Source of the DNA: Pseudomonadota bacterium
GTDB taxonomy: Bacteria; Bdellovibrionota_C; UBA2361; OMII01
DNA: 64,000 bases
Assembly: GCA_027485595.1 (NCBI GenBank)
Contig: JAIXQT010000249.1
Coordinates: forward strand, 5,320 to 69,319
Reading direction: 5' to 3'
Part shown: positions 1 to 64,000 of the stretch, in pieces
Numbering within the stretch: position 1 is the stretch's first letter
How the letters are laid out: each line of letters starts with the position of its first letter
Notes under the pieces: generated by a model
Told to the model about the DNA's origin: nothing
What the model saw: the letters and a program-made list of their open reading frames with translations, nothing else
Database searches by the model: none
Made by a program: the position numbers and the translations under genes

Positions 1-1072
1 GATATCACCGTCCAACACCGAATTAACGTCGGAGGTTTCGTAGCTACTTCGCAAATCCTTCACCAATTGGTAGGGCTGCATCACGTAATTTCGCACCTGG
101 CTTCCGAAGTCTATCTTCTTCCGCACACCCTTAATTTGATCCATCTTCGCTTGCTGCTGCGCCTGCTCGCGCTCGAACAATTTCGACTTCAGAATCTTTA
201 AGGCGCGCGCTTTGTTCTTGTGCTGGGACCGTTCACTCTGACAAGCCACTATGATTCCGGAGGGAATGTGCGTTAAACGCACGGCGGAGTCAGTTTTATT
301 AACGTGCTGGCCGCCCGCGCCAGAGGAGCGATAGGTATCGATACGAAGGTCCGCCTCGTTTACCGTCACGTCGACCTCCTCTTCGATATCAGGTGTAACG
401 CTCACCGATGCAAAGGAGGTGTGCCGCCGAGCATTCGAGTCAAACGGCGAGATACGAACAAGTCGGTGCACTCCAGACTCATTTCGAAGGTTCCCATACA
501 CGTAGGTCCCAGAGATCAGAAGCGTGGCGTTCTTGATACCAGCCCCTTCACCCGGCTGGTAATCCATAACCTCAATACCATACCGCTTTTTCTCGGCCCA
601 CCGCATATACATGCGGAGAAGCATGTCAGCCCAATCCTGCGACTCGGTCCCTCCGGCACCAGAGTTAATCTCGATGATGGCATTCTGACTATCGAATTCT
701 CCATTCATCTTGCATTTAAATTCCAGCTCCCCAACCCCCTGGGCTAACTCATCAACGAGTCTTCCGGCCTCGGACAGGAACTCAGGGTCATTTGCCTCTC
801 GAGCGAGTTCAAGAGCGGTCTCGGTATCCGCTTTAAGGGTGTCGAGCTTCTTGAAGTGCTGCAGGGTCGCAACGCTCTGGGCGCGCTCCCTCATCAGAGA
901 TTTGGCTTGCGCGCCATCACTCCAGATATCCCCGTCCTGGGATTGTCGCTCTAATTCTTCTACTTTGGTCGTCAGATTTGGGATGTCAAAGAAACTCCCT
1001 AAGGACTTCTACGCGTTCCGCGAGCCCTTGAAGTTTGTACTTAATCTCTGATGGATCAAACTGCTGTATCAT
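1..1072 (-). CDS. prfB: Peptide chain release factor 2 (two-frame gene needing a programmed +1 frameshift; extreme C-terminus lies left of the window)
   Basis: Own minus-strand translation. ATG at 1072-1070 is followed by 28 codons (MIQQFDPSEIKYKLQGLAERVEVLREFL) and an in-frame TGA at 988-986. The +1 frame continues DIPNLTTKVEELERQSQDG...RSSGAGGQHVNKTDSAVRLTHIPSGIIVACQSERSQHKNK, with GGQ encoded at 315-307. It is missing from the ORF track because of the frameshift and the window edge. Confidence 0.93.
985..1000 (-). promoter_or_regulatory. prfB programmed +1 ribosomal frameshift cassette (AGGGAG TTT CTT TGA C)
   Basis: The minus strand reads CTT AGG GAG TTT CTT TGA C. That is an internal SD-like AGGGAG (1000-995), the slippery CTT (991-989), the stop TGA (988-986) and a following C. 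This is the same layout as the classical E. coli prfB site CTT AGG GGG TAT CTT TGA C. Confidence 0.9.
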
Positions 1073-1154
1073 AGTTAAGCCGTATACGTTGGCGTCCTCA
1101 ATTCGTCAATTGGGTAGTGAGCGGGCCCGGCACGCAGCGGCAAGCCCCTTAAAC

Positions 1155-1682
1155 CTACCTCACGACGAGCCTGCTGCGGATGTAGCGCTCTCTTCGGCGC
1201 ATCCGCTGGGCATCTGCAGCCGGCACCTTCTCGTGATCATATCCGCAGAGGTGCAGCACACCGTGCACCACCAGCCGCGCTAGCTCCTCCCGCTTGGTAA
1301 CACCGAACTCCTTAGCCTGTTTGAGCGTAGTTTCGGTGGAGATAACGAGGTCTCCAAGGTAGGGGCCAGGAGCATCAACCCTTCGCCGTGAACGGCCGGA
1401 TATCTCCTTAGGATGAAACTGAGGGAAGGAGAGAACATCGGTCGCCTTATCCTTGTTTCGATATTCCTTGTTGAGCACCTGAATTCGGGCATCATCGGTC
1501 AGTGCAAGGTGAATCTCACACACCTCCGGAATAGCGATGTCGGATTCCACGTGGTGAAGCACCTGTGTAAGGAGCTTCTTAATCCACGACGAGGGGATGC
1601 CGAGCTTTCGACTCTCGACCGAGAGATGGATCTTCCAAGTACGTTTATCGGAGGAGGCGTTCTTTCGCTGGATTGCTGGCAC
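1155..1682 (-). CDS. ybeY: rRNA maturation endoribonuclease YbeY
   Basis: 175 aa with the zinc motif HGVLHLCGYDH. The GTG start overlaps the upstream stop (TAGTG). It sits in the conserved phoH / HD-membrane protein / ybeY order. Confidence 0.9.
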   Translation of the reverse strand: MPAIQRKNASSDKRTWKIHLSVESRKLGIPSSWIKKLLTQVLHHVESDIAIPEVCEIHLALTDDARIQVLNKEYRNKDKATDVLSFPQFHPKEISGRSRRRVDAPGPYLGDLVISTETTLKQAKEFGVTKREELARLVVHGVLHLCGYDHEKVPAADAQRMRRRERYIRSRLVVR

Positions 1683-3304
1683 TATTCGACCCCTAGTCTC
1701 TTAAGATTATCTCGCCCCTTAGCTCCTCGGGCGGCGTCGGAGATTGATCCCTCCTCAGCGCCGTGGTCAGAGTATGAGCTCCCACTCTTATCTGCGGGCT
1801 CAGAGTAGGCGATTCGTTGATGATAGATACCGCTGAGGACTCTCGTAAAGCACTTCGCGATCACGTGAAGGTCTCGCAAGGTAAGGTCGCACTCGTTAAG
1901 CTCTCCACTCGCAAAAACCTTATTGATCATCTTTTGAACGAGTCCTTGAATACGATCGAAGGATGGCTCACTCAAGGTCCGGCTTGCTGCCTCGATACCA
2001 TCAGCAAGCATGAGCACACCAGCTTCACGAGTTTGAGGCTTAGGTCCCGGATAGGAAAACGAAGCTCTATCCACTGAGTCTGGATCGTTACCGGACTCTT
2101 CTGCCTCCTTACGAGCCTTATCGTAGAAGTACTCGATCATCGAGGTGCCATGATGTTGCCCGATGAGGTCCTCAATGACCTGAGGCAGCCTGTGCTTACG
2201 CGAGAGCTCAACTCCCTCCTTCACGTGAGCGCGAATAATTAACGCTGACATCGAAGGACTCAATTTATCGTGTCGATTGTCCCCGGGGGTCTGATTCTCC
2301 ACGAAGTAGAGGGGCTTCGCGATCTTGCCAATATCATGAAAATAAGCGCCCACCCGACACACAACGGGATTCGCTCCAATAGCGTCAGCCGCTGACTCTA
2401 CCATCATCCCAATCACCATCGAATGGTTCCACGTGCCCGGTGCCTGAACGCTCAGCTCCTTTAATAAGGGATGGTCCAAAGTAGCCATCTCAATCAGTCG
2501 CATATCCGAGGCGTATCCACTCAGGTATTCCACAACGGGGGTGAGCCCAACGGCTATAATTGCACTCAAACCACCACTCACAAGACACCCTAAAATCCTA
2601 ACAGTGGCATCTAGCGTACCGGTGGGTGGAACGATAAGGAGCGAAATGACGGCAAAGGGGAGGGAAGCGACGCTTATCTTGACCGCGGCCCGCAGATACG
2701 CTGAGCGCGAACGTACGCGCACAAACTCAACACACGCTACGATTGAGGTTGTAAGAATTAATCCTGCCGTAATCCCGGGGGCAGGGGCGTAGGTTCCCAT
2801 GATAATTGTCTCGAAGATCGCAACGATTAACCCCAGATGAAGCCCCAGAATTGATCGGACGATAAGAATGGGAAGAGCGAAAGGCATGCAGAGAGCGAGC
2901 GACTCCATCGAAACGCCCCTCCACATGTCGTGCATGTTTCCATAACTGATCAACGCGAAGGAGATAATGTTTCCAAAGCTCACCACCATCACAGAGCTCA
3001 GGAGCAGCGCGTATATCAAAAGGTCACTTTTCACCTCTCGTTGCCGATATGACGAGAGCGCGTGTAGTGCCGCAATATGCACCCCACATATGGTTAGGAT
3101 AACCGCCAGTCCACGAACTAAACGAACGGTGACGGGGAGGTCCGCACCCTGAGCACCGAGACACAGCTCGGCGGCCACAACAACGGCAGCCTGGCAACAC
3201 CCCACGACGAGGAAGCGCCAACGCCCCTCTGTCAGAAGGCTGCTATTCTTCGTCCCGGTCATACGCCTGAATAATACGGGACACGAGGGGATGCCGTACG
3301 ACAT
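1682..3304 (-). CDS. 7TM receptor with intracellular HD hydrolase domain (PgpH/YqfF-like, possible c-di-AMP phosphodiesterase)
   Basis: The N-terminal two thirds are multi-TM. The C-terminal HD domain carries YFHDIGKIAKP and GQHHGTSMIEYF. The start is uncertain: Met15 at 3262 would reduce the overlap with phoH. Confidence 0.8.
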   Translation of the reverse strand: MSYGIPSCPVLFRRMTGTKNSSLLTEGRWRFLVVGCCQAAVVVAAELCLGAQGADLPVTVRLVRGLAVILTICGVHIAALHALSSYRQREVKSDLLIYALLLSSVMVVSFGNIISFALISYGNMHDMWRGVSMESLALCMPFALPILIVRSILGLHLGLIVAIFETIIMGTYAPAPGITAGLILTTSIVACVEFVRVRSRSAYLRAAVKISVASLPFAVISLLIVPPTGTLDATVRILGCLVSGGLSAIIAVGLTPVVEYLSGYASDMRLIEMATLDHPLLKELSVQAPGTWNHSMVIGMMVESAADAIGANPVVCRVGAYFHDIGKIAKPLYFVENQTPGDNRHDKLSPSMSALIIRAHVKEGVELSRKHRLPQVIEDLIGQHHGTSMIEYFYDKARKEAEESGNDPDSVDRASFSYPGPKPQTREAGVLMLADGIEAASRTLSEPSFDRIQGLVQKMINKVFASGELNECDLTLRDLHVIAKCFTRVLSGIYHQRIAYSEPADKSGSSYSDHGAEEGSISDAARGAKGRDNLKRLGVE

Positions 3305-4235
3305 CCTCGTCGGTGAAGTGCACGATCGACACCCCGTCGGTGTTGTTTAAAATCTTGAGTCCGTGCGTAAGGCCTGACACCATTCCTCGTGGAAGGTCGA
3401 TCTGCGTCGGGTCGCCCGTGACCACACAGGTCGAGCCAAACCCGAGCCGCGTCAAGAACATCTTCATCTGAACAGGTGTTGTATTCTGCGCCTCATCAAG
3501 GATAACAAACGCGTTAGAGAGCGTGCGCCCACGCATGAAAGCTAGGGGAGCTACTTCCACCACACCTTTCTCAACCATCTCCTTCGCGCGGTCCACATCC
3601 ACCATATCGTAGAGAGCGTCATAGAGTGGTCGTAGGTAAGGATTCACCTTTTCTGCCATATCTCCCGGTAAGAATCCGAGCTTCTCACCCGCTTCAACAG
3701 CGGGACGGCAGAGCACAATTCGCTTGACCTCTTTATTAACTAAGGCCGATACAGCCATAGCCATCGCGAGATAGGTCTTTCCAGTTCCAGCTGGTCCAAC
3801 ACCGAACACAACGCTGTGGTTCTTAATCTCCTCGATGTAGGTCTTCTGCTTAAAGGTCTTCGGTACGATCTTCGTGCGCTTTCCGGATGTCCGAATCTGA
3901 TCGCGAAAGAGCTCCGAGAGCTGCAGACGCTGATTACCGGAGAGCATCTTTATCGCCCGCTCAACATCACCTTTAAAAACAACCTCTCCCTGCTCGATCA
4001 ATCCACGGAGCTGCGTGAGGAGCGAATGCCCCAGCTCGACGTCGGTATCTTGACCAACCAGGACGAGCCCCTCCGGAGATCGCCCGATCTTTAAACCAAG
4101 CTCCCGTTCGATCGTTTTAAGATTTTCGTCTTTGTCGCCAACTAATGATTGAAGAACGCTCGCGTCTGGGAAGTGAACATCCATCTCTTTAAGCGCGCCT
4201 TTCGGATCTCCTGCTCGTCGTCCGTATCCCGTCAT
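3243..4235 (-). CDS. phoH: PhoH-like ATPase
   Basis: 330 aa with Walker A GPAGTGKTYLAMA, ILDEAQN and the C-terminal RHPLV motif typical of PhoH/YbeZ. Confidence 0.9.
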   Translation of the reverse strand: MTGYGRRAGDPKGALKEMDVHFPDASVLQSLVGDKDENLKTIERELGLKIGRSPEGLVLVGQDTDVELGHSLLTQLRGLIEQGEVVFKGDVERAIKMLSGNQRLQLSELFRDQIRTSGKRTKIVPKTFKQKTYIEEIKNHSVVFGVGPAGTGKTYLAMAMAVSALVNKEVKRIVLCRPAVEAGEKLGFLPGDMAEKVNPYLRPLYDALYDMVDVDRAKEMVEKGVVEVAPLAFMRGRTLSNAFVILDEAQNTTPVQMKMFLTRLGFGSTCVVTGDPTQIDLPRGMVSGLTHGLKILNNTDGVSIVHFTDEDVVRHPLVSRIIQAYDRDEE

Positions 4236-4484
4236 TTGGTATTTCTTTGTTACGACACCACTACACTACACGTCACAGCCGGCCTCTTGAAGATGATGCG
4301 CTCAATCTCTGTTCAACAGAGTTCGCTCACTTCATCTCTCTCACATACCCCGTTGGGAGCAAAAGACCAACCCACTCTTATAGAACCCTGCGTCGTCCCA
4401 AGGATACCACATCCCCGCCTATGCCCACCCAAGAAAATCTACGTAGTCCAATGATTTAGCTCTCTTGGATGGCTCTTTCCCCAC

Positions 4485-5498
4485 TCAATGAGGCTCAACC
4501 TCTATCTGCGACCCCTTAAAACGCAGGACCTGGTAGTCGAAGTCAAGGTGACGGTCTCCTTCTTCGTTCACCTCATGAAGCCCGACGATAGCGAACGGCT
4601 TGTCTGTGGTACCGGTTACCAAGAGAGCGGCGTCGTGGAATACCGCGGCCGACACCACATGATCCGACCTTCCGTGACGATCGGTATAGCTCCTTATAAA
4701 TTCTGGAGAGAGCCGAGGTGCTGTAAACCAAACACCCTCAAAAGCTCCTGCCGCGCTCTCAATATCAGCCGACGCCTCAATGAAATTGCACCCAATCAGA
4801 GGGATATCAACACGAAGAGAACGAAGCTGTCGCGCAAAGCGTCCATTCAATCCCGCCGCAAGACACACACCTATCGCGTCAAAGCCACCCGCCTTCGCTT
4901 TCAGGATTGAGGCTTGAAAACTATCTGGATTGGTCGAGAAATCCTCCCATATACTATCCGGGAATTCGTCCGTCAGCGCGCGAGCCCATTCAGTGGTGTA
5001 GGTATGCGTTGAGGTGAAGAGCGCGAGTTTCTTATATCCCCGCCGCTTTATCTCGCCCGCCATGAAGGAGAAATCCTTCGCGTTTGAGGTCCACAGTCTA
5101 AGAGCGTACGGATTATCCGCGAACTTAACACCTGACGCCCACGCAAGGAGCGGGATTTTATGTTTCAACGCTATCGGCGCGATAGCCTGCGCGGTGACAG
5201 TATCACCCACGAGAACGCCTGAGATCTTGTCCACCTCAACTAATTTGCGAAACGCGGAGACGCTCCGGGCGGGAAGAAACCCATCATCTTCGTAGATGAA
5301 CGTAGCCTTTGAACCAACATCGGCCAGCTCAATACCCCGTCGATATGCCTGACCGTAGGCGCCCCAATCCCCCGTATAGCTCGCGAGAACACCAACCTTT
5401 TGCTGAGCTGCCACCGGTGAGCAGAGGAATACAAAGATACATGACGAGAGAAGTGCTCGCTTTACCGAGGGCATGCGTCCGAACATGGAATTCTCCAT
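4485..5498 (-). CDS. Periplasmic substrate-binding protein, LivJ/Peripla_BP_6-like (ABC-type, amino-acid family)
   Basis: Signal-peptide-like SVKRALLSSCIFVFLCSPVAAQQ is followed by KVGVLASYTGDWGAYGQAYRRGIELA, typical of branched-chain amino-acid type binding proteins. The start is ambiguous (Met at 5498, 5486 or 5474; the ORF extends to 5543). Confidence 0.65.
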   Translation of the reverse strand: MENSMFGRMPSVKRALLSSCIFVFLCSPVAAQQKVGVLASYTGDWGAYGQAYRRGIELADVGSKATFIYEDDGFLPARSVSAFRKLVEVDKISGVLVGDTVTAQAIAPIALKHKIPLLAWASGVKFADNPYALRLWTSNAKDFSFMAGEIKRRGYKKLALFTSTHTYTTEWARALTDEFPDSIWEDFSTNPDSFQASILKAKAGGFDAIGVCLAAGLNGRFARQLRSLRVDIPLIGCNFIEASADIESAAGAFEGVWFTAPRLSPEFIRSYTDRHGRSDHVVSAAVFHDAALLVTGTTDKPFAIVGLHEVNEEGDRHLDFDYQVLRFKGSQIEVEPH

Positions 5499-5611
5499 TT
5501 TGCCGCAGGAGAGCAAGGCCGGCACTGCCCCTGCGTGGTCCAAGGCATGGTAGCCATGCTCCGCCAGAAAAGCGAGCCACGCCCAACCAGCAAGCTGATT
5601 TTTAAACTTAC

Positions 5612-5717
5612 CACGTGAACGTGCTCTTAAACGTGAACGTGAACGTGAACGAACCCGATTAATCCCACGACTTTTCGGGTACGTTTACGTTCACGCGCAC
5701 GACCACGTTTACGTCTG
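5612..5717. repeat. ACGT-phased hexamer array forming a ~100-nt imperfect palindrome (copy 1 of 2)
   Basis: The sequence reads acgtga acgtgc tcttaa acgtga acgtga acgtga acgaac ccgatt aatccc acgact tttcgg gtacgt ttacgt tcacgc gcacga ccacgt ttacgt. The arms are mutually complementary around a centre acccga...tttcgggt. A related copy lies at 29438-29536. Confidence 0.8.
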
Positions 5718-5761
5718 AAAATAGGTGGACTTATCTCTCCTCGGCGTTCTTCAACAGGTAT

Positions 5762-7024
5762 CTACCGAAAAATCGGATACCCCTCCGGCGCCGGCAATCC
5801 AAGCACCGCCCTTCGCACGAGATCGAGCGCGACGTACGATGCGTAACTACGGACGTTCTGACGCTCGCTTACGTAGAGACACTTCATCTCAAAGGAGCGA
5901 GACTCTGAGGAGATCCCCACAAAGAAAGTTCCAACCGGCTTAGCCTCTGAACCGCCGTCCGGCCCAGCAACACCGCTAATGGAGACACCGAAGGAGGTTT
6001 TAAACTTCGCTCGAACGTTCTTCGCCAACTCACGTACCGTCTCTGCGCTTACCGCGCCGGTTGTTTCAAGAGTTTCGTGCGAGACGCCAACGATCCGTTC
6101 CTTGATATCGTTACTGTAGGCGACAACGCCCCCGTGAAAGACAGCGGACGAGCCCGGTGTGCGCGTCAAGATCTCTGAAACCATCCCTCCAGTGCATGAC
6201 TCGGCGGTTGCTACCGTGAGCCCCTTAGAGATGAGCAATTGTTGAAGTGAGGTGATGAAGCTCTCCGCGGGATTCTCTGTGAAGATCGTATCTCGTTGAA
6301 GCGCATCCTTCACGGAAGCCACATGTGGCGCAAGGTCAAAGCTCTTCGGAGCTTTAAGAACAACGTGCACCTCAGGAAACGCTGCTCGGTAGGAAACCGT
6401 TATCTCTTGTGGAAGCTTAAGCCCTTCAATCAAACGTCCAACCGTGGACTCAGGCAATCCAAAGGTCTTCATCGTCGCGCGTTGAATCGGCTCAACGCCT
6501 CCACATCTCGCCTCAATCATCGGCAACACCGTGTCGAGGAACATAGGCTTGAATTCACGGGGAACACCCGAGAGTGACACAACGGTCGGACCGCCATCCC
6601 GTGTCATCGCGAATCCGGGAGCGGTGCCGTTCGCGTTCGGAACCATCGTCGCACCGATCGGCAGAAGGGTTTGCCTTCTATTCTGCGAATCCAAAACACG
6701 CCCACGCTTCGCGAAGAAGCCCTCGAGGTGCGCGACCGCGTCAGGGTGCTCCGAAAGCCCAACACCAAAGAAAGCGGCGACCATATCACGGGTAAGATCA
6801 TCGCTTGTTGGGCCAAGCCCTCCTGAGGTGATGATGAAATCGCTTACCGTTGAAAGATCTCGCAATCCCTGAACGAGCTCACTCATATCGTCATCGACGA
6901 CAAGGACACGTTTAAGTTTTAAACCTCGCTCTGAAAGCTCTTTAGCGACAAAATTTGAATTGGTATCAACGACCCGGCCATCAAGAAGTTCAGAGCCAGT
7001 TGCCAGGATTGAAACCGAACGCAT
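5762..7024 (-). CDS. cinA: CinA family protein (competence/damage-inducible; NMN amidohydrolase PncC domain)
   Basis: 420 aa. The N-terminal MoCF-type domain has ILATGSELLDGRVVDTNS and the C-terminal domain has ATAESCTGG. Confidence 0.88.
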   Translation of the reverse strand: MRSVSILATGSELLDGRVVDTNSNFVAKELSERGLKLKRVLVVDDDMSELVQGLRDLSTVSDFIITSGGLGPTSDDLTRDMVAAFFGVGLSEHPDAVAHLEGFFAKRGRVLDSQNRRQTLLPIGATMVPNANGTAPGFAMTRDGGPTVVSLSGVPREFKPMFLDTVLPMIEARCGGVEPIQRATMKTFGLPESTVGRLIEGLKLPQEITVSYRAAFPEVHVVLKAPKSFDLAPHVASVKDALQRDTIFTENPAESFITSLQQLLISKGLTVATAESCTGGMVSEILTRTPGSSAVFHGGVVAYSNDIKERIVGVSHETLETTGAVSAETVRELAKNVRAKFKTSFGVSISGVAGPDGGSEAKPVGTFFVGISSESRSFEMKCLYVSERQNVRSYASYVALDLVRRAVLGLPAPEGYPIFR

Positions 7025-8361
7025 TATGCCTTCTTCTTTGCGTTTGATCTCACAGACGCCACGTTAACAGCCGCGTGAGTTTTCTTCAGATCTTCGATCA
7101 TCGCGATAACAGCCGCTGGTGGACGAATCTCTGATGGCGAATCCATGATCTTCGCCTTCATTGGGTCGACGTATTTGCCCTTATCGAAGAGGCCGAAGTG
7201 GAGATGAACACCGCTTGCAAGTCCCGTACGCCCAACCGTTCCGATCACATCACCACGACCAATACGAGCGCCCTTGCGAACGTTCTTTCCTATTGAATTG
7301 AGGTGCATGTACTCAGTTGTGTAGCGATCGTTGTGCTTGATGCGAACAACATTCCCTGTACTTGAGCCGTAGCCAGCCTGTACCACCACACCATCACCTA
7401 CCGTTCGAACGGGCGTACCGAGCGGAGCGGCGAAATCAACACCGTTGTGTGGCCGAGAGATCTTTAGAACTGGGTGGAAACGGGAGAACGCGAACATCGA
7501 GGAGATACGGCTATACTTGAGGGGATAGCGAAGAAACGCCTTGGTTGGCATCGATCCCTTCTCGTCGAAGTAGCGAACGGTGCCATCCTTTGAGACATCT
7601 CGCACAACCGCGAGCATCTTTCCACTTAACTGAATCGAAGCGGCCTTAATCACACCGGGAGCAAGTCGCTCACCATCCTCAGAGACACGGTCTTCGTAAA
7701 TCACCGTGAAGGAATCGCCCGGTTGAATGTCCTTGGTGAACTCAACGCGATTAGAGAAGAGGTCAACGAAATCATCCACGAGGGAGAAGGGGATCTCTAA
7801 CCCGGTCGCCGAATCACCGAGGGAGGAAACAATAGTGCCGGTAACTCGACGCTCTTTGCTGATAACTTTAAGTTTATCGACCTTTACCGCGTAGCTACCG
7901 TGATCATCACGAGTAAGAATAACGGTTGCGTTCTCACCCTGCTTCTTTCGAACCTCTATGACTTCGCCGTTGAGTTGCGTAACCGCAAGCTCCTCTCCAA
8001 CTCGAAGAGATCCAGCGTTCACACCGGAGTCCTTCAACGCGTCGAGCACCGCGGTAACATCATCAACATCTCCACCGATCTCCCTCCACAACGAATTGAA
8101 GGTGGCGCCTTTCCTTACAGCGTGCTGGAAGGAACGAACGATCGGTTGTTGAGGGGGTGGCGGAGCTATCTCCGCTGGTTGTTCATGAAGGGAGTCCGCA
8201 AGTTGGTGAATGGGGCTCTCTTCGTCGTGCAGAAGCTCTCTAGATAGCTCACCCGTTCCGGCCCGGCCGAAAAGGATCTCATGGGGTAGAACCCCTTTTG
8301 TGAGGAGAGCGGCACCGGCGACTACGATGGTAGCGCGCGCGGCCCAGATGTACTTCTTCAT
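7024..8361 (-). CDS. M23 family peptidoglycan metalloendopeptidase
   Basis: N-terminal TM/signal. The C-terminus carries HNGVDFAAPLGTPV and GVHLHFGL (LytM/M23 zinc ligands). Its stop overlaps the cinA start (TAATG). Confidence 0.85.
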   Translation of the reverse strand: MKKYIWAARATIVVAGAALLTKGVLPHEILFGRAGTGELSRELLHDEESPIHQLADSLHEQPAEIAPPPPQQPIVRSFQHAVRKGATFNSLWREIGGDVDDVTAVLDALKDSGVNAGSLRVGEELAVTQLNGEVIEVRKKQGENATVILTRDDHGSYAVKVDKLKVISKERRVTGTIVSSLGDSATGLEIPFSLVDDFVDLFSNRVEFTKDIQPGDSFTVIYEDRVSEDGERLAPGVIKAASIQLSGKMLAVVRDVSKDGTVRYFDEKGSMPTKAFLRYPLKYSRISSMFAFSRFHPVLKISRPHNGVDFAAPLGTPVRTVGDGVVVQAGYGSSTGNVVRIKHNDRYTTEYMHLNSIGKNVRKGARIGRGDVIGTVGRTGLASGVHLHFGLFDKGKYVDPMKAKIMDSPSEIRPPAAVIAMIEDLKKTHAAVNVASVRSNAKKKA

Positions 8362-8512
8362 GCAGACCGGACTTTACTTGCATATGAGGCTGCTCACAAC
8401 CCCTGCAACCCCATCTATCTCCCTCAAACAATGGATAATCTTGAGTCCGGCTGGAGAAAAGGCAACGGCGCACGTACCCCGACTCCACAACACCGGGTAT
8501 ACTAAACGACGT

Positions 8513-8908
8513 ATGACGATAATCGGCGTGGACGTAGGAACGGTTCGAGTGGGTGTGGCGACGGCCGATCCCACCGTCCGCATCCCATTCCCGGTGGCTA
8601 TTTGGCCCCGAGCTCAATACGAAGCCGAAAAGAACATCCTTAAACTTATCGAAGAGCGCAAAGGATCCCTCTTGGTCGTTGGCCTGCCCCTGGATGAGGA
8701 TGGCAACCGAACCGATATCTGTGAAAACATCGATGCCTTCGTTCGTCGTCTTGCCAAACGCACCCCCATCAAGATTGTATATATAGATGAAGCATTCTCC
8801 TCCGTTGAGGCGTCTGAAAAGTTGTCGCAAGCAGCGAGCTCAGTTCACCGAGTGGACGCCGCCGCGGCATGCCTCATCCTTCAGCGATACTTCGACCTAA
8901 ACCATTGA
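8513..8908 (+). CDS. ruvX: Putative pre-16S rRNA nuclease / Holliday junction resolvase-like YqgF
   Basis: From the ATG at 8513: MTIIGVDVGTVRVGVATAD...LVVGLPLDEDG, typical YqgF. The upstream part of the 8210 ORF is antisense to the M23 gene and was rejected. Confidence 0.88.
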   Translation: MTIIGVDVGTVRVGVATADPTVRIPFPVAIWPRAQYEAEKNILKLIEERKGSLLVVGLPLDEDGNRTDICENIDAFVRRLAKRTPIKIVYIDEAFSSVEASEKLSQAASSVHRVDAAAACLILQRYFDLNH

Positions 8909-8933
8909 ATCGAGACGCTTTTAGAGACTCCCT

Positions 8934-10016
8934 ATGCGAAAGTTAGCTGTCATTGCGGTCTACCTGGCGATTCCGATAGCTGCAGCGGTCGCAAGCTTTA
9001 AGGCGGCGGAGTACTACTTCCTAGCCCCCCTTGACCCGACTAACACAGCAACCTCGATCTTTGAGGTTGCCCCAGACAAGAACTTCCGCGAGGTCGCGGC
9101 AAACCTGGAAGTGAATAACTACATCAAGCACCGCTACGCGATTCGCCTCCTGGCGAAACTTCAAAAGAAGGACACCCTCGTGATGGCGGGGGAGTACGAA
9201 TTCTCCCCCTCGATGAACCCTCAACAGATCCTCGACGCGATGGTCGAGGGGAAGATGATCCTCCGTACGATAACGCTCAAGGAGGGGGTAACGCTCCGCG
9301 AGATAGGCCCGATCCTTGAAGAGAGCGGAGTCACCCAGAAAGCTCTCTTTGACCAGGCGTTACAAGATCCAAAACTCCTTGAAGAGCTCAAGGTTCCAGC
9401 TTCAAGTTTTGAAGGGTATCTCTTCCCTGAAACCTACCGCATTCAACGTAACACCCCTCCGCGTAAAGTGATCCAAACGCTTCGTAATCAGCTCGAGAGT
9501 AGGTGGCTTGAGGAGTGGAACATGAGACTGCTGGAGCTCCAAATGACAAAGCATCAGGTGCTTACCCTCGCGTCGATTATTGAAAAGGAGTCTGGCAACG
9601 CCGAGGAACAACCTATTGTAGCTTCTGTCTTTCACAATAGATTGAATAAGGGGATGAGGCTTCAGTCCGACCCAACAGTGATCTACGGAATCCGCGACTT
9701 TAACGGCAACATAACAAAGGTCGACCTCCAAACAGCGACCCCGTACAACACCTACATCATCCCAGGGCTCCCTCCAGGACCGATAGCCAGCCCAGGACTC
9801 TCGGCAATCAAAGCGGCGCTCTATCCCGCCGAGACGAACTACTTCTATTTTGTAGGCAACGGCAAGGGGAAGCACATCTTCTCAGAGACCCTTGATGAAC
9901 ATAATCAGGCGGTCAACGTCTTTCAGCGAGGTAATGGATCTGCGGAATCAGTGAACGAAACCGCGGCCGAAACAGTTGCGCCTCAAGAGACACCGCTCTC
10001 TGAGCCGCAAACATAA
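8934..10016 (+). CDS. mltG: Endolytic murein transglycosylase MltG (YceG-like)
   Basis: N-terminal TM followed by a YceG domain with LASIIEKES (catalytic Glu context) and SDPTVIYG. Confidence 0.88.
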   Translation: MRKLAVIAVYLAIPIAAAVASFKAAEYYFLAPLDPTNTATSIFEVAPDKNFREVAANLEVNNYIKHRYAIRLLAKLQKKDTLVMAGEYEFSPSMNPQQILDAMVEGKMILRTITLKEGVTLREIGPILEESGVTQKALFDQALQDPKLLEELKVPASSFEGYLFPETYRIQRNTPPRKVIQTLRNQLESRWLEEWNMRLLELQMTKHQVLTLASIIEKESGNAEEQPIVASVFHNRLNKGMRLQSDPTVIYGIRDFNGNITKVDLQTATPYNTYIIPGLPPGPIASPGLSAIKAALYPAETNYFYFVGNGKGKHIFSETLDEHNQAVNVFQRGNGSAESVNETAAETVAPQETPLSEPQT

Positions 10017-10028
10017 AGCGCATCGAAG

Positions 10029-12131
10029 ATGTCGAAGGACCTTCACTCCCTAATTGAGGCGGTTCGTTCACGAGAAGCGCGACGACGGCGCGCCGCCGTG
10101 GCCATCAATGCGGGGTTGTGCCTCTCATTCCTTACGGTTCCGTGGGTACTACTTCAACACTATCCATCGTGGCTTCTCCTCGCATGGCTACCGCCACTGC
10201 TGGTGGCTGCGATCTATATCTCCCGGTCAGAGTACCGATCGATTCAGGTCACCAAAGAGGAGGCCTCGGAGATCGTCGACGCGGTGTTACAAACCAAGGA
10301 ACGAGTTCGCACCTTCTCCCTCCTCTCTCAGTCAGCAGCGGCCCCCGATATCATCAGAAGTGAGTTTATCGCCGATCAAATACGCGAGTACATTCCCCCG
10401 CACTGTACCCCTCAGAATCTCTTAGATGTCCGTCTCACCAAGCCACAGAGGTGGACCGTCGCCGCTACGCTCACTGCCGCACTGATTGCGGGAACCCTTC
10501 TCCTCCTTCGTCCCATGACTCCACTCGAGAACGTTGCCGCGACCCTTCAAGCTATCGTAGACGCCCATCCTGAACTCCCCGAACAGGTTAAGGTCGCGGC
10601 CCAAGAGAGCATTCAAAATCTCGGAGCATCAGACCTCGCTGCCGCTCAAGAGTCACTTCAAAAAACTCAAACTGAGATTACCAAAGCGCTCTCAGCGAGC
10701 GTGAAACCTCAAAAGGACGAGCGCACCATCCAACAATCAGACGAGCAGCACCAAACTCAAAAGGAAGCGCCATCCCAACCTGAACCTCGCAAAGAGGAGA
10801 AGGAGCTCGACACGCAGCAGAAACAGAAGAAGCAGGAACAAGAGAAACAAAACGAAAAGCAAAAGGACCAACAGCAGCAATCGCCAAAGGAGCAGTCCGA
10901 GGAGAATAAGCAGGAGGGGGACAACAAAACCTCCGACCAGCAGAACAACGAAGAGCAACAACAGAAAGAGAAGCAGCCATCAAAGGACTCTCAAGAAAAA
11001 TCTGAAGCTGGCGCGTCGGAAAAGGGAGCCCAAAATCAGGAGCAAAAGGGGGAATCCAAACAAGAGCAGGACTCTAAGAAGGACGGCAAATCCAAGAGCG
11101 GCCAGTCGAACAAATCCGAAGACGGTGACGGCGAGGGCTCTGGCCAAGGTGAGGGAGCGAGTGGCTCTGGTGCTGGCAATCAGGGCGATAACAAAGAGAA
11201 GAACCAAAACTCGCAAGGCTCCTCTGGTGACGCAAAAGACGGACAGGGGACGGGCGAGGGGAATTCACAAGGTTCAAAAGGTGGTGAGCAGGGACAACCG
11301 CAATCGGGCTCAGCTCAGGAAGGTCAGCAACAAGGAAACACCCCAGGCGCAGCCGGTCTCGAACAGCTCAAAGATGCCGTAGCCCAAGCGGAGCAAGCTG
11401 TTCAGCAGGAGCAACAAGAGCAGCAGAAGGAAGAGCAAGAGGGGAAGGGAGGCCAAGAGGGCAGGGGTCAGGGCGATAAAGAGAGCGAATCCGGTAAAGA
11501 GTCTCAGGGTAAGGACGATCAGAAGAAAAACGGTGAAGGTAAAGATTCAAAAGGTAAGGAGACTCAGAGCAACAGTGACAAAGGCGACAAGCCCAAAGGT
11601 CAGCAACAGGGCTCTGGTGATTCAAAGGAGAAGCAAGACAAAAAGAGCGATTCTCAGGGCAAGCAGGGCGACGGCGAAAAGGGCACACCTGAAAAGAACT
11701 CCGCCGACAAAAAGTCTGAGAAGGAAGCCAAAGATGAGGGCGAGGCCGGAAATTCAGGCAGCGCCAAAAAGCAGGAGCAACAACAAAAGCCTGCCGAGAA
11801 GCGCGACTCTAAGGACGGGCAATCAGATGGGGTAGGGGACCGATCGGCGATGCCTGACCGCTCAGCACAAGCCGTCAACGACGAGCCCCCTACAGAGGGC
11901 GCTGGGGGCGATATGCCGAACATCCCGCTCACCGGGGAGGAATCAAAGGTAGAAGGGAAGGACGAAGCGCTCGATTCCCGCTTTACCGGCGCTGACACAA
12001 CCCTCGAAGAGAACACATCACCCGCTCAAGCGAAGACCTCGCTCGACGATGTGCTCCTCGCCAAGCCTCAAGGCTCTACACACAAGGGCAGACAACCTAT
12101 CCCCCTTGAGTACAGAGAGATCATGGAATAG
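10029..12131 (+). CDS. Membrane-anchored protein with a ~420-aa K/E/Q/G/S-rich disordered region (function unknown; first gene of the MoxR cluster)
   Basis: 700 aa with hydrophobic helices at about residues 22-64 and 143-160. Residues ~215-640 contain no F, W, Y or C. Same strand as moxR and 42 nt upstream of it. Alternative-frame ORFs in the track here are low-complexity shadows. Confidence 0.6.
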   Translation: MSKDLHSLIEAVRSREARRRRAAVAINAGLCLSFLTVPWVLLQHYPSWLLLAWLPPLLVAAIYISRSEYRSIQVTKEEASEIVDAVLQTKERVRTFSLLSQSAAAPDIIRSEFIADQIREYIPPHCTPQNLLDVRLTKPQRWTVAATLTAALIAGTLLLLRPMTPLENVAATLQAIVDAHPELPEQVKVAAQESIQNLGASDLAAAQESLQKTQTEITKALSASVKPQKDERTIQQSDEQHQTQKEAPSQPEPRKEEKELDTQQKQKKQEQEKQNEKQKDQQQQSPKEQSEENKQEGDNKTSDQQNNEEQQQKEKQPSKDSQEKSEAGASEKGAQNQEQKGESKQEQDSKKDGKSKSGQSNKSEDGDGEGSGQGEGASGSGAGNQGDNKEKNQNSQGSSGDAKDGQGTGEGNSQGSKGGEQGQPQSGSAQEGQQQGNTPGAAGLEQLKDAVAQAEQAVQQEQQEQQKEEQEGKGGQEGRGQGDKESESGKESQGKDDQKKNGEGKDSKGKETQSNSDKGDKPKGQQQGSGDSKEKQDKKSDSQGKQGDGEKGTPEKNSADKKSEKEAKDEGEAGNSGSAKKQEQQQKPAEKRDSKDGQSDGVGDRSAMPDRSAQAVNDEPPTEGAGGDMPNIPLTGEESKVEGKDEALDSRFTGADTTLEENTSPAQAKTSLDDVLLAKPQGSTHKGRQPIPLEYREIME

Positions 12132-12173
12132 TTCCGTTGCGACACCGCCGAAAAGAAAGGAAACTGTACCCCT

Positions 12174-13187
12174 ATGGAAAACCTCGACCTTCGCGACACC
12201 GCCGCGCTCAGCCAAGCCGTTAATGACTTTCAAAACACCTTCACCGAACTTGAGCGAGAGGTGGGGAAGGTTATCGTCGGTATGCAGGGCGTTGTGCGAA
12301 GCACCCTTGCTGCTATCTGCGCTCGGGGGCACGTTCTTCTTGAGGGGGCACCCGGTCTTGGAAAGACCTCCCTTGTGAAGGCTATCTCAACAACTCTCGG
12401 TTTAAGTTTTAAACGTGTGCAGTTTACCCCCGACCTTATGCCCTCCGACATCACCGGCACGCAGGTTCTTACCGAGGAGCCAGGCGAGGGGCGACGCTTC
12501 GTTTTTAAAGAGGGGCCGATCTTCGCGAACATCGTCCTCGCGGATGAGATAAATCGGGCCACCCCTAAGACGCAATCAGCACTCCTTGAGGCGATGGAGG
12601 AGCGACAGGTCACCGTACTCAATCAGACCTACAAGTTGCCACAACCGTTCTTTGTGCTCGCGACCCAAAACCCCATTGAGGTTGAGGGAACGTATCCACT
12701 CCCTGAGGCGCAGCTCGATCGATTCCTTGTAAAGATACTCGTTCCATCGCCGTCCTCCGCTGAATTAAAAGAGATTCTTTCTCGCACAACCGGCACCGTC
12801 ACAGCTCCTATTAAGCCACTCTTCTCGGAAGCCGAAGCACCTCGACGCCTCGAAGCGATGCAGAGCCTCGTGCGCCACGTTGTCGTATCGGATCCAATCC
12901 AAGAGGTAATCGTGCGCCTTATCGCCGCGCTCACACCGAACTCCCCTTTTGCGACACCGAATGCCAAGCGATACATCCGCTTCGGTCCAGGTCCTCGTGG
13001 CGCGCAATCGCTCGTGATGAGCGCGAAGGTCGCTGCACTCCTTGATAAGCGAATTAACCTGGCGTTCGAGGACATTCAAAACGCAATCACAGCAACCCTT
13101 CGACACCGACTCATCCTTAACTTCCAAGCGGAGGCTGATGGCGTAACCTCTGATGATCTTATCGAGGAGGTTCGTTCGGCTAAGTAG
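12174..13187 (+). CDS. MoxR-family AAA+ ATPase
   Basis: Walker A LLEGAPGLGKTS, Walker B/sensor LADEINRATPKTQSALLEAMEERQVT, and the typical C-terminal lid. Confidence 0.92.
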   Translation: MENLDLRDTAALSQAVNDFQNTFTELEREVGKVIVGMQGVVRSTLAAICARGHVLLEGAPGLGKTSLVKAISTTLGLSFKRVQFTPDLMPSDITGTQVLTEEPGEGRRFVFKEGPIFANIVLADEINRATPKTQSALLEAMEERQVTVLNQTYKLPQPFFVLATQNPIEVEGTYPLPEAQLDRFLVKILVPSPSSAELKEILSRTTGTVTAPIKPLFSEAEAPRRLEAMQSLVRHVVVSDPIQEVIVRLIAALTPNSPFATPNAKRYIRFGPGPRGAQSLVMSAKVAALLDKRINLAFEDIQNAITATLRHRLILNFQAEADGVTSDDLIEEVRSAK

Positions 13188-13206
13188 AGTAGGGTAGGGA
13201 CCACTC

Positions 13207-14097
13207 ATGGCATTAGACGCGCGCACCTTGCGACTCCTCGACACCTTCGCGCTCCGCACGCGACGGTCTTTCTATGGCGCGCGCCAAGGAACGCACCGCT
13301 CCCAACGTCGTGGTCACGGTGTTGAGTTCGCTGAATATCGTTCATACGAACTCGGAGATAATCCTCGCTACATCGACTGGAACCTCTATGCGCGAAGCGA
13401 TAAGATCTACGTAAAGCGCTACCTTGAAGAGGAGACGGTGAGCGTCTTTATGGTTATTGATGGTTCTCGCTCACTCACGCATCCAGCACTTCAACTCAAA
13501 TGGCACGCTGCGGCGAACCTCACAACCTGCGCCTCATACATCGCGCTTGCGAGTCACGACCCTGTAACAGTGTCGGTACTCGGAGGACATCAGAGCCCGC
13601 AATTTTGGGGGCCTCGGTCGTTCGCTCCCCTTGGCGCGTTTCTTGATTCTGAAGGGAAGCACCTCATCGAAGGTGCTCCAGCAAAGATAGATATCGTCGA
13701 AGCGGCTCGAATCGCCGCAACCCGAGTGAGGTTCCCCGGCATCTGCGTCGTCATCTCAGATTTTCTCTACCCGCTTGAGGAGGTCGTTACCATGCTCTCT
13801 TCGTTTCGCTCCCGAAACATGGAGATACACGCGGTACAGATGCTCGGAGCGCAAGATATTGATCCTAACCCAGCAAGTGGCGGAAGTACCCTTGTCGATA
13901 GCGAAACGGGGGAAGAGATCGGACTCTCCCTCGATCCATCTGCGCGCGAGCACTACGCGAGGAAGCTCAAGGAACACACCGAGGCGATCCGCCAACACTG
14001 CCTCAGCGCTCAGATCCATTTTGTACCAGCGGTCGCTCGTGAGCCCCTCGCTGAGAACTCTATCTCTATCCTAAGCGAAATGGGGCTCTTCGTATGA
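13207..14097 (+). CDS. DUF58 domain protein (MoxR partner, VWA-like)
   Basis: GVEFAEYRSYELGDNPRYIDWNLYARSDKIYVKRY is the DUF58 signature. It directly follows moxR. Confidence 0.88.
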   Translation: MALDARTLRLLDTFALRTRRSFYGARQGTHRSQRRGHGVEFAEYRSYELGDNPRYIDWNLYARSDKIYVKRYLEEETVSVFMVIDGSRSLTHPALQLKWHAAANLTTCASYIALASHDPVTVSVLGGHQSPQFWGPRSFAPLGAFLDSEGKHLIEGAPAKIDIVEAARIAATRVRFPGICVVISDFLYPLEEVVTMLSSFRSRNMEIHAVQMLGAQDIDPNPASGGSTLVDSETGEEIGLSLDPSAREHYARKLKEHTEAIRQHCLSAQIHFVPAVAREPLAENSISILSEMGLFV

Positions 14098-15932
14098 TCT
14101 CCATCTTTGGCACCACCATCACGGCAGCGTCGCCGTGGCTGCTCCTCGGAATTCCGTGCGCATTAGGCTTTCTTGTATACATCTTTCGAGTGCGAGGAAC
14201 CGCACAGCAAGCGGTGGTGTCCTCGCTGCTCTTTTTGAAGGAGCTCCCTCGCCGACCCGTGGGGCGCAAAACCTTCGTGCCCCCACTGCAGTTTTGGCTT
14301 GAGCTCGCGATCCTTACCCTTCTACTGCTCGCAGTTTCAGGTCTCTACCTCGCTCGCTCAGGAAAGCATGTCGCTGTCGTCGTTGACTCTTCACTCAGTA
14401 TGGGAGCGCTCTACGGCTCCGGCGGTACCCGCCTTGAGCAAGCAAAACGTATCGCGACGCTCGATATTCAACGCGCTCCAAGCTCTACAACCTATACCGT
14501 ATTCTCCTCTACCAAGGACCTCACGCCGCTTTCGCAACCTCATGAGTCTGCAACAGAAGCTCTCACCACGGTCCAAGGCGCGCAACAATCGCACCGTGCT
14601 GACGTGCTGCAGCAGCACCTCGCCTCCCTTGTCGGAGACACACAGTACGACGCGGTGTGGGTGTACACGGACCGGGAGCTTCAAAACTATCAACCCTCTC
14701 AACGACTCGTTGTCAATCAGCTCCCTATCGACCCTTCCACCTCCACGAACGCGTGGATACAAGGGATTCACGTTGAGAGCAGTGGCACACTCACGGTAAA
14801 GGTCGGATACGGAGGAGCGTCTCCAAAGGACGCCGTTCTTGATGGTGAGTGCTTCGACGGACCTTCCGCATCCCTAGCGAAACTACCAGCACAAACACTT
14901 CGCTTAGCTCCACACGCAGCAACGACAGCGCCCCTTACGCCCTCACGCACGAATTGGGGCTATTGCCGAGTGCATATCAAACTTCAAGATTCATCTCTCT
15001 TTGACGCGCTTCCCCTCGACAATGAGGGATGGATTGCCAATGAACCAACAGAGCCTTCCGTGAATCTTGTTAGCTCACTCTCCGCGGAGCAGCTCGGGCT
15101 CACCAAGGTGAAAACCATTACGGTCTCAACGGAGACACAAAAAGATTCCTCTCAGAAGCTGCCAACCATCTACCACCGAACGGTGCCACAAACCGTTCCA
15201 ACGACATCATCCCTCGTTGTCTTTCCGCCAGTTGGCGCTCTGCCGTGGGGAGGAACTGTCGAGACGCAAGGAGCGCAGGGTCGAGAGGTCACTCGATGGG
15301 ACGCCTCTCATCCCGTTCTTCAGTATGTGAATCCATCCCTCGTTACGTTTCCTGAAGTACGCCCCTTGGAATGTCCTCCCTCAGCTACACCGATACTCTT
15401 CTCAACCGGTGGTCCTATCGCCTGCGCCGGAGAGGAGAAGGGGGCTCGCTACCTCATCACCGGATTTGAACTCTTCCCCTTCGAAGGCTCACGAAATCCA
15501 ACTATCAGCATCTTCACCTTAAACGCCTTCAAGTGGCTCTTTCAAAGCTCCGGTACCACAACAGCCGGGGAGCTCCCCACGCGCCTCTCTCTCCCGGAAT
15601 CGATCGTCGAGGCTGGGTACATTCACCCAGAGAATCTTAAACTAACTCTCGAAGGCTCAAGTATCGCGCCACCAGCTCCCGGTGTAATCGAGCTTCAAGA
15701 TGAAGATGGCACCGCGCGGTATCTTGCACTTAACTCCTTCGAGGAGCAGGAGTCCGACCTCTCACGACGCTCCGCCCTCTCGCTGCCGGCACCAGCCCCC
15801 CGAGTCTCCACGACATCGAGTCCGACCACTTCTCGCTCGCTCCTATCGGTGTTGTCGCTCGTAGCGCTCCTCGTGATCGGAGCCGACCTCACTCGACGAA
15901 TCCTTCGCCGTGTCCGTTGGGGTGACGCATGA
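14094..15932 (+). CDS. BatA-type N-terminal double-TM protein with VWA-like domain
   Basis: N-terminus SPWLLLGIPCALGFLVYIF (aerotolerance-regulator N-terminal type), a MIDAS-like VAVVVDSSLSMG, and a C-terminal TM. Its start overlaps the upstream stop by 4 nt (14094-14097). Confidence 0.75.
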   Translation: MISIFGTTITAASPWLLLGIPCALGFLVYIFRVRGTAQQAVVSSLLFLKELPRRPVGRKTFVPPLQFWLELAILTLLLLAVSGLYLARSGKHVAVVVDSSLSMGALYGSGGTRLEQAKRIATLDIQRAPSSTTYTVFSSTKDLTPLSQPHESATEALTTVQGAQQSHRADVLQQHLASLVGDTQYDAVWVYTDRELQNYQPSQRLVVNQLPIDPSTSTNAWIQGIHVESSGTLTVKVGYGGASPKDAVLDGECFDGPSASLAKLPAQTLRLAPHAATTAPLTPSRTNWGYCRVHIKLQDSSLFDALPLDNEGWIANEPTEPSVNLVSSLSAEQLGLTKVKTITVSTETQKDSSQKLPTIYHRTVPQTVPTTSSLVVFPPVGALPWGGTVETQGAQGREVTRWDASHPVLQYVNPSLVTFPEVRPLECPPSATPILFSTGGPIACAGEEKGARYLITGFELFPFEGSRNPTISIFTLNAFKWLFQSSGTTTAGELPTRLSLPESIVEAGYIHPENLKLTLEGSSIAPPAPGVIELQDEDGTARYLALNSFEEQESDLSRRSALSLPAPAPRVSTTSSPTTSRSLLSVLSLVALLVIGADLTRRILRRVRWGDA

Positions 15933-18490
15933 GCTTTGAATATCCGATTGCGTTCTTGGCTCTCATCCCCTTCGTTATCGCGATGGGACTCTCGTTGCGC
16001 GATCCAAATGGAAGGACTCCTCGAGCTCTCCTTATCGCCACACTTCGGCTTCTTGCGATTACTGCCATCGTCGGCGCTCTTGCTCGCCCCTACCAATCAG
16101 ACCTCGAGCCTTCACAGGGAGCGATAGCGCTGATTGATACCTCCTCAAGCATGACCGACGCGCAGGGAGAACGCCTTCTATCGGAGGCCAACTCCTTATC
16201 CGCGCACATCGGGGCGCCTCTCAAAGTAATCCCCTTTGCGAAGACAGCGGCTACCACTCCTCAATCATCGACAAGTTACTCGACACTTCGCGCTACGGGA
16301 TCAAACCTCGATCCAACGGCCACAAACATCGAAAGCGCGCTCACGAGCGCTCGTCACGGACGTTCCTCCCTCGTGTTCCTTCTCTCTGATGGCTACGAAT
16401 CAACAGGACACGCCCTTGCAGCGGTCGGAACCGGCGCTTCGCCTCGGGTATTTCCACTAACTGTCGACGGACCTCGTGATTCCCAGGGAATCTCAATCTC
16501 TCAGCTCTTCGCGCCTCAGGTAGTGAAATCACAACAAAGGGCCGAGGTTCGAGTCACCCTTTCCAATCCGGAAGCCACAGACTCCCGTGGCTCATTAACG
16601 ATCAAGCACGGACCGGCGCAGATTTTTTCAAAGCAGGTCTCCCTCCCTAACTCTGCGGACGTTACCTTTACCGCGCTGAGCGACGCGAGCATTGAGGGGC
16701 TTCATCCAATCGTCGCAACGTACACCTGGAACGACGAAACCGGCTCTCATTCGGTATCAAAGACAACGTGGCTCTCAAGCGAGAAGAGGGACAAGGTGCT
16801 CCTTCTCTCTGGAGCACCTGAAGATGACCGATACCTTTCCCAAATACTGCGAGGCCAGGCGTATCAACTCCGAAGTGAGATAGCCTCTCAGACAACCTCC
16901 GCCGCGCTCGGTGCCCCGAACGACTACCGAACGATAATTTTAAACAACGTAGCCGCGAACGCGATTCCATCTCCATTCTCTGACGCAATCGCACCGTTTG
17001 TTAGAAGCGGTGGTGGGCTTATCACAATCGGCGGCGATAGGAGTTACGGCCTCGGCGGATATATAGGCTCTCAATTTGAAACCCTCCTTCCCGTTCGCCT
17101 CGTTCCTCCACATCTTGAGAAGAAGCGACTCAACGTTGCTGTCGAGCTCGTGATTGATAAGTCACGAAGCATGGCGATGGACTCTCGCCTTGAGTTCGCC
17201 AAGAGCGCTGCGCGTGAAGTATTAAACTCACTGAAAGATGACGACTACATCGGTGTTATCGGGTTCGATGACGTCCCCTTCATCGCGCTCCCCATATCAC
17301 CCGTTGGAAATGTCCGTGGCTCTGCGATCGAGCGTATTAGCCGCCTCTACCCCACAAAGAAAACGAACCTCTTTCCAGCTCTGGATGAGGCGCGCCGAGG
17401 GATGGCACGCATCAACGCGGGACGGAAACACGTTATCGTCCTCACCGACGGCAAGCTCCCCGATCCCGGCCCGTACTACTTCGACCTCGTGAAACAGATG
17501 CGCGTGCTCGGCGTCACCGTATCGACCGTTGTCGTCGGTAACGATGCCGATGATGGATTCCTTGCGCAGCTCGCTGAGATCGGTGGTGGGTCTTTTTATC
17601 AAACGGTCAATCCAGAGAACCTTCCGAAGATATTCCTCTCTGATGTGAAGGTCGCCTCGAATGAGAAATCTTTAAAAGAGACCCAGGATATACCGGTATC
17701 GGTTGGCCCCTCGGGAGTCGTCTCAACCCAGATCTCTGACTTTCCCACACTGCGTGGCTTCGTGGAGACCCTCCAACGAGAGAGTGCTAAGACCGAGCTC
17801 GTCGTTACCACAGAGGAGAAGACCTTTCCGCTGCTCGCCTCCTGGCCTGTGGATAAAGGTAAAGTTGTCTCATTCACCTCCGACGCGAACGGACGGTGGT
17901 CATCGCTGTGGATGCAGTGGCGCTCCATCAATGAGTTCTGGTCGGATATCGTTGAGTCAACTATCGCGCAGTCCGGTGGCGCTCGCTCGAATGTCGATTT
18001 CGAACTTCGCTCGTGGGTAGAGGGTGGCGAGGTAATAGTCGACCTCGCCCTCTTTGACGATATCGGCGGGTCCTCCCTTGCCGGAGAGATAACCCGCCCA
18101 TCACTAGAGAAGGCTCCACTTTCGTTCTCCTCTGTATCACCAGGGCACTATCAAGCTCGCGTTCCGAAAGCGGCCCCGGGCAAATACGTCGCCACGGTAT
18201 CAATCGGTAAAGCCACCCTCCCCGATGTGGCATGGCAGATCTCCGATGAAACGTTCTCTGAACGCCCACATTTTAAACCAAATATGCCGCTTCTTCAGCA
18301 GATCGCCTCGCGCTCTGGTGGCCTCGTCAACCCAGACAAGGAGGCACTTACCAAGTACCTTCAGATGGCGACCGCAAAGAAGGACCTTTCGCGGGCCTTT
18401 GCGTCGCTGGCGCTACTGCTCTTCATACTTGAGCTTTTGGTGCGGGAGTTTGGGAGAGCTATTAAGGTGCGTCGGCGATCAGCTTCGTAG
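15929..18490 (+). CDS. BatA/BatB-like VWA domain membrane protein with large C-terminal domain
   Basis: N-terminal TM pair, two VWA-like segments (ALIDTSSSM and VIDKSRSMAMD ... VLTDGK) and a C-terminal TM. It shares a 4-nt overlap with the upstream gene. Confidence 0.8.
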   Translation: MSFEYPIAFLALIPFVIAMGLSLRDPNGRTPRALLIATLRLLAITAIVGALARPYQSDLEPSQGAIALIDTSSSMTDAQGERLLSEANSLSAHIGAPLKVIPFAKTAATTPQSSTSYSTLRATGSNLDPTATNIESALTSARHGRSSLVFLLSDGYESTGHALAAVGTGASPRVFPLTVDGPRDSQGISISQLFAPQVVKSQQRAEVRVTLSNPEATDSRGSLTIKHGPAQIFSKQVSLPNSADVTFTALSDASIEGLHPIVATYTWNDETGSHSVSKTTWLSSEKRDKVLLLSGAPEDDRYLSQILRGQAYQLRSEIASQTTSAALGAPNDYRTIILNNVAANAIPSPFSDAIAPFVRSGGGLITIGGDRSYGLGGYIGSQFETLLPVRLVPPHLEKKRLNVAVELVIDKSRSMAMDSRLEFAKSAAREVLNSLKDDDYIGVIGFDDVPFIALPISPVGNVRGSAIERISRLYPTKKTNLFPALDEARRGMARINAGRKHVIVLTDGKLPDPGPYYFDLVKQMRVLGVTVSTVVVGNDADDGFLAQLAEIGGGSFYQTVNPENLPKIFLSDVKVASNEKSLKETQDIPVSVGPSGVVSTQISDFPTLRGFVETLQRESAKTELVVTTEEKTFPLLASWPVDKGKVVSFTSDANGRWSSLWMQWRSINEFWSDIVESTIAQSGGARSNVDFELRSWVEGGEVIVDLALFDDIGGSSLAGEITRPSLEKAPLSFSSVSPGHYQARVPKAAPGKYVATVSIGKATLPDVAWQISDETFSERPHFKPNMPLLQQIASRSGGLVNPDKEALTKYLQMATAKKDLSRAFASLALLLFILELLVREFGRAIKVRRRSAS

Positions 18491-18535
18491 AGCGCCCCCG
18501 CTCGACCGCTCTGTCACCTTCCCAACCCGTCGCAA

Positions 18536-18627
18536 GGGAGGGCGACCATTCCTGGTCGCCGAAATGGCCCATATAGCAAAGATCCCTCGCCTCACGCGAC
18601 ACGGCGGTCAGGAATGACCGCCCTCCC
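18536..18627. repeat. Paired-hairpin inverted repeat (two 25-nt arms, each itself a hairpin)
   Basis: The left arm gggagggcgaccattcctggtcgcc (18536-18560) and the right arm ggcggtcaggaatgaccgccctccc (18603-18627) match 21/25 as reverse complements. The 4 differences are compensatory within each local 7-bp stem. Confidence 0.8.
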
Positions 18628-18681
18628 TGCCTGCAAAAACTTTCCTTTAATTTTCCCCAGGGACCGGCTAAAACAACGTCC

Positions 18682-19335
18682 ATGACACAGCCATTTACCA
18701 TCTACTTCGCCGGTGAGTTGTTTAGTTTAAAGCATCTCCTCGGAAACTCAGTCCTGGCAGAGCAGATTCACCTCGAATCCAACAACCGCTACCGGTGCGT
18801 TGTGCCTCAAGACCTTGAGCAGCGAGAAACAGCGCCCATCGCCATTCGAGACCAGGACCTCTTGCATGTCGTATCGTGTGATGTAGGGCTCTTTCACTTC
18901 GATGGGCCTGAACTCGACTCAGGAACGGTAGTCGAATTCGTCATCTCGAAGATGCTGGATATCCCCTCGGTTATTATTCGAACGGATTTTCGACTCGGCG
19001 GTGACTCAAAACTCGATCCGTGGAACCTCATGTGCTCAGGGTATCCGCGAACGAAGGTGCTTCTTCTAGACGCGATGGCCTCCTATCAACAACAACTGAG
19101 GGGGGAGGGCCTCTCTCCGACCAACGCGGCTCACGAAGCGAGTCGAAAATTCGCGTGTGATGTTGTCACCGCGCTTGATGAGGTTCGTGCGATGGCTCCG
19201 AAGCTCTCTCCCGAGATGCGCGATACCGTGTACGAGTGGATGCGACATCTGCCCGGAGAAACGTTCGCGAAGGTCCTCACCCAAGGCACTCTCAAGGATA
19301 TCCTCTCGTCTAAAATCTCCCGAGGACTCCTCTAA
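18682..19335 (+). CDS. Nucleoside 2-deoxyribosyltransferase-like family protein
   Basis: N-terminal IYFAGELFSLKHLLGN and later FDGPELDSGTVVEFVISKMLDIPSVIIRTDFR resemble the Rossmann-like NDT fold motifs (YxAGxLF ... D.GT..E.G ... D.R). This is my pattern recognition, not a search result. Confidence 0.5.
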   Translation: MTQPFTIYFAGELFSLKHLLGNSVLAEQIHLESNNRYRCVVPQDLEQRETAPIAIRDQDLLHVVSCDVGLFHFDGPELDSGTVVEFVISKMLDIPSVIIRTDFRLGGDSKLDPWNLMCSGYPRTKVLLLDAMASYQQQLRGEGLSPTNAAHEASRKFACDVVTALDEVRAMAPKLSPEMRDTVYEWMRHLPGETFAKVLTQGTLKDILSSKISRGLL

Positions 19336-20321
19336 TGTCCGCGCGACTCGCCGTCATCGGAAGTTTCGTTCAAGACCTCGCCTTCACCGTCGGAAGCTTT
19401 CCGGCACCAGGACAAACCATCATCGGCAATTTCTTTACCGGTCCTGGAGGAAAAGGGTCAAATCAAGCGGTGGCGGCACATCGACAAAATATTCCATCTC
19501 TCTTTGTCGGATGCGTAGGAGATGACCTCTTTGCTGACGGTTATCGCGAGTGGTGCGCTCGAGAGGGTCTTCCCATTCAGCTCCTCACAGCTCCCGGCAC
19601 ACCTTCTGGAGCGGCATCCATCGTGATAAACGAAAAAGCCGAGAACGCAATCGTCGTAGCTCTTGGGGCAAACGACGCGCTGACATCTGAACACGTGCTG
19701 AGCGTACTCGAACGGGAATCACAACTCTCTGTTATTCTCCTGCAGGCAGAAAGCAACCTCAATGCGGCCGAGTCCGCGCTCTCTTACGCTCAGAAGAAGG
19801 GCATAACCTCTATCCTCAATCCTGCCCCGATTAATCCCGGCGTGACACCCTCACTTCTCTCCTTGGCGAACTACATCACCCCGAACGAAACTGAATTGAG
19901 CTTTCTCCTCGAGCATATCGCGGGCATCACTTGCAACGAGGACCTCCCCAAGCTCTCCGATCAATCGATTCGAGAGGTATGCGACCATCTGCCAAACACA
20001 TCAGTGCTCATGACCCTCGGAGCTCATGGCTCTATCTTGTACCAACGGGAGGAGCGCCCTCCCGGAATTAGTGGGGTGACGAAAGGCGAGATTCTTCGGA
20101 CTCCAGCAGTTCATGTGCAACCGATCGATACCACCGGAGCTGGTGACGCGTTTAACGGCGGACTCGCGGCCGGACTCGTGAAATTTAACGGAAATCTCCC
20201 TCAAGCTATTCGGTACGCAACCGTTGTCGCCAGTCTCTCAACGGAGAAGATGGGAACAGCGCCCGCCATGCCATATGAGCACGAGGTTTCTAAACACCAA
20301 TCGTTTTATCTTTACGTATAA
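19335..20321 (+). CDS. rbsK: Ribokinase (PfkB family)
   Basis: GPGGKGSNQAVAA and DTTGAGDAFNGGLAAGL motifs. 1-nt overlap with the upstream gene. Confidence 0.82.
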   Translation: MSARLAVIGSFVQDLAFTVGSFPAPGQTIIGNFFTGPGGKGSNQAVAAHRQNIPSLFVGCVGDDLFADGYREWCAREGLPIQLLTAPGTPSGAASIVINEKAENAIVVALGANDALTSEHVLSVLERESQLSVILLQAESNLNAAESALSYAQKKGITSILNPAPINPGVTPSLLSLANYITPNETELSFLLEHIAGITCNEDLPKLSDQSIREVCDHLPNTSVLMTLGAHGSILYQREERPPGISGVTKGEILRTPAVHVQPIDTTGAGDAFNGGLAAGLVKFNGNLPQAIRYATVVASLSTEKMGTAPAMPYEHEVSKHQSFYLYV

Positions 20322-20333
20322 AAAGGAAGGACT

Positions 20334-20609
20334 ATGCCGTACATCGGGAGAAAAGATCGAAAGCAGTACCAAGAGGTACTCAACGCGTTGGCCGAGCTTG
20401 TACCACAAGATCGGATGCAACGACCTGGCCACATGAACTACATCGTTAGCCTTCTCATCGAAAAGGTATACGGCAAAGAGCTCCGCTATGCCGACCACAA
20501 CGAGGTTGTTGGCGTCCTTAACTGCATCGCGCTTGAGTTCTATCGTAGAAAGACCGCGCCGTATGAGGATGTGAAGATCGGGGAGGAGGGGGATCTTACG
20601 GATTTGTAA
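20334..20609 (+). CDS. Hypothetical 91-aa protein
   Basis: A good SD (aaggaaggact) precedes the ATG, and the gene starts 12 nt after the rbsK stop. I recognised no family. Confidence 0.55.
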   Translation: MPYIGRKDRKQYQEVLNALAELVPQDRMQRPGHMNYIVSLLIEKVYGKELRYADHNEVVGVLNCIALEFYRRKTAPYEDVKIGEEGDLTDL

Positions 20610-20615
20610 ACAATT

Positions 20616-20741
20616 CACCCGGAGGGCCCGTCTCCTGACGGGCCGGAAGGCGCGGTCGCCGTTACGATTCGCGTATTCCGTTGCGATTCAATTCGATAGA
20701 TCAAACATACCCGGCCCGTAAGGATACGGGCCCTCCGGGTG
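20616..20741. repeat. Paired-hairpin inverted repeat between convergent genes (possible bidirectional terminator)
   Basis: Perfect 16-nt inverted repeat cacccggagggcccgt (20616-20631) / acgggccctccgggtg (20726-20741). Each arm has its own GGCCCGT-6nt-ACGGGCC hairpin (20625-20644 and 20713-20732). A ~17-nt tandem repeat (ccgttacgattc / ccgttgcgattc) lies between them. Confidence 0.75.
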
Positions 20742-20750
20742 CCGCACCGA

Positions 20751-23195
20751 CTACCCCAACACCAACTTCGCAAACCGATACACTAACTTCTTCGGCTCAT
20801 CGAACGAATCGAACTTCACCGTAACGTTGGCGGTGTTGCCACTTCCCTTGACGCTCTCAACACACCCTTTACCGAACGTTGGGTGAATCACCTCAACCCC
20901 GGGGGCAAGCTGCTCGAACACCGCGGAGGGCTTCCCATGATATTCCTCAGGAGTTTTTGACTCCTGCTTCATAGCGTCGGCGGGCATCAAGAGATTGCGA
21001 ATCTGATCGAGTGATACGTTCGTCTTCGATGAGTACGTTGGCTGAGCATCATCACGGGAAGGGTACTTCTTTTTTCGGCGCCACGTGTTCGAGTAATCAT
21101 CCTCGATACGGGTATCGATATCGTCATCATCGTCAAACGAGAACCGAGGGTACCCCTCAATGAATGATGCGCCCTGTGAACGCTCCGTTCCCACGGCGGT
21201 TAAACTCTTCGGATCGATATCCTTAGCGAAGCGGCTCACCACTCGGGCGCCACCAGCGCTTCCCGCGCTTCCACCAGCCGCGAACATACCGCGATTGTGG
21301 GCGCGACTAAGATAGAGAACCTTCATCGCTCGAGTAATGCCCACGTAACAGAGCCGTCGCTCCTCTTCGAGTCCAACAACGTCATCGAGGGAACGGTAGT
21401 GAGGGAGGAGCCCCTCCTCCATCCCCGCAAGGAAAACCACCGGAAACTCCAATCCCTTTGCAAGGTGAAGGGTCATCAGCGAAACCGTATCGGTCTTTTG
21501 ATTCGGATCGTTCGCTCCTGCCTCACCCGCCGGCACATCAGCGCTTGAGGTCAGCGAGATACGATCAAGGAAGTCCTTCATGACCTCTTCGGTCGAGGTC
21601 TCAGGCCTCTCCATGGTGCGACCGAGCGACTCTAACTCTTGTAAGTTCTCTATTCGGGATTGAGCTGTCGGGTCCTTCATCGCGGCCAAGCGTGGGCCGT
21701 ACTCAGTCTTCTCGACGATGAATCCGAGGAACTCTCCGAGCTTCATCGTCTGAGCCGCCTGCTTCAGCTCCCCCATTAACTCAACGAACTTCTTTACGTG
21801 CTTGTTCGACTGAGCAACCGTAACTGAGGCGTGCAAAAACGGCATCGATGTCTCTCGAGCCTCATCAGCTATAGCCTGGACGGCCTGAGCGCCGATACCG
21901 CGAGGTGGAGTATTCACGACCCTCTGAAAAGCCTGATTGTCGGCTGGATTTATGAGGAGCCGCACGTAACCAAGGATGTCCTTAACCTCCTTACGGTCAA
22001 AGAACTTTAAACCTCCGAAGATCTTGTACGGAATCTTTCCGCGCACTAGCGATTCCTCAAGCGCTCGAGTTTGCGCGTTCGTTCGATAGAGGATCGCCAT
22101 CTCAGAGTGCTTATACCCTTGGGTAATGAGCTTACGAATCTCAGAGGTTATGAACTCAGACTCTTGGTTCTCATCGTAGCCGATGAAGGTTCGGATCGGG
22201 TCGCCATCGTCTCCCGCAGTCCAGAGCTTCTTTGCCTTACGAGATTTATTCTTCTCGATGACGGCGTGAGCCGCGTTGAGGATAGTGCCGGTCGAGCGAT
22301 AGTTCTGCTCAAGCTTCACAACTTTAGTGTTCGGATAGTCCTTCTCGAACTCCAGGATGTTGCTGATGGTCGCTCCTCGGAATCCGTAAATCGACTGGTC
22401 ATCATCACCAACCACGAAGAGATTTCTCCGAGGCTCCGCCAGTAGGCGGATAAACATGTACTGAACCTTGTTTGTGTCCTGAAACTCATCCACCAAGATG
22501 TAGTGAAGGGTTCGACGGTAGTAATCCAACACCTCAGGAAACTCCCGCAACACTCGTACGGTGTTAACCAGGAGGTCGCCGAAATCCATCGCGTTGGCCG
22601 CAAGCAGGACCTTTTGATAGCGGTCGTACACCTGCGCCTGCAGGTCAGTCTCAATACTGGAGGCCCGCTGACCAGCCTCGGCAGGAAGGATGTAGTTATT
22701 CTTAAACTTGTCGATAGCGCGCGAGAAGGTGTCGAGAGGATACCGGTCCTCATTAATGTTGAGGTCCTTCAACACCTGCTTCAGCACCCCCTTCGTATCT
22801 TGGTCATCGTAGATAACGAACTGATTGCTATACGAAAGGCGCGACGCGTTGTGACGAAGAATTCTTAAACCTGCTGAGTGGAAGGTAGTTATCCACAGAT
22901 TTTCCCCATCTGTGCCTAACAGGGAGTGCAACCGTTCGCGCATCTCCTGCGCGGCTTTGTTGGTGAAGGTGACCGCAAGAATACGAGAGGCGAAGACTCC
23001 CTGCTCAAGAATTAGCTGAGCTACTCGATGCGTAAGCACACGGGTCTTTCCACTTCCCGCACCAGCGAGAACGAGGATCGGCCCATCTCCATGAACCACT
23101 GCCTCCGCTTGAGGGTCGTTGAGCCCCTTGGTCAGGTTAGGTTGTGGTCGGGAAGAATCCTCTGGAGAGAACATCTGAGCTTGTTCGCTAATCAT
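20751..23195 (-). CDS. uvrD: UvrD/PcrA-type ATP-dependent DNA helicase
   Basis: LAGAGSGKTRVLTHR, VDEFQDTN, QNYRST and TLHLAKGLEFPVVF motifs. The start is uncertain (Met at 23195 or 23174; the ORF extends to 23276). Confidence 0.9.
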   Translation of the reverse strand: MISEQAQMFSPEDSSRPQPNLTKGLNDPQAEAVVHGDGPILVLAGAGSGKTRVLTHRVAQLILEQGVFASRILAVTFTNKAAQEMRERLHSLLGTDGENLWITTFHSAGLRILRHNASRLSYSNQFVIYDDQDTKGVLKQVLKDLNINEDRYPLDTFSRAIDKFKNNYILPAEAGQRASSIETDLQAQVYDRYQKVLLAANAMDFGDLLVNTVRVLREFPEVLDYYRRTLHYILVDEFQDTNKVQYMFIRLLAEPRRNLFVVGDDDQSIYGFRGATISNILEFEKDYPNTKVVKLEQNYRSTGTILNAAHAVIEKNKSRKAKKLWTAGDDGDPIRTFIGYDENQESEFITSEIRKLITQGYKHSEMAILYRTNAQTRALEESLVRGKIPYKIFGGLKFFDRKEVKDILGYVRLLINPADNQAFQRVVNTPPRGIGAQAVQAIADEARETSMPFLHASVTVAQSNKHVKKFVELMGELKQAAQTMKLGEFLGFIVEKTEYGPRLAAMKDPTAQSRIENLQELESLGRTMERPETSTEEVMKDFLDRISLTSSADVPAGEAGANDPNQKTDTVSLMTLHLAKGLEFPVVFLAGMEEGLLPHYRSLDDVVGLEEERRLCYVGITRAMKVLYLSRAHNRGMFAAGGSAGSAGGARVVSRFAKDIDPKSLTAVGTERSQGASFIEGYPRFSFDDDDDIDTRIEDDYSNTWRRKKKYPSRDDAQPTYSSKTNVSLDQIRNLLMPADAMKQESKTPEEYHGKPSAVFEQLAPGVEVIHPTFGKGCVESVKGSGNTANVTVKFDSFDEPKKLVYRFAKLVLG

Positions 23196-23306
23196 GAAAG
23201 GTAGTAGTCCAAATCTTAAACAAAAAAGGGAGATGAAACATCTCCCTCCGGCTACAAAAGCCGACGATACCTCCACAGAGAATCGCTGTACATTGCTCCG
23301 TTCGTC

Positions 23307-23492
23307 TTATCGTAACCGACGAGCTACTTGTTGCCCCTGGAGCGAAACTTTAGGGAGTGAAACTTTAGCGACACCATATACCTCGCCAAGTTGTCCGTGC
23401 GGCATCGCCTGACAGAGAAGCTTTGCGATGAAGGCAAGCGTAAGTACAGCGCACACGAAGTCGATTCCCAGTACCAATAAATCGTTACCCAT
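23307..23492 (-). CDS. Possible small membrane protein (61 aa)
   Basis: ATG at 23492 is preceded by GGAGGG with a 5-nt spacer. Hydrophobic N-terminus LLVLGIDFVCAVLTLAFIAKLL. It lies directly upstream of uvrD on the same strand. No homology recognised. Confidence 0.35.
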   Translation of the reverse strand: MGNDLLVLGIDFVCAVLTLAFIAKLLCQAMPHGQLGEVYGVAKVSLPKVSLQGQQVARRLR

Positions 23493-23641
23493 GATGTCCC
23501 TCCACAAATCGTTTCTATAGTTTTTCTATAGCAGAGCGCGGCGCCTTTCAAGTCTTTTTCTATATCTAATCGAAATATTAGAATGCCACAGCATTTCGCA
23601 CCTAAGTTCAGGCGGTTAATCAATAAAACAGGGGTGTATCG

Positions 23642-24271
23642 GTGCTTTCAAAGGGGCAAACTGCTAGTGTAGCCCCCATGGCGGACTACAATCGTAAAGA
23701 CCATCTCTACCACAAGGCCAAGGAGGAGGGATTCGAATCCCGCGCTGCCTATAAGCTCATTGAGATTCAGCAAACCTATAAGGTCATTCCTCACGGAGGC
23801 CACGTTCTCGACGTCGGCGCCTGGCCAGGAGGATGGACTCAGGTGTCCCTCGATATCGTGGGGCCCAAAGGAGCTGTCACCGCTATCGATCTCGTTCCTA
23901 TCGAATCTATTGGAGACCCTCGGTGCACGTGTATCACCGGAGATGCTCGTGATTTAGAGGAGATCCTCGGACATCCCGGGCCATGCTTCGATGCTGTAAT
24001 CTCGGATATGTCACCGAAACTGACCGGCATTAAAGAAGCCGATCAGGCGGGAACGGTGGCATGCGCCGAACTTGCCCTTTATGTTGCGCAGCAACTTTTG
24101 AAGAAAGGGGGCAGCTTCGTCGTCAAAGTATTTAAAGGTGGACAAGTAGAGGGGTTTGTCAAATCCGCTAGGCCCATGTTTAATAAGTTGGTCCGGTCTG
24201 AGTTAAAGTCGACCCGAGCAACCTCCAACGAGTTCTATGTGATAGGCCTCGGATTTAAAGGCACCAGGTAA
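23642..24271 (+). CDS. rlmE: 23S rRNA 2'-O-ribose methyltransferase RlmE (FtsJ)
   Basis: SRAAYKLIEIQ and VLDVGAWPGGWTQV SAM-binding motif. An alternative ATG start exists at 23678. Confidence 0.9.
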   Translation: MLSKGQTASVAPMADYNRKDHLYHKAKEEGFESRAAYKLIEIQQTYKVIPHGGHVLDVGAWPGGWTQVSLDIVGPKGAVTAIDLVPIESIGDPRCTCITGDARDLEEILGHPGPCFDAVISDMSPKLTGIKEADQAGTVACAELALYVAQQLLKKGGSFVVKVFKGGQVEGFVKSARPMFNKLVRSELKSTRATSNEFYVIGLGFKGTR

Positions 24272-24285
24272 CAATCGAAGGAAGC

Positions 24286-25077
24286 ATGAACCTCGTCGCA
24301 ACCACCGAGCGCTTTGGTAACTTCATCATCTCCACAACCGAGCAGTGGGGGCGCTCGTGGATCTTCCTCTATAGAACCCTCGTCGCTCTCATCAAGCCTC
24401 CGTATCGACCGTTCCTTTACCTCCAACAGTTGATGATGATCGGCGTAAACTCCACGCTCGTTATCGCGCTTATCGGCCTCTTCACCGGTGCGGTGTTAGC
24501 CGTTCAGGGTGAGTATACCCTAGCCAAGTTTGGAGCTACCGCGTATACCGGCCCCGCCGTCGCATTGAGCTTAATTCGAGAGCTTGGACCCGTACTCACC
24601 GCGCTCATGCTGATCGGTCGAGCTGGTTCCGCGGTGACCGCGGAGCTTGGCATCATGCGCATCACCGAGCAGGTCGACGCGCTGCGCTCGATGGCTGTCG
24701 ATCCGATAAAGTACCTCATGGCTCCCCGTCTCGCCGCGGGCCTCATCGCGATGCCCCTCCTCTGCGCTATTTTCAACGTAGTAGGTATCTTCGGTGGCTA
24801 CTGCGTCGCGGTTGGACTCCTTGGTCTCAGCTCTGGAACGTTCATGAGCGAGATGACCTCAGCTGTCGGTCTCGTCGACGTTAAATCGGGGTTTATTAAA
24901 TCCGCTGTCTTTGGACTGATCTTTGGATGGGTGAGCTGCTACAAAGGGTACACCTGCGGATTCGGCGCTCAAGGAGTGAACAAAGCGACCACGCAATCAG
25001 TGGTAACGGCCTCGGTCGCTGTTCTTATCGTAGACTACTTCCTCACAAGCGTTCTTACCCGCGTGTTCATGGACTAA
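24286..25077 (+). CDS. mlaE: Mla-type ABC transporter permease
   Basis: 263-aa polytopic protein of the MlaE/Ttg2B type, followed by the ATPase, the MCE protein and the MlaC-like protein. Confidence 0.85.
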   Translation: MNLVATTERFGNFIISTTEQWGRSWIFLYRTLVALIKPPYRPFLYLQQLMMIGVNSTLVIALIGLFTGAVLAVQGEYTLAKFGATAYTGPAVALSLIRELGPVLTALMLIGRAGSAVTAELGIMRITEQVDALRSMAVDPIKYLMAPRLAAGLIAMPLLCAIFNVVGIFGGYCVAVGLLGLSSGTFMSEMTSAVGLVDVKSGFIKSAVFGLIFGWVSCYKGYTCGFGAQGVNKATTQSVVTASVAVLIVDYFLTSVLTRVFMD

Positions 25078-25080
25078 TCG

Positions 25081-25830
25081 ATGATATCGGTTCAGAACGT
25101 TTGCAAACGGTTTGGCTCCCAGGTTGTCCTCGACGGCGTGAGCATCGAGATAGAGCCCGGAAAAACGACGACCGTTGTTGGACCGAGCGGAGTAGGGAAG
25201 TCAGTACTCTTAAAGCTCATCATGGGCATAATGACACCTGACGCGGGCGAGATTTACATCGGTGGCGACAACATCACCAAAGCGAGATCCGAAGCATCGA
25301 AGAACGAGATTCGCAAACAGCTTGGTGTGCTCTTTCAATCGGCAGCTCTCTTTGACTCCCTTACTATTTACGACAATATCGCCTTTCCTCTCCTTGAGCG
25401 TTCTCGACTCAGTTCCTCAAAAGCCCACACCAAGGTACTCGACATCGCGGAGTCGTTAAGCCTTGGGCCCTACCTCTCGAACTACCCGGAGCAGGTCTCC
25501 ATCGGCATTCGAAAGCGGGTCGGCATGGCTCGAGCACTTATTACCGAACCAAAAATCCTTCTGGTCGACGAGCCGAACACGGGCCTTGACCCTCTCGATG
25601 GTCAAGAGGTGTATGATTTGATAAATGCATGTAAGAATCAGTGGGGATTTACAGGCTTAGTGATAAGCCACGAGCTCCCTGAAGTGTTTCAGGTATCAGA
25701 GCGAGTGGCCATGATACTCGGCGGTAAAATTATCGCCGAGGGCACCCCAGCCGAGATGATAGCGTCTACTGATCCTGCGGTGCAGCAATTCCTGAATGGG
25801 AGAACGGATGGACCAATCAAAATTCAATAA
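25081..25830 (+). CDS. mlaF: Mla-type ABC transporter ATP-binding protein
   Basis: GPSGVGKS Walker A, LLVDEPNTGLD Walker B, and its position after mlaE. Confidence 0.88.
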   Translation: MISVQNVCKRFGSQVVLDGVSIEIEPGKTTTVVGPSGVGKSVLLKLIMGIMTPDAGEIYIGGDNITKARSEASKNEIRKQLGVLFQSAALFDSLTIYDNIAFPLLERSRLSSSKAHTKVLDIAESLSLGPYLSNYPEQVSIGIRKRVGMARALITEPKILLVDEPNTGLDPLDGQEVYDLINACKNQWGFTGLVISHELPEVFQVSERVAMILGGKIIAEGTPAEMIASTDPAVQQFLNGRTDGPIKIQ

Positions 25831-26344
25831 CCCTCAAGGCGGCCCGCAACTGACGGTCCCCAAACGAAGCTTCTCATTAGAGTTCTTCGTAGGGCTCTTC
25901 ACAGCCGCCGGCGTAGGTGCCGCGGCTTATCTTGCGGTCGGGCTCGCCGGCTTAGAGCTCAGCTCAAAGGACACTTACCTGGTCTATGCTGAGTTCGATA
26001 ACATCTCGGGCTTAAAGTACGGGGCGTCTGTTGAGATTGCGGGAGTTCCTATCGGTGTTGTTTCCGATATCTCCCTCAAGGACCCTGTTGCTCGAGTTAC
26101 ACTTAAACTTAACCGCTCGATTAAGTTAAAGGACGACGACATCGCCTCAATCAGAACCAAGGGTATTATCGGTGACCGCTACGTGAAGGTCTCGCGCGGC
26201 GCGTCTACTGACTACATCCCTGAGGGTGGAACGATGACCGAAACTGAGTCGGTAATCGATATCGAGGATGTAATCGGCAAAGTTGTCCACAGCCTAGGCG
26301 GAGACAAGGACGAAGAACCGAAAACAGAAGAAGCTAAAAAATAA
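25808..26344 (+). CDS. mlaD: MCE-domain protein MlaD
   Basis: N-terminal TM followed by an MCE domain (GLKYGASVEIAGVPIGVV). ATG at 25808 is preceded by GGGAG. Confidence 0.85.
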   Translation: MDQSKFNNPQGGPQLTVPKRSFSLEFFVGLFTAAGVGAAAYLAVGLAGLELSSKDTYLVYAEFDNISGLKYGASVEIAGVPIGVVSDISLKDPVARVTLKLNRSIKLKDDDIASIRTKGIIGDRYVKVSRGASTDYIPEGGTMTETESVIDIEDVIGKVVHSLGGDKDEEPKTEEAKK

Positions 26345-26388
26345 GTAAGAACATCTCTCTAAGAACAACAAAACGGGGAAGAACTAGT

Positions 26389-26976
26389 ATGGCAATCAAA
26401 ATTTTTACGGCGCTCGTAGCCGCCCTCACACTCTCCATGAGCTCTCTGTGCCAGGCTGAGACATCATCTCCGAAATCGGAGATTCAAAAGACCATCGACA
26501 GCATCATCGCAACAGTTCAAGCAAATCCAGGGGATGCCGCTAAGCCTGCGCGACGAGAGAAGCTTCGCGAGATCATTAATCCTAAGTTTGACTTCGATGA
26601 GATGTCTCGGCGCTCTCTTGGCTCAAACTGGAACGAGATAACTCCAGCGGAGCAAAAAGATTTTACAACGGTATTCTCAGAACTCCTCGCTCGCACCTAC
26701 CTCTCCAAGATTGAAACCGTTAAACCAGGGATGGTTAAAGTTGAGAGCGAGCAGGTTGAGGGAGCTAAGGCAGTTGTTAAGACCGTGGTCTTAAGCCAAG
26801 GCGACACCTTCCCAATCGACTACAAGATGATGTACCGAGACAACGGATGGCGTGTGTACGACGTTGTTATCGAGAACATAGGTCTCGTCGCAAACTACCG
26901 TAACGAGTTCTCGGGGATTATCCGTAAGGACAAGTTCTCTGGGCTCATGGAAAAGCTCCGGGCTAAAGTTAAGTAA
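26389..26976 (+). CDS. mlaC: Periplasmic phospholipid-binding protein MlaC (Ttg2D-like)
   Basis: Signal peptide, a ~195-aa Ttg2D-like sequence and the operon context. Confidence 0.8.
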   Translation: MAIKIFTALVAALTLSMSSLCQAETSSPKSEIQKTIDSIIATVQANPGDAAKPARREKLREIINPKFDFDEMSRRSLGSNWNEITPAEQKDFTTVFSELLARTYLSKIETVKPGMVKVESEQVEGAKAVVKTVVLSQGDTFPIDYKMMYRDNGWRVYDVVIENIGLVANYRNEFSGIIRKDKFSGLMEKLRAKVK

Positions 26977-26984
26977 TGTAGGCT

Positions 26985-27818
26985 GTGAGAGCGTTAGAAG
27001 GCATTCGAAGATACACCATCGCATCGCTCCTAACGCTCTCCACGCTCGGATGCGCTCCAACCCTCGATGATTTCGAATCGGTTCCTCTACGAAGCCCGAT
27101 TCACCGCTACGCTATCGCGCACCGTGGCTCACTCCATGAAGGACTTCCCGACAACTCGATACCCGCCCTTAAAGATTCCATCTCGAAGGGGGTGCAATTT
27201 CTTGAAGTAGACGTCCGAAGAGGCGCGGATGGCGAGCTCTTCCTCTTTCACGACGGCTCACTTCAAGAATCAAACTACTCATATCCACAAGAACTAGTCG
27301 GAAAGCCGGTCCAAGAGTTATCCACAGGTGACCGTGGAAAAGTCCGTCTCGATTCAGCCGGGCTTATAGGAATACCAACTCTCAAAGAGGCTCTTGTGAC
27401 GCTCGACGCAAACAAATCAGCGACGCTTCAACTCGATCTGAAAGGCGAATCAGACCAGCTTCTAGACACCGCCCTGAGAGTTCTTAAACAAGAGAAGAAA
27501 ATCTCGCGCGCTATCATCCAACTTAAGAGCCCTGAGCGTATCCAGCGAATTCGAGCTCAAGAGCCTGAAGTACGAGTTCTCGCTCGTGTGCGTGATATGG
27601 AGCAGCTAGAAAAAGCGATAGCAGCCAAGGTAGAGTTCGTTGAACTTGAGCGATGGATTACGGGAGAAGCTGTGGAAAAGTGTCATGCGGCGAAAATCTC
27701 CGTTGTTCTTAATGTCGCTGCCCCGCGATACGACTCGAAAGAAACCTGGGATTTCTTTCGAGCAAGAGGGGTTGATTCGCTCATGACAGACAACGCGGTA
27801 GCAGCCCTTCAGAATTGA
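26985..27818 (+). CDS. Glycerophosphodiester phosphodiesterase family lipoprotein
   Basis: Lipobox-like LSTLGC, then AHRGS...ENS-type PDNSIPA and FLEVDVRRGADGELFLFHD (GDPD catalytic motifs). Confidence 0.8.
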   Translation: MRALEGIRRYTIASLLTLSTLGCAPTLDDFESVPLRSPIHRYAIAHRGSLHEGLPDNSIPALKDSISKGVQFLEVDVRRGADGELFLFHDGSLQESNYSYPQELVGKPVQELSTGDRGKVRLDSAGLIGIPTLKEALVTLDANKSATLQLDLKGESDQLLDTALRVLKQEKKISRAIIQLKSPERIQRIRAQEPEVRVLARVRDMEQLEKAIAAKVEFVELERWITGEAVEKCHAAKISVVLNVAAPRYDSKETWDFFRARGVDSLMTDNAVAALQN

Positions 27819-27876
27819 CGATTCTTTCAGGGTGCAAAGAGCCACTAAAAGAACTCGTCTTCATGTATGAAATTGT

Positions 27877-29028
27877 ATGGTTATTAAGAACTTCGTTTTC
27901 TTTTTCCTGGCGCCGCTCTGCATTGCGTTCGGCCTTCAATTGGCCGGCGATATCGGCACTCAAGATAGTATCGCATATTGGAGCGCTGTTCAGGCCTTCG
28001 TGGCAGGAGAAAATCCGTATGAACCGAACATCCTCCTTCAATACCAGCTCACCGTTCATCCGAACCTTAAAACGTCACAGCTGTTTCTGAATCCGCCGTG
28101 GACCATTCCGCTCTTGCTGCCGCTATTCTATTGGGACTTCGCGACCTCGTCGCTCCTTCTCCTGTCTAGCAACATCTCCATTACCTTTTTTGCCTTGCGG
28201 AGACTTAGCGAGTTGGGCGCCCCGATTGCTCCTCGTTATGTGGTGCTCGTAGGAGCTTTTTTTCCGATCCTCTCATGTTGGTATTTCGGACAGCTCAGTT
28301 GTTTTCTATTGCTCGGCGCTATCCTGTCGCTTGAGTGGATCATTCAGAGCTATCAACCTTGGTGGAAACTGGCCGTTGCGCTACTCCTCTTCAGTATTAA
28401 GCCTCAGACACCCTTCATCCTAAGCGTGGCCCTGATGGTAACTGCCGTTAGACGAGGATCCTGGACCGATACATGTAAAGTCGCTTTGTTCGCGGTCGGT
28501 CCAGTCCTGTTTCTTACCTATCATGCCGAACTTTTGGAGTGGTGGGTTTCCTCCTTCGTTCATTCCGCCAAATGGGCGACGTCCTCTCTACCCTCGTTGG
28601 TCTCGACCTTTTTGTCCTCGGTGAATCGACCGAGCCTCTTAATGCTCCCGGCCGCTCTCACTACAGCGTTTGTGCTCGTGCTCGAAAGAGGATTAATGAC
28701 CCCATATCGCTTCATCTGCTATGTGATTATCTCTGCATTGCTGGCTCCGTACGCCTGGGTATTCGACTTCTCACCCTTTGTGATAATCACCTACGCAGTT
28801 TCGGTAGTAGGAATACAACAACAACCGTATCTCCTGAAGCGACGCGCCTATATCGCTGCTCTTGTGGTTCTCTGCCTCCCCTTTGAAGCTCTGTTAACTG
28901 ACAATCTCCAAGCCTATGCGCTTCATCCACTTATTGTGGTCGCCTTGTTTTGGTTCATCCGTCATTCCATTAATGACGTATTCAGTACAAGCGCTCTCTC
29001 TACGGGCACCTTTACCTCCATGCGGTAG
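27877..29028 (+). CDS. Polytopic membrane protein, DUF2029/GT87-like glycosyltransferase
   Basis: About 10 TM segments, with QDSIAYWSAVQAFVAGENPYE and FLNPPWTIPLLLPL resembling the GT87/DUF2029 N-terminal motifs. This is my pattern recognition only. Confidence 0.5.
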   Translation: MVIKNFVFFFLAPLCIAFGLQLAGDIGTQDSIAYWSAVQAFVAGENPYEPNILLQYQLTVHPNLKTSQLFLNPPWTIPLLLPLFYWDFATSSLLLLSSNISITFFALRRLSELGAPIAPRYVVLVGAFFPILSCWYFGQLSCFLLLGAILSLEWIIQSYQPWWKLAVALLLFSIKPQTPFILSVALMVTAVRRGSWTDTCKVALFAVGPVLFLTYHAELLEWWVSSFVHSAKWATSSLPSLVSTFLSSVNRPSLLMLPAALTTAFVLVLERGLMTPYRFICYVIISALLAPYAWVFDFSPFVIITYAVSVVGIQQQPYLLKRRAYIAALVVLCLPFEALLTDNLQAYALHPLIVVALFWFIRHSINDVFSTSALSTGTFTSMR

Positions 29029-29138
29029 TGGCGAGGAGCGGAGTTTATGGGAAAGACTGGTCGCCTAATTCTCGCACATCCCAAAAGACCAACACGGCGC
29101 CCAGGAACGCGCGCCCTCCCGAACTCGGATCTGTAAGC

Positions 29139-29168
29139 ATAAAAAACGGAGCCTCAATGGACTCCGTT
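29139..29168 (-). terminator. Rho-independent terminator after the 39-aa basic protein gene
   Basis: The minus strand reads aacggag-tccattgagg-ctccgtt followed by ttttat. Confidence 0.7.
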
Positions 29169-29199
29169 CTCTCCAGGCATCAGGTGCCTTGCTCAAACC

Positions 29200-29319
29200 T
29201 TACTTAGCTGCAGCCTTAGCCTTGCTAGCTTTAAGGTTGTTCTTCTTGTTGCGCTTCATAACACGCTTAGCGCTACGAGCTGCTCGACGGTTCTCAGTGA
29301 TTTTAGTTGGCGATGCCAT
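29200..29319 (-). CDS. Small highly basic protein (39 aa), possibly ribosome- or nucleic-acid-associated
   Basis: MASPTKITENRRAARSAKRVMKRNKKNNLKASKAKAAAK. ATG at 29319 is preceded by AAGGAG plus an 8-nt spacer, and an intrinsic terminator lies 32 nt downstream. The longer track ORF (to 29385) lacks an RBS. Confidence 0.6.
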   Translation of the reverse strand: MASPTKITENRRAARSAKRVMKRNKKNNLKASKAKAAAK

Positions 29320-29437
29320 AACACGACTCCTTAAAAAATCTTGAACAAGAAAGGTACCGGGAAAGCGACCCATGGTCAACTCCACCCCGGACCCCCCCTA
29401 TATAACTATGGAGGCGAGGCAAAACCCGCCGTTTCGC

Positions 29438-29536
29438 GACGTGAACGTGCTCGTGCACCTAAACGTACCCGAAATGAAAAGATCAATGTTTTCGGGTACG
29501 TTCACGTTTATGCTCACGTTCACGTGTACGTGTTTA
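29438..29536. repeat. ACGT-phased hexamer array / imperfect palindrome (copy 2 of 2)
   Basis: The sequence reads gacgtg aacgtg ctcgtg caccta aacgta cccgaa atgaaa agatca atgttt tcgggt acgttc acgttt atgctc acgttc acgtgt acgtgt. It has the same core (aaacgtacccgaaa ... ttttcgggtacgtt) as 5612-5717. Confidence 0.8.
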
Positions 29537-29576
29537 GCCAAATGGCTAGCGCCCTCGTGGGTCTTGCCGTGATTCC

Positions 29577-32147
<2,571 letters not shown>

Positions 32148-32277
32148 CTAACCACTTGAAACAAAAGTGCTTTTTAAATACTTTACGGACGCCTCTCTGT
32201 CGGGCTTGATTTCACAACGTAAATACTCAATTTTTCGAGATTTCTCGTGATTGGTCACCTTTCACGAGGCGATGATC

Positions 32278-33375
32278 TTACTGCGACGTAACCACTCCTT
32301 GTGAAACCGTCAGTATTCTCAAATCAGGGCTGTGGATAAGTTGTGGAGAAGGTCCCTCTGTACCCGTAACGATTATCTGTCTCGCCTTGTTGAGAAGTGC
32401 CGTAAATAGCCGCTCAGACCGAGCTTTATCGAGTTCTGAGTCAACATCATCGAGGATAACCACAGGGGACTCCCCAGTTGAGGATTCAATCATCTCGATG
32501 ACTCCCAGCTTCATTGACAGTACCACGCTCCTCGTCTGCCCTTGAGAGGCGTACGCTCGGGCATCAACTCCTCCAAGGGTCACACTGACATCATCACGCT
32601 GCGCGCCGAGGGTTGCGCTTCTCATAGCCATCTCGCGAGCAGCCGCACCTTCAAAACGAGCGAGAATCTCATCCTCAGAGAGAACCCTCCCATCCTGAAA
32701 GAAATCAGATTCTAGGGTTAGTTTGAGCTCTCCATCGGTCGGAGCGTAGAGCCTGTGAAAAGCGCTCGATTTATCCGATAGCGATTCCAAAAACTTAACT
32801 CGGTTATCAACAATCTTTCCACACGACTGAGCAAGGAGTTCGTTCCACGGCTTGAGGTGCGCGTACGTACAGCCTGGCTGCTTCAGCACGGCGCTCTTGC
32901 TCGCCAAAGCCCTCTGGTAGCCCATCAAGACCTTAATGAAGGGAGGGGTAAGGTCTACCATGTGTCGATCGAGAAACCGTCTCCTGCCTGCTGGAGAGCC
33001 TTTGACGAGGGAGAGATCTGCTGGGGAGAAGGCGATCACCCGGAGACGTCCGATCAGGTCGGTCATCGAATCGAGATCTTTGCCGTTACTGAGAGCCCTG
33101 CGTTCACCCGACGTAAACACTAAACCGAGCTCTTCGGTTCCATGTGACGAGGTAACGGTTCCAAAAATAGAACACTCCCTCTCTCCCCACTTTAAAAGTT
33201 CACTTGATGAGTTCGTTCGAAACGATCGAGATCCCGAGAGGAGATAGATCGACTCAACGAGGTTCGTCTTACCGTTTCCGTTGAGGCCAGAGATATACAC
33301 GGGCCCCGATCCAAGCTCGATCGTTTGATCGGCTAGGTTTCGGAACTTGTATATTTTTAAACGTGAGACGTGCAA
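32278..33375 (-). CDS. recF: DNA replication and repair protein RecF
   Basis: N-terminus LKIYKFRNL...GLNGNGKTNLVESIY (Walker A), a TTG start, and the canonical dnaA-dnaN-recF-gyrB order. Confidence 0.92.
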   Translation of the reverse strand: MHVSRLKIYKFRNLADQTIELGSGPVYISGLNGNGKTNLVESIYLLSGSRSFRTNSSSELLKWGERECSIFGTVTSSHGTEELGLVFTSGERRALSNGKDLDSMTDLIGRLRVIAFSPADLSLVKGSPAGRRRFLDRHMVDLTPPFIKVLMGYQRALASKSAVLKQPGCTYAHLKPWNELLAQSCGKIVDNRVKFLESLSDKSSAFHRLYAPTDGELKLTLESDFFQDGRVLSEDEILARFEGAAAREMAMRSATLGAQRDDVSVTLGGVDARAYASQGQTRSVVLSMKLGVIEMIESSTGESPVVILDDVDSELDKARSERLFTALLNKARQIIVTGTEGPSPQLIHSPDLRILTVSQGVVTSQ

Positions 33376-33486
33376 AGGGGAGGGGCTTTGGAAGAGGCAG
33401 AGAAATAAACATCCCCCTACGCCAAGGCTTCGGGGGACAAGGGTTTCGGGGGATAATTTTTGCTGTATTTTTAAATTTTCAAAAAA

Positions 33487-34650
33487 TTACTTATCCAACC
33501 GCAACGGCATCACGATTCCGAAACACGATTCATCGGACTCAGCGTAGAACTTACCGGGACCGGTCTCGCCGTTCAGTTCGAGAACGAACGGTTGATTCTC
33601 TCCGATCGTGCCTAGCACATCGATGATATACCGAGCGTTGAATCCAACAGAGAAATCTTTTCCTGTGTACTGGATCTCAAGCTCCTCTTGAGCCTCACCG
33701 AGTTCAGGTGACGAGCTCGAGATACGAACCAAGTTCGTGAAGAAATCAAAACGAACACCTTTGTTCTTATCACTCACGACGAGCGACACACGCTTGAGCG
33801 CGTGCGCGAGCTGTGAGCTCAACACGGTGATCTTGTTTCCCTCCTGCTTCGGAAGTACCTGCTCATAGTTCGGGAACTCACTATCGAGAAGCCGCACAAC
33901 AAGTTTCCAAGCCGGTCCCTCAACTACAAGGAACCCTTCACTCACATCAACACCAACCGGCACATCACCAACGGTCTCAAGAGCCTTGCGAACTTCGGCG
34001 ATTCCCTTGCGAGGAACGATAACGTGATCAACGGAAGCGTTCGTCTTGCCGGTACCCTTGTGGGAAAGTCCGGTAAAAGCTACCCCCTCAAGTGGGCGAG
34101 TTATTAAAGCAAGTCTGTGACCATCAGTCGCGACCATTCCGATACCAGAGGCCTTGCCTTCCTTAGTGATCTCAAGACACACGCCGTTCATGTTATATCG
34201 ACCCTCATCGAGAGAAACCGCGTACAGGGTCTTGTTGATCATCTCGATCAGGGTAGGGGCCGGCAACTTACACTTAGTCTTCAACGCGAGCCCTGGCGGG
34301 ACCGGATATTCCTCAGCTCCAACACCAACGATCTTCATCTTTGAACTACCGGCCACGACCTCGATCCGATCTCGATCTACCGATCGGATCGTGATCTCAC
34401 CATCGGGAAGCTCTCGAACGAGATCTCCAAACACCTTTGCGCTCACGGTGATTGATCCCTGCTTTTTAACGGACGCTGATGACGAAGCGATCGCTGTGAT
34501 CTCAAGATCACTCGCCGTTACTTTGAAATTCTTATCCTCCGCAGAGAGCAAGATATTTCCAAGAATGGGCATGGTTGATTTCTTTTCCGCTATCGCGAGC
34601 GTTACATGAAGAAGTTTCGAAAGCTCTGTTTTTGAAATTGTAATCTCCAT
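33487..34650 (-). CDS. dnaN: DNA polymerase III beta sliding clamp
   Basis: 387 aa with typical beta-clamp sequence (PILGNILL, ATDGHRLA, MPLRL at the C-terminus). GGGAG SD. Confidence 0.95.
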   Translation of the reverse strand: MEITISKTELSKLLHVTLAIAEKKSTMPILGNILLSAEDKNFKVTASDLEITAIASSSASVKKQGSITVSAKVFGDLVRELPDGEITIRSVDRDRIEVVAGSSKMKIVGVGAEEYPVPPGLALKTKCKLPAPTLIEMINKTLYAVSLDEGRYNMNGVCLEITKEGKASGIGMVATDGHRLALITRPLEGVAFTGLSHKGTGKTNASVDHVIVPRKGIAEVRKALETVGDVPVGVDVSEGFLVVEGPAWKLVVRLLDSEFPNYEQVLPKQEGNKITVLSSQLAHALKRVSLVVSDKNKGVRFDFFTNLVRISSSSPELGEAQEELEIQYTGKDFSVGFNARYIIDVLGTIGENQPFVLELNGETGPGKFYAESDESCFGIVMPLRLDK

Positions 34651-35077
34651 GAGTCTCCCTATTGTTTCTTTATTTAATATAAATCTAGTGAATAATAGTA
34701 AGTCAGGCCCATTTCCGGGGATAAGTTTCCTAACTATAAGTTTTTAAACTTTAAATTCCACTTAAAACGTGTTGGTAAGCTCTGCAAAAATTTCGAACTT
34801 ACCCACAGCCGAATTGTGTCTCCACAACGATCCCGATCTTCCCACCCCTCTCCACCAAGTTATCCACAGGGTTTTACCGGGTGGTGGTGCTCCCTCCTCA
34901 TCGAATATGTGCACGCTGCACATATCCGCCTGGTCGATCACGATCGAAGGGGTGAGTAGAGTGTGAATTACCGCGCAGACCTGTTGATAACCCGGTTGAA
35001 AACCTCTGTAGTATCCACTTAACCACATGGTGGTAAAAGCTGTTGGTAATGTGCGTAGCTATCTGATTTTAATAGCT
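34651..35077. other. dnaA-dnaN spacer with AT-rich tract and DnaA boxes (candidate oriC part / DUE)
   Basis: Perfect TTATCCACA at 34860-34868. One-mismatch boxes at 34799-34807 (TTACCCACA) and 34982-34990 (TGTTGATAA). The AT-rich stretch at 34661-34790 includes tttatttaatataaatc and aagtttttaaactttaaatt. Confidence 0.55.
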
Positions 35078-36697
35078 TTAGCCGAAGAGTCTCTTCTCGA
35101 TTTCTTCAACCAAAACCTTTACCTGGGCATCTGTGGATAACTTGCTCGAGACAACTGTAGCGGCGTGGATAACGCTTGAGTGGTCTCGACCACCAAAGTG
35201 CTCACCTATCTCAGGGTAGGAGGCTGTGGTGTGTTTTCGGCAGAGATACATCGCGATGTGGCGCGGGAACGAGAGGTTTTTTGTTCGCCGCTTCGAGATG
35301 ATGTCAGCGACCTTGAGGTTGAAGTGGGTCGCGACCGCTTTTTTAATATCATCAACCGAAACGTTCACAACTTTTGGCTGAAGCAGAGGCTTTAAAGCCA
35401 TGCGTGCCATGTCCATCGAGATGGAAACGTTTTGGATAGAGCTCACGGCATGAAGTCGGGTGAGAGCACCCTCTAACTCACGAACGTTGGACGATATCTT
35501 CTCAGCTATAAGGTGTCCGACCTCTTCAGGGAGGTGGAAATTTTCAAGAAGGGCCTTCTGTTTTAGAATCGCTACGCGCGTTTCGAAATCTGGCGCCTGT
35601 AGATCCGCTGTTAATCCCCATGAGAAACGAGTTTGAAGTCGCTCTTCGATGCCTGGGATGTCGGTTGGGATCTTATCTGAGGTAATAACAATTTGACGCT
35701 TAGCGCTGTAGAGTGCGTTGAAGGTGTGGAAGAACTCCTCTTGAGTTCTCTCTTTGCCAACGATGAATTGAATATCGTCGATGAGGAGAACCTCAATCGT
35801 TCGAAGTCGTCGCTTGAACTCTTCCATCTTGGCGTGTCGAAGCGCAAGGATGAGTTCGTTTGTGAATGTCTCTGAGGACATGTAGAGAACTCGGGCAAGC
35901 GGATTTCTTTGGAGAACGGCGTTGCCTATCGCGTGGAGAAGATGCGTCTTTCCGAGCCCCACTCCACCATAAATAAAGAGGGGGTTGTAACTCTGACCGG
36001 GCTTTTCGGCTACACGCATAGCCGCCGCGTGACAGAATTGGTTGCTGTTACCAACAACGAAATCTTGAAAGGTGTAACGAGGGTTAATATTGTTAAAAAC
36101 CTCGCCCTCAACCGGAGCTTGCGCAGTAATTACAGACGGTTGAGCCGTTTGTTGTTCCTGTGGTCGAGACTCCTCTACAGGAGTTGGTCTCACCCTCTTA
36201 ACGATAAACGGTGTTGCTGGGCGCCGCAGACTTGATGTTCCATCAGAACTGCTTGCGAGAGGCGCCTCTCGGGGAATGATAGAGAGAATGATATCGGGAG
36301 CGTCGAGGAAGTGTGCCAACCGTTCTCGGAGAGGGTCTGCGTAATGCGCGATAACGTAGTTGCAGATAAGTCGTGAGGGGCCTCGAACGGTAAATTTCTC
36401 AGGACTTGATTGCTCCACATCGACGGAAAGAGGTTCGATGTAGGCAGCGACGATGTGCGGATTAACCTCGGAGCATACATCAGCAACTGCTAATGCCCAA
36501 CTTTGCTCAAGAGAAGCTTGTTCGATCTGGGATGATGGGGAGACTGAGGAAGAAAAAGATGTAGAAGAAGAAACCGTAGAGGCAGCAACTACTGAGCGAG
36601 AAGTAGAGAGTGTCTCCTCGTGAGAGGAGAGGGGTTCAGCGATAAGTTCGCTCTGGCTAAATTTCTCTGGCGCCAGGTTTTCTACCATGCTCCTCAC
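35078..36697 (-). CDS. dnaA: Chromosomal replication initiator protein DnaA
   Basis: GGVGLGKTHLL, IDDIQF and the C-terminal DNA-binding domain with RDHSSVIHA. It has an N-terminal Ser-rich extension. The start is either GTG 36697 or ATG 36688. Confidence 0.95.
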   Translation of the reverse strand: MRSMVENLAPEKFSQSELIAEPLSSHEETLSTSRSVVAASTVSSSTSFSSSVSPSSQIEQASLEQSWALAVADVCSEVNPHIVAAYIEPLSVDVEQSSPEKFTVRGPSRLICNYVIAHYADPLRERLAHFLDAPDIILSIIPREAPLASSSDGTSSLRRPATPFIVKRVRPTPVEESRPQEQQTAQPSVITAQAPVEGEVFNNINPRYTFQDFVVGNSNQFCHAAAMRVAEKPGQSYNPLFIYGGVGLGKTHLLHAIGNAVLQRNPLARVLYMSSETFTNELILALRHAKMEEFKRRLRTIEVLLIDDIQFIVGKERTQEEFFHTFNALYSAKRQIVITSDKIPTDIPGIEERLQTRFSWGLTADLQAPDFETRVAILKQKALLENFHLPEEVGHLIAEKISSNVRELEGALTRLHAVSSIQNVSISMDMARMALKPLLQPKVVNVSVDDIKKAVATHFNLKVADIISKRRTKNLSFPRHIAMYLCRKHTTASYPEIGEHFGGRDHSSVIHAATVVSSKLSTDAQVKVLVEEIEKRLFG

Positions 36698-37115
36698 ACA
36701 TTTCTTGGTCGCTATTGAAGCAAGCTACATGCTCGTGGGGGTGTGAGTTGAACTTTTTGATTCTTGATGCGCGACCGCACCACTCACATCACAAGAGCGA
36801 CAAAGCGTTATAGTACGAGGAGAGAAAATTACAAGAATTTAGTGACGAATTTTTGTCACCGCGGGAACGGACGAGTAAATAATAGCAAAGTCGATTTTTA
36901 TTTCAAGTAATTTAAACAAGACGGTTATGCATTATGTGCCAAGCGATTGCTCCTTCGGCAATGGCACGGGAACACAGTCGTCGCCACGTTTTGAACTGTC
37001 GATGGGAGAATGGTGGAGGCCATGGTGATATTTGCGACCGTCTCCGGGGTAACCCTCGCAAAGGTTTGCCTTAATCGCCCAAATCTTATACAACAGGGGC
37101 GCTTAAAGGGTAGCA

Positions 37116-37844
37116 ATGGAAGCACACTATACATACCTCAATTCACTGGGATTAACTGACGCTAACACCCAAAAGTTTGTGACGGCGTTGGCGCTCGGTT
37201 CAGCGTTGCTTTTCGTCGGCGCAACAAGCGCTCGCGCTTTGAGCCGACGTCGCAAAGTGCTTGGCGTTGAGCAGGGTGTTGTTCCTGAGAAAAGCATAAC
37301 AACATCAGGTATTTTTGATTTGTTCATGGATGGGTTCGTTTCCTTCCAAGACTCTATACTTGGAAAAGAGGGACGTAAGTACGTTCCCCTCACAGCGACT
37401 ATCTTCCTCTACACATTCGTTCTCAATATGATTGGGTTGATTCCCGGAATGCCGGCACCAACCACAACCGTGTGGATAACGGTTCCGCTAGGAATCTTTA
37501 TTTTCTTTGCTTTCAACTTCTACGGAATCAAAGAGCAAGGCCTGTGGCCTTACCTTAAACACTTTGCGGGCCCAGTATGGTGGCTTGCATGGTTCTTCCT
37601 TCCGCTTGAAATCATGGGAGCGTTCTTACGAATCCTGACGATTAACCTTCGACTTTACTGGAATATTACGGCGGACCATATCGTTCTGGGGCTCTTTACT
37701 GAGCTCGTTCAGATCCTTATCCCCGTTGTGTTCCTAGCGTTGGGAACCTTCGTATGCTTTATGCAGGCGTTTGTTCCAACAATCCTTACAATGATATATA
37801 TATTGCTCGCGACCCAGCACGAAGAGAGCGAGGGGCATCACTAA
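37116..37844 (+). CDS. atpB: F-type ATP synthase F0 subunit a (divergent)
   Basis: 242-aa polytopic protein with the conserved Arg context LTINLRLYWNITADH (canonical LRLFGNxxAGH). It is directly followed by the subunit c gene. Confidence 0.8.
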   Translation: MEAHYTYLNSLGLTDANTQKFVTALALGSALLFVGATSARALSRRRKVLGVEQGVVPEKSITTSGIFDLFMDGFVSFQDSILGKEGRKYVPLTATIFLYTFVLNMIGLIPGMPAPTTTVWITVPLGIFIFFAFNFYGIKEQGLWPYLKHFAGPVWWLAWFFLPLEIMGAFLRILTINLRLYWNITADHIVLGLFTELVQILIPVVFLALGTFVCFMQAFVPTILTMIYILLATQHEESEGHH

Positions 37845-37895
37845 GATTTTGATTTAGTTTTTCACTTTGGATGAAAAAAGAAGGAGATGAGTAAA

Positions 37896-38219
37896 ATGAA
37901 GGCAATCAAGAACATCGCATCGAAGAGCTTTTACGCTTTGGCCGCTATTGTGGCAGCTCTTATGCCAGTCGTTTCAGCGGTAGCTGAGGACGCTCAAGCT
38001 GGTCAGGCTTCAGCTCTCAAGCCTCTTGGAGCAGGTCTCGCAATCGGAATGGCTGTAGTTGGTGGCGCACTCGGACAGGGACGTGTTGTAGGCTCAATGC
38101 TTGAGTCGTTCGGACGTAACCCTTCTGTTGGCGGCAAGCTGCTTACTCCGATGATGATCGGAATGGTTCTTATCGAGTCTCTCGTAATTCTCGCGTTCGT
38201 AATTGCATTCACAATGTAG
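37896..38219 (+). CDS. atpE: F-type ATP synthase F0 subunit c
   Basis: Hairpin proteolipid: GLAIGMAVVGGALGQG ... MVLIESLVILAFVIAF (carboxylate Glu). ATG at 37896 has better SD spacing (GAAGGAG + 9 nt) than 37887. Confidence 0.88.
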   Translation: MKAIKNIASKSFYALAAIVAALMPVVSAVAEDAQAGQASALKPLGAGLAIGMAVVGGALGQGRVVGSMLESFGRNPSVGGKLLTPMMIGMVLIESLVILAFVIAFTM

Positions 38220-38251
38220 TTAGCGGCGCTCATGCACGAGATGAGCTGGAG

Positions 38252-38280
38252 GGCTCCACCGAAAGGTGGGGCCTTTTTTA
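38252..38280 (+). terminator. Rho-independent terminator after atpE
   Basis: ggctccacc-gaaa-ggtggggcc is followed by tttttt (38274-38279). Confidence 0.8.
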
Positions 38281-38396
38281 TTGGAGCCGTCCGTTCCGTT
38301 TCCGAAGGTGGGGTGGAGTGCTGTGGTTTTTAGAGAGCCAGACACCTACCGAGGTGAAGAAACTCCTTCCATTTGACTGCCCGCAAGACCACAGCA

Positions 38397-38705
38397 TGTG
38401 GATAACTCTGTGGAAAAGTATGTGGATATCCACAGGATAAATTGGGGACTACTCATCGATACAGGACCTGTCGGCTCCTATTGGAGCCTTAGTTGGGTGA
38501 GGATAGATCGGTCTTCTCAACAGAATGTTCACAGGTGATAACAGGTTATCCACAAATGTGCGGGAAATTTGTGGGTAACTAATGTATCTGTATGGATCTG
38601 CTTAGTTTTGTGCCGGTAGAGACTTATCCACAGCGGATGTGGATAAGTAGGGTGCTCTGTGGGAAATACCAGGAGCTAAGTAATTAAAATATTTTTACTT
38701 TTAGA
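38397..38705. other. DnaA-box cluster with AT-rich flank (strongest oriC candidate)
   Basis: Perfect boxes: 38397-38405 TGTGGATAA, 38546-38554 TTATCCACA, 38624-38632 TTATCCACA, 38638-38646 TGTGGATAA. One-mismatch boxes: 38409-38417, 38421-38429, 38426-38434, 38570-38578. AT-rich taagtaattaaaatatttttacttttag lies at about 38667-38705. The region sits between the terminators of two convergent genes. Confidence 0.7.
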
Positions 38706-38743
38706 CAAAGCAAAAGGGGTGGGCCGTTATGGCGCCACCCCTT
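38706..38743 (-). terminator. Rho-independent terminator after trxB
   Basis: The minus strand reads aggggtgg-cgccataacggc-ccacccct followed by tttgctttg. Confidence 0.7.
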
Positions 38744-38776
38744 TCGCGAGTTGTGAGTAGTCTAGCTTATTTCGAC

Positions 38777-39730
38777 CTACTCATGGAGGCTCTCCAAGTA
38801 GCGCTCAGCGCTGATGGCAGCCTGACAACCTGAGCCGGCGGCGGTTATCGCTTGTCGGAAGACGTGGTCTTGGACGTCACCGCTCACGAATACGCCTGGC
38901 ACATTGGTTTCGGGTGAGTCTGCCTTGTGAAGGAGGTACCCGTTCTCATCCATCTCAAGTTGTCCCTTAAAGAGGCTGGAGTTGGGGGTGTGTCCGATGG
39001 CGACAAAGAGCGCATCTGCTGGGAGTGTTGTTCGCTCTTGGGTTTTTGTGTCCTCAAGAACGAGAGCGGTAACGCCATCCTTCTTAGAGCCTTCAACGGA
39101 GACAACGCCCTTGTTCCACAAAACCTCGATCTTTGGGTTAGAGAGCACGCGGTCCTGCATAATCTTGGAAGCCCGAAGGGAGTCGCGTCGGTGGATAAGG
39201 TAGAGCTTGCTAGCGAATCTGGTAAGGAACGAGGCCTCTTCACATGCGGAGTCTCCACCACCAACAACAGTGATGATCTTGTTTCGGAAGAAAGCGCCGT
39301 CGCACGTGGCACACGTTGAAACGCCGTATCCAAGAAGCTCTCGCTCGTTCTCAGCGCCGATGTACTTTGGAGCTGCTCCAGTGGAGATGATGAGGGCGTC
39401 ACAGGTATAGGTGCCGGATTGTCCCTCAAGCTTAATAGGGCGTTGGGTGACATCCGCCTTAACGATAGTATCTACGGCAATCGTCGTTCCGAAACGCACT
39501 GCTTGTTTCTCCATGAGCTGCATGAGCTCTGGACCCATGATGCCCTCTGGGAACCCAGGAAAGTTCTCAACGTCGGTGGTGGTGGTAAGTTGCCCACCGG
39601 CGAGGGGCCCGTGGATGAGAAGGGGGTTGAGGTTAGCGCGGCCTGTGTAAATGGCAGCCGTCAAACCAGCGGGACCGGAACCAAGAATGATTACCTTGTG
39701 GTGCTTAGGGTTGTTTGTAGAATCACTCAT
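38777..39730 (-). CDS. trxB: Thioredoxin-disulfide reductase
   Basis: ILGSGPAG FAD motif and the redox-active CATCDGAFF. Confidence 0.93.
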   Translation of the reverse strand: MSDSTNNPKHHKVIILGSGPAGLTAAIYTGRANLNPLLIHGPLAGGQLTTTTDVENFPGFPEGIMGPELMQLMEKQAVRFGTTIAVDTIVKADVTQRPIKLEGQSGTYTCDALIISTGAAPKYIGAENERELLGYGVSTCATCDGAFFRNKIITVVGGGDSACEEASFLTRFASKLYLIHRRDSLRASKIMQDRVLSNPKIEVLWNKGVVSVEGSKKDGVTALVLEDTKTQERTTLPADALFVAIGHTPNSSLFKGQLEMDENGYLLHKADSPETNVPGVFVSGDVQDHVFRQAITAAGSGCQAAISAERYLESLHE

Positions 39731-39760
39731 AGAGAATTAGCCTCAAAAACTACGGTCAAC

Positions 39761-41380
39761 ATGCAGAACCATACTAAAATCACCAAAGTTCTCATAGCAA
39801 ATAGGGGTGAAATAGCTCGACGTGTCATAAAAGCGAGCTCGGAGATGGGCATTCAGTCCGTCCTGGTGGTATCCGACGTTGATGCGGAATCGCTCGCCGC
39901 GCAAGAGGCCTCGCAGGTCATCCGTATCGGGGGGCAAACCGCGGCGGAATCTTACCTCAACCAAACCAAGATTATAGAAGCCGCTCGTTCCACGGGGTGT
40001 CAGGCGATTCATCCGGGTTACGGATTTCTCTCTGAGAACGCCGAGTTCGCTGAGGCGGTCATCAAAGCGGGATTGATTTTTGTGGGGCCTTCGCCAGAGA
40101 GCATTCGAGCTTTGGGTGTGAAGACGACGGCTCGACGAACGGTATCAGCCGCGGGAGTGCCGATTACTCCTGGAAGTGAGGGGGCTGAAACAGACGAGGC
40201 ACTGGTTGCCGCGGCCACTCGCATCGGCTTTCCGGTCATTATTAAAGCCGCCGCTGGTGGTGGTGGGCGAGGGATGCGGATCGTTAGAGCCGCCACGGAG
40301 ATGAAAGAATCTATTGATCGAGCGCGGGCTGAAGCGCACAAGAATTTTGGAAGTCCTGAGGTATACTGCGAAAAGTTTATAGAGGGGCCACGACATGTCG
40401 AGGTTCAACTCTTCGGAGATCAACACGGCAATGTGGTCCACTTTGGAACTCGCGACTGCTCAGCGCAGCGTCGACACCAAAAACTTGTTGAGGAAGCACC
40501 CGCGCCGTTTCTTGACGAAGATGTCCGTGAGCGTATTCATCAAGCCGCTGTAACCGCGGCGAAAACCGTTGGATACTACAATGCTGGAACCGCTGAGTTT
40601 TTAGTATCCGGTCGTGAGTTTTACTTCCTTGAGATCAACACCCGAATTCAGGTTGAGCATCCAATCACAGAGATAGTGACGGGAACCGACCTCGTTCAGT
40701 TGCAGCTTCGAATCGCTATGGGCGAAAAACTCCCTATGCGTCAGAGCGATATTTCGTTCAGTGGACACGCGATCGAATTGCGGATTAACGCGGAGGATGT
40801 GTTTGAGGGCTTCCGTCCGGCGCTCGGAACTATTACTGCATGGCGACGTAACGATTCGTCGTCTGCACGTGAGGACTACGGTTATCGGGTTGGGGATTCG
40901 ATTCCACCTTTCTATGACTCGCTTGTCAGCAAGGTTATTGTGAAGGGCGAATCAAGGCAGGCGACTCTCTTTAATGCGTTTCAGTATTTGAAGGGCTACT
41001 CGATTGAGGGATTACCGACGACGGTGCCGTTCCACGCTTGGATACTCGCGAATGTGGATTTCCAAACTACAGGAATCGATATTGGATATGTCGAGCGAAC
41101 GTTTACCGCTGACGGTGCTCGTGAGGCTTCCGTGCTGCTTGAGACCGATACGGATCATCGAGAGGGGACGGGAGCTAGCAATCATACCGAGAGAGTTGAG
41201 GTGGTGGGACCACAGGGCGAGAGATTCAACGTAGAACTTGTGCACGAGCCGGGAGGCACCTTCGTGGCGATTCCACTAGAGGGGGATAGCAAGCACAGAG
41301 AGCAATCGTTGTGGTGCCGATCAAACTCGCGGGCTACAGCGTTGGCGGGGGTAGGGAGTGTCCTCAAACACCCTCGTTAA
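39761..41380 (+). CDS. accC: Biotin carboxylase (AccC/PycA-like) with ~90-aa C-terminal extension
   Basis: From ATG 39761: KVLIANRGEIARR, ATP-grasp GGGGRGMR, EINTRIQVEHP. The part of the track ORF upstream of 39761 is antisense to trxB. I saw no biotinyl-Lys (AMKM-type) motif in the extension. Confidence 0.85.
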   Translation: MQNHTKITKVLIANRGEIARRVIKASSEMGIQSVLVVSDVDAESLAAQEASQVIRIGGQTAAESYLNQTKIIEAARSTGCQAIHPGYGFLSENAEFAEAVIKAGLIFVGPSPESIRALGVKTTARRTVSAAGVPITPGSEGAETDEALVAAATRIGFPVIIKAAAGGGGRGMRIVRAATEMKESIDRARAEAHKNFGSPEVYCEKFIEGPRHVEVQLFGDQHGNVVHFGTRDCSAQRRHQKLVEEAPAPFLDEDVRERIHQAAVTAAKTVGYYNAGTAEFLVSGREFYFLEINTRIQVEHPITEIVTGTDLVQLQLRIAMGEKLPMRQSDISFSGHAIELRINAEDVFEGFRPALGTITAWRRNDSSSAREDYGYRVGDSIPPFYDSLVSKVIVKGESRQATLFNAFQYLKGYSIEGLPTTVPFHAWILANVDFQTTGIDIGYVERTFTADGAREASVLLETDTDHREGTGASNHTERVEVVGPQGERFNVELVHEPGGTFVAIPLEGDSKHREQSLWCRSNSRATALAGVGSVLKHPR

Positions 41381-41525
41381 AAGCGTGGCGATGGAAAACT
41401 GCAGAGTTTCGTTTCTTCCACAATCCCGCGCCTCAATCACCTGGAAAACAAGGCTAAGGTTTGATTGACTACTCTTGGTTGCCCTGTATGCTTGGATGAG
41501 CGGAATAGGGACGAGGATTGTAAAG

Positions 41526-42491
41526 GTGAAGCGATTTCTCACGCGTATACTGTTGGGGGCGATGTGTGGATGGAGCGCGCCAGCGCTCGCTGACCTCCCC
41601 GTGTATGAGGATTCAGGCGAGATAGCCGAGTTCGTCAATGGAATCGTCAATGAATCAGTAAACGCGAATACACTCTTTGCCTCTCAAGAAGCGATCGCTA
41701 CGGGTCGTTTCACCCAGCGACAAAACTCACAGCCAGATAAGGATTACACAACGATTCGCTTGCCTGGTGAATTTGTGTTTGGAGAGATACCTGACACGGT
41801 TCGTCCGTTTGCGGAGGCAAACGTTGCCCTTTTACGAACAACGGCCGGGTTTGATCCACCAGATGGCAATGGAGAGGCTGATTTTACGGTAACTTCTCTC
41901 TTCGCCTTGTCAGGAGGAGGTGGCGCCTTTATTAAACTAAGCGATTCAGTCACCCTTGAGCCTTCCGCCTCTCTTACCTACAGTCACATCAAGAATAGGT
42001 ATAATTTTAATAATGCCTACAGTCAGACCTACCTTCAACAGTACGAAGGTGACCTTTTTAACTGGTCGATGGATGTCTTCACCTACGCCCCCTCCCTAAA
42101 GCTACTTTATCAAAGAGACTTGGGGATTGGCGTCCTAAACTATCAGATTGGCTATACCTACCTGTTTAACGACACCCTAAGTGATGACAGCTCCGTCATA
42201 GACGTTAATTCGAGCACAGGACTGTCGAGTAACCGAATCGACATCCTTATCCCCGCGAGCGTTACCATCAACACGACAACGCTCTTTGTTCGGCCCATGT
42301 TTCAGTGGAATAATATTAGTGGTAACGCCGTGGCGGGATTGGGTTTACGCGATCTCTACGAGGTTGGCGCTGATTTTGTGGGAAAGATGCTCGAGAGCGA
42401 CTCCTTCATCTCAACCGTTACAGTCGGAGCAAGCTATGTCACGGGAGACAGCTTTGAGGGGTATCATCTCGGGGCGGGATGTACCTTCTAA
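41526..42491 (+). CDS. Putative outer-membrane beta-barrel protein
   Basis: GTG at 41526 is preceded by GAGGA and gives the signal peptide VKRFLTRILLGAMCGWSAPALA. There are alternating beta-strand-like segments and a C-terminal ...GAGCTF ending in Phe. The ORF could also start at 41475 or 41496. Confidence 0.5.
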   Translation: MKRFLTRILLGAMCGWSAPALADLPVYEDSGEIAEFVNGIVNESVNANTLFASQEAIATGRFTQRQNSQPDKDYTTIRLPGEFVFGEIPDTVRPFAEANVALLRTTAGFDPPDGNGEADFTVTSLFALSGGGGAFIKLSDSVTLEPSASLTYSHIKNRYNFNNAYSQTYLQQYEGDLFNWSMDVFTYAPSLKLLYQRDLGIGVLNYQIGYTYLFNDTLSDDSSVIDVNSSTGLSSNRIDILIPASVTINTTTLFVRPMFQWNNISGNAVAGLGLRDLYEVGADFVGKMLESDSFISTVTVGASYVTGDSFEGYHLGAGCTF

Positions 42492-43201
42492 CGCGCGTCG
42501 GGTATGTCGAGTGATAATTCAGCGGCAGGGTCGCTGATGATCTCGATGTCTTGTTTCGTGAGCGGGTGTGAAAAGCGTACCTTCATCGCGTGAAGAAAGA
42601 ACTCCCGTGGTATCCGAGTTAGATTGGTAAGGGGTTTTTTTGACCCATAGAGGGTGTCTCCAACGAGAGGAAATCCTAGGTAAGCGGCGTGCGCCCGGAC
42701 CTGGTGTCGTCGCGCTGGTGACGCAACCGCATGGACTATCGTGGCATCGCAATGAGCAAGGTAACGTTGGGCAGAATAGGTCGTCGTTCCCTCAAGGGCG
42801 CGTGCCCAGTCGGGGGGTTGTTTTTCGTATACCTTCATCTTCTTCGCTCCTCGATGAGGAGAGCCTATCCATGATGTAATGGTATGAGAGCCCGCGCATT
42901 CGCCCTCAACGATGAGCGCGTAGGTTTTATGTATATCTCCGGCCAGGAGTTGCTCATACAGCGCGTTCCAAACGGCGCGAGTAGTGGCGCCCAGCAGAAC
43001 GCCGCTTGTGCCCTCGTCGAGCCGGTTGATGAGCCCCGCGTCACCAGGTTGCTTGCTTGCTTGGCTGAGAGAGCGATTCGTTTGCAAGAGCTCATCGGCC
43101 ACAGAGGTGCCTCCGCCCTTTTGAAGTTGAACGGAGTGAGTGCCAGCGGGTTTATATACCGCAAAGATATCACCGTCGTTGTAGAGGTAGGTCAAAGGCA
43201 T
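42488..43201 (-). CDS. RluA-family pseudouridine synthase
   Basis: The INRLDEGTSGVLL catalytic Asp motif and the KTYxA-type motif (KTYALIVEG). Confidence 0.85.
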   Translation of the reverse strand: MPLTYLYNDGDIFAVYKPAGTHSVQLQKGGGTSVADELLQTNRSLSQASKQPGDAGLINRLDEGTSGVLLGATTRAVWNALYEQLLAGDIHKTYALIVEGECAGSHTITSWIGSPHRGAKKMKVYEKQPPDWARALEGTTTYSAQRYLAHCDATIVHAVASPARRHQVRAHAAYLGFPLVGDTLYGSKKPLTNLTRIPREFFLHAMKVRFSHPLTKQDIEIISDPAAELSLDIPDAR

Positions 43202-43373
43202 GGGACCTATGCTACCATGAGGGCTGTCTATAGGGCTAACTCCTTGTGGAGCGGTGACCGGTGTGTCTCAAAAGGCCCGTGAACGTGCGCGAGCACTGGC
43301 AGATAAGAGCTCGTAGCGTAGCGAAAAAACTTTTTGAAAGCCCCCACACGGACGTTGTATCTCTTCGTTGTCG

Positions 43374-44237
43374 ATGAAAGAATCTACCACCATCACGAGC
43401 CTCAACGCCCTCATAGCGAAGGGGCCACCAACGCCGCAAGCATTTCAAAAATTTGTGCTCGGCTACTTCAAAAAAAACAGCCGTGACTTTCCGTGGCGAA
43501 CGACCAAAGACCCGTACAAAATCTTGGTTAGCGAGGTGATGCTTCAGCAGACACAGACCGAGCGGGTTGTGGCGAAGTACGCCGAGTTTCTTAAAGCGTT
43601 TCCAACATGGAGGGCACTCAGTGAAGCGACGCCAGCCGACGTTGTGAAGGTGTGGATGGGGCTCGGCTACTATCGCCGAGCGTTTAATCTTCACAAAGCG
43701 GCGCAGAGCGTGTGCCACGAGTACGGTGGATCTCCGCCAGAGACCGCTGAAGATTTAAGAAAGCTACCTGGGGTCGGTCCCTATACAGCCGCCGCTGTCG
43801 CGGCGTTCGCTTTCGGTGAACCAGCGCCGATGATTGAGACCAACATTCGCTCGGTGTACTTGTACACATTTTATCCACAGGTGTGTGCGGTGAGTGATAA
43901 AGAGCTCCTGCTAACAGTTGAGGAGACCCTCTACAAGCAAGATCCTCGCACTTGGTTTTACGCGCTCATGGATCTGGGCGTTGAGCTCAAGAAGCACACT
44001 AAGGGAATAAACCAGCGCAGTAAGCATCACGTGAAGCAATCGAAGTTCGAGGGATCTCATCGGCAGGTGCGCGCAGCGGTCTTGCGCGCTATCGCGGAGG
44101 AAGAGAGCCTTCGACGTGCTGATATAACCCGCAAGCTCTCGTACGATGCTGACAAGATCGAAGCTGCGATTGTAGAGCTTCAGTCGGAGGGGTTGATAGA
44201 GAAAATTCGCGGTGGGCGGCTAGCTATAGTGGGGTAA
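43374..44237 (+). CDS. HhH-GPD DNA glycosylase, MutY-like but lacking the Fe-S cluster loop and the Nudix-type C-domain
   Basis: FPWRTTKDPYKILVSEVMLQQTQ (catalytic Glu context), GLGYYRRA, LPGVGPYTAAAV. There is no Cys-x6-Cys-x2-Cys-x5-Cys after ALMDLG. The C-terminus looks like a winged helix. Confidence 0.75.
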   Translation: MKESTTITSLNALIAKGPPTPQAFQKFVLGYFKKNSRDFPWRTTKDPYKILVSEVMLQQTQTERVVAKYAEFLKAFPTWRALSEATPADVVKVWMGLGYYRRAFNLHKAAQSVCHEYGGSPPETAEDLRKLPGVGPYTAAAVAAFAFGEPAPMIETNIRSVYLYTFYPQVCAVSDKELLLTVEETLYKQDPRTWFYALMDLGVELKKHTKGINQRSKHHVKQSKFEGSHRQVRAAVLRAIAEEESLRRADITRKLSYDADKIEAAIVELQSEGLIEKIRGGRLAIVG

Positions 44238-44319
44238 GCGTCTTCTCGGGGCGCGCTTCGCAACCGAGGCAGATCGGAAGCTGATCAAAGAGGCACGCCA
44301 ACGTCAGAGAGTGTTTTTC

Positions 44320-45159
44320 TCATCCAACCATCGAGGACGGAAGAGTTACGTCTGCAGCGTTTGCATTACTCGTGAATTCGTTCTCCCACTTGGTATGCGC
44401 GGAAATGATTGTCTTCGCGTATTGGAGGCTTTGGGTCGGAGGTTTAACGCCGCCGCGCATTGAGAGGACTACATTTGTGGGTCCCCAGTTGTACGCGATG
44501 AGCACTCGCTCCCTATTTCCGTTAAACTTACGCTCAAGATATTTGAGATACGCTATGCCCAGGCGGATGTTCGTGGCCGGGTCGTGGAGGTCCTCCGATC
44601 GCTTGAGAGCGATCTTCTCACGTTCCGAGATGTACTTGCCGGTTGCTGGCATAAGCTGCATGAGTCCCCTGGCTCCGCGGGCTGATGTAGCCCCGTGACG
44701 GAACATGCTCTCGGAGCGAATCACAGCGGCAACGAAGAGGGGATCGTAGCCGGCTTTCTCGCTCTCATTAACGATAACCTCGGCGAGGTCCTGAGTATTT
44801 GGTTTGGTCGGGTTGTGTAACCTTATGATTTTAGACACAAAACCGGCTTGCTGGGCTCGGCGCATGGCCTTCATGTCCTGAAGGCGCGCCTCGCTCTCGA
44901 TGGCAGCCGTTGCCTGATGGGCAGCCCTATCGGAGAGGTTTTTTTGAGTCAAAAGGAAAACCAGGGTAACGTATGAGGCTACTCCGGCGCACTTCGCCAA
45001 AGCGTGAAGCGTGCTTCGGATGGGTGCTGATTTTTTACTGATAACTGCTCTGTCCATATCGGCTCTCGCCGTACCTTTAAACGTCTCGCCGCCGGTAAGG
45101 CGGAGTGAGGTGCCCGACAAAATGGTGCCTCTCTCATCCAGATGATGGGTATGGCGCAA
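44320..45159 (-). CDS. Lytic transglycosylase (SLT domain)
   Basis: IRSESMFRHGATSARGARGLMQLMPATG and AYNWGP motifs, plus an N-terminal TM. The start may be Met at 45057. Confidence 0.85.
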   Translation of the reverse strand: MRHTHHLDERGTILSGTSLRLTGGETFKGTARADMDRAVISKKSAPIRSTLHALAKCAGVASYVTLVFLLTQKNLSDRAAHQATAAIESEARLQDMKAMRRAQQAGFVSKIIRLHNPTKPNTQDLAEVIVNESEKAGYDPLFVAAVIRSESMFRHGATSARGARGLMQLMPATGKYISEREKIALKRSEDLHDPATNIRLGIAYLKYLERKFNGNRERVLIAYNWGPTNVVLSMRGGVKPPTQSLQYAKTIISAHTKWENEFTSNANAADVTLPSSMVG

Positions 45160-45277
45160 AGGGTTCCTGAGAAGGCTTTGGAGATGGGCCGCTCGTTGGG
45201 TGGTTGTTAGTTAAGTGCCTGATATAATATGAGTATTTATTACTTCAAAGGGGCCGAAGGGTCGGCCTAACGTACTA

Positions 45278-47185
45278 ATGAGTCGTTCTAAACCGAATCA
45301 AATTGTGGTTGTTGGAGGGGGGCATGCCGGCATTGAAGCAGCCTATGCCTCAGCTCGGGCCGGCGTCCCAACAGTCCTCGTCTCGTTGCGCCGGGACGGT
45401 ATCGGTCAGATGTCTTGCAACCCAGCTATCGGTGGGGTCGGGAAGGGGCACCTCGTTAAAGAGCTCGATGCCTTGGGGGGGCTCATGGGGCGAGCGATCG
45501 ATGCGACAGGCATTCAGTTTAAAACTCTGAACTCAAGCAAGGGTGCCGCGGCTCAAGCAACACGCGCTCAAGCGGACCGAGATCTGTATAAGGGGTGGGT
45601 TCAGCGGTTTCTCACAGGGGTTCCCGACCTGACCATCGTTGAAGGAGAGGCAGCATCGGTAGAGGTTGAAGGGAATGTTGTCGTTGGCGTTCGTCTCTCC
45701 GACGGGTCATACCTTAACGCGGCTGGGGTCGTGCTCACGACCGGAACGTTCCTGCGGGGATTGATGCACACCGGTCCGTCACAGACTCAGGGGGGACGTC
45801 TCGGTGACAAGGCATCGAATGATCTCAGTGATTCACTACGGTCCCTCGGATTCTCCCTTGGGCGACTCAAGACCGGAACGCCTCCACGCCTTCGTCGTTC
45901 AACGATTAACTTTGAAGGATTGGTTGAGCATCCAGGAGATACGCCTCCGCCACCCTTCTCTTTCATGACGAAATCGATTGAACGCCAACAAATATCGTGT
46001 TGGCAGACAACAACGAATGAGCAGATTCACGACCTTATTCGTGACAATCGAGACCACAGCCCGATGTTCAACGGACAGATACAATCTGGGGGGCCCCGAT
46101 ACTGCCCGTCAATTGAAGATAAGGTATTTCGCTTCGCCGATAAGAAGAGCCATCCAGTGTTCCTTGAGCCGGAAGGGTTTACCTCGGATATCGTGTATCC
46201 AAACGGTATCTCCACATCGCTCCCATTCGATATTCAGCAAGCGTTTATTCGCAAAATTAAGGGACTCGAAAACGTTGAGTTCTTAGCGCCTGGTTACGCG
46301 GTCGAGTACGATTTCGTGGATCCTCGCGAGCTCCTTCCTACGTATGAGACGAAAGGGATCTCAGGTCTCTATCTTGCTGGACAGATCAACGGAACGAGTG
46401 GGTACGAGGAGGCGGGCGCTCAAGGGCTTATCGCCGGCGCGAACGCGGCTTTAAAAGTTCTTGGAAAGGACCCGCTCATTATCACGCGTGGTCAGGGGTA
46501 TATCGGGGTGATGACCGACGACCTCACCACGAACGGTGTCGATGAACCGTACCGTATGTTTACCTCACGAGCTGAGTATCGCCTCATCCTTCGAGAGGAT
46601 AACGCCGCCGCTCGTCTGTGTCCGGTCGCAATGGAATACGGATTGTTAAACGAAGAGCAGCGCGTGGCCTTTGAGGAGCGACAGAACGCCTATGAGCGCG
46701 CGACGAAATGGCTTTCGAACACCTATGCTAAGCCAAATGAGTCGACGAACTCGTGGCTTGAACAAAAAGGTACCGCAACCCTTAAAGACCGAGCTTCTCT
46801 CTCGCAACTTGTAAAACGACCGCAGCTCTCCCTTGATGATATCTTGGAGCAGTTCCCATACGACGAAGAGCTTTCGACAGACCTTCGCGCAGCGGTGGAG
46901 ATTGAGTTTAAGTTTCGAGGATACCTCGATCGACAAGAAGATGAGGTTCGACACCTGAAGAAGATCGAATCAGAGTTGCTGCCCGCTGATTTTCCGTACG
47001 ACCAGATCAAGCAACTTCGTCGAGAGGCTGTTGATAAGCTCAAGAAGCATCGCCCAGCTTCGATAGGACAGGCCTCCCGAATATCGGGCATGACACCTGC
47101 AACTATCTCGATAATCGCTATGTATTTGAAGCGGTATCGAGAGGGCATGTTTGGAGCGTCCGAGCCGGAATGTTCTAACGGTTAG
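45278..47185 (+). CDS. mnmG: tRNA uridine 5-carboxymethylaminomethyl modification enzyme MnmG (GidA)
   Basis: [15 protein letters not shown] motif and full-length 635-aa GidA-like sequence. An origin-proximal location is typical for this gene. Confidence 0.95.
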
Positions 47186-47250
47186 GACCGTTGATGCTCC
47201 TTTCAATCCCATCGGCCAATGATGAGATAGGGTGAGAATAAGGTGATTGT

Positions 47251-48321
47251 ATGAGATCTCCAACGTCAACGTCCGTAGCCGCGCTCTCCATGCTCGCATT
47301 GGCCTCACTCCCTGGAGAGCGAAGCGCCTACCCACCAGAGATGATTTCACAACAGGGACCGCCGCCCGCGGGAGAGGTCAACCGCATGCACACAGAGGAG
47401 CTCGATGATGATAAGACGGAGCCACCGCTCCTACGGCACGAGATCATCTCCCACGATATTATTCGTGATACGATGCTCCGCCGCGGAACAACGTATGTCG
47501 TAGAGGGGGAGGTTCACGTTCGCACAGGAGTCACGCTCAGAGTCGAGGACGATGTGACGATTCTTCTCCGGAACGGGTATCGGCCCATGCGAGCCATAGA
47601 TACGAGCGCTCTTGTTTTTGATAGCGGCTCCCGTCTTGAGGCGCAGAAGATCGTTTTCGGTTCAGCGGATGAAAGCGGAAATAAGGTAACGAAAGCCCTC
47701 AACGGAGGGGTATATTTCTGTGGGTCCTATAGAACCGCGACAACAGATGGCATCTCATCTGTGGCCGGGAGCCCAGTATCCCTTTTTAAAGCATCGTGCA
47801 TTATCGCTGATCACATAGGCAGACCAGATCCTCGAGAGGGAGACGGAGATGATAAGGTTTGTGACGATATCGATGCCGTTTCTATTATTGGGGTAGGGCG
47901 AGACGAGTGGCGCATCGCAACCGTTGAAAGCATCTGCTCGGGTGATGATGGTATCGATATTACCAATTCCTCAATCGAATTAGACACCCTTGTGGTGATG
48001 GCACCTATCGAGGATGGTATTAACGTAACGAGTAGCTCGATAACAGTTCGGAAGAACTGCACCGTCTTGATGTCACGAAGTGATGCGGTAGATCGGGAGA
48101 TATTTGATTTCGAGATCGATAATGGCCCGGTTCTCCTGGCGATGCCCCAAGGAGCGCTCGTTACCTTCAGTGGGTACTGGGGAAATCGCGCGGATGACGC
48201 CCTTGTCACCTCCCTCGATATGCCTCGACCGCCCGAACTGGGGGCTCCAAACAAGTTTTATGAATTTTCCGGTCCCCTGAGCAAGGGGCCTCTTCGGGTT
48301 GATTCAAATACGACTGACTAA
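47251..48321 (+). CDS. Secreted protein with parallel beta-helix-like repeats (function unknown)
   Basis: Signal-like N-terminus and repeated segments DGIDITNSSIELD / DGINVTSSSITVR resembling PbH1 repeats. Confidence 0.5.
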   Translation: MRSPTSTSVAALSMLALASLPGERSAYPPEMISQQGPPPAGEVNRMHTEELDDDKTEPPLLRHEIISHDIIRDTMLRRGTTYVVEGEVHVRTGVTLRVEDDVTILLRNGYRPMRAIDTSALVFDSGSRLEAQKIVFGSADESGNKVTKALNGGVYFCGSYRTATTDGISSVAGSPVSLFKASCIIADHIGRPDPREGDGDDKVCDDIDAVSIIGVGRDEWRIATVESICSGDDGIDITNSSIELDTLVVMAPIEDGINVTSSSITVRKNCTVLMSRSDAVDREIFDFEIDNGPVLLAMPQGALVTFSGYWGNRADDALVTSLDMPRPPELGAPNKFYEFSGPLSKGPLRVDSNTTD

Positions 48322-48597
48322 TCATACGCCTGTGGTGTTAGCAAGCTAACAACCGAATCTGCGATGGCAACTTTTATTCGATTTTCCGCTCTCTCCCGAC
48401 CTCGCGCGGGAAGACGTGATGACGGTGACGGAGGTTTGTGGGTGCAAGTCCCTCGGGAGGCATCACTAGGTCAGGTCGGCATTTTGTAGCAACTAAGTTG
48501 AGTGCGCGCGGAGCAAGGTGACCCTTCTTGCTCACAAGCTGTGGTAACACACTCAGAAGATTAACACAGGCCCACATTCGCGCCAAAAAGAGCGAGA

Positions 48598-50259
48598 TTA
48601 CTGCGCTGAGCTCGGGCCTCTCAGCACATACCGATACGTGTCTATAAAGTGCTGTCCTGATCGAAATCGTGTGGTGCCCTCAAGCTCATATTGTGGGGCA
48701 AAATCCCTTCGGTTAGCGGGAACCGGTACGAACGGATAGTCGATATAGGTAAATGACTGCGGCATGCGCTGGGGGGCAAACGGATTGCTACTGAGAAGTG
48801 GTGTTCCATTGTTGCAATCCTTCTGATACGCGGACAAACATCGTACGTGGTTGCTTGTCTCGCGCCCTAGAAGACTGAACATCGCTTGGTTATCAACAAC
48901 GAAAGGGGACTCAGGGCTAGCGGGAATTTCTTTGATAATGCGCGCGGTAATCTCATCGATATACAGGGCCTGTGTATTATAGAAGAGTTGATCTCTGCCG
49001 AGTCCACAGCATTCACCGGTCCTCGATGTCATAGCGAGTAGTGAGGCGTCACCGAATGGGATAACGCCGTAGAACCATTTCGAAACTGGGTCGATAGTTA
49101 CCAATGACGAGCTTACTTGAAGCGAGATAACGAGTGCCAGAATAGAATTACGGACCCAACCGCTGATTCCCGCGAAATAGGTAGCATAAAGGAACGCTAG
49201 GTGAAAAAAGGGCACCGTGACGAGGATATATCTGGGGTTGTTAAAGTGAAGGCAGCGGGTTGTGGCATAGACAGCGATAGAAAGGAACAGCAGTCCAACA
49301 GCGAGGAATGACATAGCTCGTGTAGCATCGGCGCGGAGAGAGGCTCTTCTCCCAATAATTCTATACGCTCCCAGCCCGATACAAACCGGCAGCAGGAGAG
49401 TTTCAATCCAATGAAAGTTTAAGAGGAATACATTGAAGAGATAATTGGTGGCGGCTGGAGAGGTAAAGTCAAAGGTAAAGAGAAGGTCGAAGATATTGTT
49501 TGGCCGAGACCAGCACGTGCCTTTGAGGTGTTGCGAGTCAAATGACGTCGGAAAGATTTTGAAGAGGTACATGCTGGACCAATACGCCAACAAAGGAACG
49601 AGTGTGACCATGAAAAACCGGGTTGCAAGGAGTCTGGTAGCAACCTTGAAGGAAGGCGCCCCCTTGAAGGAGACATAGAGTAAGGTCGCTGATCCGAGGA
49701 GTCCGAATAGTGAGAGAGCGGTGGCTTTGGCAAAAAGGGTCATGAGTCCAAAAAACATCGCCACAAAAAAGTGACGGCTCAACATCGCAGCGATATAGGC
49801 GGTTATGAAGGAGGTAGTCCCGAAGTCGGGTGTGATGATTAGGGTGTAGGTAACGCTTAGGGGATCGCACGCGAACAGCGCTATAGGAAAGAGGTAGTCG
49901 ATGAATCTCGGCGAGTTTCGCAGTATAGAAGCTCGAAGAATCACTACGATAGCGTACAGGTAGATGAGAAAGAGAAGGAGATTGCCGAGATAGAGCCCGG
50001 GAATGCCAGCGCCGGTAACAGTAGAGAAAAACCACAGGGGCGTGAGATACGATACGGTCGGATCTCCCAAACCGCATCGCGCTAATGGGAAGGCGGGAGA
50101 TTGATGGCCTATCTCTAACGCGCAACGAGCGTATATAGCGCTGTCCCAAAGAGGTATAATTTCATGCAACCTAAACAGTATGAGTCCTACGGGGACGAGG
50201 CTCAGAATAAGGCAGAGGCACGTCGCGCTACGACTCATCATGTTTCCTCGCTCGCCCAT
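48598..50259 (-). CDS. Polytopic membrane protein, GT-C (ArnT/PMT-like) glycosyltransferase candidate
   Basis: 553 aa with about 11 TM segments followed by a soluble C-terminal domain. It has an early loop motif, PLWDSAIYA. The assignment rests on architecture only. Confidence 0.4.
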   Translation of the reverse strand: MGERGNMMSRSATCLCLILSLVPVGLILFRLHEIIPLWDSAIYARCALEIGHQSPAFPLARCGLGDPTVSYLTPLWFFSTVTGAGIPGLYLGNLLLFLIYLYAIVVILRASILRNSPRFIDYLFPIALFACDPLSVTYTLIITPDFGTTSFITAYIAAMLSRHFFVAMFFGLMTLFAKATALSLFGLLGSATLLYVSFKGAPSFKVATRLLATRFFMVTLVPLLAYWSSMYLFKIFPTSFDSQHLKGTCWSRPNNIFDLLFTFDFTSPAATNYLFNVFLLNFHWIETLLLPVCIGLGAYRIIGRRASLRADATRAMSFLAVGLLFLSIAVYATTRCLHFNNPRYILVTVPFFHLAFLYATYFAGISGWVRNSILALVISLQVSSSLVTIDPVSKWFYGVIPFGDASLLAMTSRTGECCGLGRDQLFYNTQALYIDEITARIIKEIPASPESPFVVDNQAMFSLLGRETSNHVRCLSAYQKDCNNGTPLLSSNPFAPQRMPQSFTYIDYPFVPVPANRRDFAPQYELEGTTRFRSGQHFIDTYRYVLRGPSSAQ

Positions 50260-50686
50260 ACCGTTGTCTCGCGCCTAAGTTTTTTACGCAGGAATTTCGG
50301 AAGGATAGGCGATTCTCTTGAACGGGCGCAAGTGATTGATACGTGGCAAGAGCGTGAGAGTCCTCTGCTGGCCAGCGCTCGCAATGCGTACCCCACCCAC
50401 GAGTGCGTGCTTAGTGCTACGAACAATGGGAGAGATATGCCAGGACAGCCGACATTTTATCGCCTCTTATGCGATAAGATGTAATCGGAGCCGCGATAGC
50501 CTGGGCGCCTTGTTAGCCGAAAATAAATTAGAGGCGAAGAAAAGTAGAGGTGAAGAAAGCAGAATGCTGAACGCCAAAAAACCTTTGAGCTCGTATACCT
50601 GCTGCCACTACGCTCTCACGAGGGAGCGTTCCGGTAGCAGGGATACGAGCGTACAAAACCTTCACTAAAAAACATCCCTTCCCCTC

Positions 50687-50728
50687 GGGAGCCCACCGTT
50701 TGTTGTGTGAGAACAAAGGTGGACTCCC
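50687..50728 (-). terminator. Long hairpin 29 nt downstream of the AAA gene (putative end of the nine-gene unit)
   Basis: gggagcccacc (50687-50697) pairs with ggtggactccc (50718-50728), with one mismatch. An inner tttgtt/aacaaa stem is present. On the minus strand the T-run comes only 14 nt after the stem, so this is not a canonical intrinsic terminator. Confidence 0.4.
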
Positions 50729-50756
50729 GTCATCTGATGACCATACACATGAACCG

Positions 50757-52514
50757 TTACAGGCCAAGCTTGAGCCGAAGCGCTTCGATCTCCCGCTCTC
50801 GTTCTTCAATAGAGAGTTCGGTGATCCACGGTGGCAAGACAGCCGGATAGCTGCAGTGCTTAGCCGCAATCAAGCCTTGGAATCGGCGACGCTCAGGGAG
50901 CGCCTCGGCTGCCGGAGGACGCCACAGTTCAAGCACCCTTTGGAGGGGTGTATCCTTGTGGGCCTTGGCCTCAGCGATCAACTCGCTGAGATCCCGCGAT
51001 GACCACGTCTCCGTGGTCTTGAGCAACGTCGCTTTGAACTCATTCGGGACGGTGATGCCGGCCCGAGTAAGAAGCTGCACGACGAACTCTTCGCGTTCGG
51101 CGCCTTGCAGATCCAAGATCGGAATCTGCACCGATGCACGCGAAACGATATCCGGGTCGAGCAGGTCAGGGCGTGAGGTCATCAGCACCCAGAGAAGCCT
51201 TCCCCGAAACCGCTTGTCACTCATCATCTGGATGATGCGCCCCGAAAGGCGTTTCTCCGTCTCATGAGAGTCTCGACTGTGCACCGAACCGAATGCCGTA
51301 TGCGCTTCATCGACCGTAATAAGAACACGGCCGAAGTTGAGGAGCTGAAAGCGCAGCAACTCAAAGAGCGCGTCGGTTCCGCCATACCACTGGGAGCGAA
51401 GTCCGGTGAGTTCGATCACCGTACGTCCACTCTTCGCGGCGAAGGCTTCAACCGTATAGGTCTTACCGCCTCCGTTTGGACCGGGAACGATAATCACTGG
51501 CACCGCCGTCGCCGGATCGTCACACCGATCGAAGGCGAACTGCATCGATTCCTTGACTGCCTTGAACCCCACAAGGTCATCTGGTGTGTGGGTCGGCATC
51601 TTGAGGATTGCGATTCCGTTGAGCGCCACCGCGAGGTGGTTGTTGGCTTCCACCAACAGTCCTTTGCGACAGACGGGCTGTTGTTCACCCGCCGCCTGCA
51701 TCAGAACACTCTCCAGTTTCTTGAGCTGCAATCCAGCGCCATCCTGCGCGATCGTTTCAATCGTGGGATCGAACGTCACGTTTGCATACGCAGGCTTTCG
51801 CCCCGTGTGCCGCAGGAAATGGAGCCGCTCGGACTCAGTCGGGAGCCCAATCTCAATCGGCTCGACCGTGGGAAGATTCAGCACCGCGCGATTAAGCTGC
51901 GATAGCTGGTCAACCACGATCACGACCAGGTTATGTCCCTGGTAGAAGTCGCTTTCAAACCAACTCAGAGCCTCAGCGACTCGGAGCCGATCGAGCTCGG
52001 GCAACTTCTCCAACTCACCGCTGGGGAGCATAGTGGCTCCATGAGCGATGAGCACAGCGAGCGCGGGGAGTTTTGGCTCCTTGGCGCGCGCCGCTTCCAC
52101 ACCTTCGCAGATGTGTCGCGCCAACACGAGGTTGGGCAACGGTGCATGGTTGTTGTGCGGGTCGGGCAGGCTTTGCACCTGCTTTGCGACCCCCTCAAAA
52201 TCCTTGCCTGCTTTTTTGAGCGTTTCAGCGACTCCCTTTCGGTCGTCCTCCGAAGGGAAGCTCAAGCCGCGAGCGGGATCAAAGAGGATAGTGTTGAACC
52301 GCACCTCGTCTCCGGCCCTGTCGTCTTCTCGCTGCCAGCGGCCGGTAAGCCGGACGCTCAGCAGATCGATCAGTGACATGTATTCCCCCTTGCGAGGGTT
52401 CCAGAAGAGGTCGTTGCGGTTCCCGTAAAGAACCACCACCCGTTTGCCGCGAAGCGAGAAGGCTCGTTCCACGGAATCAGAGAATGGTGGCCATGAAGGT
52501 GCGGCACTATTCAT
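50757..52514 (-). CDS. Tandem AAA ATPase: degenerate N-terminal AAA-like domain plus intact classical AAA domain
   Basis: D2 has Walker A GPNGGGKTY, Walker B LITVDEAH and the SRH-like MTSRPDLLDPDIVSRASVQIPI. The N-terminal half has an AAA-like layout (VVVLYGNRNDLF, LAVLIAHGA, EPIEIGLPTESERLHFL) but no P-loop Lys. ATG at 52514 overlaps the ABC-ATPase stop by 8 nt (ATGAATAG). Confidence 0.8.
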   Translation of the reverse strand: MNSAAPSWPPFSDSVERAFSLRGKRVVVLYGNRNDLFWNPRKGEYMSLIDLLSVRLTGRWQREDDRAGDEVRFNTILFDPARGLSFPSEDDRKGVAETLKKAGKDFEGVAKQVQSLPDPHNNHAPLPNLVLARHICEGVEAARAKEPKLPALAVLIAHGATMLPSGELEKLPELDRLRVAEALSWFESDFYQGHNLVVIVVDQLSQLNRAVLNLPTVEPIEIGLPTESERLHFLRHTGRKPAYANVTFDPTIETIAQDGAGLQLKKLESVLMQAAGEQQPVCRKGLLVEANNHLAVALNGIAILKMPTHTPDDLVGFKAVKESMQFAFDRCDDPATAVPVIIVPGPNGGGKTYTVEAFAAKSGRTVIELTGLRSQWYGGTDALFELLRFQLLNFGRVLITVDEAHTAFGSVHSRDSHETEKRLSGRIIQMMSDKRFRGRLLWVLMTSRPDLLDPDIVSRASVQIPILDLQGAEREEFVVQLLTRAGITVPNEFKATLLKTTETWSSRDLSELIAEAKAHKDTPLQRVLELWRPPAAEALPERRRFQGLIAAKHCSYPAVLPPWITELSIEEREREIEALRLKLGL

Positions 52515-53427
52515 GCGACACCTCCTTTGCGCGTGGTTCAACAGACACAGCATCCGAATGGGTGGTAACCCTCTCGGAGAGCTTAAGCGGCTTCTGGCCG
52601 TTCGGCTCAATCGCGGTGCGACGAATCAGCTCAACCGAGTCGAGGAAGGCAGCGTCCAGCTTGTATCGCTGGTCGTGCATCTGCCGTCCCCCAGGGGTTT
52701 CGATATCCACCACCACAAGCGCACCGTTTCCGGATGCGCCATCGTCGTAGGTCCAGTGCTGGGAGAGACCGATCACTCGGCTCCCCAGGAACACGGCCTC
52801 GCGCAGATCGTGAGAGACAAAGAAGATGGTCATCTTCCCGCCGTCCCACTTCTCCAACACGAGGTCTTGGATCCCACGACGTGTGGTTTCATCGAGACCC
52901 GAACACGGCTCGTCCATCACCAGCACCTTCGGTTCGGTGATGAGAGCCAACGCGATTGCAACCCGCTGCTGCATGCCTCCGGAGAGTTCGTGGGGGAACT
53001 TCTTTTCAGCGTCCGTGGGGAGCCCCACATCAGCCAGAAGTGCTCGGGCTCGTTCCCGAGCCTCACGACGAACACGCCAATAGCTTGGCAGCAAGAGCAA
53101 CCGTTCAGAGAGGTTAGAGTGAAGGCCTTCGTATCCAAGGGCCACGTTATCGAGGACGGTCGCATGGGGCATCAGGTTAAGTCGGTAGTCTTGGTAGACG
53201 ATACCGGCTTTTGTGCTTACCCCACTAACTTCCTCGCCGTCGATCGCCACTGAACCAAAACTCGGTGAGAGCGCTCCGAAGAGCAGGTTCAGAAGCGTTG
53301 ATTTGCCGCAGCCGGATGGACCGACCGCAGTGACCAGTTCCCCTGCGGAAACTGGGAGGTGAACGCGGTTCAGGATCGTGCGACCCGGAAAACGCATTCC
53401 CACTTCATGGAACAGGATGTTTGACAT
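52507..53427 (-). CDS. ABC transporter ATP-binding protein, NitT/TauT (SsuB/TauB-like) family
   Basis: GPSGCGKST, LSGGMQQR, LVMDEP and the H-loop SHD. It has a ~70-aa C-terminal extension. Confidence 0.88.
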   Translation of the reverse strand: MSNILFHEVGMRFPGRTILNRVHLPVSAGELVTAVGPSGCGKSTLLNLLFGALSPSFGSVAIDGEEVSGVSTKAGIVYQDYRLNLMPHATVLDNVALGYEGLHSNLSERLLLLPSYWRVRREARERARALLADVGLPTDAEKKFPHELSGGMQQRVAIALALITEPKVLVMDEPCSGLDETTRRGIQDLVLEKWDGGKMTIFFVSHDLREAVFLGSRVIGLSQHWTYDDGASGNGALVVVDIETPGGRQMHDQRYKLDAAFLDSVELIRRTAIEPNGQKPLKLSERVTTHSDAVSVEPRAKEVSHE

Positions 53428-53465
53428 GTTGGTGAGTTATTTGATGTGTTTTCGAATGAGCGCGA

Positions 53466-54353
53466 TCACTTTTTGTTGAACCACGGATACCTCCACGAGA
53501 TCCACACACCCAAGAGACGGTCGATGATGAAACAGAGCAGAGCCACCCACAAAACGTAGGGGATGATCTGGTCCATCAACATATTTCTCTTGAGGAGGTA
53601 AACCCGGTACCCAATCCCCGCGGAGGCCGCGAGGAATTCGGCCGCCATAAGACAGGCCACCCCCATTTGGAGCGACTCGCGAATGGCGGTAACGACCTTC
53701 GGCGCGATACCCGGCAGAATGACCCGATAGAGGATCTCAAACTGGGAGAGCCCAAGACTCTGCTTACCTTGGATAAGCTTCATCGGAACCTCGGACGCCG
53801 CGTTGTAGGTCGCGAGCGTTACCGAGAAGAAGAAGCCGATGATGACCGCCATAATTTTAGGCAGCTCATCGATTCCAAAGGCGATGACCAGCACCGGCGA
53901 AATCAGGATCGGGGGAACGAACCCCAGAACCCTAATCACCGGACCGAACATCGCTCCGCAGTACGGGAACGCTCCCATATGCAGCCCGAGAAGTACGGCG
54001 ATACCGACCCCATAGGCGTACGCCCACAGCAGCCGTTTGCCGGACGCGATGGTGTCAACTTTCAGGATCGGCTGTTTGAGTCGCATATCCTCTTTAAGGG
54101 CGATGGTTTTCACCCCGGCAAGGATCTGCTTTGGATACGGCATGATTTTTTCTTTATCGATGCCATCGTTTTCCACAATGCTTGCAGCGTGACGCTGCTT
54201 GGCTTTGTGAATGTATGTTCCGCATAGAACGAGGAACGGAATGATCGCGAGGATCGCCGCTATCGTTCTCGTCGGAACACAGTCGGTGCGGAGAAACGGG
54301 TTTCTAATCCGTTTCCACCACGGTCGTTGCGTCGAAGACGCGCTTGTTTGCAT
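53466..54353 (-). CDS. ABC transporter permease, NitT/TauT (SsuC/TauC-like) family
   Basis: 295 aa with 6-7 TM segments and a BPD_transp_1-like EAA region (QGKQSLGLSQFEILYRVILP). Confidence 0.85.
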   Translation of the reverse strand: MQTSASSTQRPWWKRIRNPFLRTDCVPTRTIAAILAIIPFLVLCGTYIHKAKQRHAASIVENDGIDKEKIMPYPKQILAGVKTIALKEDMRLKQPILKVDTIASGKRLLWAYAYGVGIAVLLGLHMGAFPYCGAMFGPVIRVLGFVPPILISPVLVIAFGIDELPKIMAVIIGFFFSVTLATYNAASEVPMKLIQGKQSLGLSQFEILYRVILPGIAPKVVTAIRESLQMGVACLMAAEFLAASAGIGYRVYLLKRNMLMDQIIPYVLWVALLCFIIDRLLGVWISWRYPWFNKK

Positions 54354-54522
54354 GGTTTTGGTTTTGGGAGTTACTGAATCGTCATGACGTCACCACTCGG
54401 TGGCGCCTGAAGAGCAGTTCAGTATCTGCTTTCTTCGTCTACCCGAAATCCTTGTCGCCAAGGCGTAAGGGTAGATGGAGGAGAAGACAAGTAGGAAAAA
54501 CATTCTAGAAAAACCATCGATA

Positions 54523-54578
54523 GTTGTGTCTGTCGACACAACACCCCGATTTGAGGTGCTGTGTTGACAGACAACAAC
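54523..54578. repeat. Long imperfect hairpin inside the 371-nt SBP-permease spacer
   Basis: gttgtgtctgtcgacacaac (54523-54542, itself an 8-bp-stem hairpin) is complementary to gctgtgttgacagacaacaac (54558-54578). The core TGTCTGTCGACACA matches the reverse complement TGTCTGTCAACACA at 13/14 positions. Confidence 0.7.
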
Positions 54579-54724
54579 GAATTAAAAACCTTCGTAAGAA
54601 CCGTAAGCACATCCGTGACCTCCTGAACATGTATCGCTACATGCCAGGAGGCTAGGATGGGTTTGCTTTGGGTTTTATTAACCGCACGTTACGTATTTCT
54701 ACATTCCGCACGGAAACTCTTCGG

Positions 54725-55774
54725 TTACTTCGACGCAGCCTTCATATATTGCGTATCGAAACGCAAAACTACGTTGGCTTTATCTCCAACAACCGAACCA
54801 TCAGGAAAGGCGATCCCCAGGGCGTCCACCGAAGCGGCGGATCCAAGGTAGCCTTTGGCGAAGAGGAACTGCCGCACCTTTTCGGTGGCGGCCTTGTTCT
54901 CCGCGCCCTCAGTGAAGCGCACAGCGTCCTCTGGGGTCCAGAAGAGCGCCGTGGTTTTCAACTGCGCGTCATACTCGGCAAGGGTGCACTCGCTGGCTTT
55001 CGCCATCTCCGTGCGCGCCGTTTTGGCGGCCTCCGAACGACCTTGCATCCGACCAAGGATCTGATACCAGCCCTTGGCGAGGATCTGCCCGACCTTGGGA
55101 TTCTTCTTCAGCACACTGGTCTTGACGACCAGGAGATCCTGGATCTCTCCGGGGATCTTTGCGCTGTCGAAGAGCCGCACAGAGCCCACTTTCTGCTCAC
55201 ACTGGAGCGTGAAGGGGGCCCAGGTCGTCACCGATGGCACCTGACCGCTGGTGAAGGCGGCGGTGAGTTCTGATTCGGCCTGGTTGTAGAGGCTAAACGA
55301 GCTGAGGTCTCCCCCAAGCTGTTCAACCCCCCGCGCCAGGAGATACTCGCTCACGGATTTCTCCACGATTGAGATCTTTTTGCCCTTGAGGTCCGCGAAC
55401 GATCTGACCGATTTGCCGTCGCCGATAACAGCATCGTTGCCGTTGCTGTAATCACCCATAACGACCACCGTACTGTCGATTCCGGCGGAGCCGGGACCCA
55501 TCAGGAGGTCCATGTTGGTGATGACGATGGCGTCGGTCTGGCCGGAGGCGTAGTTCTCAATCGTTTCCCCGTAGGTGCGGGGGACGAACTCGAACGTGAC
55601 TCCTTCAGCTTTCCCGAGTTCAGCGAAGATGCCGTTGGTGTCGCCGTAGTAATACGGCATCCAACCGGCGTAGACGCTGATCCCGACCTTGACGGTTTCA
55701 GCGGAAGCGGCGGTGATGCCGCCGATGATAAGGAGCGCACTACATGCGCTGCGAATGAGTGAGGTAAGTTTCAT
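54725..55774 (-). CDS. ABC transporter substrate-binding protein, NMT1/SsuA/TauA-like
   Basis: Signal peptide MKLTSLIRSACSALLIIGGITAASA, then VKVGISVYAGWMPYYY..., DLKGKKISIVEKSVSEYLL, typical of NitT/TauT family binding proteins. Confidence 0.82.
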   Translation of the reverse strand: MKLTSLIRSACSALLIIGGITAASAETVKVGISVYAGWMPYYYGDTNGIFAELGKAEGVTFEFVPRTYGETIENYASGQTDAIVITNMDLLMGPGSAGIDSTVVVMGDYSNGNDAVIGDGKSVRSFADLKGKKISIVEKSVSEYLLARGVEQLGGDLSSFSLYNQAESELTAAFTSGQVPSVTTWAPFTLQCEQKVGSVRLFDSAKIPGEIQDLLVVKTSVLKKNPKVGQILAKGWYQILGRMQGRSEAAKTARTEMAKASECTLAEYDAQLKTTALFWTPEDAVRFTEGAENKAATEKVRQFLFAKGYLGSAASVDALGIAFPDGSVVGDKANVVLRFDTQYMKAASK

Positions 55775-55814
55775 AGTTTTCTGTATCTGAGCGTTCTAAC
55801 GGTTTTGGTGTTGG

Positions 55815-55849
55815 CTCGCCCCACCTTGCTTTCGCAGAGGTGGGGCGAG
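55815..55849 (-). promoter_or_regulatory. 11-bp GC-rich stem-loop directly after the PspA-like gene (intra-operon attenuator or RNA stabiliser candidate)
   Basis: ctcgccccacc (55815-55825) pairs perfectly with ggtggggcgag (55839-55849), with a 13-nt loop and no following U-run on the minus strand. Confidence 0.5.
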
Positions 55850-55863
55850 GTTCTGACCGGGTA

Positions 55864-56685
55864 TTAGCCGGCCATTGTGGGTTTCGTGGCTTCGGTCTCC
55901 TTCTTGTCAGCGCCGTCCGACGTGCCACCTTCGCGCTCTTTTCTGCGCGCGGCGAGCATTTCGGCCATGCGGTTACCAGAGGTCGACTGCGACCCGGCTG
56001 CCTCATACTGAGCGTCCTGACGGGCGACATCGGTGCCGGCGAGACGCTCGGAGATACGAGCTTTGGACTTGAGGTCCTCATTGGATTTGAGAACAGCTGC
56101 CACCGGATCGAACTCATCGTGCTGCGACAGCCCGGCAAGGCGGTCGTTGAGCTCGATAAGCTGCTCCGACGAGACGCGATCGGCGATCGCTTGAGCCTCT
56201 TTAGCAGGCAGATCACGCAGCTCGGCTTGGAGCTTCGTGAGGTTCTGCATGTGAGACTGCATGCTGTTCTCGAGTTCCTTGATGGACTGTGCCAGTTGGA
56301 GCTCTTCCGCTTCGAGGCGCTGAATGTCAGCGTCAAAGCGGTCGAACGCCGCCTGGTGGCGGTCCTTCTCGGCTTGCTCATTGGCTTTTTCAAAGAGGCT
56401 CAGCGCCCCTTCGCGTTTGCCGAGGAGTTCCTTGAGGCTCTTGCCGACCTCGGTGAGGCGATTGCGTTTGCCTTGGATCACGCCTTCCACCTGAGCGACC
56501 GCGTCACGGAGGTCCGTGTAGCGTTTACTCAGGTTCATGGCCTTGATCTCGAAGGCGTCCTTGATACCGTCCACAGAGCCCGTGAATTGGGCTTCTGCGG
56601 ACCGCTTAATTCCGAGCGCGGCTCGGATCCACCGGAACAAAAAGAAGTTCCAGATACTTTTGGTCATTGAGGGTCTAGTTTGCAT
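55864..56685 (-). CDS. PspA/IM30 (Vipp1/ESCRT-III superfamily)-like protein
   Basis: Amphipathic N-terminal helix (SIWNFFLFRWIRAALGI), then long heptad-like helices. LRDAVAQVEGVIQGKRNRL resembles the PspA/Vipp1 helix-1 region, and QRLEAEELQLAQSIKELENSMQ is a further example. The C-terminal tail is charged and flexible. The start is ATG 56685 or 56667; the track ORF extension to 56859 overlaps the upstream gene. Confidence 0.55.
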   Translation of the reverse strand: MQTRPSMTKSIWNFFLFRWIRAALGIKRSAEAQFTGSVDGIKDAFEIKAMNLSKRYTDLRDAVAQVEGVIQGKRNRLTEVGKSLKELLGKREGALSLFEKANEQAEKDRHQAAFDRFDADIQRLEAEELQLAQSIKELENSMQSHMQNLTKLQAELRDLPAKEAQAIADRVSSEQLIELNDRLAGLSQHDEFDPVAAVLKSNEDLKSKARISERLAGTDVARQDAQYEAAGSQSTSGNRMAEMLAARRKEREGGTSDGADKKETEATKPTMAG

Positions 56686-56701
56686 GGTTTGATGAGGTGG
56701 G

Positions 56702-57691
56702 TTACTGCCCTTTGTTTCCGGCTTCGAGATACACCTGATCGTCAACCGCTCCGTTGAGGGCGGGTTTGTTGAGACGACCTTCGACACGACGGGCCGCCTG
56801 GAGAGCCATGGTGAGGCTATCCGGGGCGCCGTTGTGCAGTGCTGCCGCTTGAACTCCAACCGGGAGGTCAGCGGCTATCTCGAGCTTGGCTTCATTGAAT
56901 GCGGTCGTAAGGGCATCGACAGCATCCATCGCTTGTTCCAGTTCCTGTTCCTTCTCTTCGTGCAGTTCGATCAGCCTTGTGAGCTGATTGAACCGTGCAC
57001 GAGCCGTCTCGTCCTCATTCTCAGACAGCTTCCTCTGAAGGCGCGTTCTCTGTCCCCGTTGTGTGCTCACATCGGATTCTTCGAGCGCTTCGTGAAGTTG
57101 ACTGGCCTGTTTGAGGATGACGATACCGTGGAGAAAGTTCTCCTCGGCTAGTTCGAGGTAGCGGGTCGACCGCCGGCCGCGTAACGGATCGTTTATGTGC
57201 GCTCTGAGGTCCTCGATGAGGCCCTCAAAAGCCACCTTGAAGTTTTTGGCGCGGCGAGCAAGCTCCTCCGCATCTCTTCGGTTCAGGTTCTGAATTACTG
57301 TGACAATTTCCTCAAGCTGTGCGCGCCGAAGCGCTTCACGAAACTCAAGGACTACCTTCTTGGCGTATTCAGGCCCGCGGTACAGGTACCGGTAGGCGAA
57401 TGTGCTAAGACCAACAAAGGCGAGCCCTACGGAGGCAACGAGGCCTCCAAGGCTCGCCCCAAAAAGAAGCCCATGCGTCATCAGGACCGAGATCAACCCG
57501 AGCGGGTATCTCCAGATCCATCCGGAATGCATGACCTTCCGCATCGTTCGGCGTTGAATATCAGCAGGGGTAAGGCTGCTGAGCATCTCGGCCGGCGAAG
57601 ACACATCAGTGAAGGAGTCGTTCCCCCACACAGGGCCGGAAGGGGGACCAGTGCCTCCCTCCGGCTCATAATCATATTTTCGTACGGCCAT
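56702..57691 (-). CDS. Two-TM membrane protein with ~230-aa cytoplasmic helical/coiled-coil domain
   Basis: TM pair WRYPLGLISVLMTHGLLFGASLGGLVASVGLAFVGLSTFAY, then helical repeats rich in E/R/L/A (ELARRAKNFKVAFEGLIEDLRA, EEKEQELEQAMDAVDALTTAF). I recognised no family. The architecture is reminiscent of XpaC/TelA-like helical proteins. Confidence 0.6.
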   Translation of the reverse strand: MAVRKYDYEPEGGTGPPSGPVWGNDSFTDVSSPAEMLSSLTPADIQRRTMRKVMHSGWIWRYPLGLISVLMTHGLLFGASLGGLVASVGLAFVGLSTFAYRYLYRGPEYAKKVVLEFREALRRAQLEEIVTVIQNLNRRDAEELARRAKNFKVAFEGLIEDLRAHINDPLRGRRSTRYLELAEENFLHGIVILKQASQLHEALEESDVSTQRGQRTRLQRKLSENEDETARARFNQLTRLIELHEEKEQELEQAMDAVDALTTAFNEAKLEIAADLPVGVQAAALHNGAPDSLTMALQAARRVEGRLNKPALNGAVDDQVYLEAGNKGQ

Positions 57692-57710
57692 CTAAGGCTT
57701 GGTGTTGGTG

Positions 57711-59282
57711 TTAGAGTTTAGTCCCCTCCACCAGGATGAATTCAACTCGGGCCATGCGCGCGCGATACGCTCGCTCACCCTCGTTCTTCTTCCTGATGGG
57801 AGGTTTTGTTGACCCTGCTCCTTCGGCTTTTACTCGGTTCGGATCAACCCCGTGTGTTACGCGCAGGTATTGCGCCACCACTTGGGCACGCTCAAGAGAG
57901 AGCGCTTGATTTTGAACCTCATCGCCGTAGCCGGTGTGACCTCGGATGATCACACGCAACGCGGAGTAGTTGTTATTGAGAAGCTCCGCTGCTTTATCCA
58001 CCGCCTGTTTACCGGATTCGTCGAGCAGGTTGTTTCCCTGCTGAAACGTCACCGGGTCTACATTGAGTGGTCCGTATTCGCGAAGCTTCTTCCATCCGGC
58101 GTCATCGATCTGCTCAAAGGTCACCTCGTTCGCCACGGTCGTGGCGTCAAGGATCCCTACCGAACGTTTCGACAGCTCTTCAAGGACGCTTTTGTTGATG
58201 ATCTGAAACGGATTTACACCCGCAAAGGACTTTGTGCGACGCAGAACGTCGCTGCACGAGCTGACCGTGTCCACGATCTTTTCGCTCGTTCTCGCCCCTT
58301 TTCCAGTATCAACGCCAAACTGCACTTGGCAGTTCTCGAACAGGTCTGCCCAATCGAAATGGGGCAAAACCTGCTCAAGCCGATCCCGCTTAATTCCCGT
58401 ATCTTTCGCCATTTCATCCAGCATCTTGGTTTTGTTCATCTGGTAGTAAGCCAGAGTGCCAAAATACGCTTCGAAGAAGCGGAGCAGCTCGCTTGGTTGC
58501 TTGTCGATCACCTCGCGGTGCACGACAAACACGTCCACGATATACCCCTGGAAGGCATCAGATCCGAGAATAACTTTGAGTCGCTTATCCTCCAAGGCTT
58601 TGGAGAGTTCAGGTTCCCAGAGCATTGCGGCATCAACTTGCCGAGCTTTTAGTGCCTCTTCCACTTTGTCGATGGCTGTCTTCGGCTGTCTCCATCCCGC
58701 GCTTTCACGCAGAGAGGGTAGGTCGAAGTTGGCAGTCACCATGTCGAGGAAGAAGCTGCTCGGACTCGCGTCTACATAGGCTACCTTCGCTCCGTTTAAG
58801 AGCTCGGTTACCTTACCGGTTGGAAAACGATCGCTGTAGCCTACAAGAGCGTCAGCCCCCGCAGAATCTGCAACGACCCCGACAATCACACCTGGGTAGC
58901 TGAGCTTGTGGCCCAGCTCCAGGTAGACATTCACGGGGAGCACCATCGCCTGGTACTCCCCGCGACTAAACTTCTCAAGCCTAGACACATAATCCCCGTT
59001 GTCATCATTGAAGCGGATATCCAGCCCTTTTGTGGGGCCCTGTCTCCGCATCTCCGGTGATTTCAAGAACCAGTATCCGAGATAGCCATCACCCGCGACG
59101 GTGAAGGCCTTTGCTTGCGAGCGAGGGTCGCTCGTTCGAAGTTGCACCCCCTCCTCCGCTTTCTGCTTCCTCATGTCCCAGAGCTTGGTGACCCCCCAGA
59201 TTGCGAGCAATCCAAGGATAGCGATTCCCACCAAGATGAAGAACTTGAAGGAGCTCGGCGGCTCTTCGTTCTCGTAGTTCAC
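57711..59282 (-). CDS. N-terminally TM-anchored binding-protein-like domain fused to OmpA-like peptidoglycan-binding domain
   Basis: GTG start and TM FKFFILVGIAILGLLAIWGV. The central PBP type-2-like region is followed by a C-terminal OmpA_C-like segment: RVIIRGHTGYGD...LSLERAQVVAQYL...ARVEFILV. Confidence 0.75.
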   Translation of the reverse strand: MNYENEEPPSSFKFFILVGIAILGLLAIWGVTKLWDMRKQKAEEGVQLRTSDPRSQAKAFTVAGDGYLGYWFLKSPEMRRQGPTKGLDIRFNDDNGDYVSRLEKFSRGEYQAMVLPVNVYLELGHKLSYPGVIVGVVADSAGADALVGYSDRFPTGKVTELLNGAKVAYVDASPSSFFLDMVTANFDLPSLRESAGWRQPKTAIDKVEEALKARQVDAAMLWEPELSKALEDKRLKVILGSDAFQGYIVDVFVVHREVIDKQPSELLRFFEAYFGTLAYYQMNKTKMLDEMAKDTGIKRDRLEQVLPHFDWADLFENCQVQFGVDTGKGARTSEKIVDTVSSCSDVLRRTKSFAGVNPFQIINKSVLEELSKRSVGILDATTVANEVTFEQIDDAGWKKLREYGPLNVDPVTFQQGNNLLDESGKQAVDKAAELLNNNYSALRVIIRGHTGYGDEVQNQALSLERAQVVAQYLRVTHGVDPNRVKAEGAGSTKPPIRKKNEGERAYRARMARVEFILVEGTKL

Positions 59283-59293
59283 GTTTGTGTTGG

Positions 59294-60013
59294 TTACTTT
59301 ACTGGATCGAAGGACTCTAATTCAGCCGTGGCGTCTGCCAGGGCTTTTTTGAGTTCTTCGAGATTCTGTGCATTCTGATAGAACACGCTCCACTGTCGCA
59401 GGGCGTGGTCTCCTGCCAATTGGAATCCGATGGTGTACAGCGGGATCGACTCCCCCTGATCGAGTAGACGTTGCATCTTCCGTGTGAACGGCGTCAGCGA
59501 GTCACTCGATTGTCCATCGGTAAGGACGATAAGCCGAAACTCACCGTATCCCAACTGCATCGCTCTTTTCGCAACGAGCGTTTCCGTGCCTTGTACGCAC
59601 GCGCGACCAAGCGGGGTTCCTCCGCTGGCAGCAAGGTTGTTGATCGCTTTCAGGATCGCTACTCGGTTTTTGAGACCAAGTGGTACCCGCTCACCTTCTC
59701 CATCCGCGTCGAAGGCATAGAGCCCGATAGCAACCTCCTCTGGGAGTCTGTTTACGAGCTCAAGAGCAGCCATCTTCGCGCTTCGGATACGATCCCCGTC
59801 CATCGAACCGCTCCCGTCTAAGACGAGGTAGAAGTTCTTCTGTAGAGACTGGACCGCGCCCGGCGGTGGAGGGTCAGGAGGCGTTTGCGCGCCTCCTGTC
59901 GTTGACGTTGTATTCGATGCCTCAGTTGCAGGGCTTTTAGGGCCCTGGGGTGGTGGATCGCAACTGGTCAGTCCGACCAGCGCCACACAAGCAAGTGGAA
60001 AGAAACGTTTCAT
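59294..60013 (-). CDS. VWA-domain lipoprotein
   Basis: Lipobox LVGLTSC, a Pro-rich linker and MIDAS motifs LVLDGSGSMDG ... GGTPL ... VLTDGQ. AAAGGAG lies upstream. Confidence 0.82.
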   Translation of the reverse strand: MKRFFPLACVALVGLTSCDPPPQGPKSPATEASNTTSTTGGAQTPPDPPPPGAVQSLQKNFYLVLDGSGSMDGDRIRSAKMAALELVNRLPEEVAIGLYAFDADGEGERVPLGLKNRVAILKAINNLAASGGTPLGRACVQGTETLVAKRAMQLGYGEFRLIVLTDGQSSDSLTPFTRKMQRLLDQGESIPLYTIGFQLAGDHALRQWSVFYQNAQNLEELKKALADATAELESFDPVK

Positions 60014-60038
60014 GTGAGTGATTGCTCCTTTCGTTTAG

Positions 60039-61718
60039 TTACTTGCTTGGGGTGAATTCAGCTGCTTCGGCCTCCACGTTCAACACGCGGAATACGACAC
60101 GACGGTTCGCCGACCATTCTTCTTTGGTTTTAGGTTGCGGGAATTTCGGTGAGGAAACGCCCCTACCCGTAGCCAAGAACTGCGATTCGTCAACAAGGAG
60201 TCCCTTGGTCTTGCAATAGGCCAGGTAACTCTGACGAACCGCGTTTGCTCGATTGAGCGAGAGGTTTTTTGCAGCCAGCTCTTTTTGCTGGACGATAAGC
60301 GGATTTTCACCCGCTGCTCTCGCTTTCTCAATTCCGGTCGGATCACTGTGTCCCTCTACCGCCACAACCGCACCACCGAAGGTGCTGGCGAGCTTCAGGG
60401 CTTTTTCGTAATCGTTAGCGTAGCGCGCTATGTCGAAACTGGCTTGATTGGGGTCGAAGTTAATTTCAACCACAAACAGCGTACCAGAGTCCCACGATGT
60501 CGATTCAGCTTCGATGGCCGAGGCCAACTTGGCGGAATCAAACTTCGCGGACGCGACCGCGGATGTGTCGGTGTTCTTCAGACCAGCGGCGAGTGCCGCA
60601 TAGTCCCATTCAGCATGAGTCAGCGCGGTTTTGCCACGCATCAACCCCATGCCTACTAACGTTGCTTGAATCTCTTCAGAGATGACGTTGAAGTTACGGA
60701 GCGTTCCGAGAGCTTTGAAGAACTGAACATTTCCCGCGTGCGACACGAATTCAGCGTCACTGATCATCCCTTCCACGTCAGCTGTCATCGTTGAAGTGCC
60801 GAACAGAAGCTCGGCGCTTTTCGACAAAAGCTGCTGATACCTCGCACCTTTTTGAGCGCTCATATCACCCAAGGCCTCCTGACCACGCATAAGGACATGC
60901 ACGATCTTCTGCGCCTTGTCGCGGTTGGCGTCCAGCCAGTCCTTGCGGACAGCCCAGACGTCAGCGATCACCTTGCTCGCTGTCTTGGTAGACAGCGAGA
61001 TGCGAGCATCCTTTACAGAACCCTCACTACCGGTCCCCACCTTACCTCCGCTGGTCAGAGCGGCGGCGTCGGGAGAGATAGCAGCGATAGCGGCGATCGA
61101 GGCGTCGGTGCCGAAGGCAGATACGGGATCAACCGCTTTGCCCTTTGTGTCGTATTTCGGGAGGGTGAGCTCCTTCATCCACACAAAGCTCACATCACGG
61201 GGAGAGAGCCCCGCGCTTGAGAGCACCGTTCCCACATAGTCCATATGGGGGCCGAAAAGCTGAAGGGCGATTTTTTTCCCTTTCAGATCGGCCGGCTTGA
61301 GATCGCCACGCACAACCACGGTGTCGCCACCGTTGGACCAGGTAATCTGGTTGAGCACGACAAGCGGAACCCCTGCCTTCGCGAATGCCGGTTGAACGGC
61401 AAGCACTTGGGCCATGGTTCCACGAAAGAACGGCGATTCGCCGTTCAAGACCGACTGCGCCTGTTTGAGAGCGTCATCCTCATGCTTGAGCGTGTAGTCC
61501 ACGCCTTCCGCCGAGTCGAAGCCCTCCATGTCAGCGAGGATCGCCGCCACGTCGCCACCCCACGTGATCACAGGCAGCGTGAGCGGCCCGGCTTTCACAG
61601 GAGATGCCTTCGTGGAGAGGGTGTCCTCAGCAGGTTTGGCGTTTTCGGTAACAACCTGCGCTCCGAGGGGGAGCGCAGACATCATAAGAGCGGCAAGAGC
61701 CGCGAGGTTTGGTTTCAT
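60039..61718 (-). CDS. Secreted NMT1/SsuA-like binding-protein domain fused to OmpA-like peptidoglycan-binding domain
   Basis: Signal peptide MKPNLAALAALMMSALPLGAQV (ATG 61718). ADLKGKKIALQLFGPHMDYVGTVLSSAGLSPRDVSFVWM is typical of NitT/TauT binding proteins. The C-terminus is OmpA_C-like: VAVEGHSDPTG...LSLNRANAVRQSYL...NRRVVFRV. Confidence 0.78.
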   Translation of the reverse strand: MKPNLAALAALMMSALPLGAQVVTENAKPAEDTLSTKASPVKAGPLTLPVITWGGDVAAILADMEGFDSAEGVDYTLKHEDDALKQAQSVLNGESPFFRGTMAQVLAVQPAFAKAGVPLVVLNQITWSNGGDTVVVRGDLKPADLKGKKIALQLFGPHMDYVGTVLSSAGLSPRDVSFVWMKELTLPKYDTKGKAVDPVSAFGTDASIAAIAAISPDAAALTSGGKVGTGSEGSVKDARISLSTKTASKVIADVWAVRKDWLDANRDKAQKIVHVLMRGQEALGDMSAQKGARYQQLLSKSAELLFGTSTMTADVEGMISDAEFVSHAGNVQFFKALGTLRNFNVISEEIQATLVGMGLMRGKTALTHAEWDYAALAAGLKNTDTSAVASAKFDSAKLASAIEAESTSWDSGTLFVVEINFDPNQASFDIARYANDYEKALKLASTFGGAVVAVEGHSDPTGIEKARAAGENPLIVQQKELAAKNLSLNRANAVRQSYLAYCKTKGLLVDESQFLATGRGVSSPKFPQPKTKEEWSANRRVVFRVLNVEAEAAEFTPSK

Positions 61719-62192
61719 TACTAGGTATTGGGTCTGATTGTCGGTTTGATAAACCTCTACGTCGGATGTCCGAGTAACCGTACGAAGAGTCGACCATACA
61801 AACGAGAACACACATGAGAGATATCCCATGCGTCCTCACTCATTATTGTCTTGAAGAAACACTAAGCGTTGTGCGCCTACTGTCTCCTCCTCCATCTACC
61901 CACAATAAAATTTGAAAAGAGCGAACTGTTCCACGCCACGGTAGTGGTCCTAGACATCTCGATTGATAGAGGTGTTTGTGTGATGAACTACGCTGGTAAG
62001 CCCGCAGGCCCCGCGAGGAACAATGTAAGCGGCGCATTGTACCGGAATATTTGGATTCACCCAACTTTTCGAGGAAGTTACGCACTCGGGCACTTAGCCT
62101 ATTGGCAGCTGTCGGGATCGGTTCGGACGGTGGTGTTTTGGGCATATAGCCGTGACTCAATCGATTGCGAGGTCGCCTCTTTGAGGCGACGA

Positions 62193-63095
62193 ATGTACAG
62201 TGGGAGCATCAGCACCACCCACCTCCATGTGGCCAAGCAAAACGAAAGCGCCACCGATGCTCGGTTGTTTCAGATTCCGTTACTCGATCCACGAGCGGTA
62301 GCCCAACGAACGGAACCTGAGAGCACGACCCCACTCGTTGGAGCAGCAGATCTTCTCCGAGTGACCGAGGTTTTAGAGGCGCATCCAAGGCGCTTTCTGA
62401 CTAACGACTATACCCGACTTATCACACTTGCTGACAACGCGTCGCTCTCCGAGACCTCCAAGCGCCTGCGAGAGCTCATCCCTCAATCCAGGGATGGACA
62501 CCTCACCCAAGCCCCGAGCTGGAAGGAGTTCCACAACCCACTCAATCGGGGCGATCTCACGCTGGGGGAGGCCCTTGACGCGCTCGGCCCGTTCGCATTT
62601 TCCCAAAATAAGATCCCGATGTTAGTTCGATTGATAGAGAACCCGGAGTGGGATTGGTTACCGTTCTATGATTTCTTCCCTGGTGGAACAACGCTGGCCA
62701 CCCACGACGCGCTGCATATGCTCCTCGGTCGTGGACTCCTTGAGCACGACGAAGCGTTTGTGATCGGATTTACGATGGGCGCGTCGGGAGAGATGAGTGA
62801 GTGGAAGACTCGACTCTTTGCTCTCGTTTCGGGCACGCTCTACCCAGAGGCCTACCGATTTGGAGATTCGGCTCTTGAGATATTCGCGGACGCGGTGCGG
62901 CTTGCTTCAGACTCAGGAGGCGCTCCGCTCCACACTCAATCCTATGACACGATGCTCGACAAACCAATCTCGGAGCTACGAGCGCTGCTCGGTATTCCTG
63001 AAAAGGGCCTCGCCGAGTACTTCCGCAATGAAGCGATCCGCTTTCCGCGAGATATCGCGAGCCAGAAAGCGGCTCTCAGAGCGGATGGATTGTAA
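62193..63095 (+). CDS. Coq4-family-like protein (HDxxH-x11-E motif)
   Basis: THDALHMLLGRGLLEHDEAFVIGF matches the spacing of the COQ4 zinc-ligand motif HDxxH(x)11E (compare human [23 protein letters not shown], from memory). The start is uncertain: ATG 62193 has a GAGG 8 nt upstream, and the track ORF extends to 61869. Confidence 0.4.
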   Translation: MYSGSISTTHLHVAKQNESATDARLFQIPLLDPRAVAQRTEPESTTPLVGAADLLRVTEVLEAHPRRFLTNDYTRLITLADNASLSETSKRLRELIPQSRDGHLTQAPSWKEFHNPLNRGDLTLGEALDALGPFAFSQNKIPMLVRLIENPEWDWLPFYDFFPGGTTLATHDALHMLLGRGLLEHDEAFVIGFTMGASGEMSEWKTRLFALVSGTLYPEAYRFGDSALEIFADAVRLASDSGGAPLHTQSYDTMLDKPISELRALLGIPEKGLAEYFRNEAIRFPRDIASQKAALRADGL

Positions 63096-63173
63096 AGCGA
63101 AGAATGGCGCAAACGGCACTACGAAACCTTTGGAAAAAACCAACGCTCGCAGTAGTCCGTTTACGCCACCGCA

Positions 63174-63554
63174 TCACGCCGCTTCTTTCAGCAATTCAAG
63201 CTTGATCGGAAGATCCTTCTTGAACACCTCAGGGATCGCCTCATGCGAACCGAAAAGCTCGACGATCTTTTTGATAGCTTCATCAGCCGCAGTGTTCGCT
63301 TCCGTGATGAATGCGTTAGCCGAGCCGGCAACGAGACCAGGCACTGCTTTCTCCACCGCCGATATGCCTTGCGACAGAACTGGTGGAATAAACGGCTCTG
63401 CTTTGCTCTTGAGCTCATTCGCCTGCTGCATAAATCGTGATGCGGCGTCTGGCGCTTTGCTCGCCTGCACGGCGAATTCATATCGTGTTCTCCACCCGGT
63501 AAGGGCGTTTGTGGCGTCAGTCAGTTTGGTTAAAAGAGCGTTAGTGGGCTCCAT
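63174..63554 (-). CDS. Hypothetical 126-aa helical protein (phasin-like appearance)
   Basis: An uninterrupted ORF with Ala/Glu/Lys-rich amphipathic helices. No motif recognised. Confidence 0.45.
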   Translation of the reverse strand: MEPTNALLTKLTDATNALTGWRTRYEFAVQASKAPDAASRFMQQANELKSKAEPFIPPVLSQGISAVEKAVPGLVAGSANAFITEANTAADEAIKKIVELFGSHEAIPEVFKKDLPIKLELLKEAA

Positions 63555-63886
63555 GGTATTGTGTGGGTATTGGTTTGACTGCGAATGTAGTCGATGAAAC
63601 CTACGTAAAACCTTCTACGTAGCACCGTCGCAACCGTAGACCCCATGAGCATGAAGGTATACGCGTGCGACGAGGCGAGTTCTCCTACCCAGGTAGATTG
63701 TGAAAGAGCTGAAGTGGCTATCCTGCCATGGTTCGCTCGGTTTCTCCATGAAGGAAGCCCGCTAGCTCTATCATCCTGAAAGAGCTTTTGTTTTTCGCTC
63801 GTCCTTGTTTACCTCGGTCGAACGATTACACTCGCCGAGGAGCGGATTTTAGAAAATAATCCCCTCTTTGAGATTAAGGACTTTCG

Positions 63887-64000
63887 ATGCAACTCGCTCA
63901 CGACCTGACCGCGCACGATGGTGAACAGAACCAAGTTGAGCCGGAGAATAGCGATACAACCAACTCCGCGCCGGCACTTCTCGCATGGATGACGGTGGTG
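63887..64000 (+). CDS. 5' end of an unidentified gene running off the window
   Basis: ATG at 63887 is preceded by AAGGA plus a 6-nt spacer. 38 open codons (MQLAHDLTAHDGEQNQVEPENSDTTNSAPALLAWMTVV) run to the window edge. Confidence 0.4.
   Translation, partial: MQLAHDLTAHDGEQNQVEPENSDTTNSAPALLAWMTVV

Follow-up and report, generated by a model that had tools for sequence, protein, structure and literature searches.

A conserved nine-gene envelope cassette encoding a very divergent PspA/Vipp1-type protein, a classical-clade AAA ATPase and a NitT/TauT-type importer

PspA/Vipp1 (IM30) proteins, among them E. coli PspA, B. subtilis LiaH and cyanobacterial Vipp1, are membrane-stabilising polymers of the ESCRT-III superfamily, and bacteria are generally described as having no Vps4-like ATPase for polymers of this type. 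The locus described here, in which a candidate PspA-type gene is found together with an AAA ATPase gene, raises the question of whether the two belong to one system and what the accompanying importer and periplasmic genes would contribute to it. The window analysed is a stretch of 64,000 nt from contig JAIXQT010000249.1 (GCA_027485595.1), and the cluster lies at 50757-61718 on the minus strand. The ORF listing contains nine minus-strand ORFs spanning 61718 to 50757, here termed g1 to g9, which are separated in that order by gaps of 25, 11, 19, 16, 89, 371 and 38 nt, followed by an 8-nt overlap between g8 and g9. The features are as follows.

g1, 60039..61718, minus strand: 559 aa, secreted fusion of an NMT1/SsuA-like binding-protein domain with an OmpA-like, peptidoglycan-binding C-terminal domain
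g2, 59294..60013, minus strand: 239 aa, VWA-domain lipoprotein
g3, 57711..59282, minus strand: 523 aa, N-terminal transmembrane (TM) anchor, periplasmic SsuA-like binding domain and C-terminal OmpA_C domain
g4, 56702..57691, minus strand: 329 aa, inner-membrane 2-TM hairpin with a long cytoplasmic helical domain
g5, 55864..56685, minus strand: 273 aa, divergent PspA/Vipp1 (IM30, ESCRT-III superfamily) homologue
g6, 54725..55774, minus strand: 349 aa, free periplasmic substrate-binding protein of the NitT/TauT (SsuA/TauA) type
g6-g7 spacer, 54354..54724, minus strand: 371 nt, structured, intercistronic, specific to the window's clade
g7, 53466..54353, minus strand: 295 aa, ABC importer permease, TauC/SsuC-like
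g8, 52507..53427, minus strand: 306 aa, TauB/NrtCD-like ABC ATPase, extended at its C-terminus by about 80 aa
g9, 50757..52514, minus strand: 585 aa, two-domain AAA with a degenerate D1 and an intact classical D2

The ORF listing and the domain searches together reproduced all of the coordinates, junctions and domain contents claimed for the nine genes in the original prediction. An alternative start for g5 is the second ATG (MTKSIW..., 56667), which would give a protein of 267 aa; close relatives start at this second ATG, and the g4-g5 gap would then be 34 nt rather than 16 nt.

The nine-gene arrangement is conserved far beyond chance. At least 30 independent loci carry the same genes in an identical order, with protein identities of 35-50%, and the hosts include Bdellovibrionota (the window's clade), Acidobacteriota/Holophagae (with the cultured Acanthopleuribacter pedis and Sulfidibacter corallicola), Aminicenantes, Victivallales and others. 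A search anchored on g5 yielded 18 distinct complete cassettes and one anchored on the AAA gene at least 12 more, so that the co-conservation of the gene set was recovered from both sides. The genes flanking the cassette are unrelated between loci, which indicates a discrete cassette. Chance adjacency, or a row of independent operons, could be argued from the hairpin-bearing gap between g6 and g7 in the window and from modular variants (A+B, B+C and C+AAA, where A is g1-g3, B is g4, g5 and g9, and C is g6-g8). This large gap is limited to the window's clade, however, and the order is identical across several phyla amid unrelated flanks; chance adjacency is thus effectively refuted by synteny, and we assign it next to no probability. 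The spacer itself is 87% conserved in the loci L006, L008 and L009 and contains several long hairpins, with 12 pairs that stay paired despite changes on both sides, and the g6-g7 junction is much shorter in other phyla (0-3 nt in the annotated loci L002 and L004).

The relationship of g5 to PspA was visible by deep methods only. As a single sequence g5 matched no Pfam family and no solved structure in the PDB, and its 37 close relatives and the narrow close-family profile (A1) gave only coiled-coil noise in both databases. A broad family profile (A4, 72 sequences) matched Vipp1 (6zvr) in the PDB at E=5e-12 and 49 bits, with profile positions 42-264 collinear with Vipp1 residues 30-239 over approximately 220 residues, although the bias term of the HMMER alignment was large (27.8). 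Other Vipp1/PspA chains followed at 4e-11 to 6e-6, including 7o3w at 1e-6, and the best unrelated coiled coil scored 2e-7, about five orders of magnitude weaker than the top Vipp1 match. The Vipp1 alignment covers the characteristic 'ELAGxDLExQ' region, and g5 contains a conserved alpha5-like element, 'KLAGTDVxxQDxEY'. Among ten distant family members, PspA_IM30 was the top Pfam match in three, at 4e-6 to 1e-3 and below threshold, with matches spanning positions 22-211 of the 220-position model. The AlphaFold2 (AF2) model of g5 (pLDDT 76) has helices at 7-35, 38-100, 104-190, 194-231 and 239-251, the N-terminal helix being amphipathic (hydrophobic moment 0.41-0.45), and a Foldseek search with this model placed Vipp1 at ranks 1-5 and 7-9 with full-length alignments, the best E-value of 9e-4 being marginal for an all-helical fold. 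The coiled-coil noise, the bias term and this E-value would fit a g5 that is a generic coiled-coil protein resembling PspA through helical composition alone. We consider this very improbable in view of the margin over unrelated coiled coils, the end-to-end collinearity, the predominance of Vipp1 among the top Foldseek matches and the Pfam matches of the distant members. These data show g5 to be a very divergent PspA/IM30 homologue, and the PspA-type homology and fold originally proposed for it were borne out.

Like PspA and Vipp1, g5 is predicted to have an amphipathic alpha0 helix, a long hairpin, alpha4 and alpha5, and a membrane partner is encoded next door, as with PspB/C or LiaI. It differs in falling under the Pfam PspA_IM30 threshold, in forming a separate, small family of approximately 410 representative clusters, and in carrying extra conserved C-terminal motifs (MLAAR and a terminal RPxI). 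The cassette also lacks the regulators PspF, PspB/C or LiaFSR and pairs g5 with a classical AAA instead.

The neighbouring membrane protein, g4, has two TM helices at about residues 63-104 with the helical domain following. Within the cassette it evolves fastest (family alignment A3), with a conserved C-terminal motif (AARRVEDRLR...DDxYLxAG), and its slot is occupied in all loci. No assignment was found for g4 in Pfam, the PDB or Foldseek. With hhalign its family aligned collinearly, though weakly, with that of g5 (E=0.0026, probability 11%). The 2-TM helical protein of such operons has been labelled "TM+Snf7" (PMC11237479), a label that these searches did not confirm for g4.

Analysis of g9 supports a classical-clade AAA with a degenerate D1 and an intact D2, as had been predicted. 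The protein consists of D1 (approximately residues 1-300), D2 (approximately 340-520) and a conserved C-terminal tail, W..QRxFQxLIAAxHCSYP, and the sole AAA domain called by Pfam is at residues 342-465 (5.2e-13). In the family alignment (A7), D2 conserves Walker A (GPNGxGKT), Walker B (VDEAH), a [WYF][YF]G pore loop and the arginine finger R459, all four being invariant, so at the level of motifs D2 is catalytically competent; D1 lacks GKT and DE, and aligned weakly with D2 as an AAA-like domain in the correct register (hhalign, E=0.026). The PDB matches comprise Afg2, VAT/CDC48, FIGL1 (fidgetin-like 1), CdvC, katanin, spastin, Msp1 and Vps4B, the classical-clade matches lying at 1e-15 to 1e-9 with Afg2 and VAT the best. 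We found in g9 no MIT domain and no other recognisable ESCRT-III-binding domain, and the absence of MIT rules out a Vps4 orthologue. The pairing nonetheless resembles ESCRT-III/Vps4 (CdvB/CdvC) in that a gene for a predicted ESCRT-III-superfamily polymer stands beside one for a classical-clade AAA with an intact threading pore loop, CdvC and Vps4B being among the structural matches. It differs in that g9 has a degenerate D1 rather than an MIT domain or Vps4 beta-domain, in that g5 is PspA-type and not Snf7-type, and in its setting in a diderm envelope with periplasmic components.

Our preferred reading, which we judge to have about an even chance of being correct, is that the nine genes form a single horizontally mobile, envelope-spanning cassette of three modules in which the g5 polymer is recycled by the AAA. 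Module B would act at the cytoplasmic face, with g5 polymerising at the inner membrane, g4 anchoring or nucleating the polymer, and the hexameric AAA threading g5 (and/or g4) through its intact pore loop so as to disassemble and recycle it, the part that Vps4 plays in archaeal and eukaryotic ESCRT-III. Gene neighbourhoods bear upon the identity of the AAA client. In the AAA-anchored search g5 lay upstream of the AAA gene in 22 of 26 loci, and g8 immediately upstream of it in 47 of 51, overlapping it by 8 nt in the window. Four AAA-anchored loci (L038, L069, L084 and L098) contain only g6-g9, without g4 or g5, which indicates that the linkage of the AAA to g5 is no tighter than its linkage to the ABC transporter. 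These observations, together with the match to Msp1 and the unexplained C-terminal extension of g8, would fit an AAA that, like Msp1 or FtsH, extracts, unfolds or regulates a membrane protein, be it the transporter or some other, with g5 an independent, passive membrane stabiliser. We regard this as unlikely. The adjacency of g8 and g9 may be no more than the gene order of a single operon, and L084 at least, among the four reduced loci, has an IS200-like gene beside it and so resembles a truncation. In both L016 and L079 g5 is followed directly by the AAA gene with no transporter between, and PspA and two-AAA gene pairs without ABC genes have been reported (PMC11237479). The g5-AAA link thus survives transporter loss, as these two loci show. 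Against the recycling reading, the AAA gene is absent beside the cassette in L001, L010, L021, L026 and L036.

Recycling of g5 by the AAA would leave a role to be assigned to the six remaining genes. Module A (g1-g3) is predicted to be periplasmic, with two binding-protein-like domains whose OmpA_C partners tether them to peptidoglycan, that of g1 soluble and that of g3 anchored in the inner membrane, and with g2 as a MIDAS-containing VWA lipoprotein. The g1 NMT1 domain was detected by Pfam at E=2.9e-9 behind a hydrophobic signal segment (residues 5-24); its OmpA domain scored 22.1 bits, below the 27.2 cutoff, with the motifs GHSD..G and NLSLNRA visible in the sequence, and g1 orthologues (37-58% identity) hold the first position of the cassette. 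The second position is held in all complete cassettes by g2, which matches Pfam VWA (8.5e-14) and VWA_2 (8e-12) and has an LTSC lipobox and a DGSGSM MIDAS motif. In g3, a TM segment (residues 8-35) precedes a binding domain at residues 96-308 (NCBIfam SsuA_fam 2.7e-12, TIGR03427 1e-9) and an OmpA domain (Pfam 8.4e-17); a MotB-type stator was ruled out for g3 because the TM segment has no Asp.

Module C (g6-g8) is a binding-protein-dependent ABC importer of the NitT/TauT type. The matches of g6 were TIGR03427 (2.1e-98), SsuA_fam (7.6e-21) and Pfam NMT1 (5.9e-12), its nearest solved structure being SsuA (3uif, 3.6e-6); g7 matched Pfam BPD_transp_1 (1.9e-16) and NCBIfam TauC (2.1e-26), and g8 matched Pfam ABC_tran (3.5e-31) and the NCBIfam taurine ATPase (2e-46). 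The binding protein, TauC-like permease and TauB-like ATPase correspond to those of SsuABC, TauABC and GimABC, whereas here they lie inside a larger cassette with two further OmpA_C-fused binding domains and an extended g8. The main function might then be high-affinity uptake of guanidine, urea, a sulfonate or a similar small compound of nitrogen or sulfur, with the wall-tethered domains capturing ligand and the PspA-like protein and AAA only buffering the membrane or proteome stress that the imported chaotrope causes. In keeping with this, the cassette encodes three binding-protein-type domains, and g6 falls just short of membership in TIGR03427, the urea-carboxylase-associated binding-protein family (329.5 bits against a cutoff of 333.9). 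For GimA, a NitT/TauT binding protein, a KD for guanidine of near 100 nM has been reported, and this compound becomes toxic above millimolar levels (PMC12704784). Nevertheless, no catabolic genes (urea or guanidine carboxylase, hydrolase or desulfonation) accompany the cassette in any examined locus, the spacer matched no Rfam family, neither a guanidine riboswitch nor any other element being present, and L016 keeps g1-g5 and the AAA gene without any transporter. We find uptake as the main function somewhat less likely still than an AAA acting on the transporter.

Neighbourhoods of PspA, two-domain AAA, ABC and PBP-OmpA genes do appear in the comparative-genomic literature, as the original prediction had stated. 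Comparative genomics led Ravi/Aravind and colleagues (mSystems 2024) to a six-gene version, comprising PspA, inactive-AAA/classical-AAA, SIG+TM+Snf7, ABC ATPase, permease and SIG+PBPB+OmpA, with OGG56892.1 of Candidatus Handelsmanbacteria as an example, and they proposed that a PspA/ESCRT-III polymer is remodelled in an ATP-dependent way, with a link to solute transport and peptidoglycan (PMC11237479). The present cassette shares with it the PspA-type protein, the two-domain AAA with an inactive N-terminal copy, the membrane-anchored helical protein, the ABC ATPase and permease, the binding-protein::OmpA fusion and the proposed logic. In this comparison, made by gene description and not by sequence, the published example has the order PspA, PBPB+OmpA, permease, ABC, TM+Snf7, AAA, in contrast to the fixed nine-gene order found here, which adds to it a VWA lipoprotein, a second PBP-OmpA protein and a free binding protein. 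The prior publication lowers the novelty assumed in the original prediction.

Under our preferred reading, in which the AAA recycles g5, Modules A and C would tie membrane maintenance to a defined site in the envelope and to a small solute, of the urea/guanidine/sulfonate class, that is sensed or imported, such that membrane repair or remodelling would be coupled to solute uptake. The cassette matters because it would provide a bacterial PspA/Vipp1-type protein with a dedicated classical AAA, against the usual view that bacteria have no Vps4-like ATPase for such polymers.

The nine open reading frames g1 to g9 lie on the minus strand of the window and run from position 61718 down to 50757. The predicted coordinates agreed with the ORF list except for the start of g5 (55864–56685), whose close relatives begin six codons further in, at the second ATG (MTKSIW..., position 56667). 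Most junctions are short; the ORF coordinates give gaps, in order, of 25, 11, 19, 16, 89, 371 and 38 nt and then an overlap of 8 nt between g8 and g9, as originally described. Pfam and NCBIfam scans, together with sequence motifs, likewise bore out the domain contents proposed for the genes other than g4 and g5, to which the scans assigned no family. A scan for sigma-70 promoters and terminators found fewer promoter-like sites than in shuffled sequence. The ORFs beside the cassette (48598–50259, minus strand, 553 aa; 61869–63095, plus strand, 408 aa) gave no Pfam family and are not kept next to it in relatives; positions 45278–47185 encode MnmG/GidA. An anti-phage defence system was also considered for the region and was rejected, as the PADLOC matches reflected generic domain similarity only.

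Conservation of the gene set was determined from two anchors. A search anchored on g5, which combined contig look-ups with a scan of 185,579 species genomes using a 10-sequence g5 alignment as query, yielded 37 loci. All nine genes, in unchanged order, were present at 18 distinct loci, as determined by tblastn with the nine window proteins and by ORF inspection. The complete cassettes come from Bdellovibrionota MAGs (the clade of the window itself, 84–98% identity), Holophagae/Acidobacteriota, Aminicenantes, Victivallales, Multivoradales and other taxa, and the Holophagae/Acidobacteriota set includes two cultured hosts, Acanthopleuribacter pedis KCTC 12899 and Sulfidibacter corallicola M133. 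Because the flanks differ in every lineage, the unit consists of exactly nine genes. An independent metagenome scan anchored on the AAA gene (g9) recovered 80 loci at 34–45% identity. The ABC ATPase gene g8 lies directly upstream of the AAA gene in 47 of the 51 loci with enough sequence, and g5 lies upstream of it in 22 of 26 loci (tblastn and HMM); the AAA gene is thus linked to the transporter at least as tightly as to g5. The first gene, g1, is present in 12 of 18 AAA-anchored loci, most of the others being cut by the locus edge. The same order is found across loci from the g5 and AAA anchors alike, indicating that the gene set is co-conserved, as had been predicted, and is not a chance adjacency.

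Variants of the cassette show three modules, these being the periplasmic genes g1–g3 (module A), the genes of the cytoplasmic face g4, g5 and g9 (module B), and the importer genes g6–g8 (module C). At L016 and L079, g5 is followed directly by the AAA gene without a transporter between them. Four loci (L038, L069, L084 and L098) contain g6–g9 only, with an IS200-like gene upstream in L084, and the AAA gene is absent beside the cassette in L001, L010, L021, L026 and L036. Locus L032 carries g4–g9 with a fusion of MurF and alanine racemase in place of g1–g3. This fusion, an 824-aa MurF-like Mur ligase::alanine racemase (L032, 6395–8869), ends exactly at the start of g4, which may point to a connection with the synthesis of peptidoglycan precursors; in the same locus g8 and g9 are separated by a PAS-GGDEF gene on the other strand. 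At L001 (10929–20828, Aminicenantes CP070627) the cassette breaks off inside the gene for the binding protein and is followed by an Mrr_cat nuclease gene and a gene for a 1164-aa NACHT/AAA_35-FGE-sulfatase protein, which looks like a defence-island-type insertion replacing g7–g9. Two 20.8-kb cassette loci on scaffolds 2 and 6 of Acanthopleuribacter pedis (L019 and L028) are 100% identical, representing either a recent large exact duplication or assembly redundancy.

The cytoplasmic protein g5 had been predicted to be PspA/IM30-like, and this assignment is supported by profile homology to solved Vipp1 and by a Vipp1-type fold; g5 is not recognised at the Pfam PspA_IM30 threshold. Neither window g5 nor any of 37 close relatives scanned singly matched PspA_IM30 (PF04012), and Pfam and PDB searches with the g5 single sequence or with a narrow profile of the 37 relatives (A1) returned coiled-coil noise only. 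PspA_IM30 is the best Pfam match for 3 of the 10 most distant members of the g5 family, with matches spanning positions 22–211 of the 220-position model, all of them below threshold (E=4e-6 to 1e-3); the best distant member scored 27.0 bits against the curated gathering cutoff of 33.9. A1 did not reach Vipp1, which was matched only after the profile was widened with distant members. The widened profile, A4, contains 72 g5-family sequences, including distant members from an exhaustive search of representative sequences. When A4 was compared with the PDB, Nostoc Vipp1 (6zvr) was matched at E=5e-12 in a collinear alignment of profile positions 42–264 with Vipp1 residues 30–239, in which the g5 segment 'KLAGTDVxxQDxEY' lies opposite Vipp1 'ELAGADLETQFAQLE'. 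Other Vipp1/PspA entries gave E=4e-11 to 6e-6, the best unrelated coiled coil gave 2e-7, and eight of the top ten matches were Vipp1/PspA entries.

Structure prediction served as a second means of assigning g5. The AlphaFold (AF2) model (pLDDT 76) contains helices at residues 7–35, 38–100, 104–190, 194–231 and 239–251, and reproduces the elements of an ESCRT-III-type fold: an amphipathic N-terminal helix (hydrophobic moment 0.41–0.45), a long alpha1/alpha2-3 hairpin, alpha4 and alpha5. A Foldseek search of the PDB with this model placed Vipp1 chains at ranks 1–5 and 7–9 in full-length alignments, with E-values (9e-4 to 8e-3) and target-normalised TM-scores (0.45–0.58) that are marginal for an all-helical fold. 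Taken with the A4 profile matches, the predicted fold leads us to regard g5 as a true homologue of PspA/IM30, though a very divergent one. The family is small and self-contained: a profile search of 1.84 billion representatives gave 410 clusters at E<=1e-3 and 255 at <=1e-10, and even this exhaustive search stayed outside the very large PspA family. Within the otherwise variable tail of g5, alignment A1 shows two short, strongly conserved motifs, 'M-L-A-A-R' and a terminal 'RPxI', with A245 and R247 invariant and P269 near-invariant. These resemble linear motifs for partner binding and might be what the AAA protein recognises. A distant family member, P0218 (292 aa), lies outside any cassette (L037, 1–20879) among small genes with HNH, AP2, PilM-like, T2SSF_N and Zeta-toxin-like domains, surroundings that suggest a phage or other mobile-element context.

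For g9, the Pfam AAA family (PF00004) was matched at 50 bits against a cutoff of 21.2 over residues 342–465 only, a region lying in the second half of the protein (D2). Searches of the PDB with the single sequence and with a 16-orthologue profile matched classical-clade AAA proteins through D2 only (E=1e-15 to 1e-9), among them Afg2, VAT, fidgetin-like 1 (FIGL1), CdvC, katanin, spastin, Msp1, Vps4B and p97, which places D2 in the classical AAA clade as anticipated. In the orthologue alignment (A7), the Walker A motif GPNGxGKT, the Walker B motif VDEAH, R459 and the extended 'HTAFGS.H' are all invariant, and a [WYF][YF]G pore loop is conserved in 16 of 16 orthologues; D2 thus has the Walker A, Walker B, pore loop and SRH with Arg finger that characterise classical AAA domains. 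Because the Walker motifs and Arg459 are invariant and the pore loop is conserved, D2 looks from its sequence like an active substrate-threading motor. The first half (D1) carries 'LTGDxxGLF' at the Walker A place and lacks the DE (A7). An hhalign comparison of D1 with D2 was weak (E=0.026, probability 1.9%) but in the correct register, pairing a sensor-1-like strand and an 'IEIxLP..ER' segment with their D2 counterparts. D1 is a candidate for an inactive N-terminal AAA copy of the kind named in PMC11237479.

We considered whether g9 is an orthologue of Vps4/CdvC. This was rejected because Pfam and NCBIfam scans found no MIT or other N-terminal domain, the AAA domain itself being what residues 1–300 match, weakly but in register, and because Vps4B ranked below Afg2, VAT and FIGL1 among the PDB matches. 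Though no orthologue, g9 could work like Vps4. After the AAA lid, g9 carries a tail of about 60 conserved residues (window 50757–50960; 'QRxFQxLIAAxHCSYPxLLP' in A7) with W531, R543, Q546, A550, A551, H553, S555, Y556, L560 and P561 invariant, for which no family assignment was obtained.

The membrane protein g4 has two transmembrane helices at approximately residues 63–104, followed by about 220 helical residues. Aligning 26 proteins from the equivalent slot reveals a conserved 2-TM hairpin and a helical cytoplasmic domain, together with an 'AARRVEDRLR...DDxYLxAG' motif at the C-terminus that resembles the alpha4/alpha5 junction of g5. The counterpart of g4 in a published operon was labelled 'SIG+TM+Snf7' (Ravi et al., PMC11237479). 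None of the 26 members matched Snf7 (PF03357) or PspA in Pfam, the g4 profile found no match in the PDB, and no ESCRT-III chain was among the Foldseek matches of the AF2 model (pLDDT 66). Comparison of the g4 and g5 families by hhalign gave a weak, collinear alignment (g4 145–329 with g5 53–238; E=0.0026, probability 11%). Plausibly, g4 may be a paralogue anchored in the membrane, with a role in nucleating or capping a g5 polymer.

On the periplasmic side, g1 combines a signal peptide, an NMT1/SsuA-like domain (2.9e-9) and an OmpA-like C-terminus, and g3 combines an N-terminal TM helix, an SsuA/TIGR03427-like region and OmpA_C (8.4e-17). With a PF00691 cutoff of 27.2 bits, the OmpA_C assignment is secure for g3 (61.8 bits) and borderline for g1, which scores 22.1 bits and carries GHSDPTG and NLSLNRANAV. 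A MotB-type stator was considered for g3 and rejected because its TM helix is without Asp. The lipoprotein g2 has an LTSC lipobox and a VWA domain (PF00092; 8.5e-14, 52.6 bits against a cutoff of 23.8) in which the MIDAS residues DGSGSM, GGT and TDG are visible.

Genes g6–g8 encode together the binding protein, permease and ATPase of a NitT/TauT-type importer: g6, the free binding protein (NMT1 5.9e-12, SsuA_fam 7.6e-21); g7, a TauC-like permease (BPD_transp_1 1.9e-16, TauC 2.1e-26); and g8, a TauB-like ATPase extended by about 80 residues (ABC_tran 3.5e-31, TauB 2e-46). The nearest curated family for g6 is TIGR03427, the urea-carboxylase-associated binding protein, whose cutoff it does not reach (329.5 versus 333.9 bits), and GimA, a NitT/TauT relative, binds guanidine (PMC12704784). 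In the loci examined there were no urea or guanidine carboxylase or hydrolase genes and no catabolic genes beside the cassette, and a search for a solved structure close enough to g6 for ligand assignment found none. A CRISPR-DR Rfam match inside g6 (E=0.15) was dismissed as a chance match.

The one long junction of the cassette separates the binding-protein and permease genes:

54354–54724, minus strand, intercistronic spacer between g6 and g7, 371 nt

This spacer is 87% conserved among 3–4 Bdellovibrionota-type relatives, and folding predicts several long hairpins, 12 pairs being kept via double changes. The same junction measures 0–3 nt in annotated loci of other lineages (L002 and L004), in contrast to the 371 nt of the window; the long gap is peculiar to the window's clade. 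An Rfam search of the spacer and the rest of the 48–64 kb region found no riboswitch or known RNA family. Its role might be to adjust how much binding protein is made relative to transporter, or it might contain an internal promoter.

We propose the following model for the nine proteins. The g5 protein would sit on the inner membrane via its amphipathic helix and polymerise as PspA and Vipp1 do, with g4 serving as a fixed membrane anchor or nucleator. Hexamers of g9 would recognise the C-terminal motifs of g5 ('MLAAR' and terminal 'RPxI') and thread g5 subunits through the D2 pore, so that the polymer is recycled. Above the membrane site, g3 and g1 would hold peptidoglycan and the MIDAS site of g2 would bind a protein partner, the three together forming a wall-anchored periplasmic assembly, and g6–g8 would import a small solute. 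The least secure element of the model is the coupling of import to membrane remodelling. On its fullest reading, the cassette as a whole would be a bacterial ESCRT-III system, in which a PspA-type polymer is nucleated by the transmembrane paralogue g4 and recycled by a dedicated classical AAA unfoldase, the entire assembly having physical contact through the inner membrane with an ABC importer and with a periplasmic complex anchored to peptidoglycan; we advance this full reading tentatively and consider it somewhat less likely than not.

The original prediction pointed to surveys of neighbourhoods combining PspA, a two-domain AAA, ABC and PBP-OmpA genes, and such neighbourhoods are indeed described (PMC11237479; preprint 2020, mSystems 2024). 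That study reports that PspA in bacteria is occasionally accompanied by a protein of two AAA+ domains, the N-terminal copy being inactive, that PspA, a TM-anchored Snf7 homologue and the AAA may share longer operons that also encode an ABC ATPase plus a permease and a PBPB+OmpA protein, and proposes Vps4-like ATP-dependent remodelling tied to solute transport. The outline of the cassette is thus already published, as a computational prediction only, and our literature search found no experimental study of such a cassette. The six-gene example in its table is ordered differently, whereas the window cassette has nine genes in a fixed order; that study describes neither this nine-gene order nor the VWA lipoprotein, a second PBP::OmpA protein, a free binding protein or the modular variants. 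The cluster identified in the window is real, and its interpretation is correct as far as it can be checked.

There is also an annotation gap: Pfam recognises neither the g5 family (about 410 representative clusters) nor the g4 family, and their members carry the source labels "hypothetical protein" or "chromosome segregation ATPase". The fixed link to a VWA lipoprotein, to peptidoglycan-tethered binding domains and to an ABC importer points to coupling across the envelope for which there is no characterised precedent. To our knowledge, it is not settled how bacteria take apart their PspA/Vipp1 polymers. A 2025 review (PMC7619361) says of a Vps4-like ATPase that it "appears absent in bacteria", a statement that the full reading above, if true, would contradict. 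What the cassette offers is a highly diverged but bona fide PspA homologue paired in dozens of genomes with a motif-intact classical AAA, and the cultured hosts A. pedis KCTC 12899 and S. corallicola M133 make ATP-driven disassembly of bacterial ESCRT-III-type polymers directly testable. If the full reading is true, some bacteria would have found their own answer to the 'Vps4 problem', separately from archaea and eukaryotes.

Follow-up and report, generated by a model that had tools for sequence, protein, structure and literature searches.

The last gene of a nine-gene envelope cassette, g9, encodes a tandem (type II) classical AAA ATPase in which the first domain (D1) has lost its catalytic residues and the second (D2) has kept them. 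The evolutionarily constant partner of g9 is g5, a PspA/Vipp1-like protein, rather than the ABC transporter ATPase whose gene overlaps with g9 in the window, i.e., in the whole 64,000-nt stretch of DNA analysed here. We consider it reasonably probable that g9, as an AAA protein dead in D1 and active in D2, turns over the PspA/Vipp1-like g5 and that the ABC importer is an accessory to this function.

Domain architecture of the AAA protein

The features of g9 are the following:

50757..52514, minus strand: g9, tandem (type II) classical AAA ATPase, 585 aa plus stop (ORF, translation, Pfam, AF2, Foldseek)
51615..52514, minus strand: D1, degenerate AAA-like domain, aa 1-300 (alignment, AF2, Foldseek)
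50955..51614, minus strand: D2, predicted active classical AAA module, aa 301-520 (PDB profile and sequence searches)
51459..51482, minus strand: Walker A GPNGGGKT, aa 345-352 (G345, P346, N347, G348, G350 and K351 invariant in 30 members)
51381..51398, minus strand: pore loop 1, R373-S-Q-W376-Y377-G378, aromatic-hydrophobic-Gly (alignment of 30 members)
51306..51323, minus strand: Walker B LITVDE, aa 398-403 (V401, D402 and E403 invariant)
51138..51179, minus strand: sensor-1/second region of homology (SRH) TSRPDLLDPDIVSR, aa 446-459 (family alignment)
50760..50954, minus strand: family-specific helical C-terminal tail, aa 521-585 (alignment, AF2)

Among the candidates scored, at least 277 database proteins matched g9 at E <= 1e-5. 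Nearly all of the best 120 matches had lengths of ~565-595 aa and aligned over ~98% of the length with ~40% identity; g9 is therefore far from a chance ORF. An alignment of 30 diverse family members contained ~90 invariant columns. The window originates from an uncultured MAG, in which no paralogue of g9 was found.

The AF2 model of g9 (pLDDT 84.8) had the tandem AAA proteins Cdc48, p97, Rix7 and Drg1 as its top Foldseek matches (E ~1e-16, ~600 columns). For 6opc_B and 6omb_B the alignment reached E 7e-17 over ~624 columns and identified a tandem D1-D2 AAA fold; alignments of ~600-650 columns cover D1 and D2 of Cdc48, also in chains without the N-domain. Within D1, the predicted order of strands and helices fits an AAA core followed by a helical lid. 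According to the family alignment, this domain has neither the Walker A lysine nor the Walker B Asp-Glu pair, the corresponding positions reading GNRNDLF (P-loop) and AHGAT (Walker B), and it retains a lid-type 'LPxxxERxxF' motif (LPTESERLHFL, aa 224-234 of g9). These losses, together with the Foldseek results and the matches of D2 described below, bear out the initial annotation, which had proposed a dead first domain joined to an AAA module of the classical clade. Searched alone, D1 (aa 1-300) matched no family in Pfam or NCBIfam. Its hhalign comparison with D2 was in the correct register and weak (E 0.02, probability 2%), too weak to serve as proof of a duplication. D1-like sequence was confined to 157 clusters among 1.84 billion representatives. 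Having lost nucleotide binding and hydrolysis, the D1 ring would probably function as a scaffold or as a ring for substrate docking.

D2 was recognized by Pfam AAA (PF00004) at aa 342-465 of g9 with 50 bits, compared with a cut-off of 21.2, and with 51.8 bits when searched alone. In the PDB it resembled Afg2/Drg1, VAT, FIGL1, Cdc48/p97, spastin and Msp1 (E 3e-19 to 3e-11), and each of the 60 matches listed was VAT, Afg2, Cdc48/p97, FIGL1, spastin, katanin, Msp1, NVL or NSF. Because only classical AAA proteins were matched, the ranked PDB matches place D2 in the classical clade and not with MoxR or ClpX.

The active-site motifs quoted in the initial annotation were all found in the translation (GPNGGGKTY, aa 345-353; VDEAH, aa 401-405; SRPDLLDPDIVSR, aa 447-459). 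Across phyla, GPNGxGKT, VDEAHT and TSRPD are invariant in the family. In pore loop 1, R373 and G378 are invariant, position 376 is W, Y or L (almost always W or Y) and position 377 is F or Y; W376-Y377-G378 aligned with KYLG of Afg2/VAT. The TSRPDLLDPDIVSR stretch aligned with TNRPxxxDPALRRPGR of classical AAA proteins; the TSRPDxLDPD block of the family aligned well, with Ser/Thr instead of Asn at sensor-1. Invariant positions in the second region of homology are T446, S447, R448, P449, D450, D453, P454, D455 and R459. At the first SRH Arg position (457), most members have Lys and the window protein has Val, and of the SRH arginines only R459, a candidate arginine finger, is invariant.

The Ser/Thr at sensor-1, the single invariant SRH arginine and the Val in place of Lys457 could be taken to mean that g9 is an inert scaffold, with pseudo-ATPases in both domains. 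However, members from more than ten phyla, with an overall identity of ~40%, show little or no variation at the Walker A Lys, the Walker B Asp-Glu, the aromatic residue of the pore loop and R459. This pattern indicates selection for activity and makes an inert g9 very improbable. D2 would be a functional motor whose pore loop is aromatic.

The C-terminal tail had been described as helical, in agreement with the helices predicted by AF2 at aa 524-530, 539-552, 562-565 and 569-583. Its invariant residues are W531, R543, Q546 and H553-C554-x-Y556-P557; it ends in EEREREIEALRLKLGL and matched no family in Pfam or NCBIfam.

The gene cassette and its conservation

Upstream of g9, the window contains the other eight genes of the cassette and a Shine-Dalgarno (SD)-like motif:

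60039..61829, minus strand: g1, secreted solute-binding protein (SBP)-like protein (NMT1) with OmpA-like domain (Pfam NMT1 E 3.4e-9, OmpA E 2.3e-4)
59294..60013, minus strand: g2, VWA-domain lipoprotein (Pfam VWA E 8.5e-14; lipobox-like LTSC in the translation)
57711..59282, minus strand: g3, N-terminal anchor, SBP-like part and OmpA-like peptidoglycan-binding domain (Pfam OmpA E 8e-17)
56702..57691, minus strand: g4, membrane-anchored coiled-coil protein, 329 aa (alignment of 32 orthologues)
55864..56685, minus strand: g5, PspA/Vipp1-like coiled-coil protein, 267 or 273 aa (AF2, Foldseek, family alignment)
54725..55774, minus strand: g6, periplasmic solute-binding protein (Pfam NMT1; NCBIfam TIGR03427)
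53466..54353, minus strand: g7, ABC permease, TauC/SsuC-like (Pfam BPD_transp_1; NCBIfam)
52507..53427, minus strand: g8, ABC transporter ATPase of the taurine/nitrate type, 306 aa (Pfam ABC_tran E 3.5e-31)
52521..52527, minus strand: AAGGAGG, SD-like, 6 nt before the g9 ATG and within the 3' end of g8 (read from the sequence)

The best NCBIfam models for g8 were TauB/NtrCD-like, with scores below their cut-offs, and g6 scored 329.5 bits against TIGR03427 ('putative urea ABC transporter SBP'), for which the cut-off is 333.9. Partial NCBIfam matches to SsuA_fam and TIGR03427 were obtained for g3. The true start of g1 is probably the internal ATG at 61718, immediately before the signal peptide. 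A scan of the cassette for sigma-70 promoters and intrinsic terminators returned nothing above the shuffled expectation. Two further identities were considered and rejected. For a known defence system, PADLOC models gave only weak similarity to TRIP13 (AAA) and LmuB (coiled-coil). A pairing of the MoxR-VWA type, prompted by the VWA gene, does not fit the classical clade of D2 or the export of the VWA protein as a lipoprotein.

Well-flanked loci, defined as genome loci for which >=8.5 kb of upstream sequence was available, numbered 46 and came from more than ten phyla. In 27 of these, all nine genes followed the order SBP-OmpA, VWA lipoprotein, SBP-OmpA, anchored coiled-coil protein, PspA/Vipp1-like protein, SBP, permease, ABC ATPase and AAA; this nine-gene envelope cassette is horizontally mobile. 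The most constant link of g9 was to g5, present in 38 of the 46 loci; in 7 of them, no g5 was found within 10 kb. The gene that directly precedes g9 in Chloroflexi and Planktothrix is g5. The two genes occur together without ABC genes in Chloroflexi and in locus L050, and g9 is separated from g6-g8 in L064 and L083. The VWA gene was kept even in the minimal Chloroflexi module. Some g9 copies of Acidobacteriota adjoin a DEAD-box/DUF3516 helicase instead.

This architecture has already been described computationally. Ravi, Anantharaman, Aravind, Gennaro et al. (mSystems 2024, PMC11237479; section 18, Text S2.2, Table S3) reported 'inactive-classical-AAA + classical-AAA' proteins adjoining PspA, with a TM+Snf7-like protein, an ABC ATPase, a permease and a PBPB-OmpA protein as neighbours. 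In that purely computational study, ATP-dependent membrane remodelling was proposed and a chaperone-like assembly role was mentioned as well. Their dyad and the one studied here share the dead N-terminal AAA domain followed by an active classical AAA domain, and also the neighbours just listed, from the PspA-like protein to the PBPB-OmpA protein; the 'TM+Snf7' protein among them is a membrane-anchored divergent coiled-coil protein. The gene order in their example from Handelsmanbacteria (OGG56892.1) is unlike the nine-gene order found here, and the likeness, also to AEY64320.1, is one of description. The VWA lipoprotein, the second SBP-OmpA protein and the free SBP of the present cassette are not mentioned in their report.

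The g9 ATG (52514-52512) lies inside the final codons of the ABC ATPase ORF, the TAG of which occupies 52509-52507, resulting in an 8-nt overlap (ATGAATAG). With AAGGAGG placed 6 nt upstream, this ATG is the best-supported start of g9. No SD-like motif was found at the alternative in-frame starts, located at -47 (ATG), -35 (TTG) and -104 (TTG) relative to the ABC stop; among the three closest relatives checked, L019 and L020 also have the ATG at -47 and L021 does not.

The overlap had led to the suggestion of coupled translation and a fixed stoichiometry between the transporter ATPase and the AAA protein, and one may ask whether g9 acts mainly with the ABC transporter, which it would remodel or regulate. 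The overlap itself is real, 31 of the 46 well-flanked loci have g8 as the gene immediately upstream of g9, and a candidate g9 start is positioned at -32 to +1 nt from the g8 stop in roughly 30 of 45 such junctions. However, the spacing at the junction is not a conserved feature: in about ten loci the two genes are +12 to +443 nt apart, so that the distance from ABC stop to AAA start varies from -32 to +443 nt among relatives, and g9 has its own strong SD. The AAA gene, moreover, occurs without ABC genes or apart from them in the loci named above. These observations do not support a fixed stoichiometry, and we regard a function of g9 mainly with the transporter as improbable. Bacterial operons commonly contain overlaps of 1, 4 or 8 nt, and protein stoichiometry is not set by them; the 8-nt overlap, which had been called unusual, is ordinary operon packing. 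What is left of the suggested coupling is, at most, translational coupling between g8 and g9 in the lineage of the window, and the emphasis originally placed on it is of little importance.

The PspA/Vipp1-like partner and a proposed mechanism

Two start codons can be considered for g5, ATG 56667 and ATG 56685, with an SD at neither. Its AF2 model (pLDDT 70 overall and >90 in the hairpin) showed the topology a0, long hairpin, a4-a6 and disordered tail. From the top 13 Foldseek matches of g5, nine were Vipp1 chains, aligned over ~235 columns with E 6e-4 to 2e-2, in a class of structures where long coiled coils attract unspecific matches. The best hhalign alignment with PspA was in register (E 0.002, compared with 0.037 for the reversed control; probability 13%). 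None of 25 g5 family members matched Pfam PspA_IM30 (PF04012) or Snf7 (PF03357) at E <= 1, and the family profile searched against PDB sequences retrieved no PspA or Vipp1, only unspecific coiled-coil matches. In a simple hydrophobic-moment test, the amphipathicity of the N-terminal helix did not exceed that of shuffled sequence. By its fold, g5 looks like a PspA/Vipp1 protein, an identity suggested by similarity of fold only. No canonical PspA_IM30 protein scored above the cut-off in the genome of the window.

The disordered C-terminal tail of g5, at aa ~225-267, carries a conserved 'MLAARKxE...RPxI' motif, and a C-terminal motif block is common to g4 and g5 (hhalign E 0.007, with the alignment of 32 g4 orthologues). 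The label 'Snf7-like' for g4 is not endorsed here, as its hhalign result against PspA did not surpass that of the reversed-sequence control.

The likeliest activity of g9 is a Vps4-like extraction of PspA-like subunits. According to this scheme, g9 would assemble into a hexamer that binds g5 at its conserved, disordered C-terminal tail, and possibly the related anchor protein g4 at its own. The g5 tail would then be threaded through the pore of D2, so that subunits are extracted from a membrane-bound PspA-like polymer, and the role of g9 on this polymer would correspond to that of Vps4 on ESCRT-III. As an accessory layer, the ABC importer and the binding proteins tethered to peptidoglycan may tie membrane remodelling to the uptake or sensing of a small solute. 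The domain architecture, the state of the motifs, the fold class and the gene neighbourhood of g9 with its conservation are results of the analysis; the hexamer, g5 as its substrate and the function in disassembly are inferred.

Alternatively, g9 could be an assembly chaperone or a quality-control unfoldase for membrane and envelope proteins of the cassette, such as the anchor g4 or, in their precursor form, the exported proteins of the SBP-OmpA and VWA types, and not a motor for the disassembly of a PspA-like polymer. Classical AAA proteins of this kind, among them Msp1, FtsH and Cdc48, act on many membrane proteins by extraction or unfolding, and Msp1 and Cdc48 resemble D2 to a similar degree. 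The retention of the VWA gene in the minimal Chloroflexi module and the solo copies of g9 in other contexts would be compatible with such clients, and the chaperone-like role mentioned by Ravi et al. (PMC11237479) points in the same direction. Against this stands that g5 is the most constant link of g9 and its immediate neighbour in the minimal modules, and that the VWA and SBP-OmpA proteins are exported, which places their mature forms beyond the reach of a cytoplasmic AAA protein. We therefore consider a chaperone or unfoldase unlikely, though less so than a partner of the transporter, and favor turnover of g5.

Relation to known AAA systems

The initial annotation had called g9 'Vps4/Cdc48-style', which is acceptable as a functional analogy only, since g9 lacks the domains that define either family; judged by its sequence, g9 is a member of neither. 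The likeness to Vps4/CdvC and ESCRT-III of eukaryotes and archaea consists of an AAA protein of the classical clade with an aromatic pore loop, a gene location beside a putative polymer-forming protein resembling the ESCRT-III superfamily with a conserved disordered C-terminal tail, and the same proposed job, subunit extraction. Vps4, however, combines one AAA domain with an N-terminal MIT domain, a beta-domain and a Vps4_C helix, whereas g9 is a tandem protein and lacks all three of these additions. Pfam searches detected no MIT domain or other known ESCRT-III-binding module in g9 and no Vps4_C match for its tail, and Vps4 was absent from the best 60 PDB sequence matches of D2.

Cdc48/p97/VAT, Rix7/NVL and Afg2/Drg1 were the best structural matches over both domains of g9 and the best sequence matches of D2. 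Unlike Cdc48/p97-type proteins, g9 has no double-psi-barrel N-domain, its D1 is inactive, and the HCxYP tail is specific to its family. The NCBIfam CDC48 model TIGR01243 scored only 28-30 bits on g9, compared with a cut-off of 802.65, and neither CDC48_N nor CDC48_2 of Pfam was matched.

A division of labor between a non-hydrolysing scaffold ring and a motor ring is also found in the type II AAA proteins Pex1/Pex6 and NSF, and in Pex1/Pex6 the degenerate ring is D1, as in g9. These proteins differ from g9 in being eukaryotic, in having other N-domains and, for Pex1/Pex6, in forming heterohexamers; the parallel is drawn by description, not by sequence. In Proteobacteria, a PspA-family protein likewise has an AAA+ protein, PspF, as its functional partner. 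However, PspF is a sigma-54 enhancer-binding AAA+ protein from another clade, a transcription factor inhibited by PspA, whereas g9 is a protein of the classical clade that lacks a DNA-binding domain.

For the disassembly of the bacterial ESCRT-III-like polymers PspA and Vipp1, the g9 family provides a concrete and widely distributed candidate. Among its carriers, Sulfidibacter corallicola M133 and Acanthopleuribacter pedis KCTC 12899 are cultivable. It is possible, though we hold this only tentatively, that the cassette constitutes a bacterial counterpart of ESCRT-III/Vps4, with g4 as membrane-anchored nucleator and g5 as polymer sharing a C-terminal docking block, with turnover by a dedicated type II AAA hexamer dead in D1, and physically tied to import through peptidoglycan-tethered SBPs and the ABC transporter. 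A Vps4-like ATPase 'appears absent in bacteria' according to a 2025 review (PMC7619361), and such a counterpart, if true, would overturn the view that bacteria have no Vps4-like regulator of PspA polymers. It would also mean that a classical AAA motor has been paired with an ESCRT-III-like polymer a second time and independently, here with a degenerate AAA ring instead of the MIT domain for recognition.

Gene order and reading frame

The tandem AAA gene (g9) lies at the end of a run of nine genes in the same direction, from 61829/61718 down to 50757:

g1, secreted fusion of an NMT1-type binding domain and an OmpA-like domain
g2, VWA lipoprotein
g3, second binding-domain/OmpA fusion
g4, membrane-anchored coiled-coil protein
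g5, coiled-coil protein, 267/273 aa
g6, free solute-binding protein, scoring just under the TIGR03427 cut-off
g7, TauC-like permease
g8, 52507..53427, TauB/NtrCD-like ABC ATPase
g9, 50757..52514, minus strand, AAA protein

Translation of g9 gives 585 residues and a stop, and all motifs quoted in the initial annotation were found in it:

aa 224-234, LPTESERLHFL
aa 345-353, GPNGGGKTY
aa 401-405, VDEAH
aa 447-459, SRPDLLDPDIVSR
C-terminus, ending EEREREIEALRLKLGL

Its ATG (52514-52512) lies within the end of g8 (...TCG CAT GAA TAG), which confirms the reported overlap; it is 8 nt long. An AAGGAGG sequence is located at 52527-52521, 6 nt 5' of this ATG; no similar motif was found at the remaining in-frame starts of g9.

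A degenerate and a predicted active AAA domain

Among the candidates scored, 277 proteins matched g9 at E <= 1e-5. The best 120 of these are nearly all ~565-595 residues long, with ~98% of the length aligned and ~40% identity. They originate from metagenomes and, where named, from Tectomicrobia, cyanobacteria, Acidobacteriota (Sulfidibacter) and CPR bacteria. Thirty diverse members were aligned, giving a mean column identity of 59% and ~90 invariant columns. Searching with the first domain (D1, aa 1-300) only, we matched 157 clusters out of 1.84 billion cluster representatives, mostly at the N terminus of proteins of 550-630 aa, the remainder being shorter fragments; three longer proteins carry D1-like sequence internally. 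Thus, D1 is a module specific to this family.

The AlphaFold2 model built on the 30-member alignment (mean pLDDT 84.8) matched Cdc48, p97, Rix7 and Drg1/Afg2 best in a Foldseek search against PDB (E 7e-17 to 1e-15). The alignments spanned ~600-650 columns and included Cdc48 chains consisting of D1 and D2 alone (6omb_B, 561 residues), hence both halves of g9 superpose on type II AAA proteins. In the model, the strand and helix order of D1 is that of an AAA core plus helical lid. Its P-loop position reads GNRNDLF (GNVxDLF in the family consensus), and its Walker B position reads AHGAT (QFAGS in the consensus). No Pfam model matched D1. A weak hhalign alignment of D1 with the second domain (D2, aa 301-520) was in the right register, pairing 'LPxxxERxxF' of D1 with the 'IPIxDLxGxERxxF' lid entry of D2. 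The earlier proposal of a dead first domain is thus supported, chiefly by the fold. In the window's clade, D1 differs from that of all other members by a 13-residue insertion, RWQREDDRAGDEV (aa 60-72; 52299-52337), modelled at low confidence (pLDDT ~62).

D2 scored above the Pfam AAA threshold. Across phyla, its Walker A (GPNGxGKT) and Walker B (VDEAHT) motifs are invariant in the 30-member alignment, as are the pore loop R373...[W/Y][Y/F]G378, the TSRPDxLDPD block and R459. Ranked by single-sequence and family-profile comparison, its best solved relatives were the Afg2/Drg1 D1, VAT, FIGL1, Cdc48/p97, spastin, katanin and Msp1 (E 3e-19 to 3e-11); MoxR, ClpX, FtsH and Vps4 were absent from the 60 best matches among solved structures. 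By these rankings, D2 falls into the classical AAA class, as initially annotated, and not with MoxR or ClpX. Even so, g9 lies outside both the Vps4 and the Cdc48 family: neither MIT, Vps4_C nor Cdc48 N-domain was found in it, and the CDC48 NCBIfam model reached 28-30 bits versus a cut-off of 803.

The 65-residue C-terminal tail (aa 521-585) is particular to this family, within which it is highly conserved (W531, R543, Q546, H553-C554-x-Y556-P557). Invariant Cys and His residues outside the ATPase motifs are C331 (51524-51522), H405, H412 and H417 (51302-51264) and H553-C554, the latter followed by the likewise invariant Y556-P557 (H553-P557, 50844-50858); this set might form a metal site or a docking surface for the tail. 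Sensor-2 is normally missing from the classical AAA clade, where the aligned position is the Ala of 'SGAD'. The nearly invariant R507 of g9 in 'YSARD' (50994-50996) is an unusual residue at this position.

Distribution of the cassette and the g8/g9 junction

A pattern scan with one genome per species yielded 73 loci, distributed over Bdellovibrionota (relatives 90-95% identical to the window), Nitrospinota, Victivallales, Aminicenantes, Holophagae/Acanthopleuribacteraceae, Cyanobacteria, Obscuribacterales, Planctomycetota, Poribacteria, Myxococcales, KSB1, Chloroflexota, Fraserbacteria, Sumerlaeia and several CPR lineages. Upstream sequence of at least 8.5 kb was available for 46 loci. Of these, 27 show the complete set of nine genes in the order of the window, g5 is present in 38, and in 31 the AAA gene comes immediately after the ABC ATPase gene; no g5 was seen within 10 kb in seven. 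In Chloroflexota (L071, L076, L077, L079, L080, L081, L085) the module is reduced to a 598-aa membrane-anchored SBP-like/VWA fusion, the PspA-like gene g5 and the AAA gene, in this order, and ABC genes are absent; at L077 the AAA gene follows 24 nt past the PspA-like gene. Elsewhere, g2-g5 are directly followed by g9 (L050), the AAA gene stands apart from g6-g8 (L064, L083), or the order is g9-g4-g5 (L072). The cassette is accessory and laterally mobile; within the window's genus the AAA gene is present in 4 of 35 genomes, and g9 is single-copy in the window's genome.

Several loci deviate further. Four Acidobacteriota MAGs (L054, L057, L059, L087) contain solo AAA copies lacking cassette genes within 10 kb, each preceding a large helicase-like gene with a common N-terminal sequence (at least 660 aa, and 876-896 aa in the complete copies); the L059 gene (880 aa), the only one to be scanned, encodes a DEAD-box helicase that carries DUF3516. 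In a Saccharibacteria MAG of the CPR (L084), a TelA-family gene (7155-8408; PF05816, E 3.7e-9) occupies the place expected for g5, between g4 and the AAA gene. Acanthopleuribacter pedis KCTC 12899 carries the complete nine-gene cassette on two scaffolds with identical internal coordinates (L048, L049), reflecting either a recent duplication or assembly redundancy. One Holophagae MAG (L034) has two divergent units, g6-g5-g4-g3-g2-g1 and, on the opposite strand, g7-g8-g9.

The initial annotation had taken the g8/g9 overlap to imply coupled translation and probably a fixed stoichiometry between the AAA protein and the transporter ATPase. Relative to the ABC ATPase stop, the best candidate AAA start lies at -8 in the window, L019-L023, L043 and L062, at -4 in six loci, at -1 or +1 in about eight, at -11 to -32 in several and at +12 to +443 in about ten. 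Tight spacing is thus frequent but not conserved. This variability, the Shine-Dalgarno motif of g9 itself and the modules without ABC genes speak against a device that fixes stoichiometry with the transporter and argue for ordinary operon packing. The assigned class and the inactive D1 stand, whereas the significance attached to coupling with the ABC ATPase does not.

The g5 partner and a possible remodelling system

The g5 family is highly conserved (mean column identity 66%, 31 invariant columns), and sequence models applied to g5 called neither PspA nor Snf7. In the predicted layout (pLDDT 70 overall, > 90 in the hairpin), an N-terminal helix is followed by a long helical hairpin (32-94, 98-181) and then by three short helices; the tail is disordered and ends in a conserved 'MLAARKxE...RPxI' stretch. 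Vipp1 chains, aligned along their entire length, made up 9 of the 13 best Foldseek matches, with modest E values (6e-4 to 2e-2), and hhalign aligned g5 in register with PspA proteins of the same phylum (E 0.002; reversed control 0.037). Weighing these matches and the layout together with the missing sequence-model call, we assign g5 as PspA/Vipp1-like with moderate confidence. Starting at ATG 56685, g5 has 273 aa and fits the N-terminal length of the family; gene callers chose ATG 56667 (267 aa) in close relatives, and a Shine-Dalgarno motif is absent at both.

No canonical PspA_IM30 scored above cut-off in the window's genome. It is likewise absent from two other members of the genus that carry the cassette (G087, G091) and present in 12 of 34 genus genomes. 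This hints at a complementary distribution of canonical PspA and the AAA cassette, in related genomes and in numbers too small for more than a hint.

No PspA signal was found in g4. g4 and g5 do have in common a C-terminal block, 'A[AK]AR[RI][VS]ExL[RA]G ... D..Y..AG', with equal spacing (hhalign E 0.007):

56702-56850 (within), g4, 'LExAVxAARRVExRLRG...D..Y..AG'
55864-56100 (within), g5, 'LxAKARISEKLAG.DV..QD..Y..AG'

Judged from sequence, the block suggests that g4 and g5 are partial paralogues, and it could serve both proteins for docking to the AAA or for contacts in a polymer.

A protein with two AAA+ domains, of which the N-terminal one is inactive, occurs alongside a subset of bacterial PspA genes (Ravi et al., mSystems 2024, PMC11237479). 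According to the same authors, these genes and one for a divergent, TM-anchored Snf7-like protein can be part of longer operons that also encode an ABC ATPase, a permease and a PBPB-OmpA protein; they proposed ATP-dependent membrane remodelling. Hence, g9 is of a kind already described by computation; we found no experimental studies of its family in the literature, and according to a 2025 review (PMC7619361) bacteria appear to lack a Vps4-like ATPase. New here are the nine-gene order that is fixed across phyla, the minimal VWA/g5/AAA module, the block shared by g4 and g5, the restricted distribution of D1 and the variable g8/g9 junction.

The constant genomic partner of g9 is the PspA/Vipp1-like g5 with its conserved disordered C-terminal tail. 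A type II classical AAA protein with dead D1, active D2 and intact pore loop would be expected to act as a polypeptide-threading hexamer, and the most economical model, by analogy with Vps4, is that g9 would extract subunits of g5, and possibly of g4, from a membrane-bound polymer. Vps4 docks through its MIT domain; in g9, which has none, docking would be left to the degenerate D1 ring or to the conserved tail. Through the ABC importer, the VWA lipoprotein and the two binding proteins tethered to peptidoglycan, such remodelling would be linked to a solute.

Follow-up and report, generated by a model that had tools for sequence, protein, structure and literature searches.

The 64,000-nucleotide window that we analyzed, from contig JAIXQT010000249.1 of a bacterium labeled Pseudomonadota, carries a nine-gene cluster on its reverse strand. 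The genes for P0002 and P0001, the pair under study, are the fourth and fifth members of this cluster. Both ORFs were found as the original prediction had described them, a 273-aa protein with the gene for a 2-TM protein directly upstream, and the distance from the P0002 stop to the first ATG of P0001 is exactly 16 nt. The features of the locus, in gene order, are the following.

60039..61718 (-), g1: secreted protein in which an NMT1-like binding domain is fused to an OmpA-like one; its reading frame is open from 61829 on, with the ATG at 61718 as the start of the signal peptide
59294..60013 (-), g2: VWA-domain lipoprotein of 239 aa with a DGSGS (DxSxS, MIDAS-type) motif
57711..59282 (-), g3: inner-membrane-anchored protein of 523 aa that combines an SsuA/NMT1-like binding domain with an OmpA-like peptidoglycan-binding domain
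56702..57691 (-), g4: P0002, 329 aa, predicted TM hairpin and helical cytoplasmic domain (from hydropathy, helices and syntenic orthologues)
55864..56685 (-), g5: P0001, 273 aa, probable divergent PspA/IM30/Vipp1-type protein of the ESCRT-III superfamily (from ORF, translation, AF2 model, Foldseek and profile links)
55815..55849 (-), GC-rich stem-loop, 15 nt past the P0001 stop, with no U-tract
52507..55774 (-), g6–g8: ABC importer
54725-55774 (-), free binding protein of the importer, TIGR03427-like (329.5 bits against a cut-off of 333.9)
53466-54353 (-), permease of the importer
52507-53427 (-), ATPase of the importer
50757..52514 (-), g9: classical-clade AAA ATPase of 585 aa (from Pfam AAA, PDB matches and motifs)

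The start of P0001 is ambiguous by six codons, because the second ATG (MTKSIW...) gives a protein of 267 aa; this second ATG is the annotated start in close relatives, which have 267–268 aa. Neither ORF is a chance ORF, because a search of 1.8 billion proteins gave 402 cluster representatives for P0001 at E ≤ 1e-3, and syntenic orthologues of P0002 were found in over 25 loci; both are real genes. The stretch that follows P0001 folds with -40 kcal/mol for 101 nt (z = -5.8), and the stem-loop is kept in three close relatives with one compensatory pair. It may be an mRNA stabilizer or a partial terminator that divides genes 1–5 from genes 6–9.

Conservation of the Operon

The nine-gene order (PBP-OmpA, VWA, TM-PBP-OmpA, the 2TM protein g4, the PspA-like g5, SBP, permease, ABC and AAA) is kept in ~25 loci from several phyla, with full clusters in Bdellovibrionota, Acidobacteriota, Aminicenantes, Victivallales and other phyla. 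The cassette is also carried by two cultured strains, Acanthopleuribacter pedis KCTC 12899 and Sulfidibacter corallicola M133. In every locus with a detectable g4, this gene adjoins g5. Reduced versions were found as well, and these include one locus (L029) with g1–g5 and the AAA gene that lacks the ABC genes, and minimal loci in Chloroflexota that consist only of a binding-protein-VWA fusion, the PspA-like gene and the AAA gene. Because these minimal versions keep the PspA-like and AAA genes side by side, the two form the most constantly adjacent pair of the cluster; at four loci the PspA-like gene has no AAA gene beside the cluster. A reading of the cluster as a defense system was rejected, PADLOC having returned generic matches only.

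Sequence Relationships and Predicted Fold of P0001

Direct family assignment of P0001 with Pfam, NCBIfam and phmmer against the PDB was rejected, as it gave coiled-coil noise only. The weak coiled-coil matches met across the family and PADLOC searches were to AAA_13, APG6_N, Rad50 and LmuB. P0001 and 31 close relatives yielded no match to PF04012 (PspA_IM30) at E ≤ 0.1, and the same model, run over the genome in six frames, gave none at the P0001 gene. The core-family profile reached PspA chains in the PDB with an E-value of 0.03 in an alignment that was out of register, which we did not use as evidence, and hhalign of the core alignment against eight canonical PspA sequences produced no signal (1.7–3.8%). 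Wider profiles alone succeeded. With a profile of 62 family members (A5), all at E ≤ 1e-31 to the core profile, the best matches in the PDB were Vipp1 chains (E 5.5e-6). With a second profile (A4) made from more distant family members (n = 44), Vipp1 6zvr was matched with an E-value of 1.4e-13, positions 40–257 being aligned to Vipp1 30–232. Individual matches to PF04012 were obtained for 13 of these 44 sequences (best 1.4e-13), and the P0001 family grades into PF04012-positive proteins. The wider profiles also aligned to the canonical PspA proteins of relatives by hhalign at 84.6% and 95.6%, compared with 5.4% for the reversed control, and the C-terminal half of the family, including the LAGxD segment, was aligned alike in both wider profile searches. 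Because the core family lacks a direct PF04012 match and its own profile is weak, the homology depends on transitive links between sequences rich in coiled coil.

The AF2 model of P0001 comprises the predicted helices alpha-0 (7–35), alpha-1 (38–100), alpha-2/3 (104–191), alpha-4 (194–232) and alpha-5 (238–252), which are followed by a disordered charged tail, and its pLDDT exceeds 90 across residues 41–170. The ESCRT-III-type plan, an alpha-1/alpha-2-3 hairpin and then alpha-4 and alpha-5, is present in this predicted model, as are the long helical hairpin and the charged C-terminal tail that had been proposed earlier from the sequence. A Foldseek search of the PDB with the model placed Vipp1 at ranks 1–4 and 6–9, that is eight of the nine best matches, with alignments of 210–244 columns; the strength of these matches is modest (E 2e-3, TM-scores 0.37–0.57), and the lower ranks hold generic helical hairpins (p85 iSH2, YscO and SMC). 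Taken together, the profiles of intermediate relatives and the predicted fold support the PspA/IM30-like label given to the 273-aa protein in the original prediction, and indicate that P0001 is a very divergent relative of PspA/IM30/Vipp1, within the ESCRT-III superfamily, that is visible by sensitive methods only.

The two ends of the protein have features of their own. Aromatic and basic residues (Trp, Phe, Arg and Lys) abound in the N-terminal helix, which occupies the alpha-0 position, as had been claimed. The further claim that it is strongly amphipathic found no support beyond composition: its best 18-residue hydrophobic moment is 0.44, a value reached by 181 of 500 shuffled versions of the 34 residues, and the moment lies above 95% of shuffles in only 1 of 31 family members. 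At the C terminus, the family conserves a helix in the tail and, at the very end, an RPxI-type motif, both located after a variable linker (MLAAR...RPxI, with KPTMAG in this clade). This tail may serve as an AAA-binding, MIM-like peptide. We counted in favor of that idea the conserved helix and motif together with the adjoining AAA and PspA-like genes of the minimal clusters, and against it an AAA protein with no detected MIT domain. No MIM consensus is evident in P0001.

The Membrane Protein P0002

P0002 contains a single hydrophobic block (residues ~62–100) that is modeled as two TM helices, 63–77 and 81–~100, joined by a three-residue loop. The predicted topology is an N-in/C-in TM hairpin that places the following ~225-aa helical domain in the cytoplasm. 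This C-terminal domain, of 225 aa, is predicted to be all-helical (Ala 13%, Leu 13%, Glu 12% and Arg 10%), in good agreement with the ~230-aa, all-helical, E/R/L-rich cytoplasmic domain of the earlier description. Across phyla the syntenic orthologues beside P0001 share only 17–25% identity. Word-indexed searches for distant relatives recovered mostly close kin and syntenic orthologues, none of which has a Pfam label, and a 2-TM ORF upstream in a Chloroflexota locus could not be shown to be a homologue (hhalign 1.9%). P0002 had been proposed to be a membrane partner, and its strict synteny with P0001 supports the view that it is a partner dedicated to P0001. For the more specific comparison with PspB/C or LiaI no similarity was found: the PspB, PspC and LiaI-LiaF-TM models of Pfam and NCBIfam gave no match to P0002.

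The AAA ATPase

The recognizable motifs of the AAA protein are in its C-terminal half, which contains a Walker A motif (GPNGGGKT, 345), a Walker B motif (VDEAH, 401), a W-Y-G pore loop (376–378) and the arginines of an SRPD...R motif (448 and 459). Across 28 orthologues there is little or no variation in the two Walker motifs, the glycine and aromatics of the pore loop and the two arginines. A P-loop is missing from the N-terminal half, whose interpretation as a degenerate AAA domain was set aside as weak, with only 5.4% by hhalign of the N-half against the C-half. In the PDB its best solved relatives, VAT, katanin, Msp1 and p97, are proteins that unfold or disassemble their substrates, and the 60 best matches do not include Vps4. 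Pfam detected no MIT domain; its sole match was PF00004 at residues 374–497 of the 617-aa ORF, with nothing in the N-terminal half. As judged from its motifs, the protein is a classical-clade AAA whose ATP site is intact and whose pore loop is aromatic.

Proposed Mechanism and Alternative Explanations

The reading that we favor, with a probability of about 0.6, is that P0001 is a PspA-type polymer, P0002 is its membrane partner and the AAA protein is the remodeler of the polymer. P0001 would reside in the cytoplasm, where its aromatic and basic N-terminal helix would most likely attach it to the inner face of the cytoplasmic membrane and its long alpha-1/alpha-2-3 hairpin let it polymerize. 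P0002, as an adaptor, would most likely anchor or nucleate this polymer at the site of an envelope complex built by the neighboring gene products, namely the TM-anchored and secreted binding-protein::OmpA fusions, the VWA lipoprotein and the ABC importer. The AAA protein would most likely thread and extract P0001 subunits, perhaps by way of their C-terminal helix and RPxI-type motif, and so recycle or remodel the polymer. Such a role would be Vps4-like in logic; the protein itself is not a Vps4 orthologue.

P0002 might instead be a second, membrane-anchored ESCRT-III-like subunit, corresponding to the "SIG+TM+Snf7" of Ravi et al., that co-polymerizes with P0001 or templates it as a paralogue. 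The original prediction had raised a second divergent ESCRT-III-like subunit, and Ravi et al. label the TM protein of related operons as a divergent Snf7 (PMC11237479). An hhalign comparison of the P0002 and P0001 families gave a signal over 218 columns with an E-value of 0.0016 (reversed controls 0.13 and 0.034), in which the end of TM2 is paired with alpha-0 and the two hairpin tips coincide, but the probability of this alignment is just 16%. The C-terminal stretches of the two proteins also look similar by eye (ARISERLAGTDVARQDAQYEAAG versus ARRVEGRLNKPALNGAVDDQVYLEAG); this resemblance was rejected as evidence of a shared motif, because HMMs of the segments from the two families each found their own protein only among the 14,830 ORFs of the genome. 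The remaining comparisons speak against the idea. Neither Snf7 (PF03357) nor PspA was found by Pfam in any of 27 members of the P0002 family, a profile search of the PDB with the family returned nothing relevant, and hhalign of the family against canonical PspA gave 3%. Foldseek with P0002 placed no ESCRT-III protein above noise, the top matches being designed helical bundles (best E 0.08) and CdvB2 standing at rank 26 (E 0.55, probability 0.11). The P0002 model (pTM 0.64) has the look of a compact bundle and not of an extended hairpin. We therefore consider a subunit role for P0002 unlikely.

Two further explanations concern P0001 itself. It could be an inhibitor or adaptor of the AAA protein, as PspA is for PspF, keeping it inactive until its release by envelope stress, and the AAA protein would then have a different substrate (the transporter or the OmpA-fusion proteins, for example). 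E. coli PspA binds and inhibits an AAA+ protein (PMC7619361), and the side-by-side genes of the minimal clusters fit such a relationship, but the AAA protein here is a classical-clade member that lacks a DNA-binding domain, its conserved aromatic pore loop is typical of substrate-threading unfoldases, and P0001 retains the full polymer-forming helix plan, all of which make this explanation quite improbable. That P0001 is an unrelated coiled-coil hairpin (SMC-, TelA-, phasin-like or similar) that converged on the PspA shape appears very improbable. The missing direct match to PF04012, the many weak coiled-coil matches and the p85 iSH2, YscO and SMC hairpins lower in the Foldseek list speak for it; however, Vipp1/PspA tops both wider profile searches and Foldseek ranks 1–4, the C-terminal half with its LAGxD segment is aligned alike, the reversed-sequence control is much weaker, and the family merges with PF04012-positive proteins. 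The refuting finding named in the original prediction, assignment to an unrelated coiled-coil family with no ESCRT-III-type hairpin, was thus not obtained.

The favored reading, of a PspA-type polymer with a membrane partner and a remodeling AAA, can be extended. The pair and the AAA protein may form a complete bacterial counterpart of the ESCRT-III machine, in which P0002, as a new fold embedded in the membrane, nucleates the PspA-type polymer of P0001 and the AAA protein serves as its dedicated threading disassembler, the whole being switched on by a periplasmic ligand or by cell-wall sensing via the binding-protein::OmpA and VWA proteins. We regard this extension as possible and put it forward tentatively. 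If true, a complete ESCRT-III-like machine would fill the "missing Vps4" gap of bacterial ESCRT-III. A 2025 review finds a Vps4-like ATPase to be apparently absent in bacteria (PMC7619361), and where reviews deny bacteria such a polymer-recycling ATPase (PMC7619361), this cassette encodes a probable PspA-type protein together with a classical AAA and a putative membrane partner that are its own. The cassette is present in cultured strains, and ATP-driven remodeling and membrane recruitment of a bacterial ESCRT-III polymer are therefore directly testable.

Comparison with Known Systems

P0001 shares with PspA/Vipp1 (IM30; PF04012; 6zvr, 7o3w, 8qbr and 7abk) the predicted helix plan of alpha-0, hairpin, alpha-4 and alpha-5 and a profile-level homology that includes the LAGxD segment, and Vipp1 is its best structural match. 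It differs in falling below the Pfam threshold, in its longer hairpin arms (63 and 88 residues), in the aromatic and basic character of alpha-0 and in its own conserved tail, and it is paired with a classical AAA and not with PspF, PspBC or LiaIF. PspB/PspC and LiaI/LiaF resemble P0002 in being small integral membrane proteins that are encoded beside a PspA-family gene and are presumed recruiters, but there is no sequence similarity, and the 225-aa helical cytoplasmic domain is found in P0002 only. With archaeal and eukaryotic ESCRT-III and Vps4 (CdvB/CdvC; Snf7/Vps4) the likeness is one of logic, seen here from the genes alone: the gene for a polymer-type protein of predicted ESCRT-III fold is accompanied by that for a classical-clade AAA with a threading pore loop. 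Unlike Vps4, the AAA protein here has no detected MIT domain, is closest to VAT, katanin, Msp1 and p97, and has a P-loop-less N-terminal half that is possibly a degenerate AAA; nor does its putative substrate have an evident MIM consensus.

An operon of this type was predicted in silico by Ravi et al. in 2024 (mSystems, PMC11237479), with PspA, an "inactive classical AAA + classical AAA," SIG+TM+"Snf7," an ABC ATPase and permease and PBPB-OmpA as its parts and with OGG56892.1 (Candidatus Handelsmanbacteria) and AEY64321.1 (Clostridium sp. BNL1100) as examples. We found no experiments on this operon type in the literature. The same set of parts is found here in one operon, namely the PspA-like protein, the TM-anchored helical protein, the tandem-type classical AAA, the ABC ATPase and permease and the binding-protein::OmpA fusion, the degenerate AAA being only weakly seen in the P-loop-less N-domain. 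The locus differs in its gene order and in having a VWA lipoprotein and a second PBP-OmpA protein, VWA being unmentioned in the main text of Ravi et al. (PMC11237479), and the "Snf7" label of the TM protein is unconfirmed for P0002 by Pfam, PDB profile search and Foldseek. The idea of a PspA-AAA envelope operon is thus not new, the same reading of operons with the same parts having been proposed by Ravi et al. in 2020 and 2024 (PMC11237479), and the P0001 locus adds a member to this predicted operon type.

Results

The genes for the PspA/IM30-like protein P0001 (273 aa) and the 2-TM protein P0002 (329 aa) form an adjacent pair on the minus strand, with a spacing of exactly 16 nt, as originally noted. 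The start of P0001 is ambiguous by six codons because close relatives are annotated from its second ATG (MTKSIW...). The two are genes 5 and 4, respectively, of a co-directional cluster of nine.

Genes of the cluster (g1-g9), in transcription order
g1: 60039-61718/61829, minus strand, secreted NMT1-like binding domain::OmpA fusion
g2: 59294-60013, minus strand, VWA lipoprotein
g3: 57711-59282, minus strand, TM-anchored binding domain::OmpA fusion
g4: 56702-57691, minus strand, P0002
g5: 55864-56685, minus strand, P0001
g6: 54725-55774, minus strand, free binding protein, close to the TIGR03427 cut-off
g7: 53466-54353, minus strand, permease
g8: 52507-53427, minus strand, ABC ATPase
g9: 50757-52514, minus strand, classical AAA ATPase

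The cassette (50757-61829) has a GC content of 55-58%, compared with 48-51% for the region between 26 and 38 kb. An ORF-free gap of 371 nt (54354-54724), far exceeding all other junctions of the cluster, separates g6 from g7. Fifteen nucleotides past the P0001 stop lies a GC-rich, very stable stem-loop without a U-tract (55815-55849, minus strand; -40 kcal/mol, z = -5.8 for a 101-nt stretch), which has counterparts, including one compensatory pair, in three related Bdellovibrionota loci and could step expression down from genes 1-5 to genes 6-9. PADLOC did not point to any known defence system.

Direct searches with P0001 in Pfam, NCBIfam and the PDB (phmmer) returned coiled-coil noise only. 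PF04012 (PspA_IM30) had no match at E ≤ 0.1 in P0001 or in 31 members of its family, and a six-frame scan of the whole genome with this model gave no signal at the P0001 gene and found no canonical PspA above cut-off. The core-family profile (A1) had a sole PDB match, to Synechocystis PspA chains out of register (E 0.03), and reached 1.7-3.8% against canonical PspA from relatives in hhalign. An exhaustive search of 1.8 billion cluster representatives with the P0001 profile yielded 402 relatives at E ≤ 1e-3 (252 at E ≤ 1e-10), almost all 250-290 aa long and matched end to end. Of 44 more remote members, with E from 1e-17 to 1e-31, 13 matched PF04012 on their own (best match 1.4e-13), and the joint profile of all 44 reached Vipp1 (6zvr) at 1.4e-13, aligning positions 40-257 with Vipp1 30-232. 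A second, more stringent set (62 members, each at E ≤ 1e-31) contained six weak PF04012 matches only (best 2.8e-5), and its profile gave Vipp1 chains as the four best PDB matches (5.5e-6). In their C-terminal halves, LAGxD segment included, the two profiles align with Vipp1 in the same way. Against canonical PspA, hhalign with the two sets gave 84.6% (E 6.8e-6) and 95.6% (E 1.3e-8), with 5.4% for the reversed-sequence control.

The AlphaFold model of P0001, built on a 31-sequence alignment (mean pLDDT 76.8; >90 across residues 41-170), predicts helices at 7-35, 38-100, 104-191, 194-232 and 238-252 and a disordered tail thereafter. It shares the alpha-0/alpha-1/alpha-2-3/alpha-4/alpha-5 plan of PspA/Vipp1, although the hairpin arms of the latter are shorter. 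In a Foldseek search of the PDB, ranks 1-4 and 6-9 were Vipp1 entries (E 2e-3 to 1e-2, 210-244 aligned columns, TM-scores 0.37-0.57), with generic hairpin proteins below them. From the wider-profile links and the predicted fold, which uphold the "PspA/IM30-like" assignment, we conclude that P0001 is a member of a divergent clade in the PspA/IM30 branch of the ESCRT-III superfamily; its homology to PspA is detectable only through intermediates and the predicted fold.

The N-terminal alpha-0 had been described as strongly amphipathic and aromatic. A W-, F-, R- and K-rich helix is indeed predicted there, but strong amphipathicity is unsupported, since 181 of 500 same-residue shuffles reach its best hydrophobic moment (0.44) and just one family member in 31 has a moment clearly above its own shuffles. 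At the other end of the protein, the helix M..MLAAR.AE (238-252) is followed by a variable-length linker and a near-invariant proline close to the C-terminus; most phyla have RPxI as the C-terminal motif, and the window's clade has KPTMAG. By this anatomy the tail is a putative docking peptide; the earlier idea that it binds the AAA in the manner of a MIM motif stays conjectural.

For P0002, hydropathy and AlphaFold (pLDDT 76.5, pTM 0.64) place TM helices at 63-77 and 81-~100, with a 3-residue loop between them and about 225 helical, A/L/E/R-rich residues after them, in agreement with the predicted 2-TM protein with an all-helical cytoplasmic domain. Both termini are predicted to be cytoplasmic because basic residues flank the TM hairpin on each side. 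More than 25 loci have an orthologue directly upstream of the PspA-like gene, with identities of only 17-25% and a common C-terminal motif, AARRVEDRLR...DDxxYLxAG. None of 27 family members matched Snf7, PspA, PspB/C or LiaI/F in Pfam, the family profile found nothing relevant in the PDB, and Foldseek returned designed bundles (best E 0.08), with CdvB2 at rank 26 (E 0.55). The suggestion of a second divergent ESCRT-III-like subunit is thus without support from these three sources. Given strict synteny with no family match, P0002 appears to be a conserved, dedicated membrane partner of P0001, of unassigned fold. A candidate C-terminal segment shared by P0001 and P0002 was rejected, as each segment HMM recovered only its own protein among the genome's 14,830 ORFs.

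In 28 orthologues of the AAA ATPase, Walker A (GPNGxGKT), Walker B (VDEAH), two arginines (R448, R459) and an aromatic-aromatic-Gly pore loop (W-Y-G at 376-378 in the window) are invariant or nearly so, and as judged by these motifs the threading machinery appears intact. No P-loop is present in the N-terminal 330 residues, and comparison of the N-half with the C-half was weak (5.4%). Among solved structures, its best matches are VAT, katanin, Msp1, p97, fidgetin and spastin; the 60 best PDB matches do not include Vps4, and Pfam detected no MIT domain.

We compared 40 reference-genome loci with a P0001 relative, about 25 of which carry all nine genes in identical order. The closest kin are in Bdellovibrionota MAGs (84-95% identity), and further loci occur in Acidobacteriota, Aminicenantes, Victivallales, Poribacteria, Chloroflexota and one Planktothrix MAG. 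The AAA gene directly follows g1-g5 in locus L029, where the ABC genes are absent, and eight Chloroflexota loci (L047-L053, L056) contain only a binding-protein::VWA fusion, the PspA-like gene and the AAA; from these variants, the PspA-like protein and the AAA are therefore the most constantly adjacent pair. Four loci have the PspA-like gene without an AAA beside the cluster. The 60 sampled same-phylum genomes (19 of the same genus) contained no P0001 relative at E ≤ 1e-10, and canonical PspA scored above the Pfam cut-off in 20 of 61 genomes searched. The cassette is patchy across genomes and has most likely been horizontally transferred.

The minimal Chloroflexota version lacks the OmpA domains and the ABC importer; in L052 (6119-10705), for example, the PspA-like gene and the AAA come immediately after a gene for a TM-anchored SBP_bac_11::VWA fusion of ~600 aa. 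An upstream 2-TM helical ORF (about 5240-6090) was considered as a P0002 homologue, and this homology was unsupported. In Aminicenantes (L001, CP070627.1, 10917-13404) the cassette stops after a truncated binding-protein gene, Mrr_cat and NACHT/AAA_35 genes come next, and the permease, ABC and AAA genes are absent; a 100-N run occupies 11417-11516. Full nine-gene cassettes are present in the Acidobacteriota Acanthopleuribacter pedis KCTC 12899 (L032, L042) and Sulfidibacter corallicola M133 (L033), cultured carriers that are practical for experiments. The two A. pedis copies lie on separate scaffolds, agree in their ORF coordinates and scores, and may represent a duplication or an assembly repeat.

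Discussion

We propose that P0001 would polymerise on the inner leaflet, where P0002, positioned next to the ABC permease and the TM-anchored PBP-OmpA protein, would anchor or nucleate it. The periplasmic loop of P0002 is too short for contacts beyond these. The AAA would then pull out P0001 subunits, possibly from the conserved tail first.

Alternatively, P0002 could itself be a true ESCRT-III paralogue. Alignment of its family with that of P0001 (hhalign 16%, E 0.0016, 218 columns; reversed controls 0.13 and 0.034) gives a hint of paralogy, no more, and with the negative family and structure searches we regard this as unlikely. Less probable still is that P0001 acts as a PspF-style inhibitor or adaptor of the AAA, a role compatible with the adjacency of the two genes, to be set beside an apparently intact threading ATPase. 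The coiled-coil noise of the direct searches would suit a convergent coiled coil, which we consider the most improbable of the three beside the profile links to Vipp1. Membership of P0001 in the PspA superfamily is shown by intermediate sequences and the predicted fold.

The operon type has already been predicted in silico, and the window adds another member. Ravi et al. 2024 (mSystems, PMC11237479; preprint 2020) described PspA with an "inactive classical AAA + classical AAA" protein and a membrane-anchored divergent Snf7, longer operons adding an ABC ATPase, a permease and a PBPB+OmpA protein (examples OGG56892.1 and AEY64321.1), and proposed ATP-dependent membrane remodelling. We found no experimental work on this operon type in the literature. 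According to a 2025 review (PMC7619361), bacteria still appear to lack a Vps4-like ATPase. The "divergent Snf7" label for the TM protein is unconfirmed for P0002 by Pfam, PDB and Foldseek. The gene order in the window differs from that of the described operons, and the cluster carries, beyond their components, a VWA lipoprotein and a second PBP-OmpA protein.
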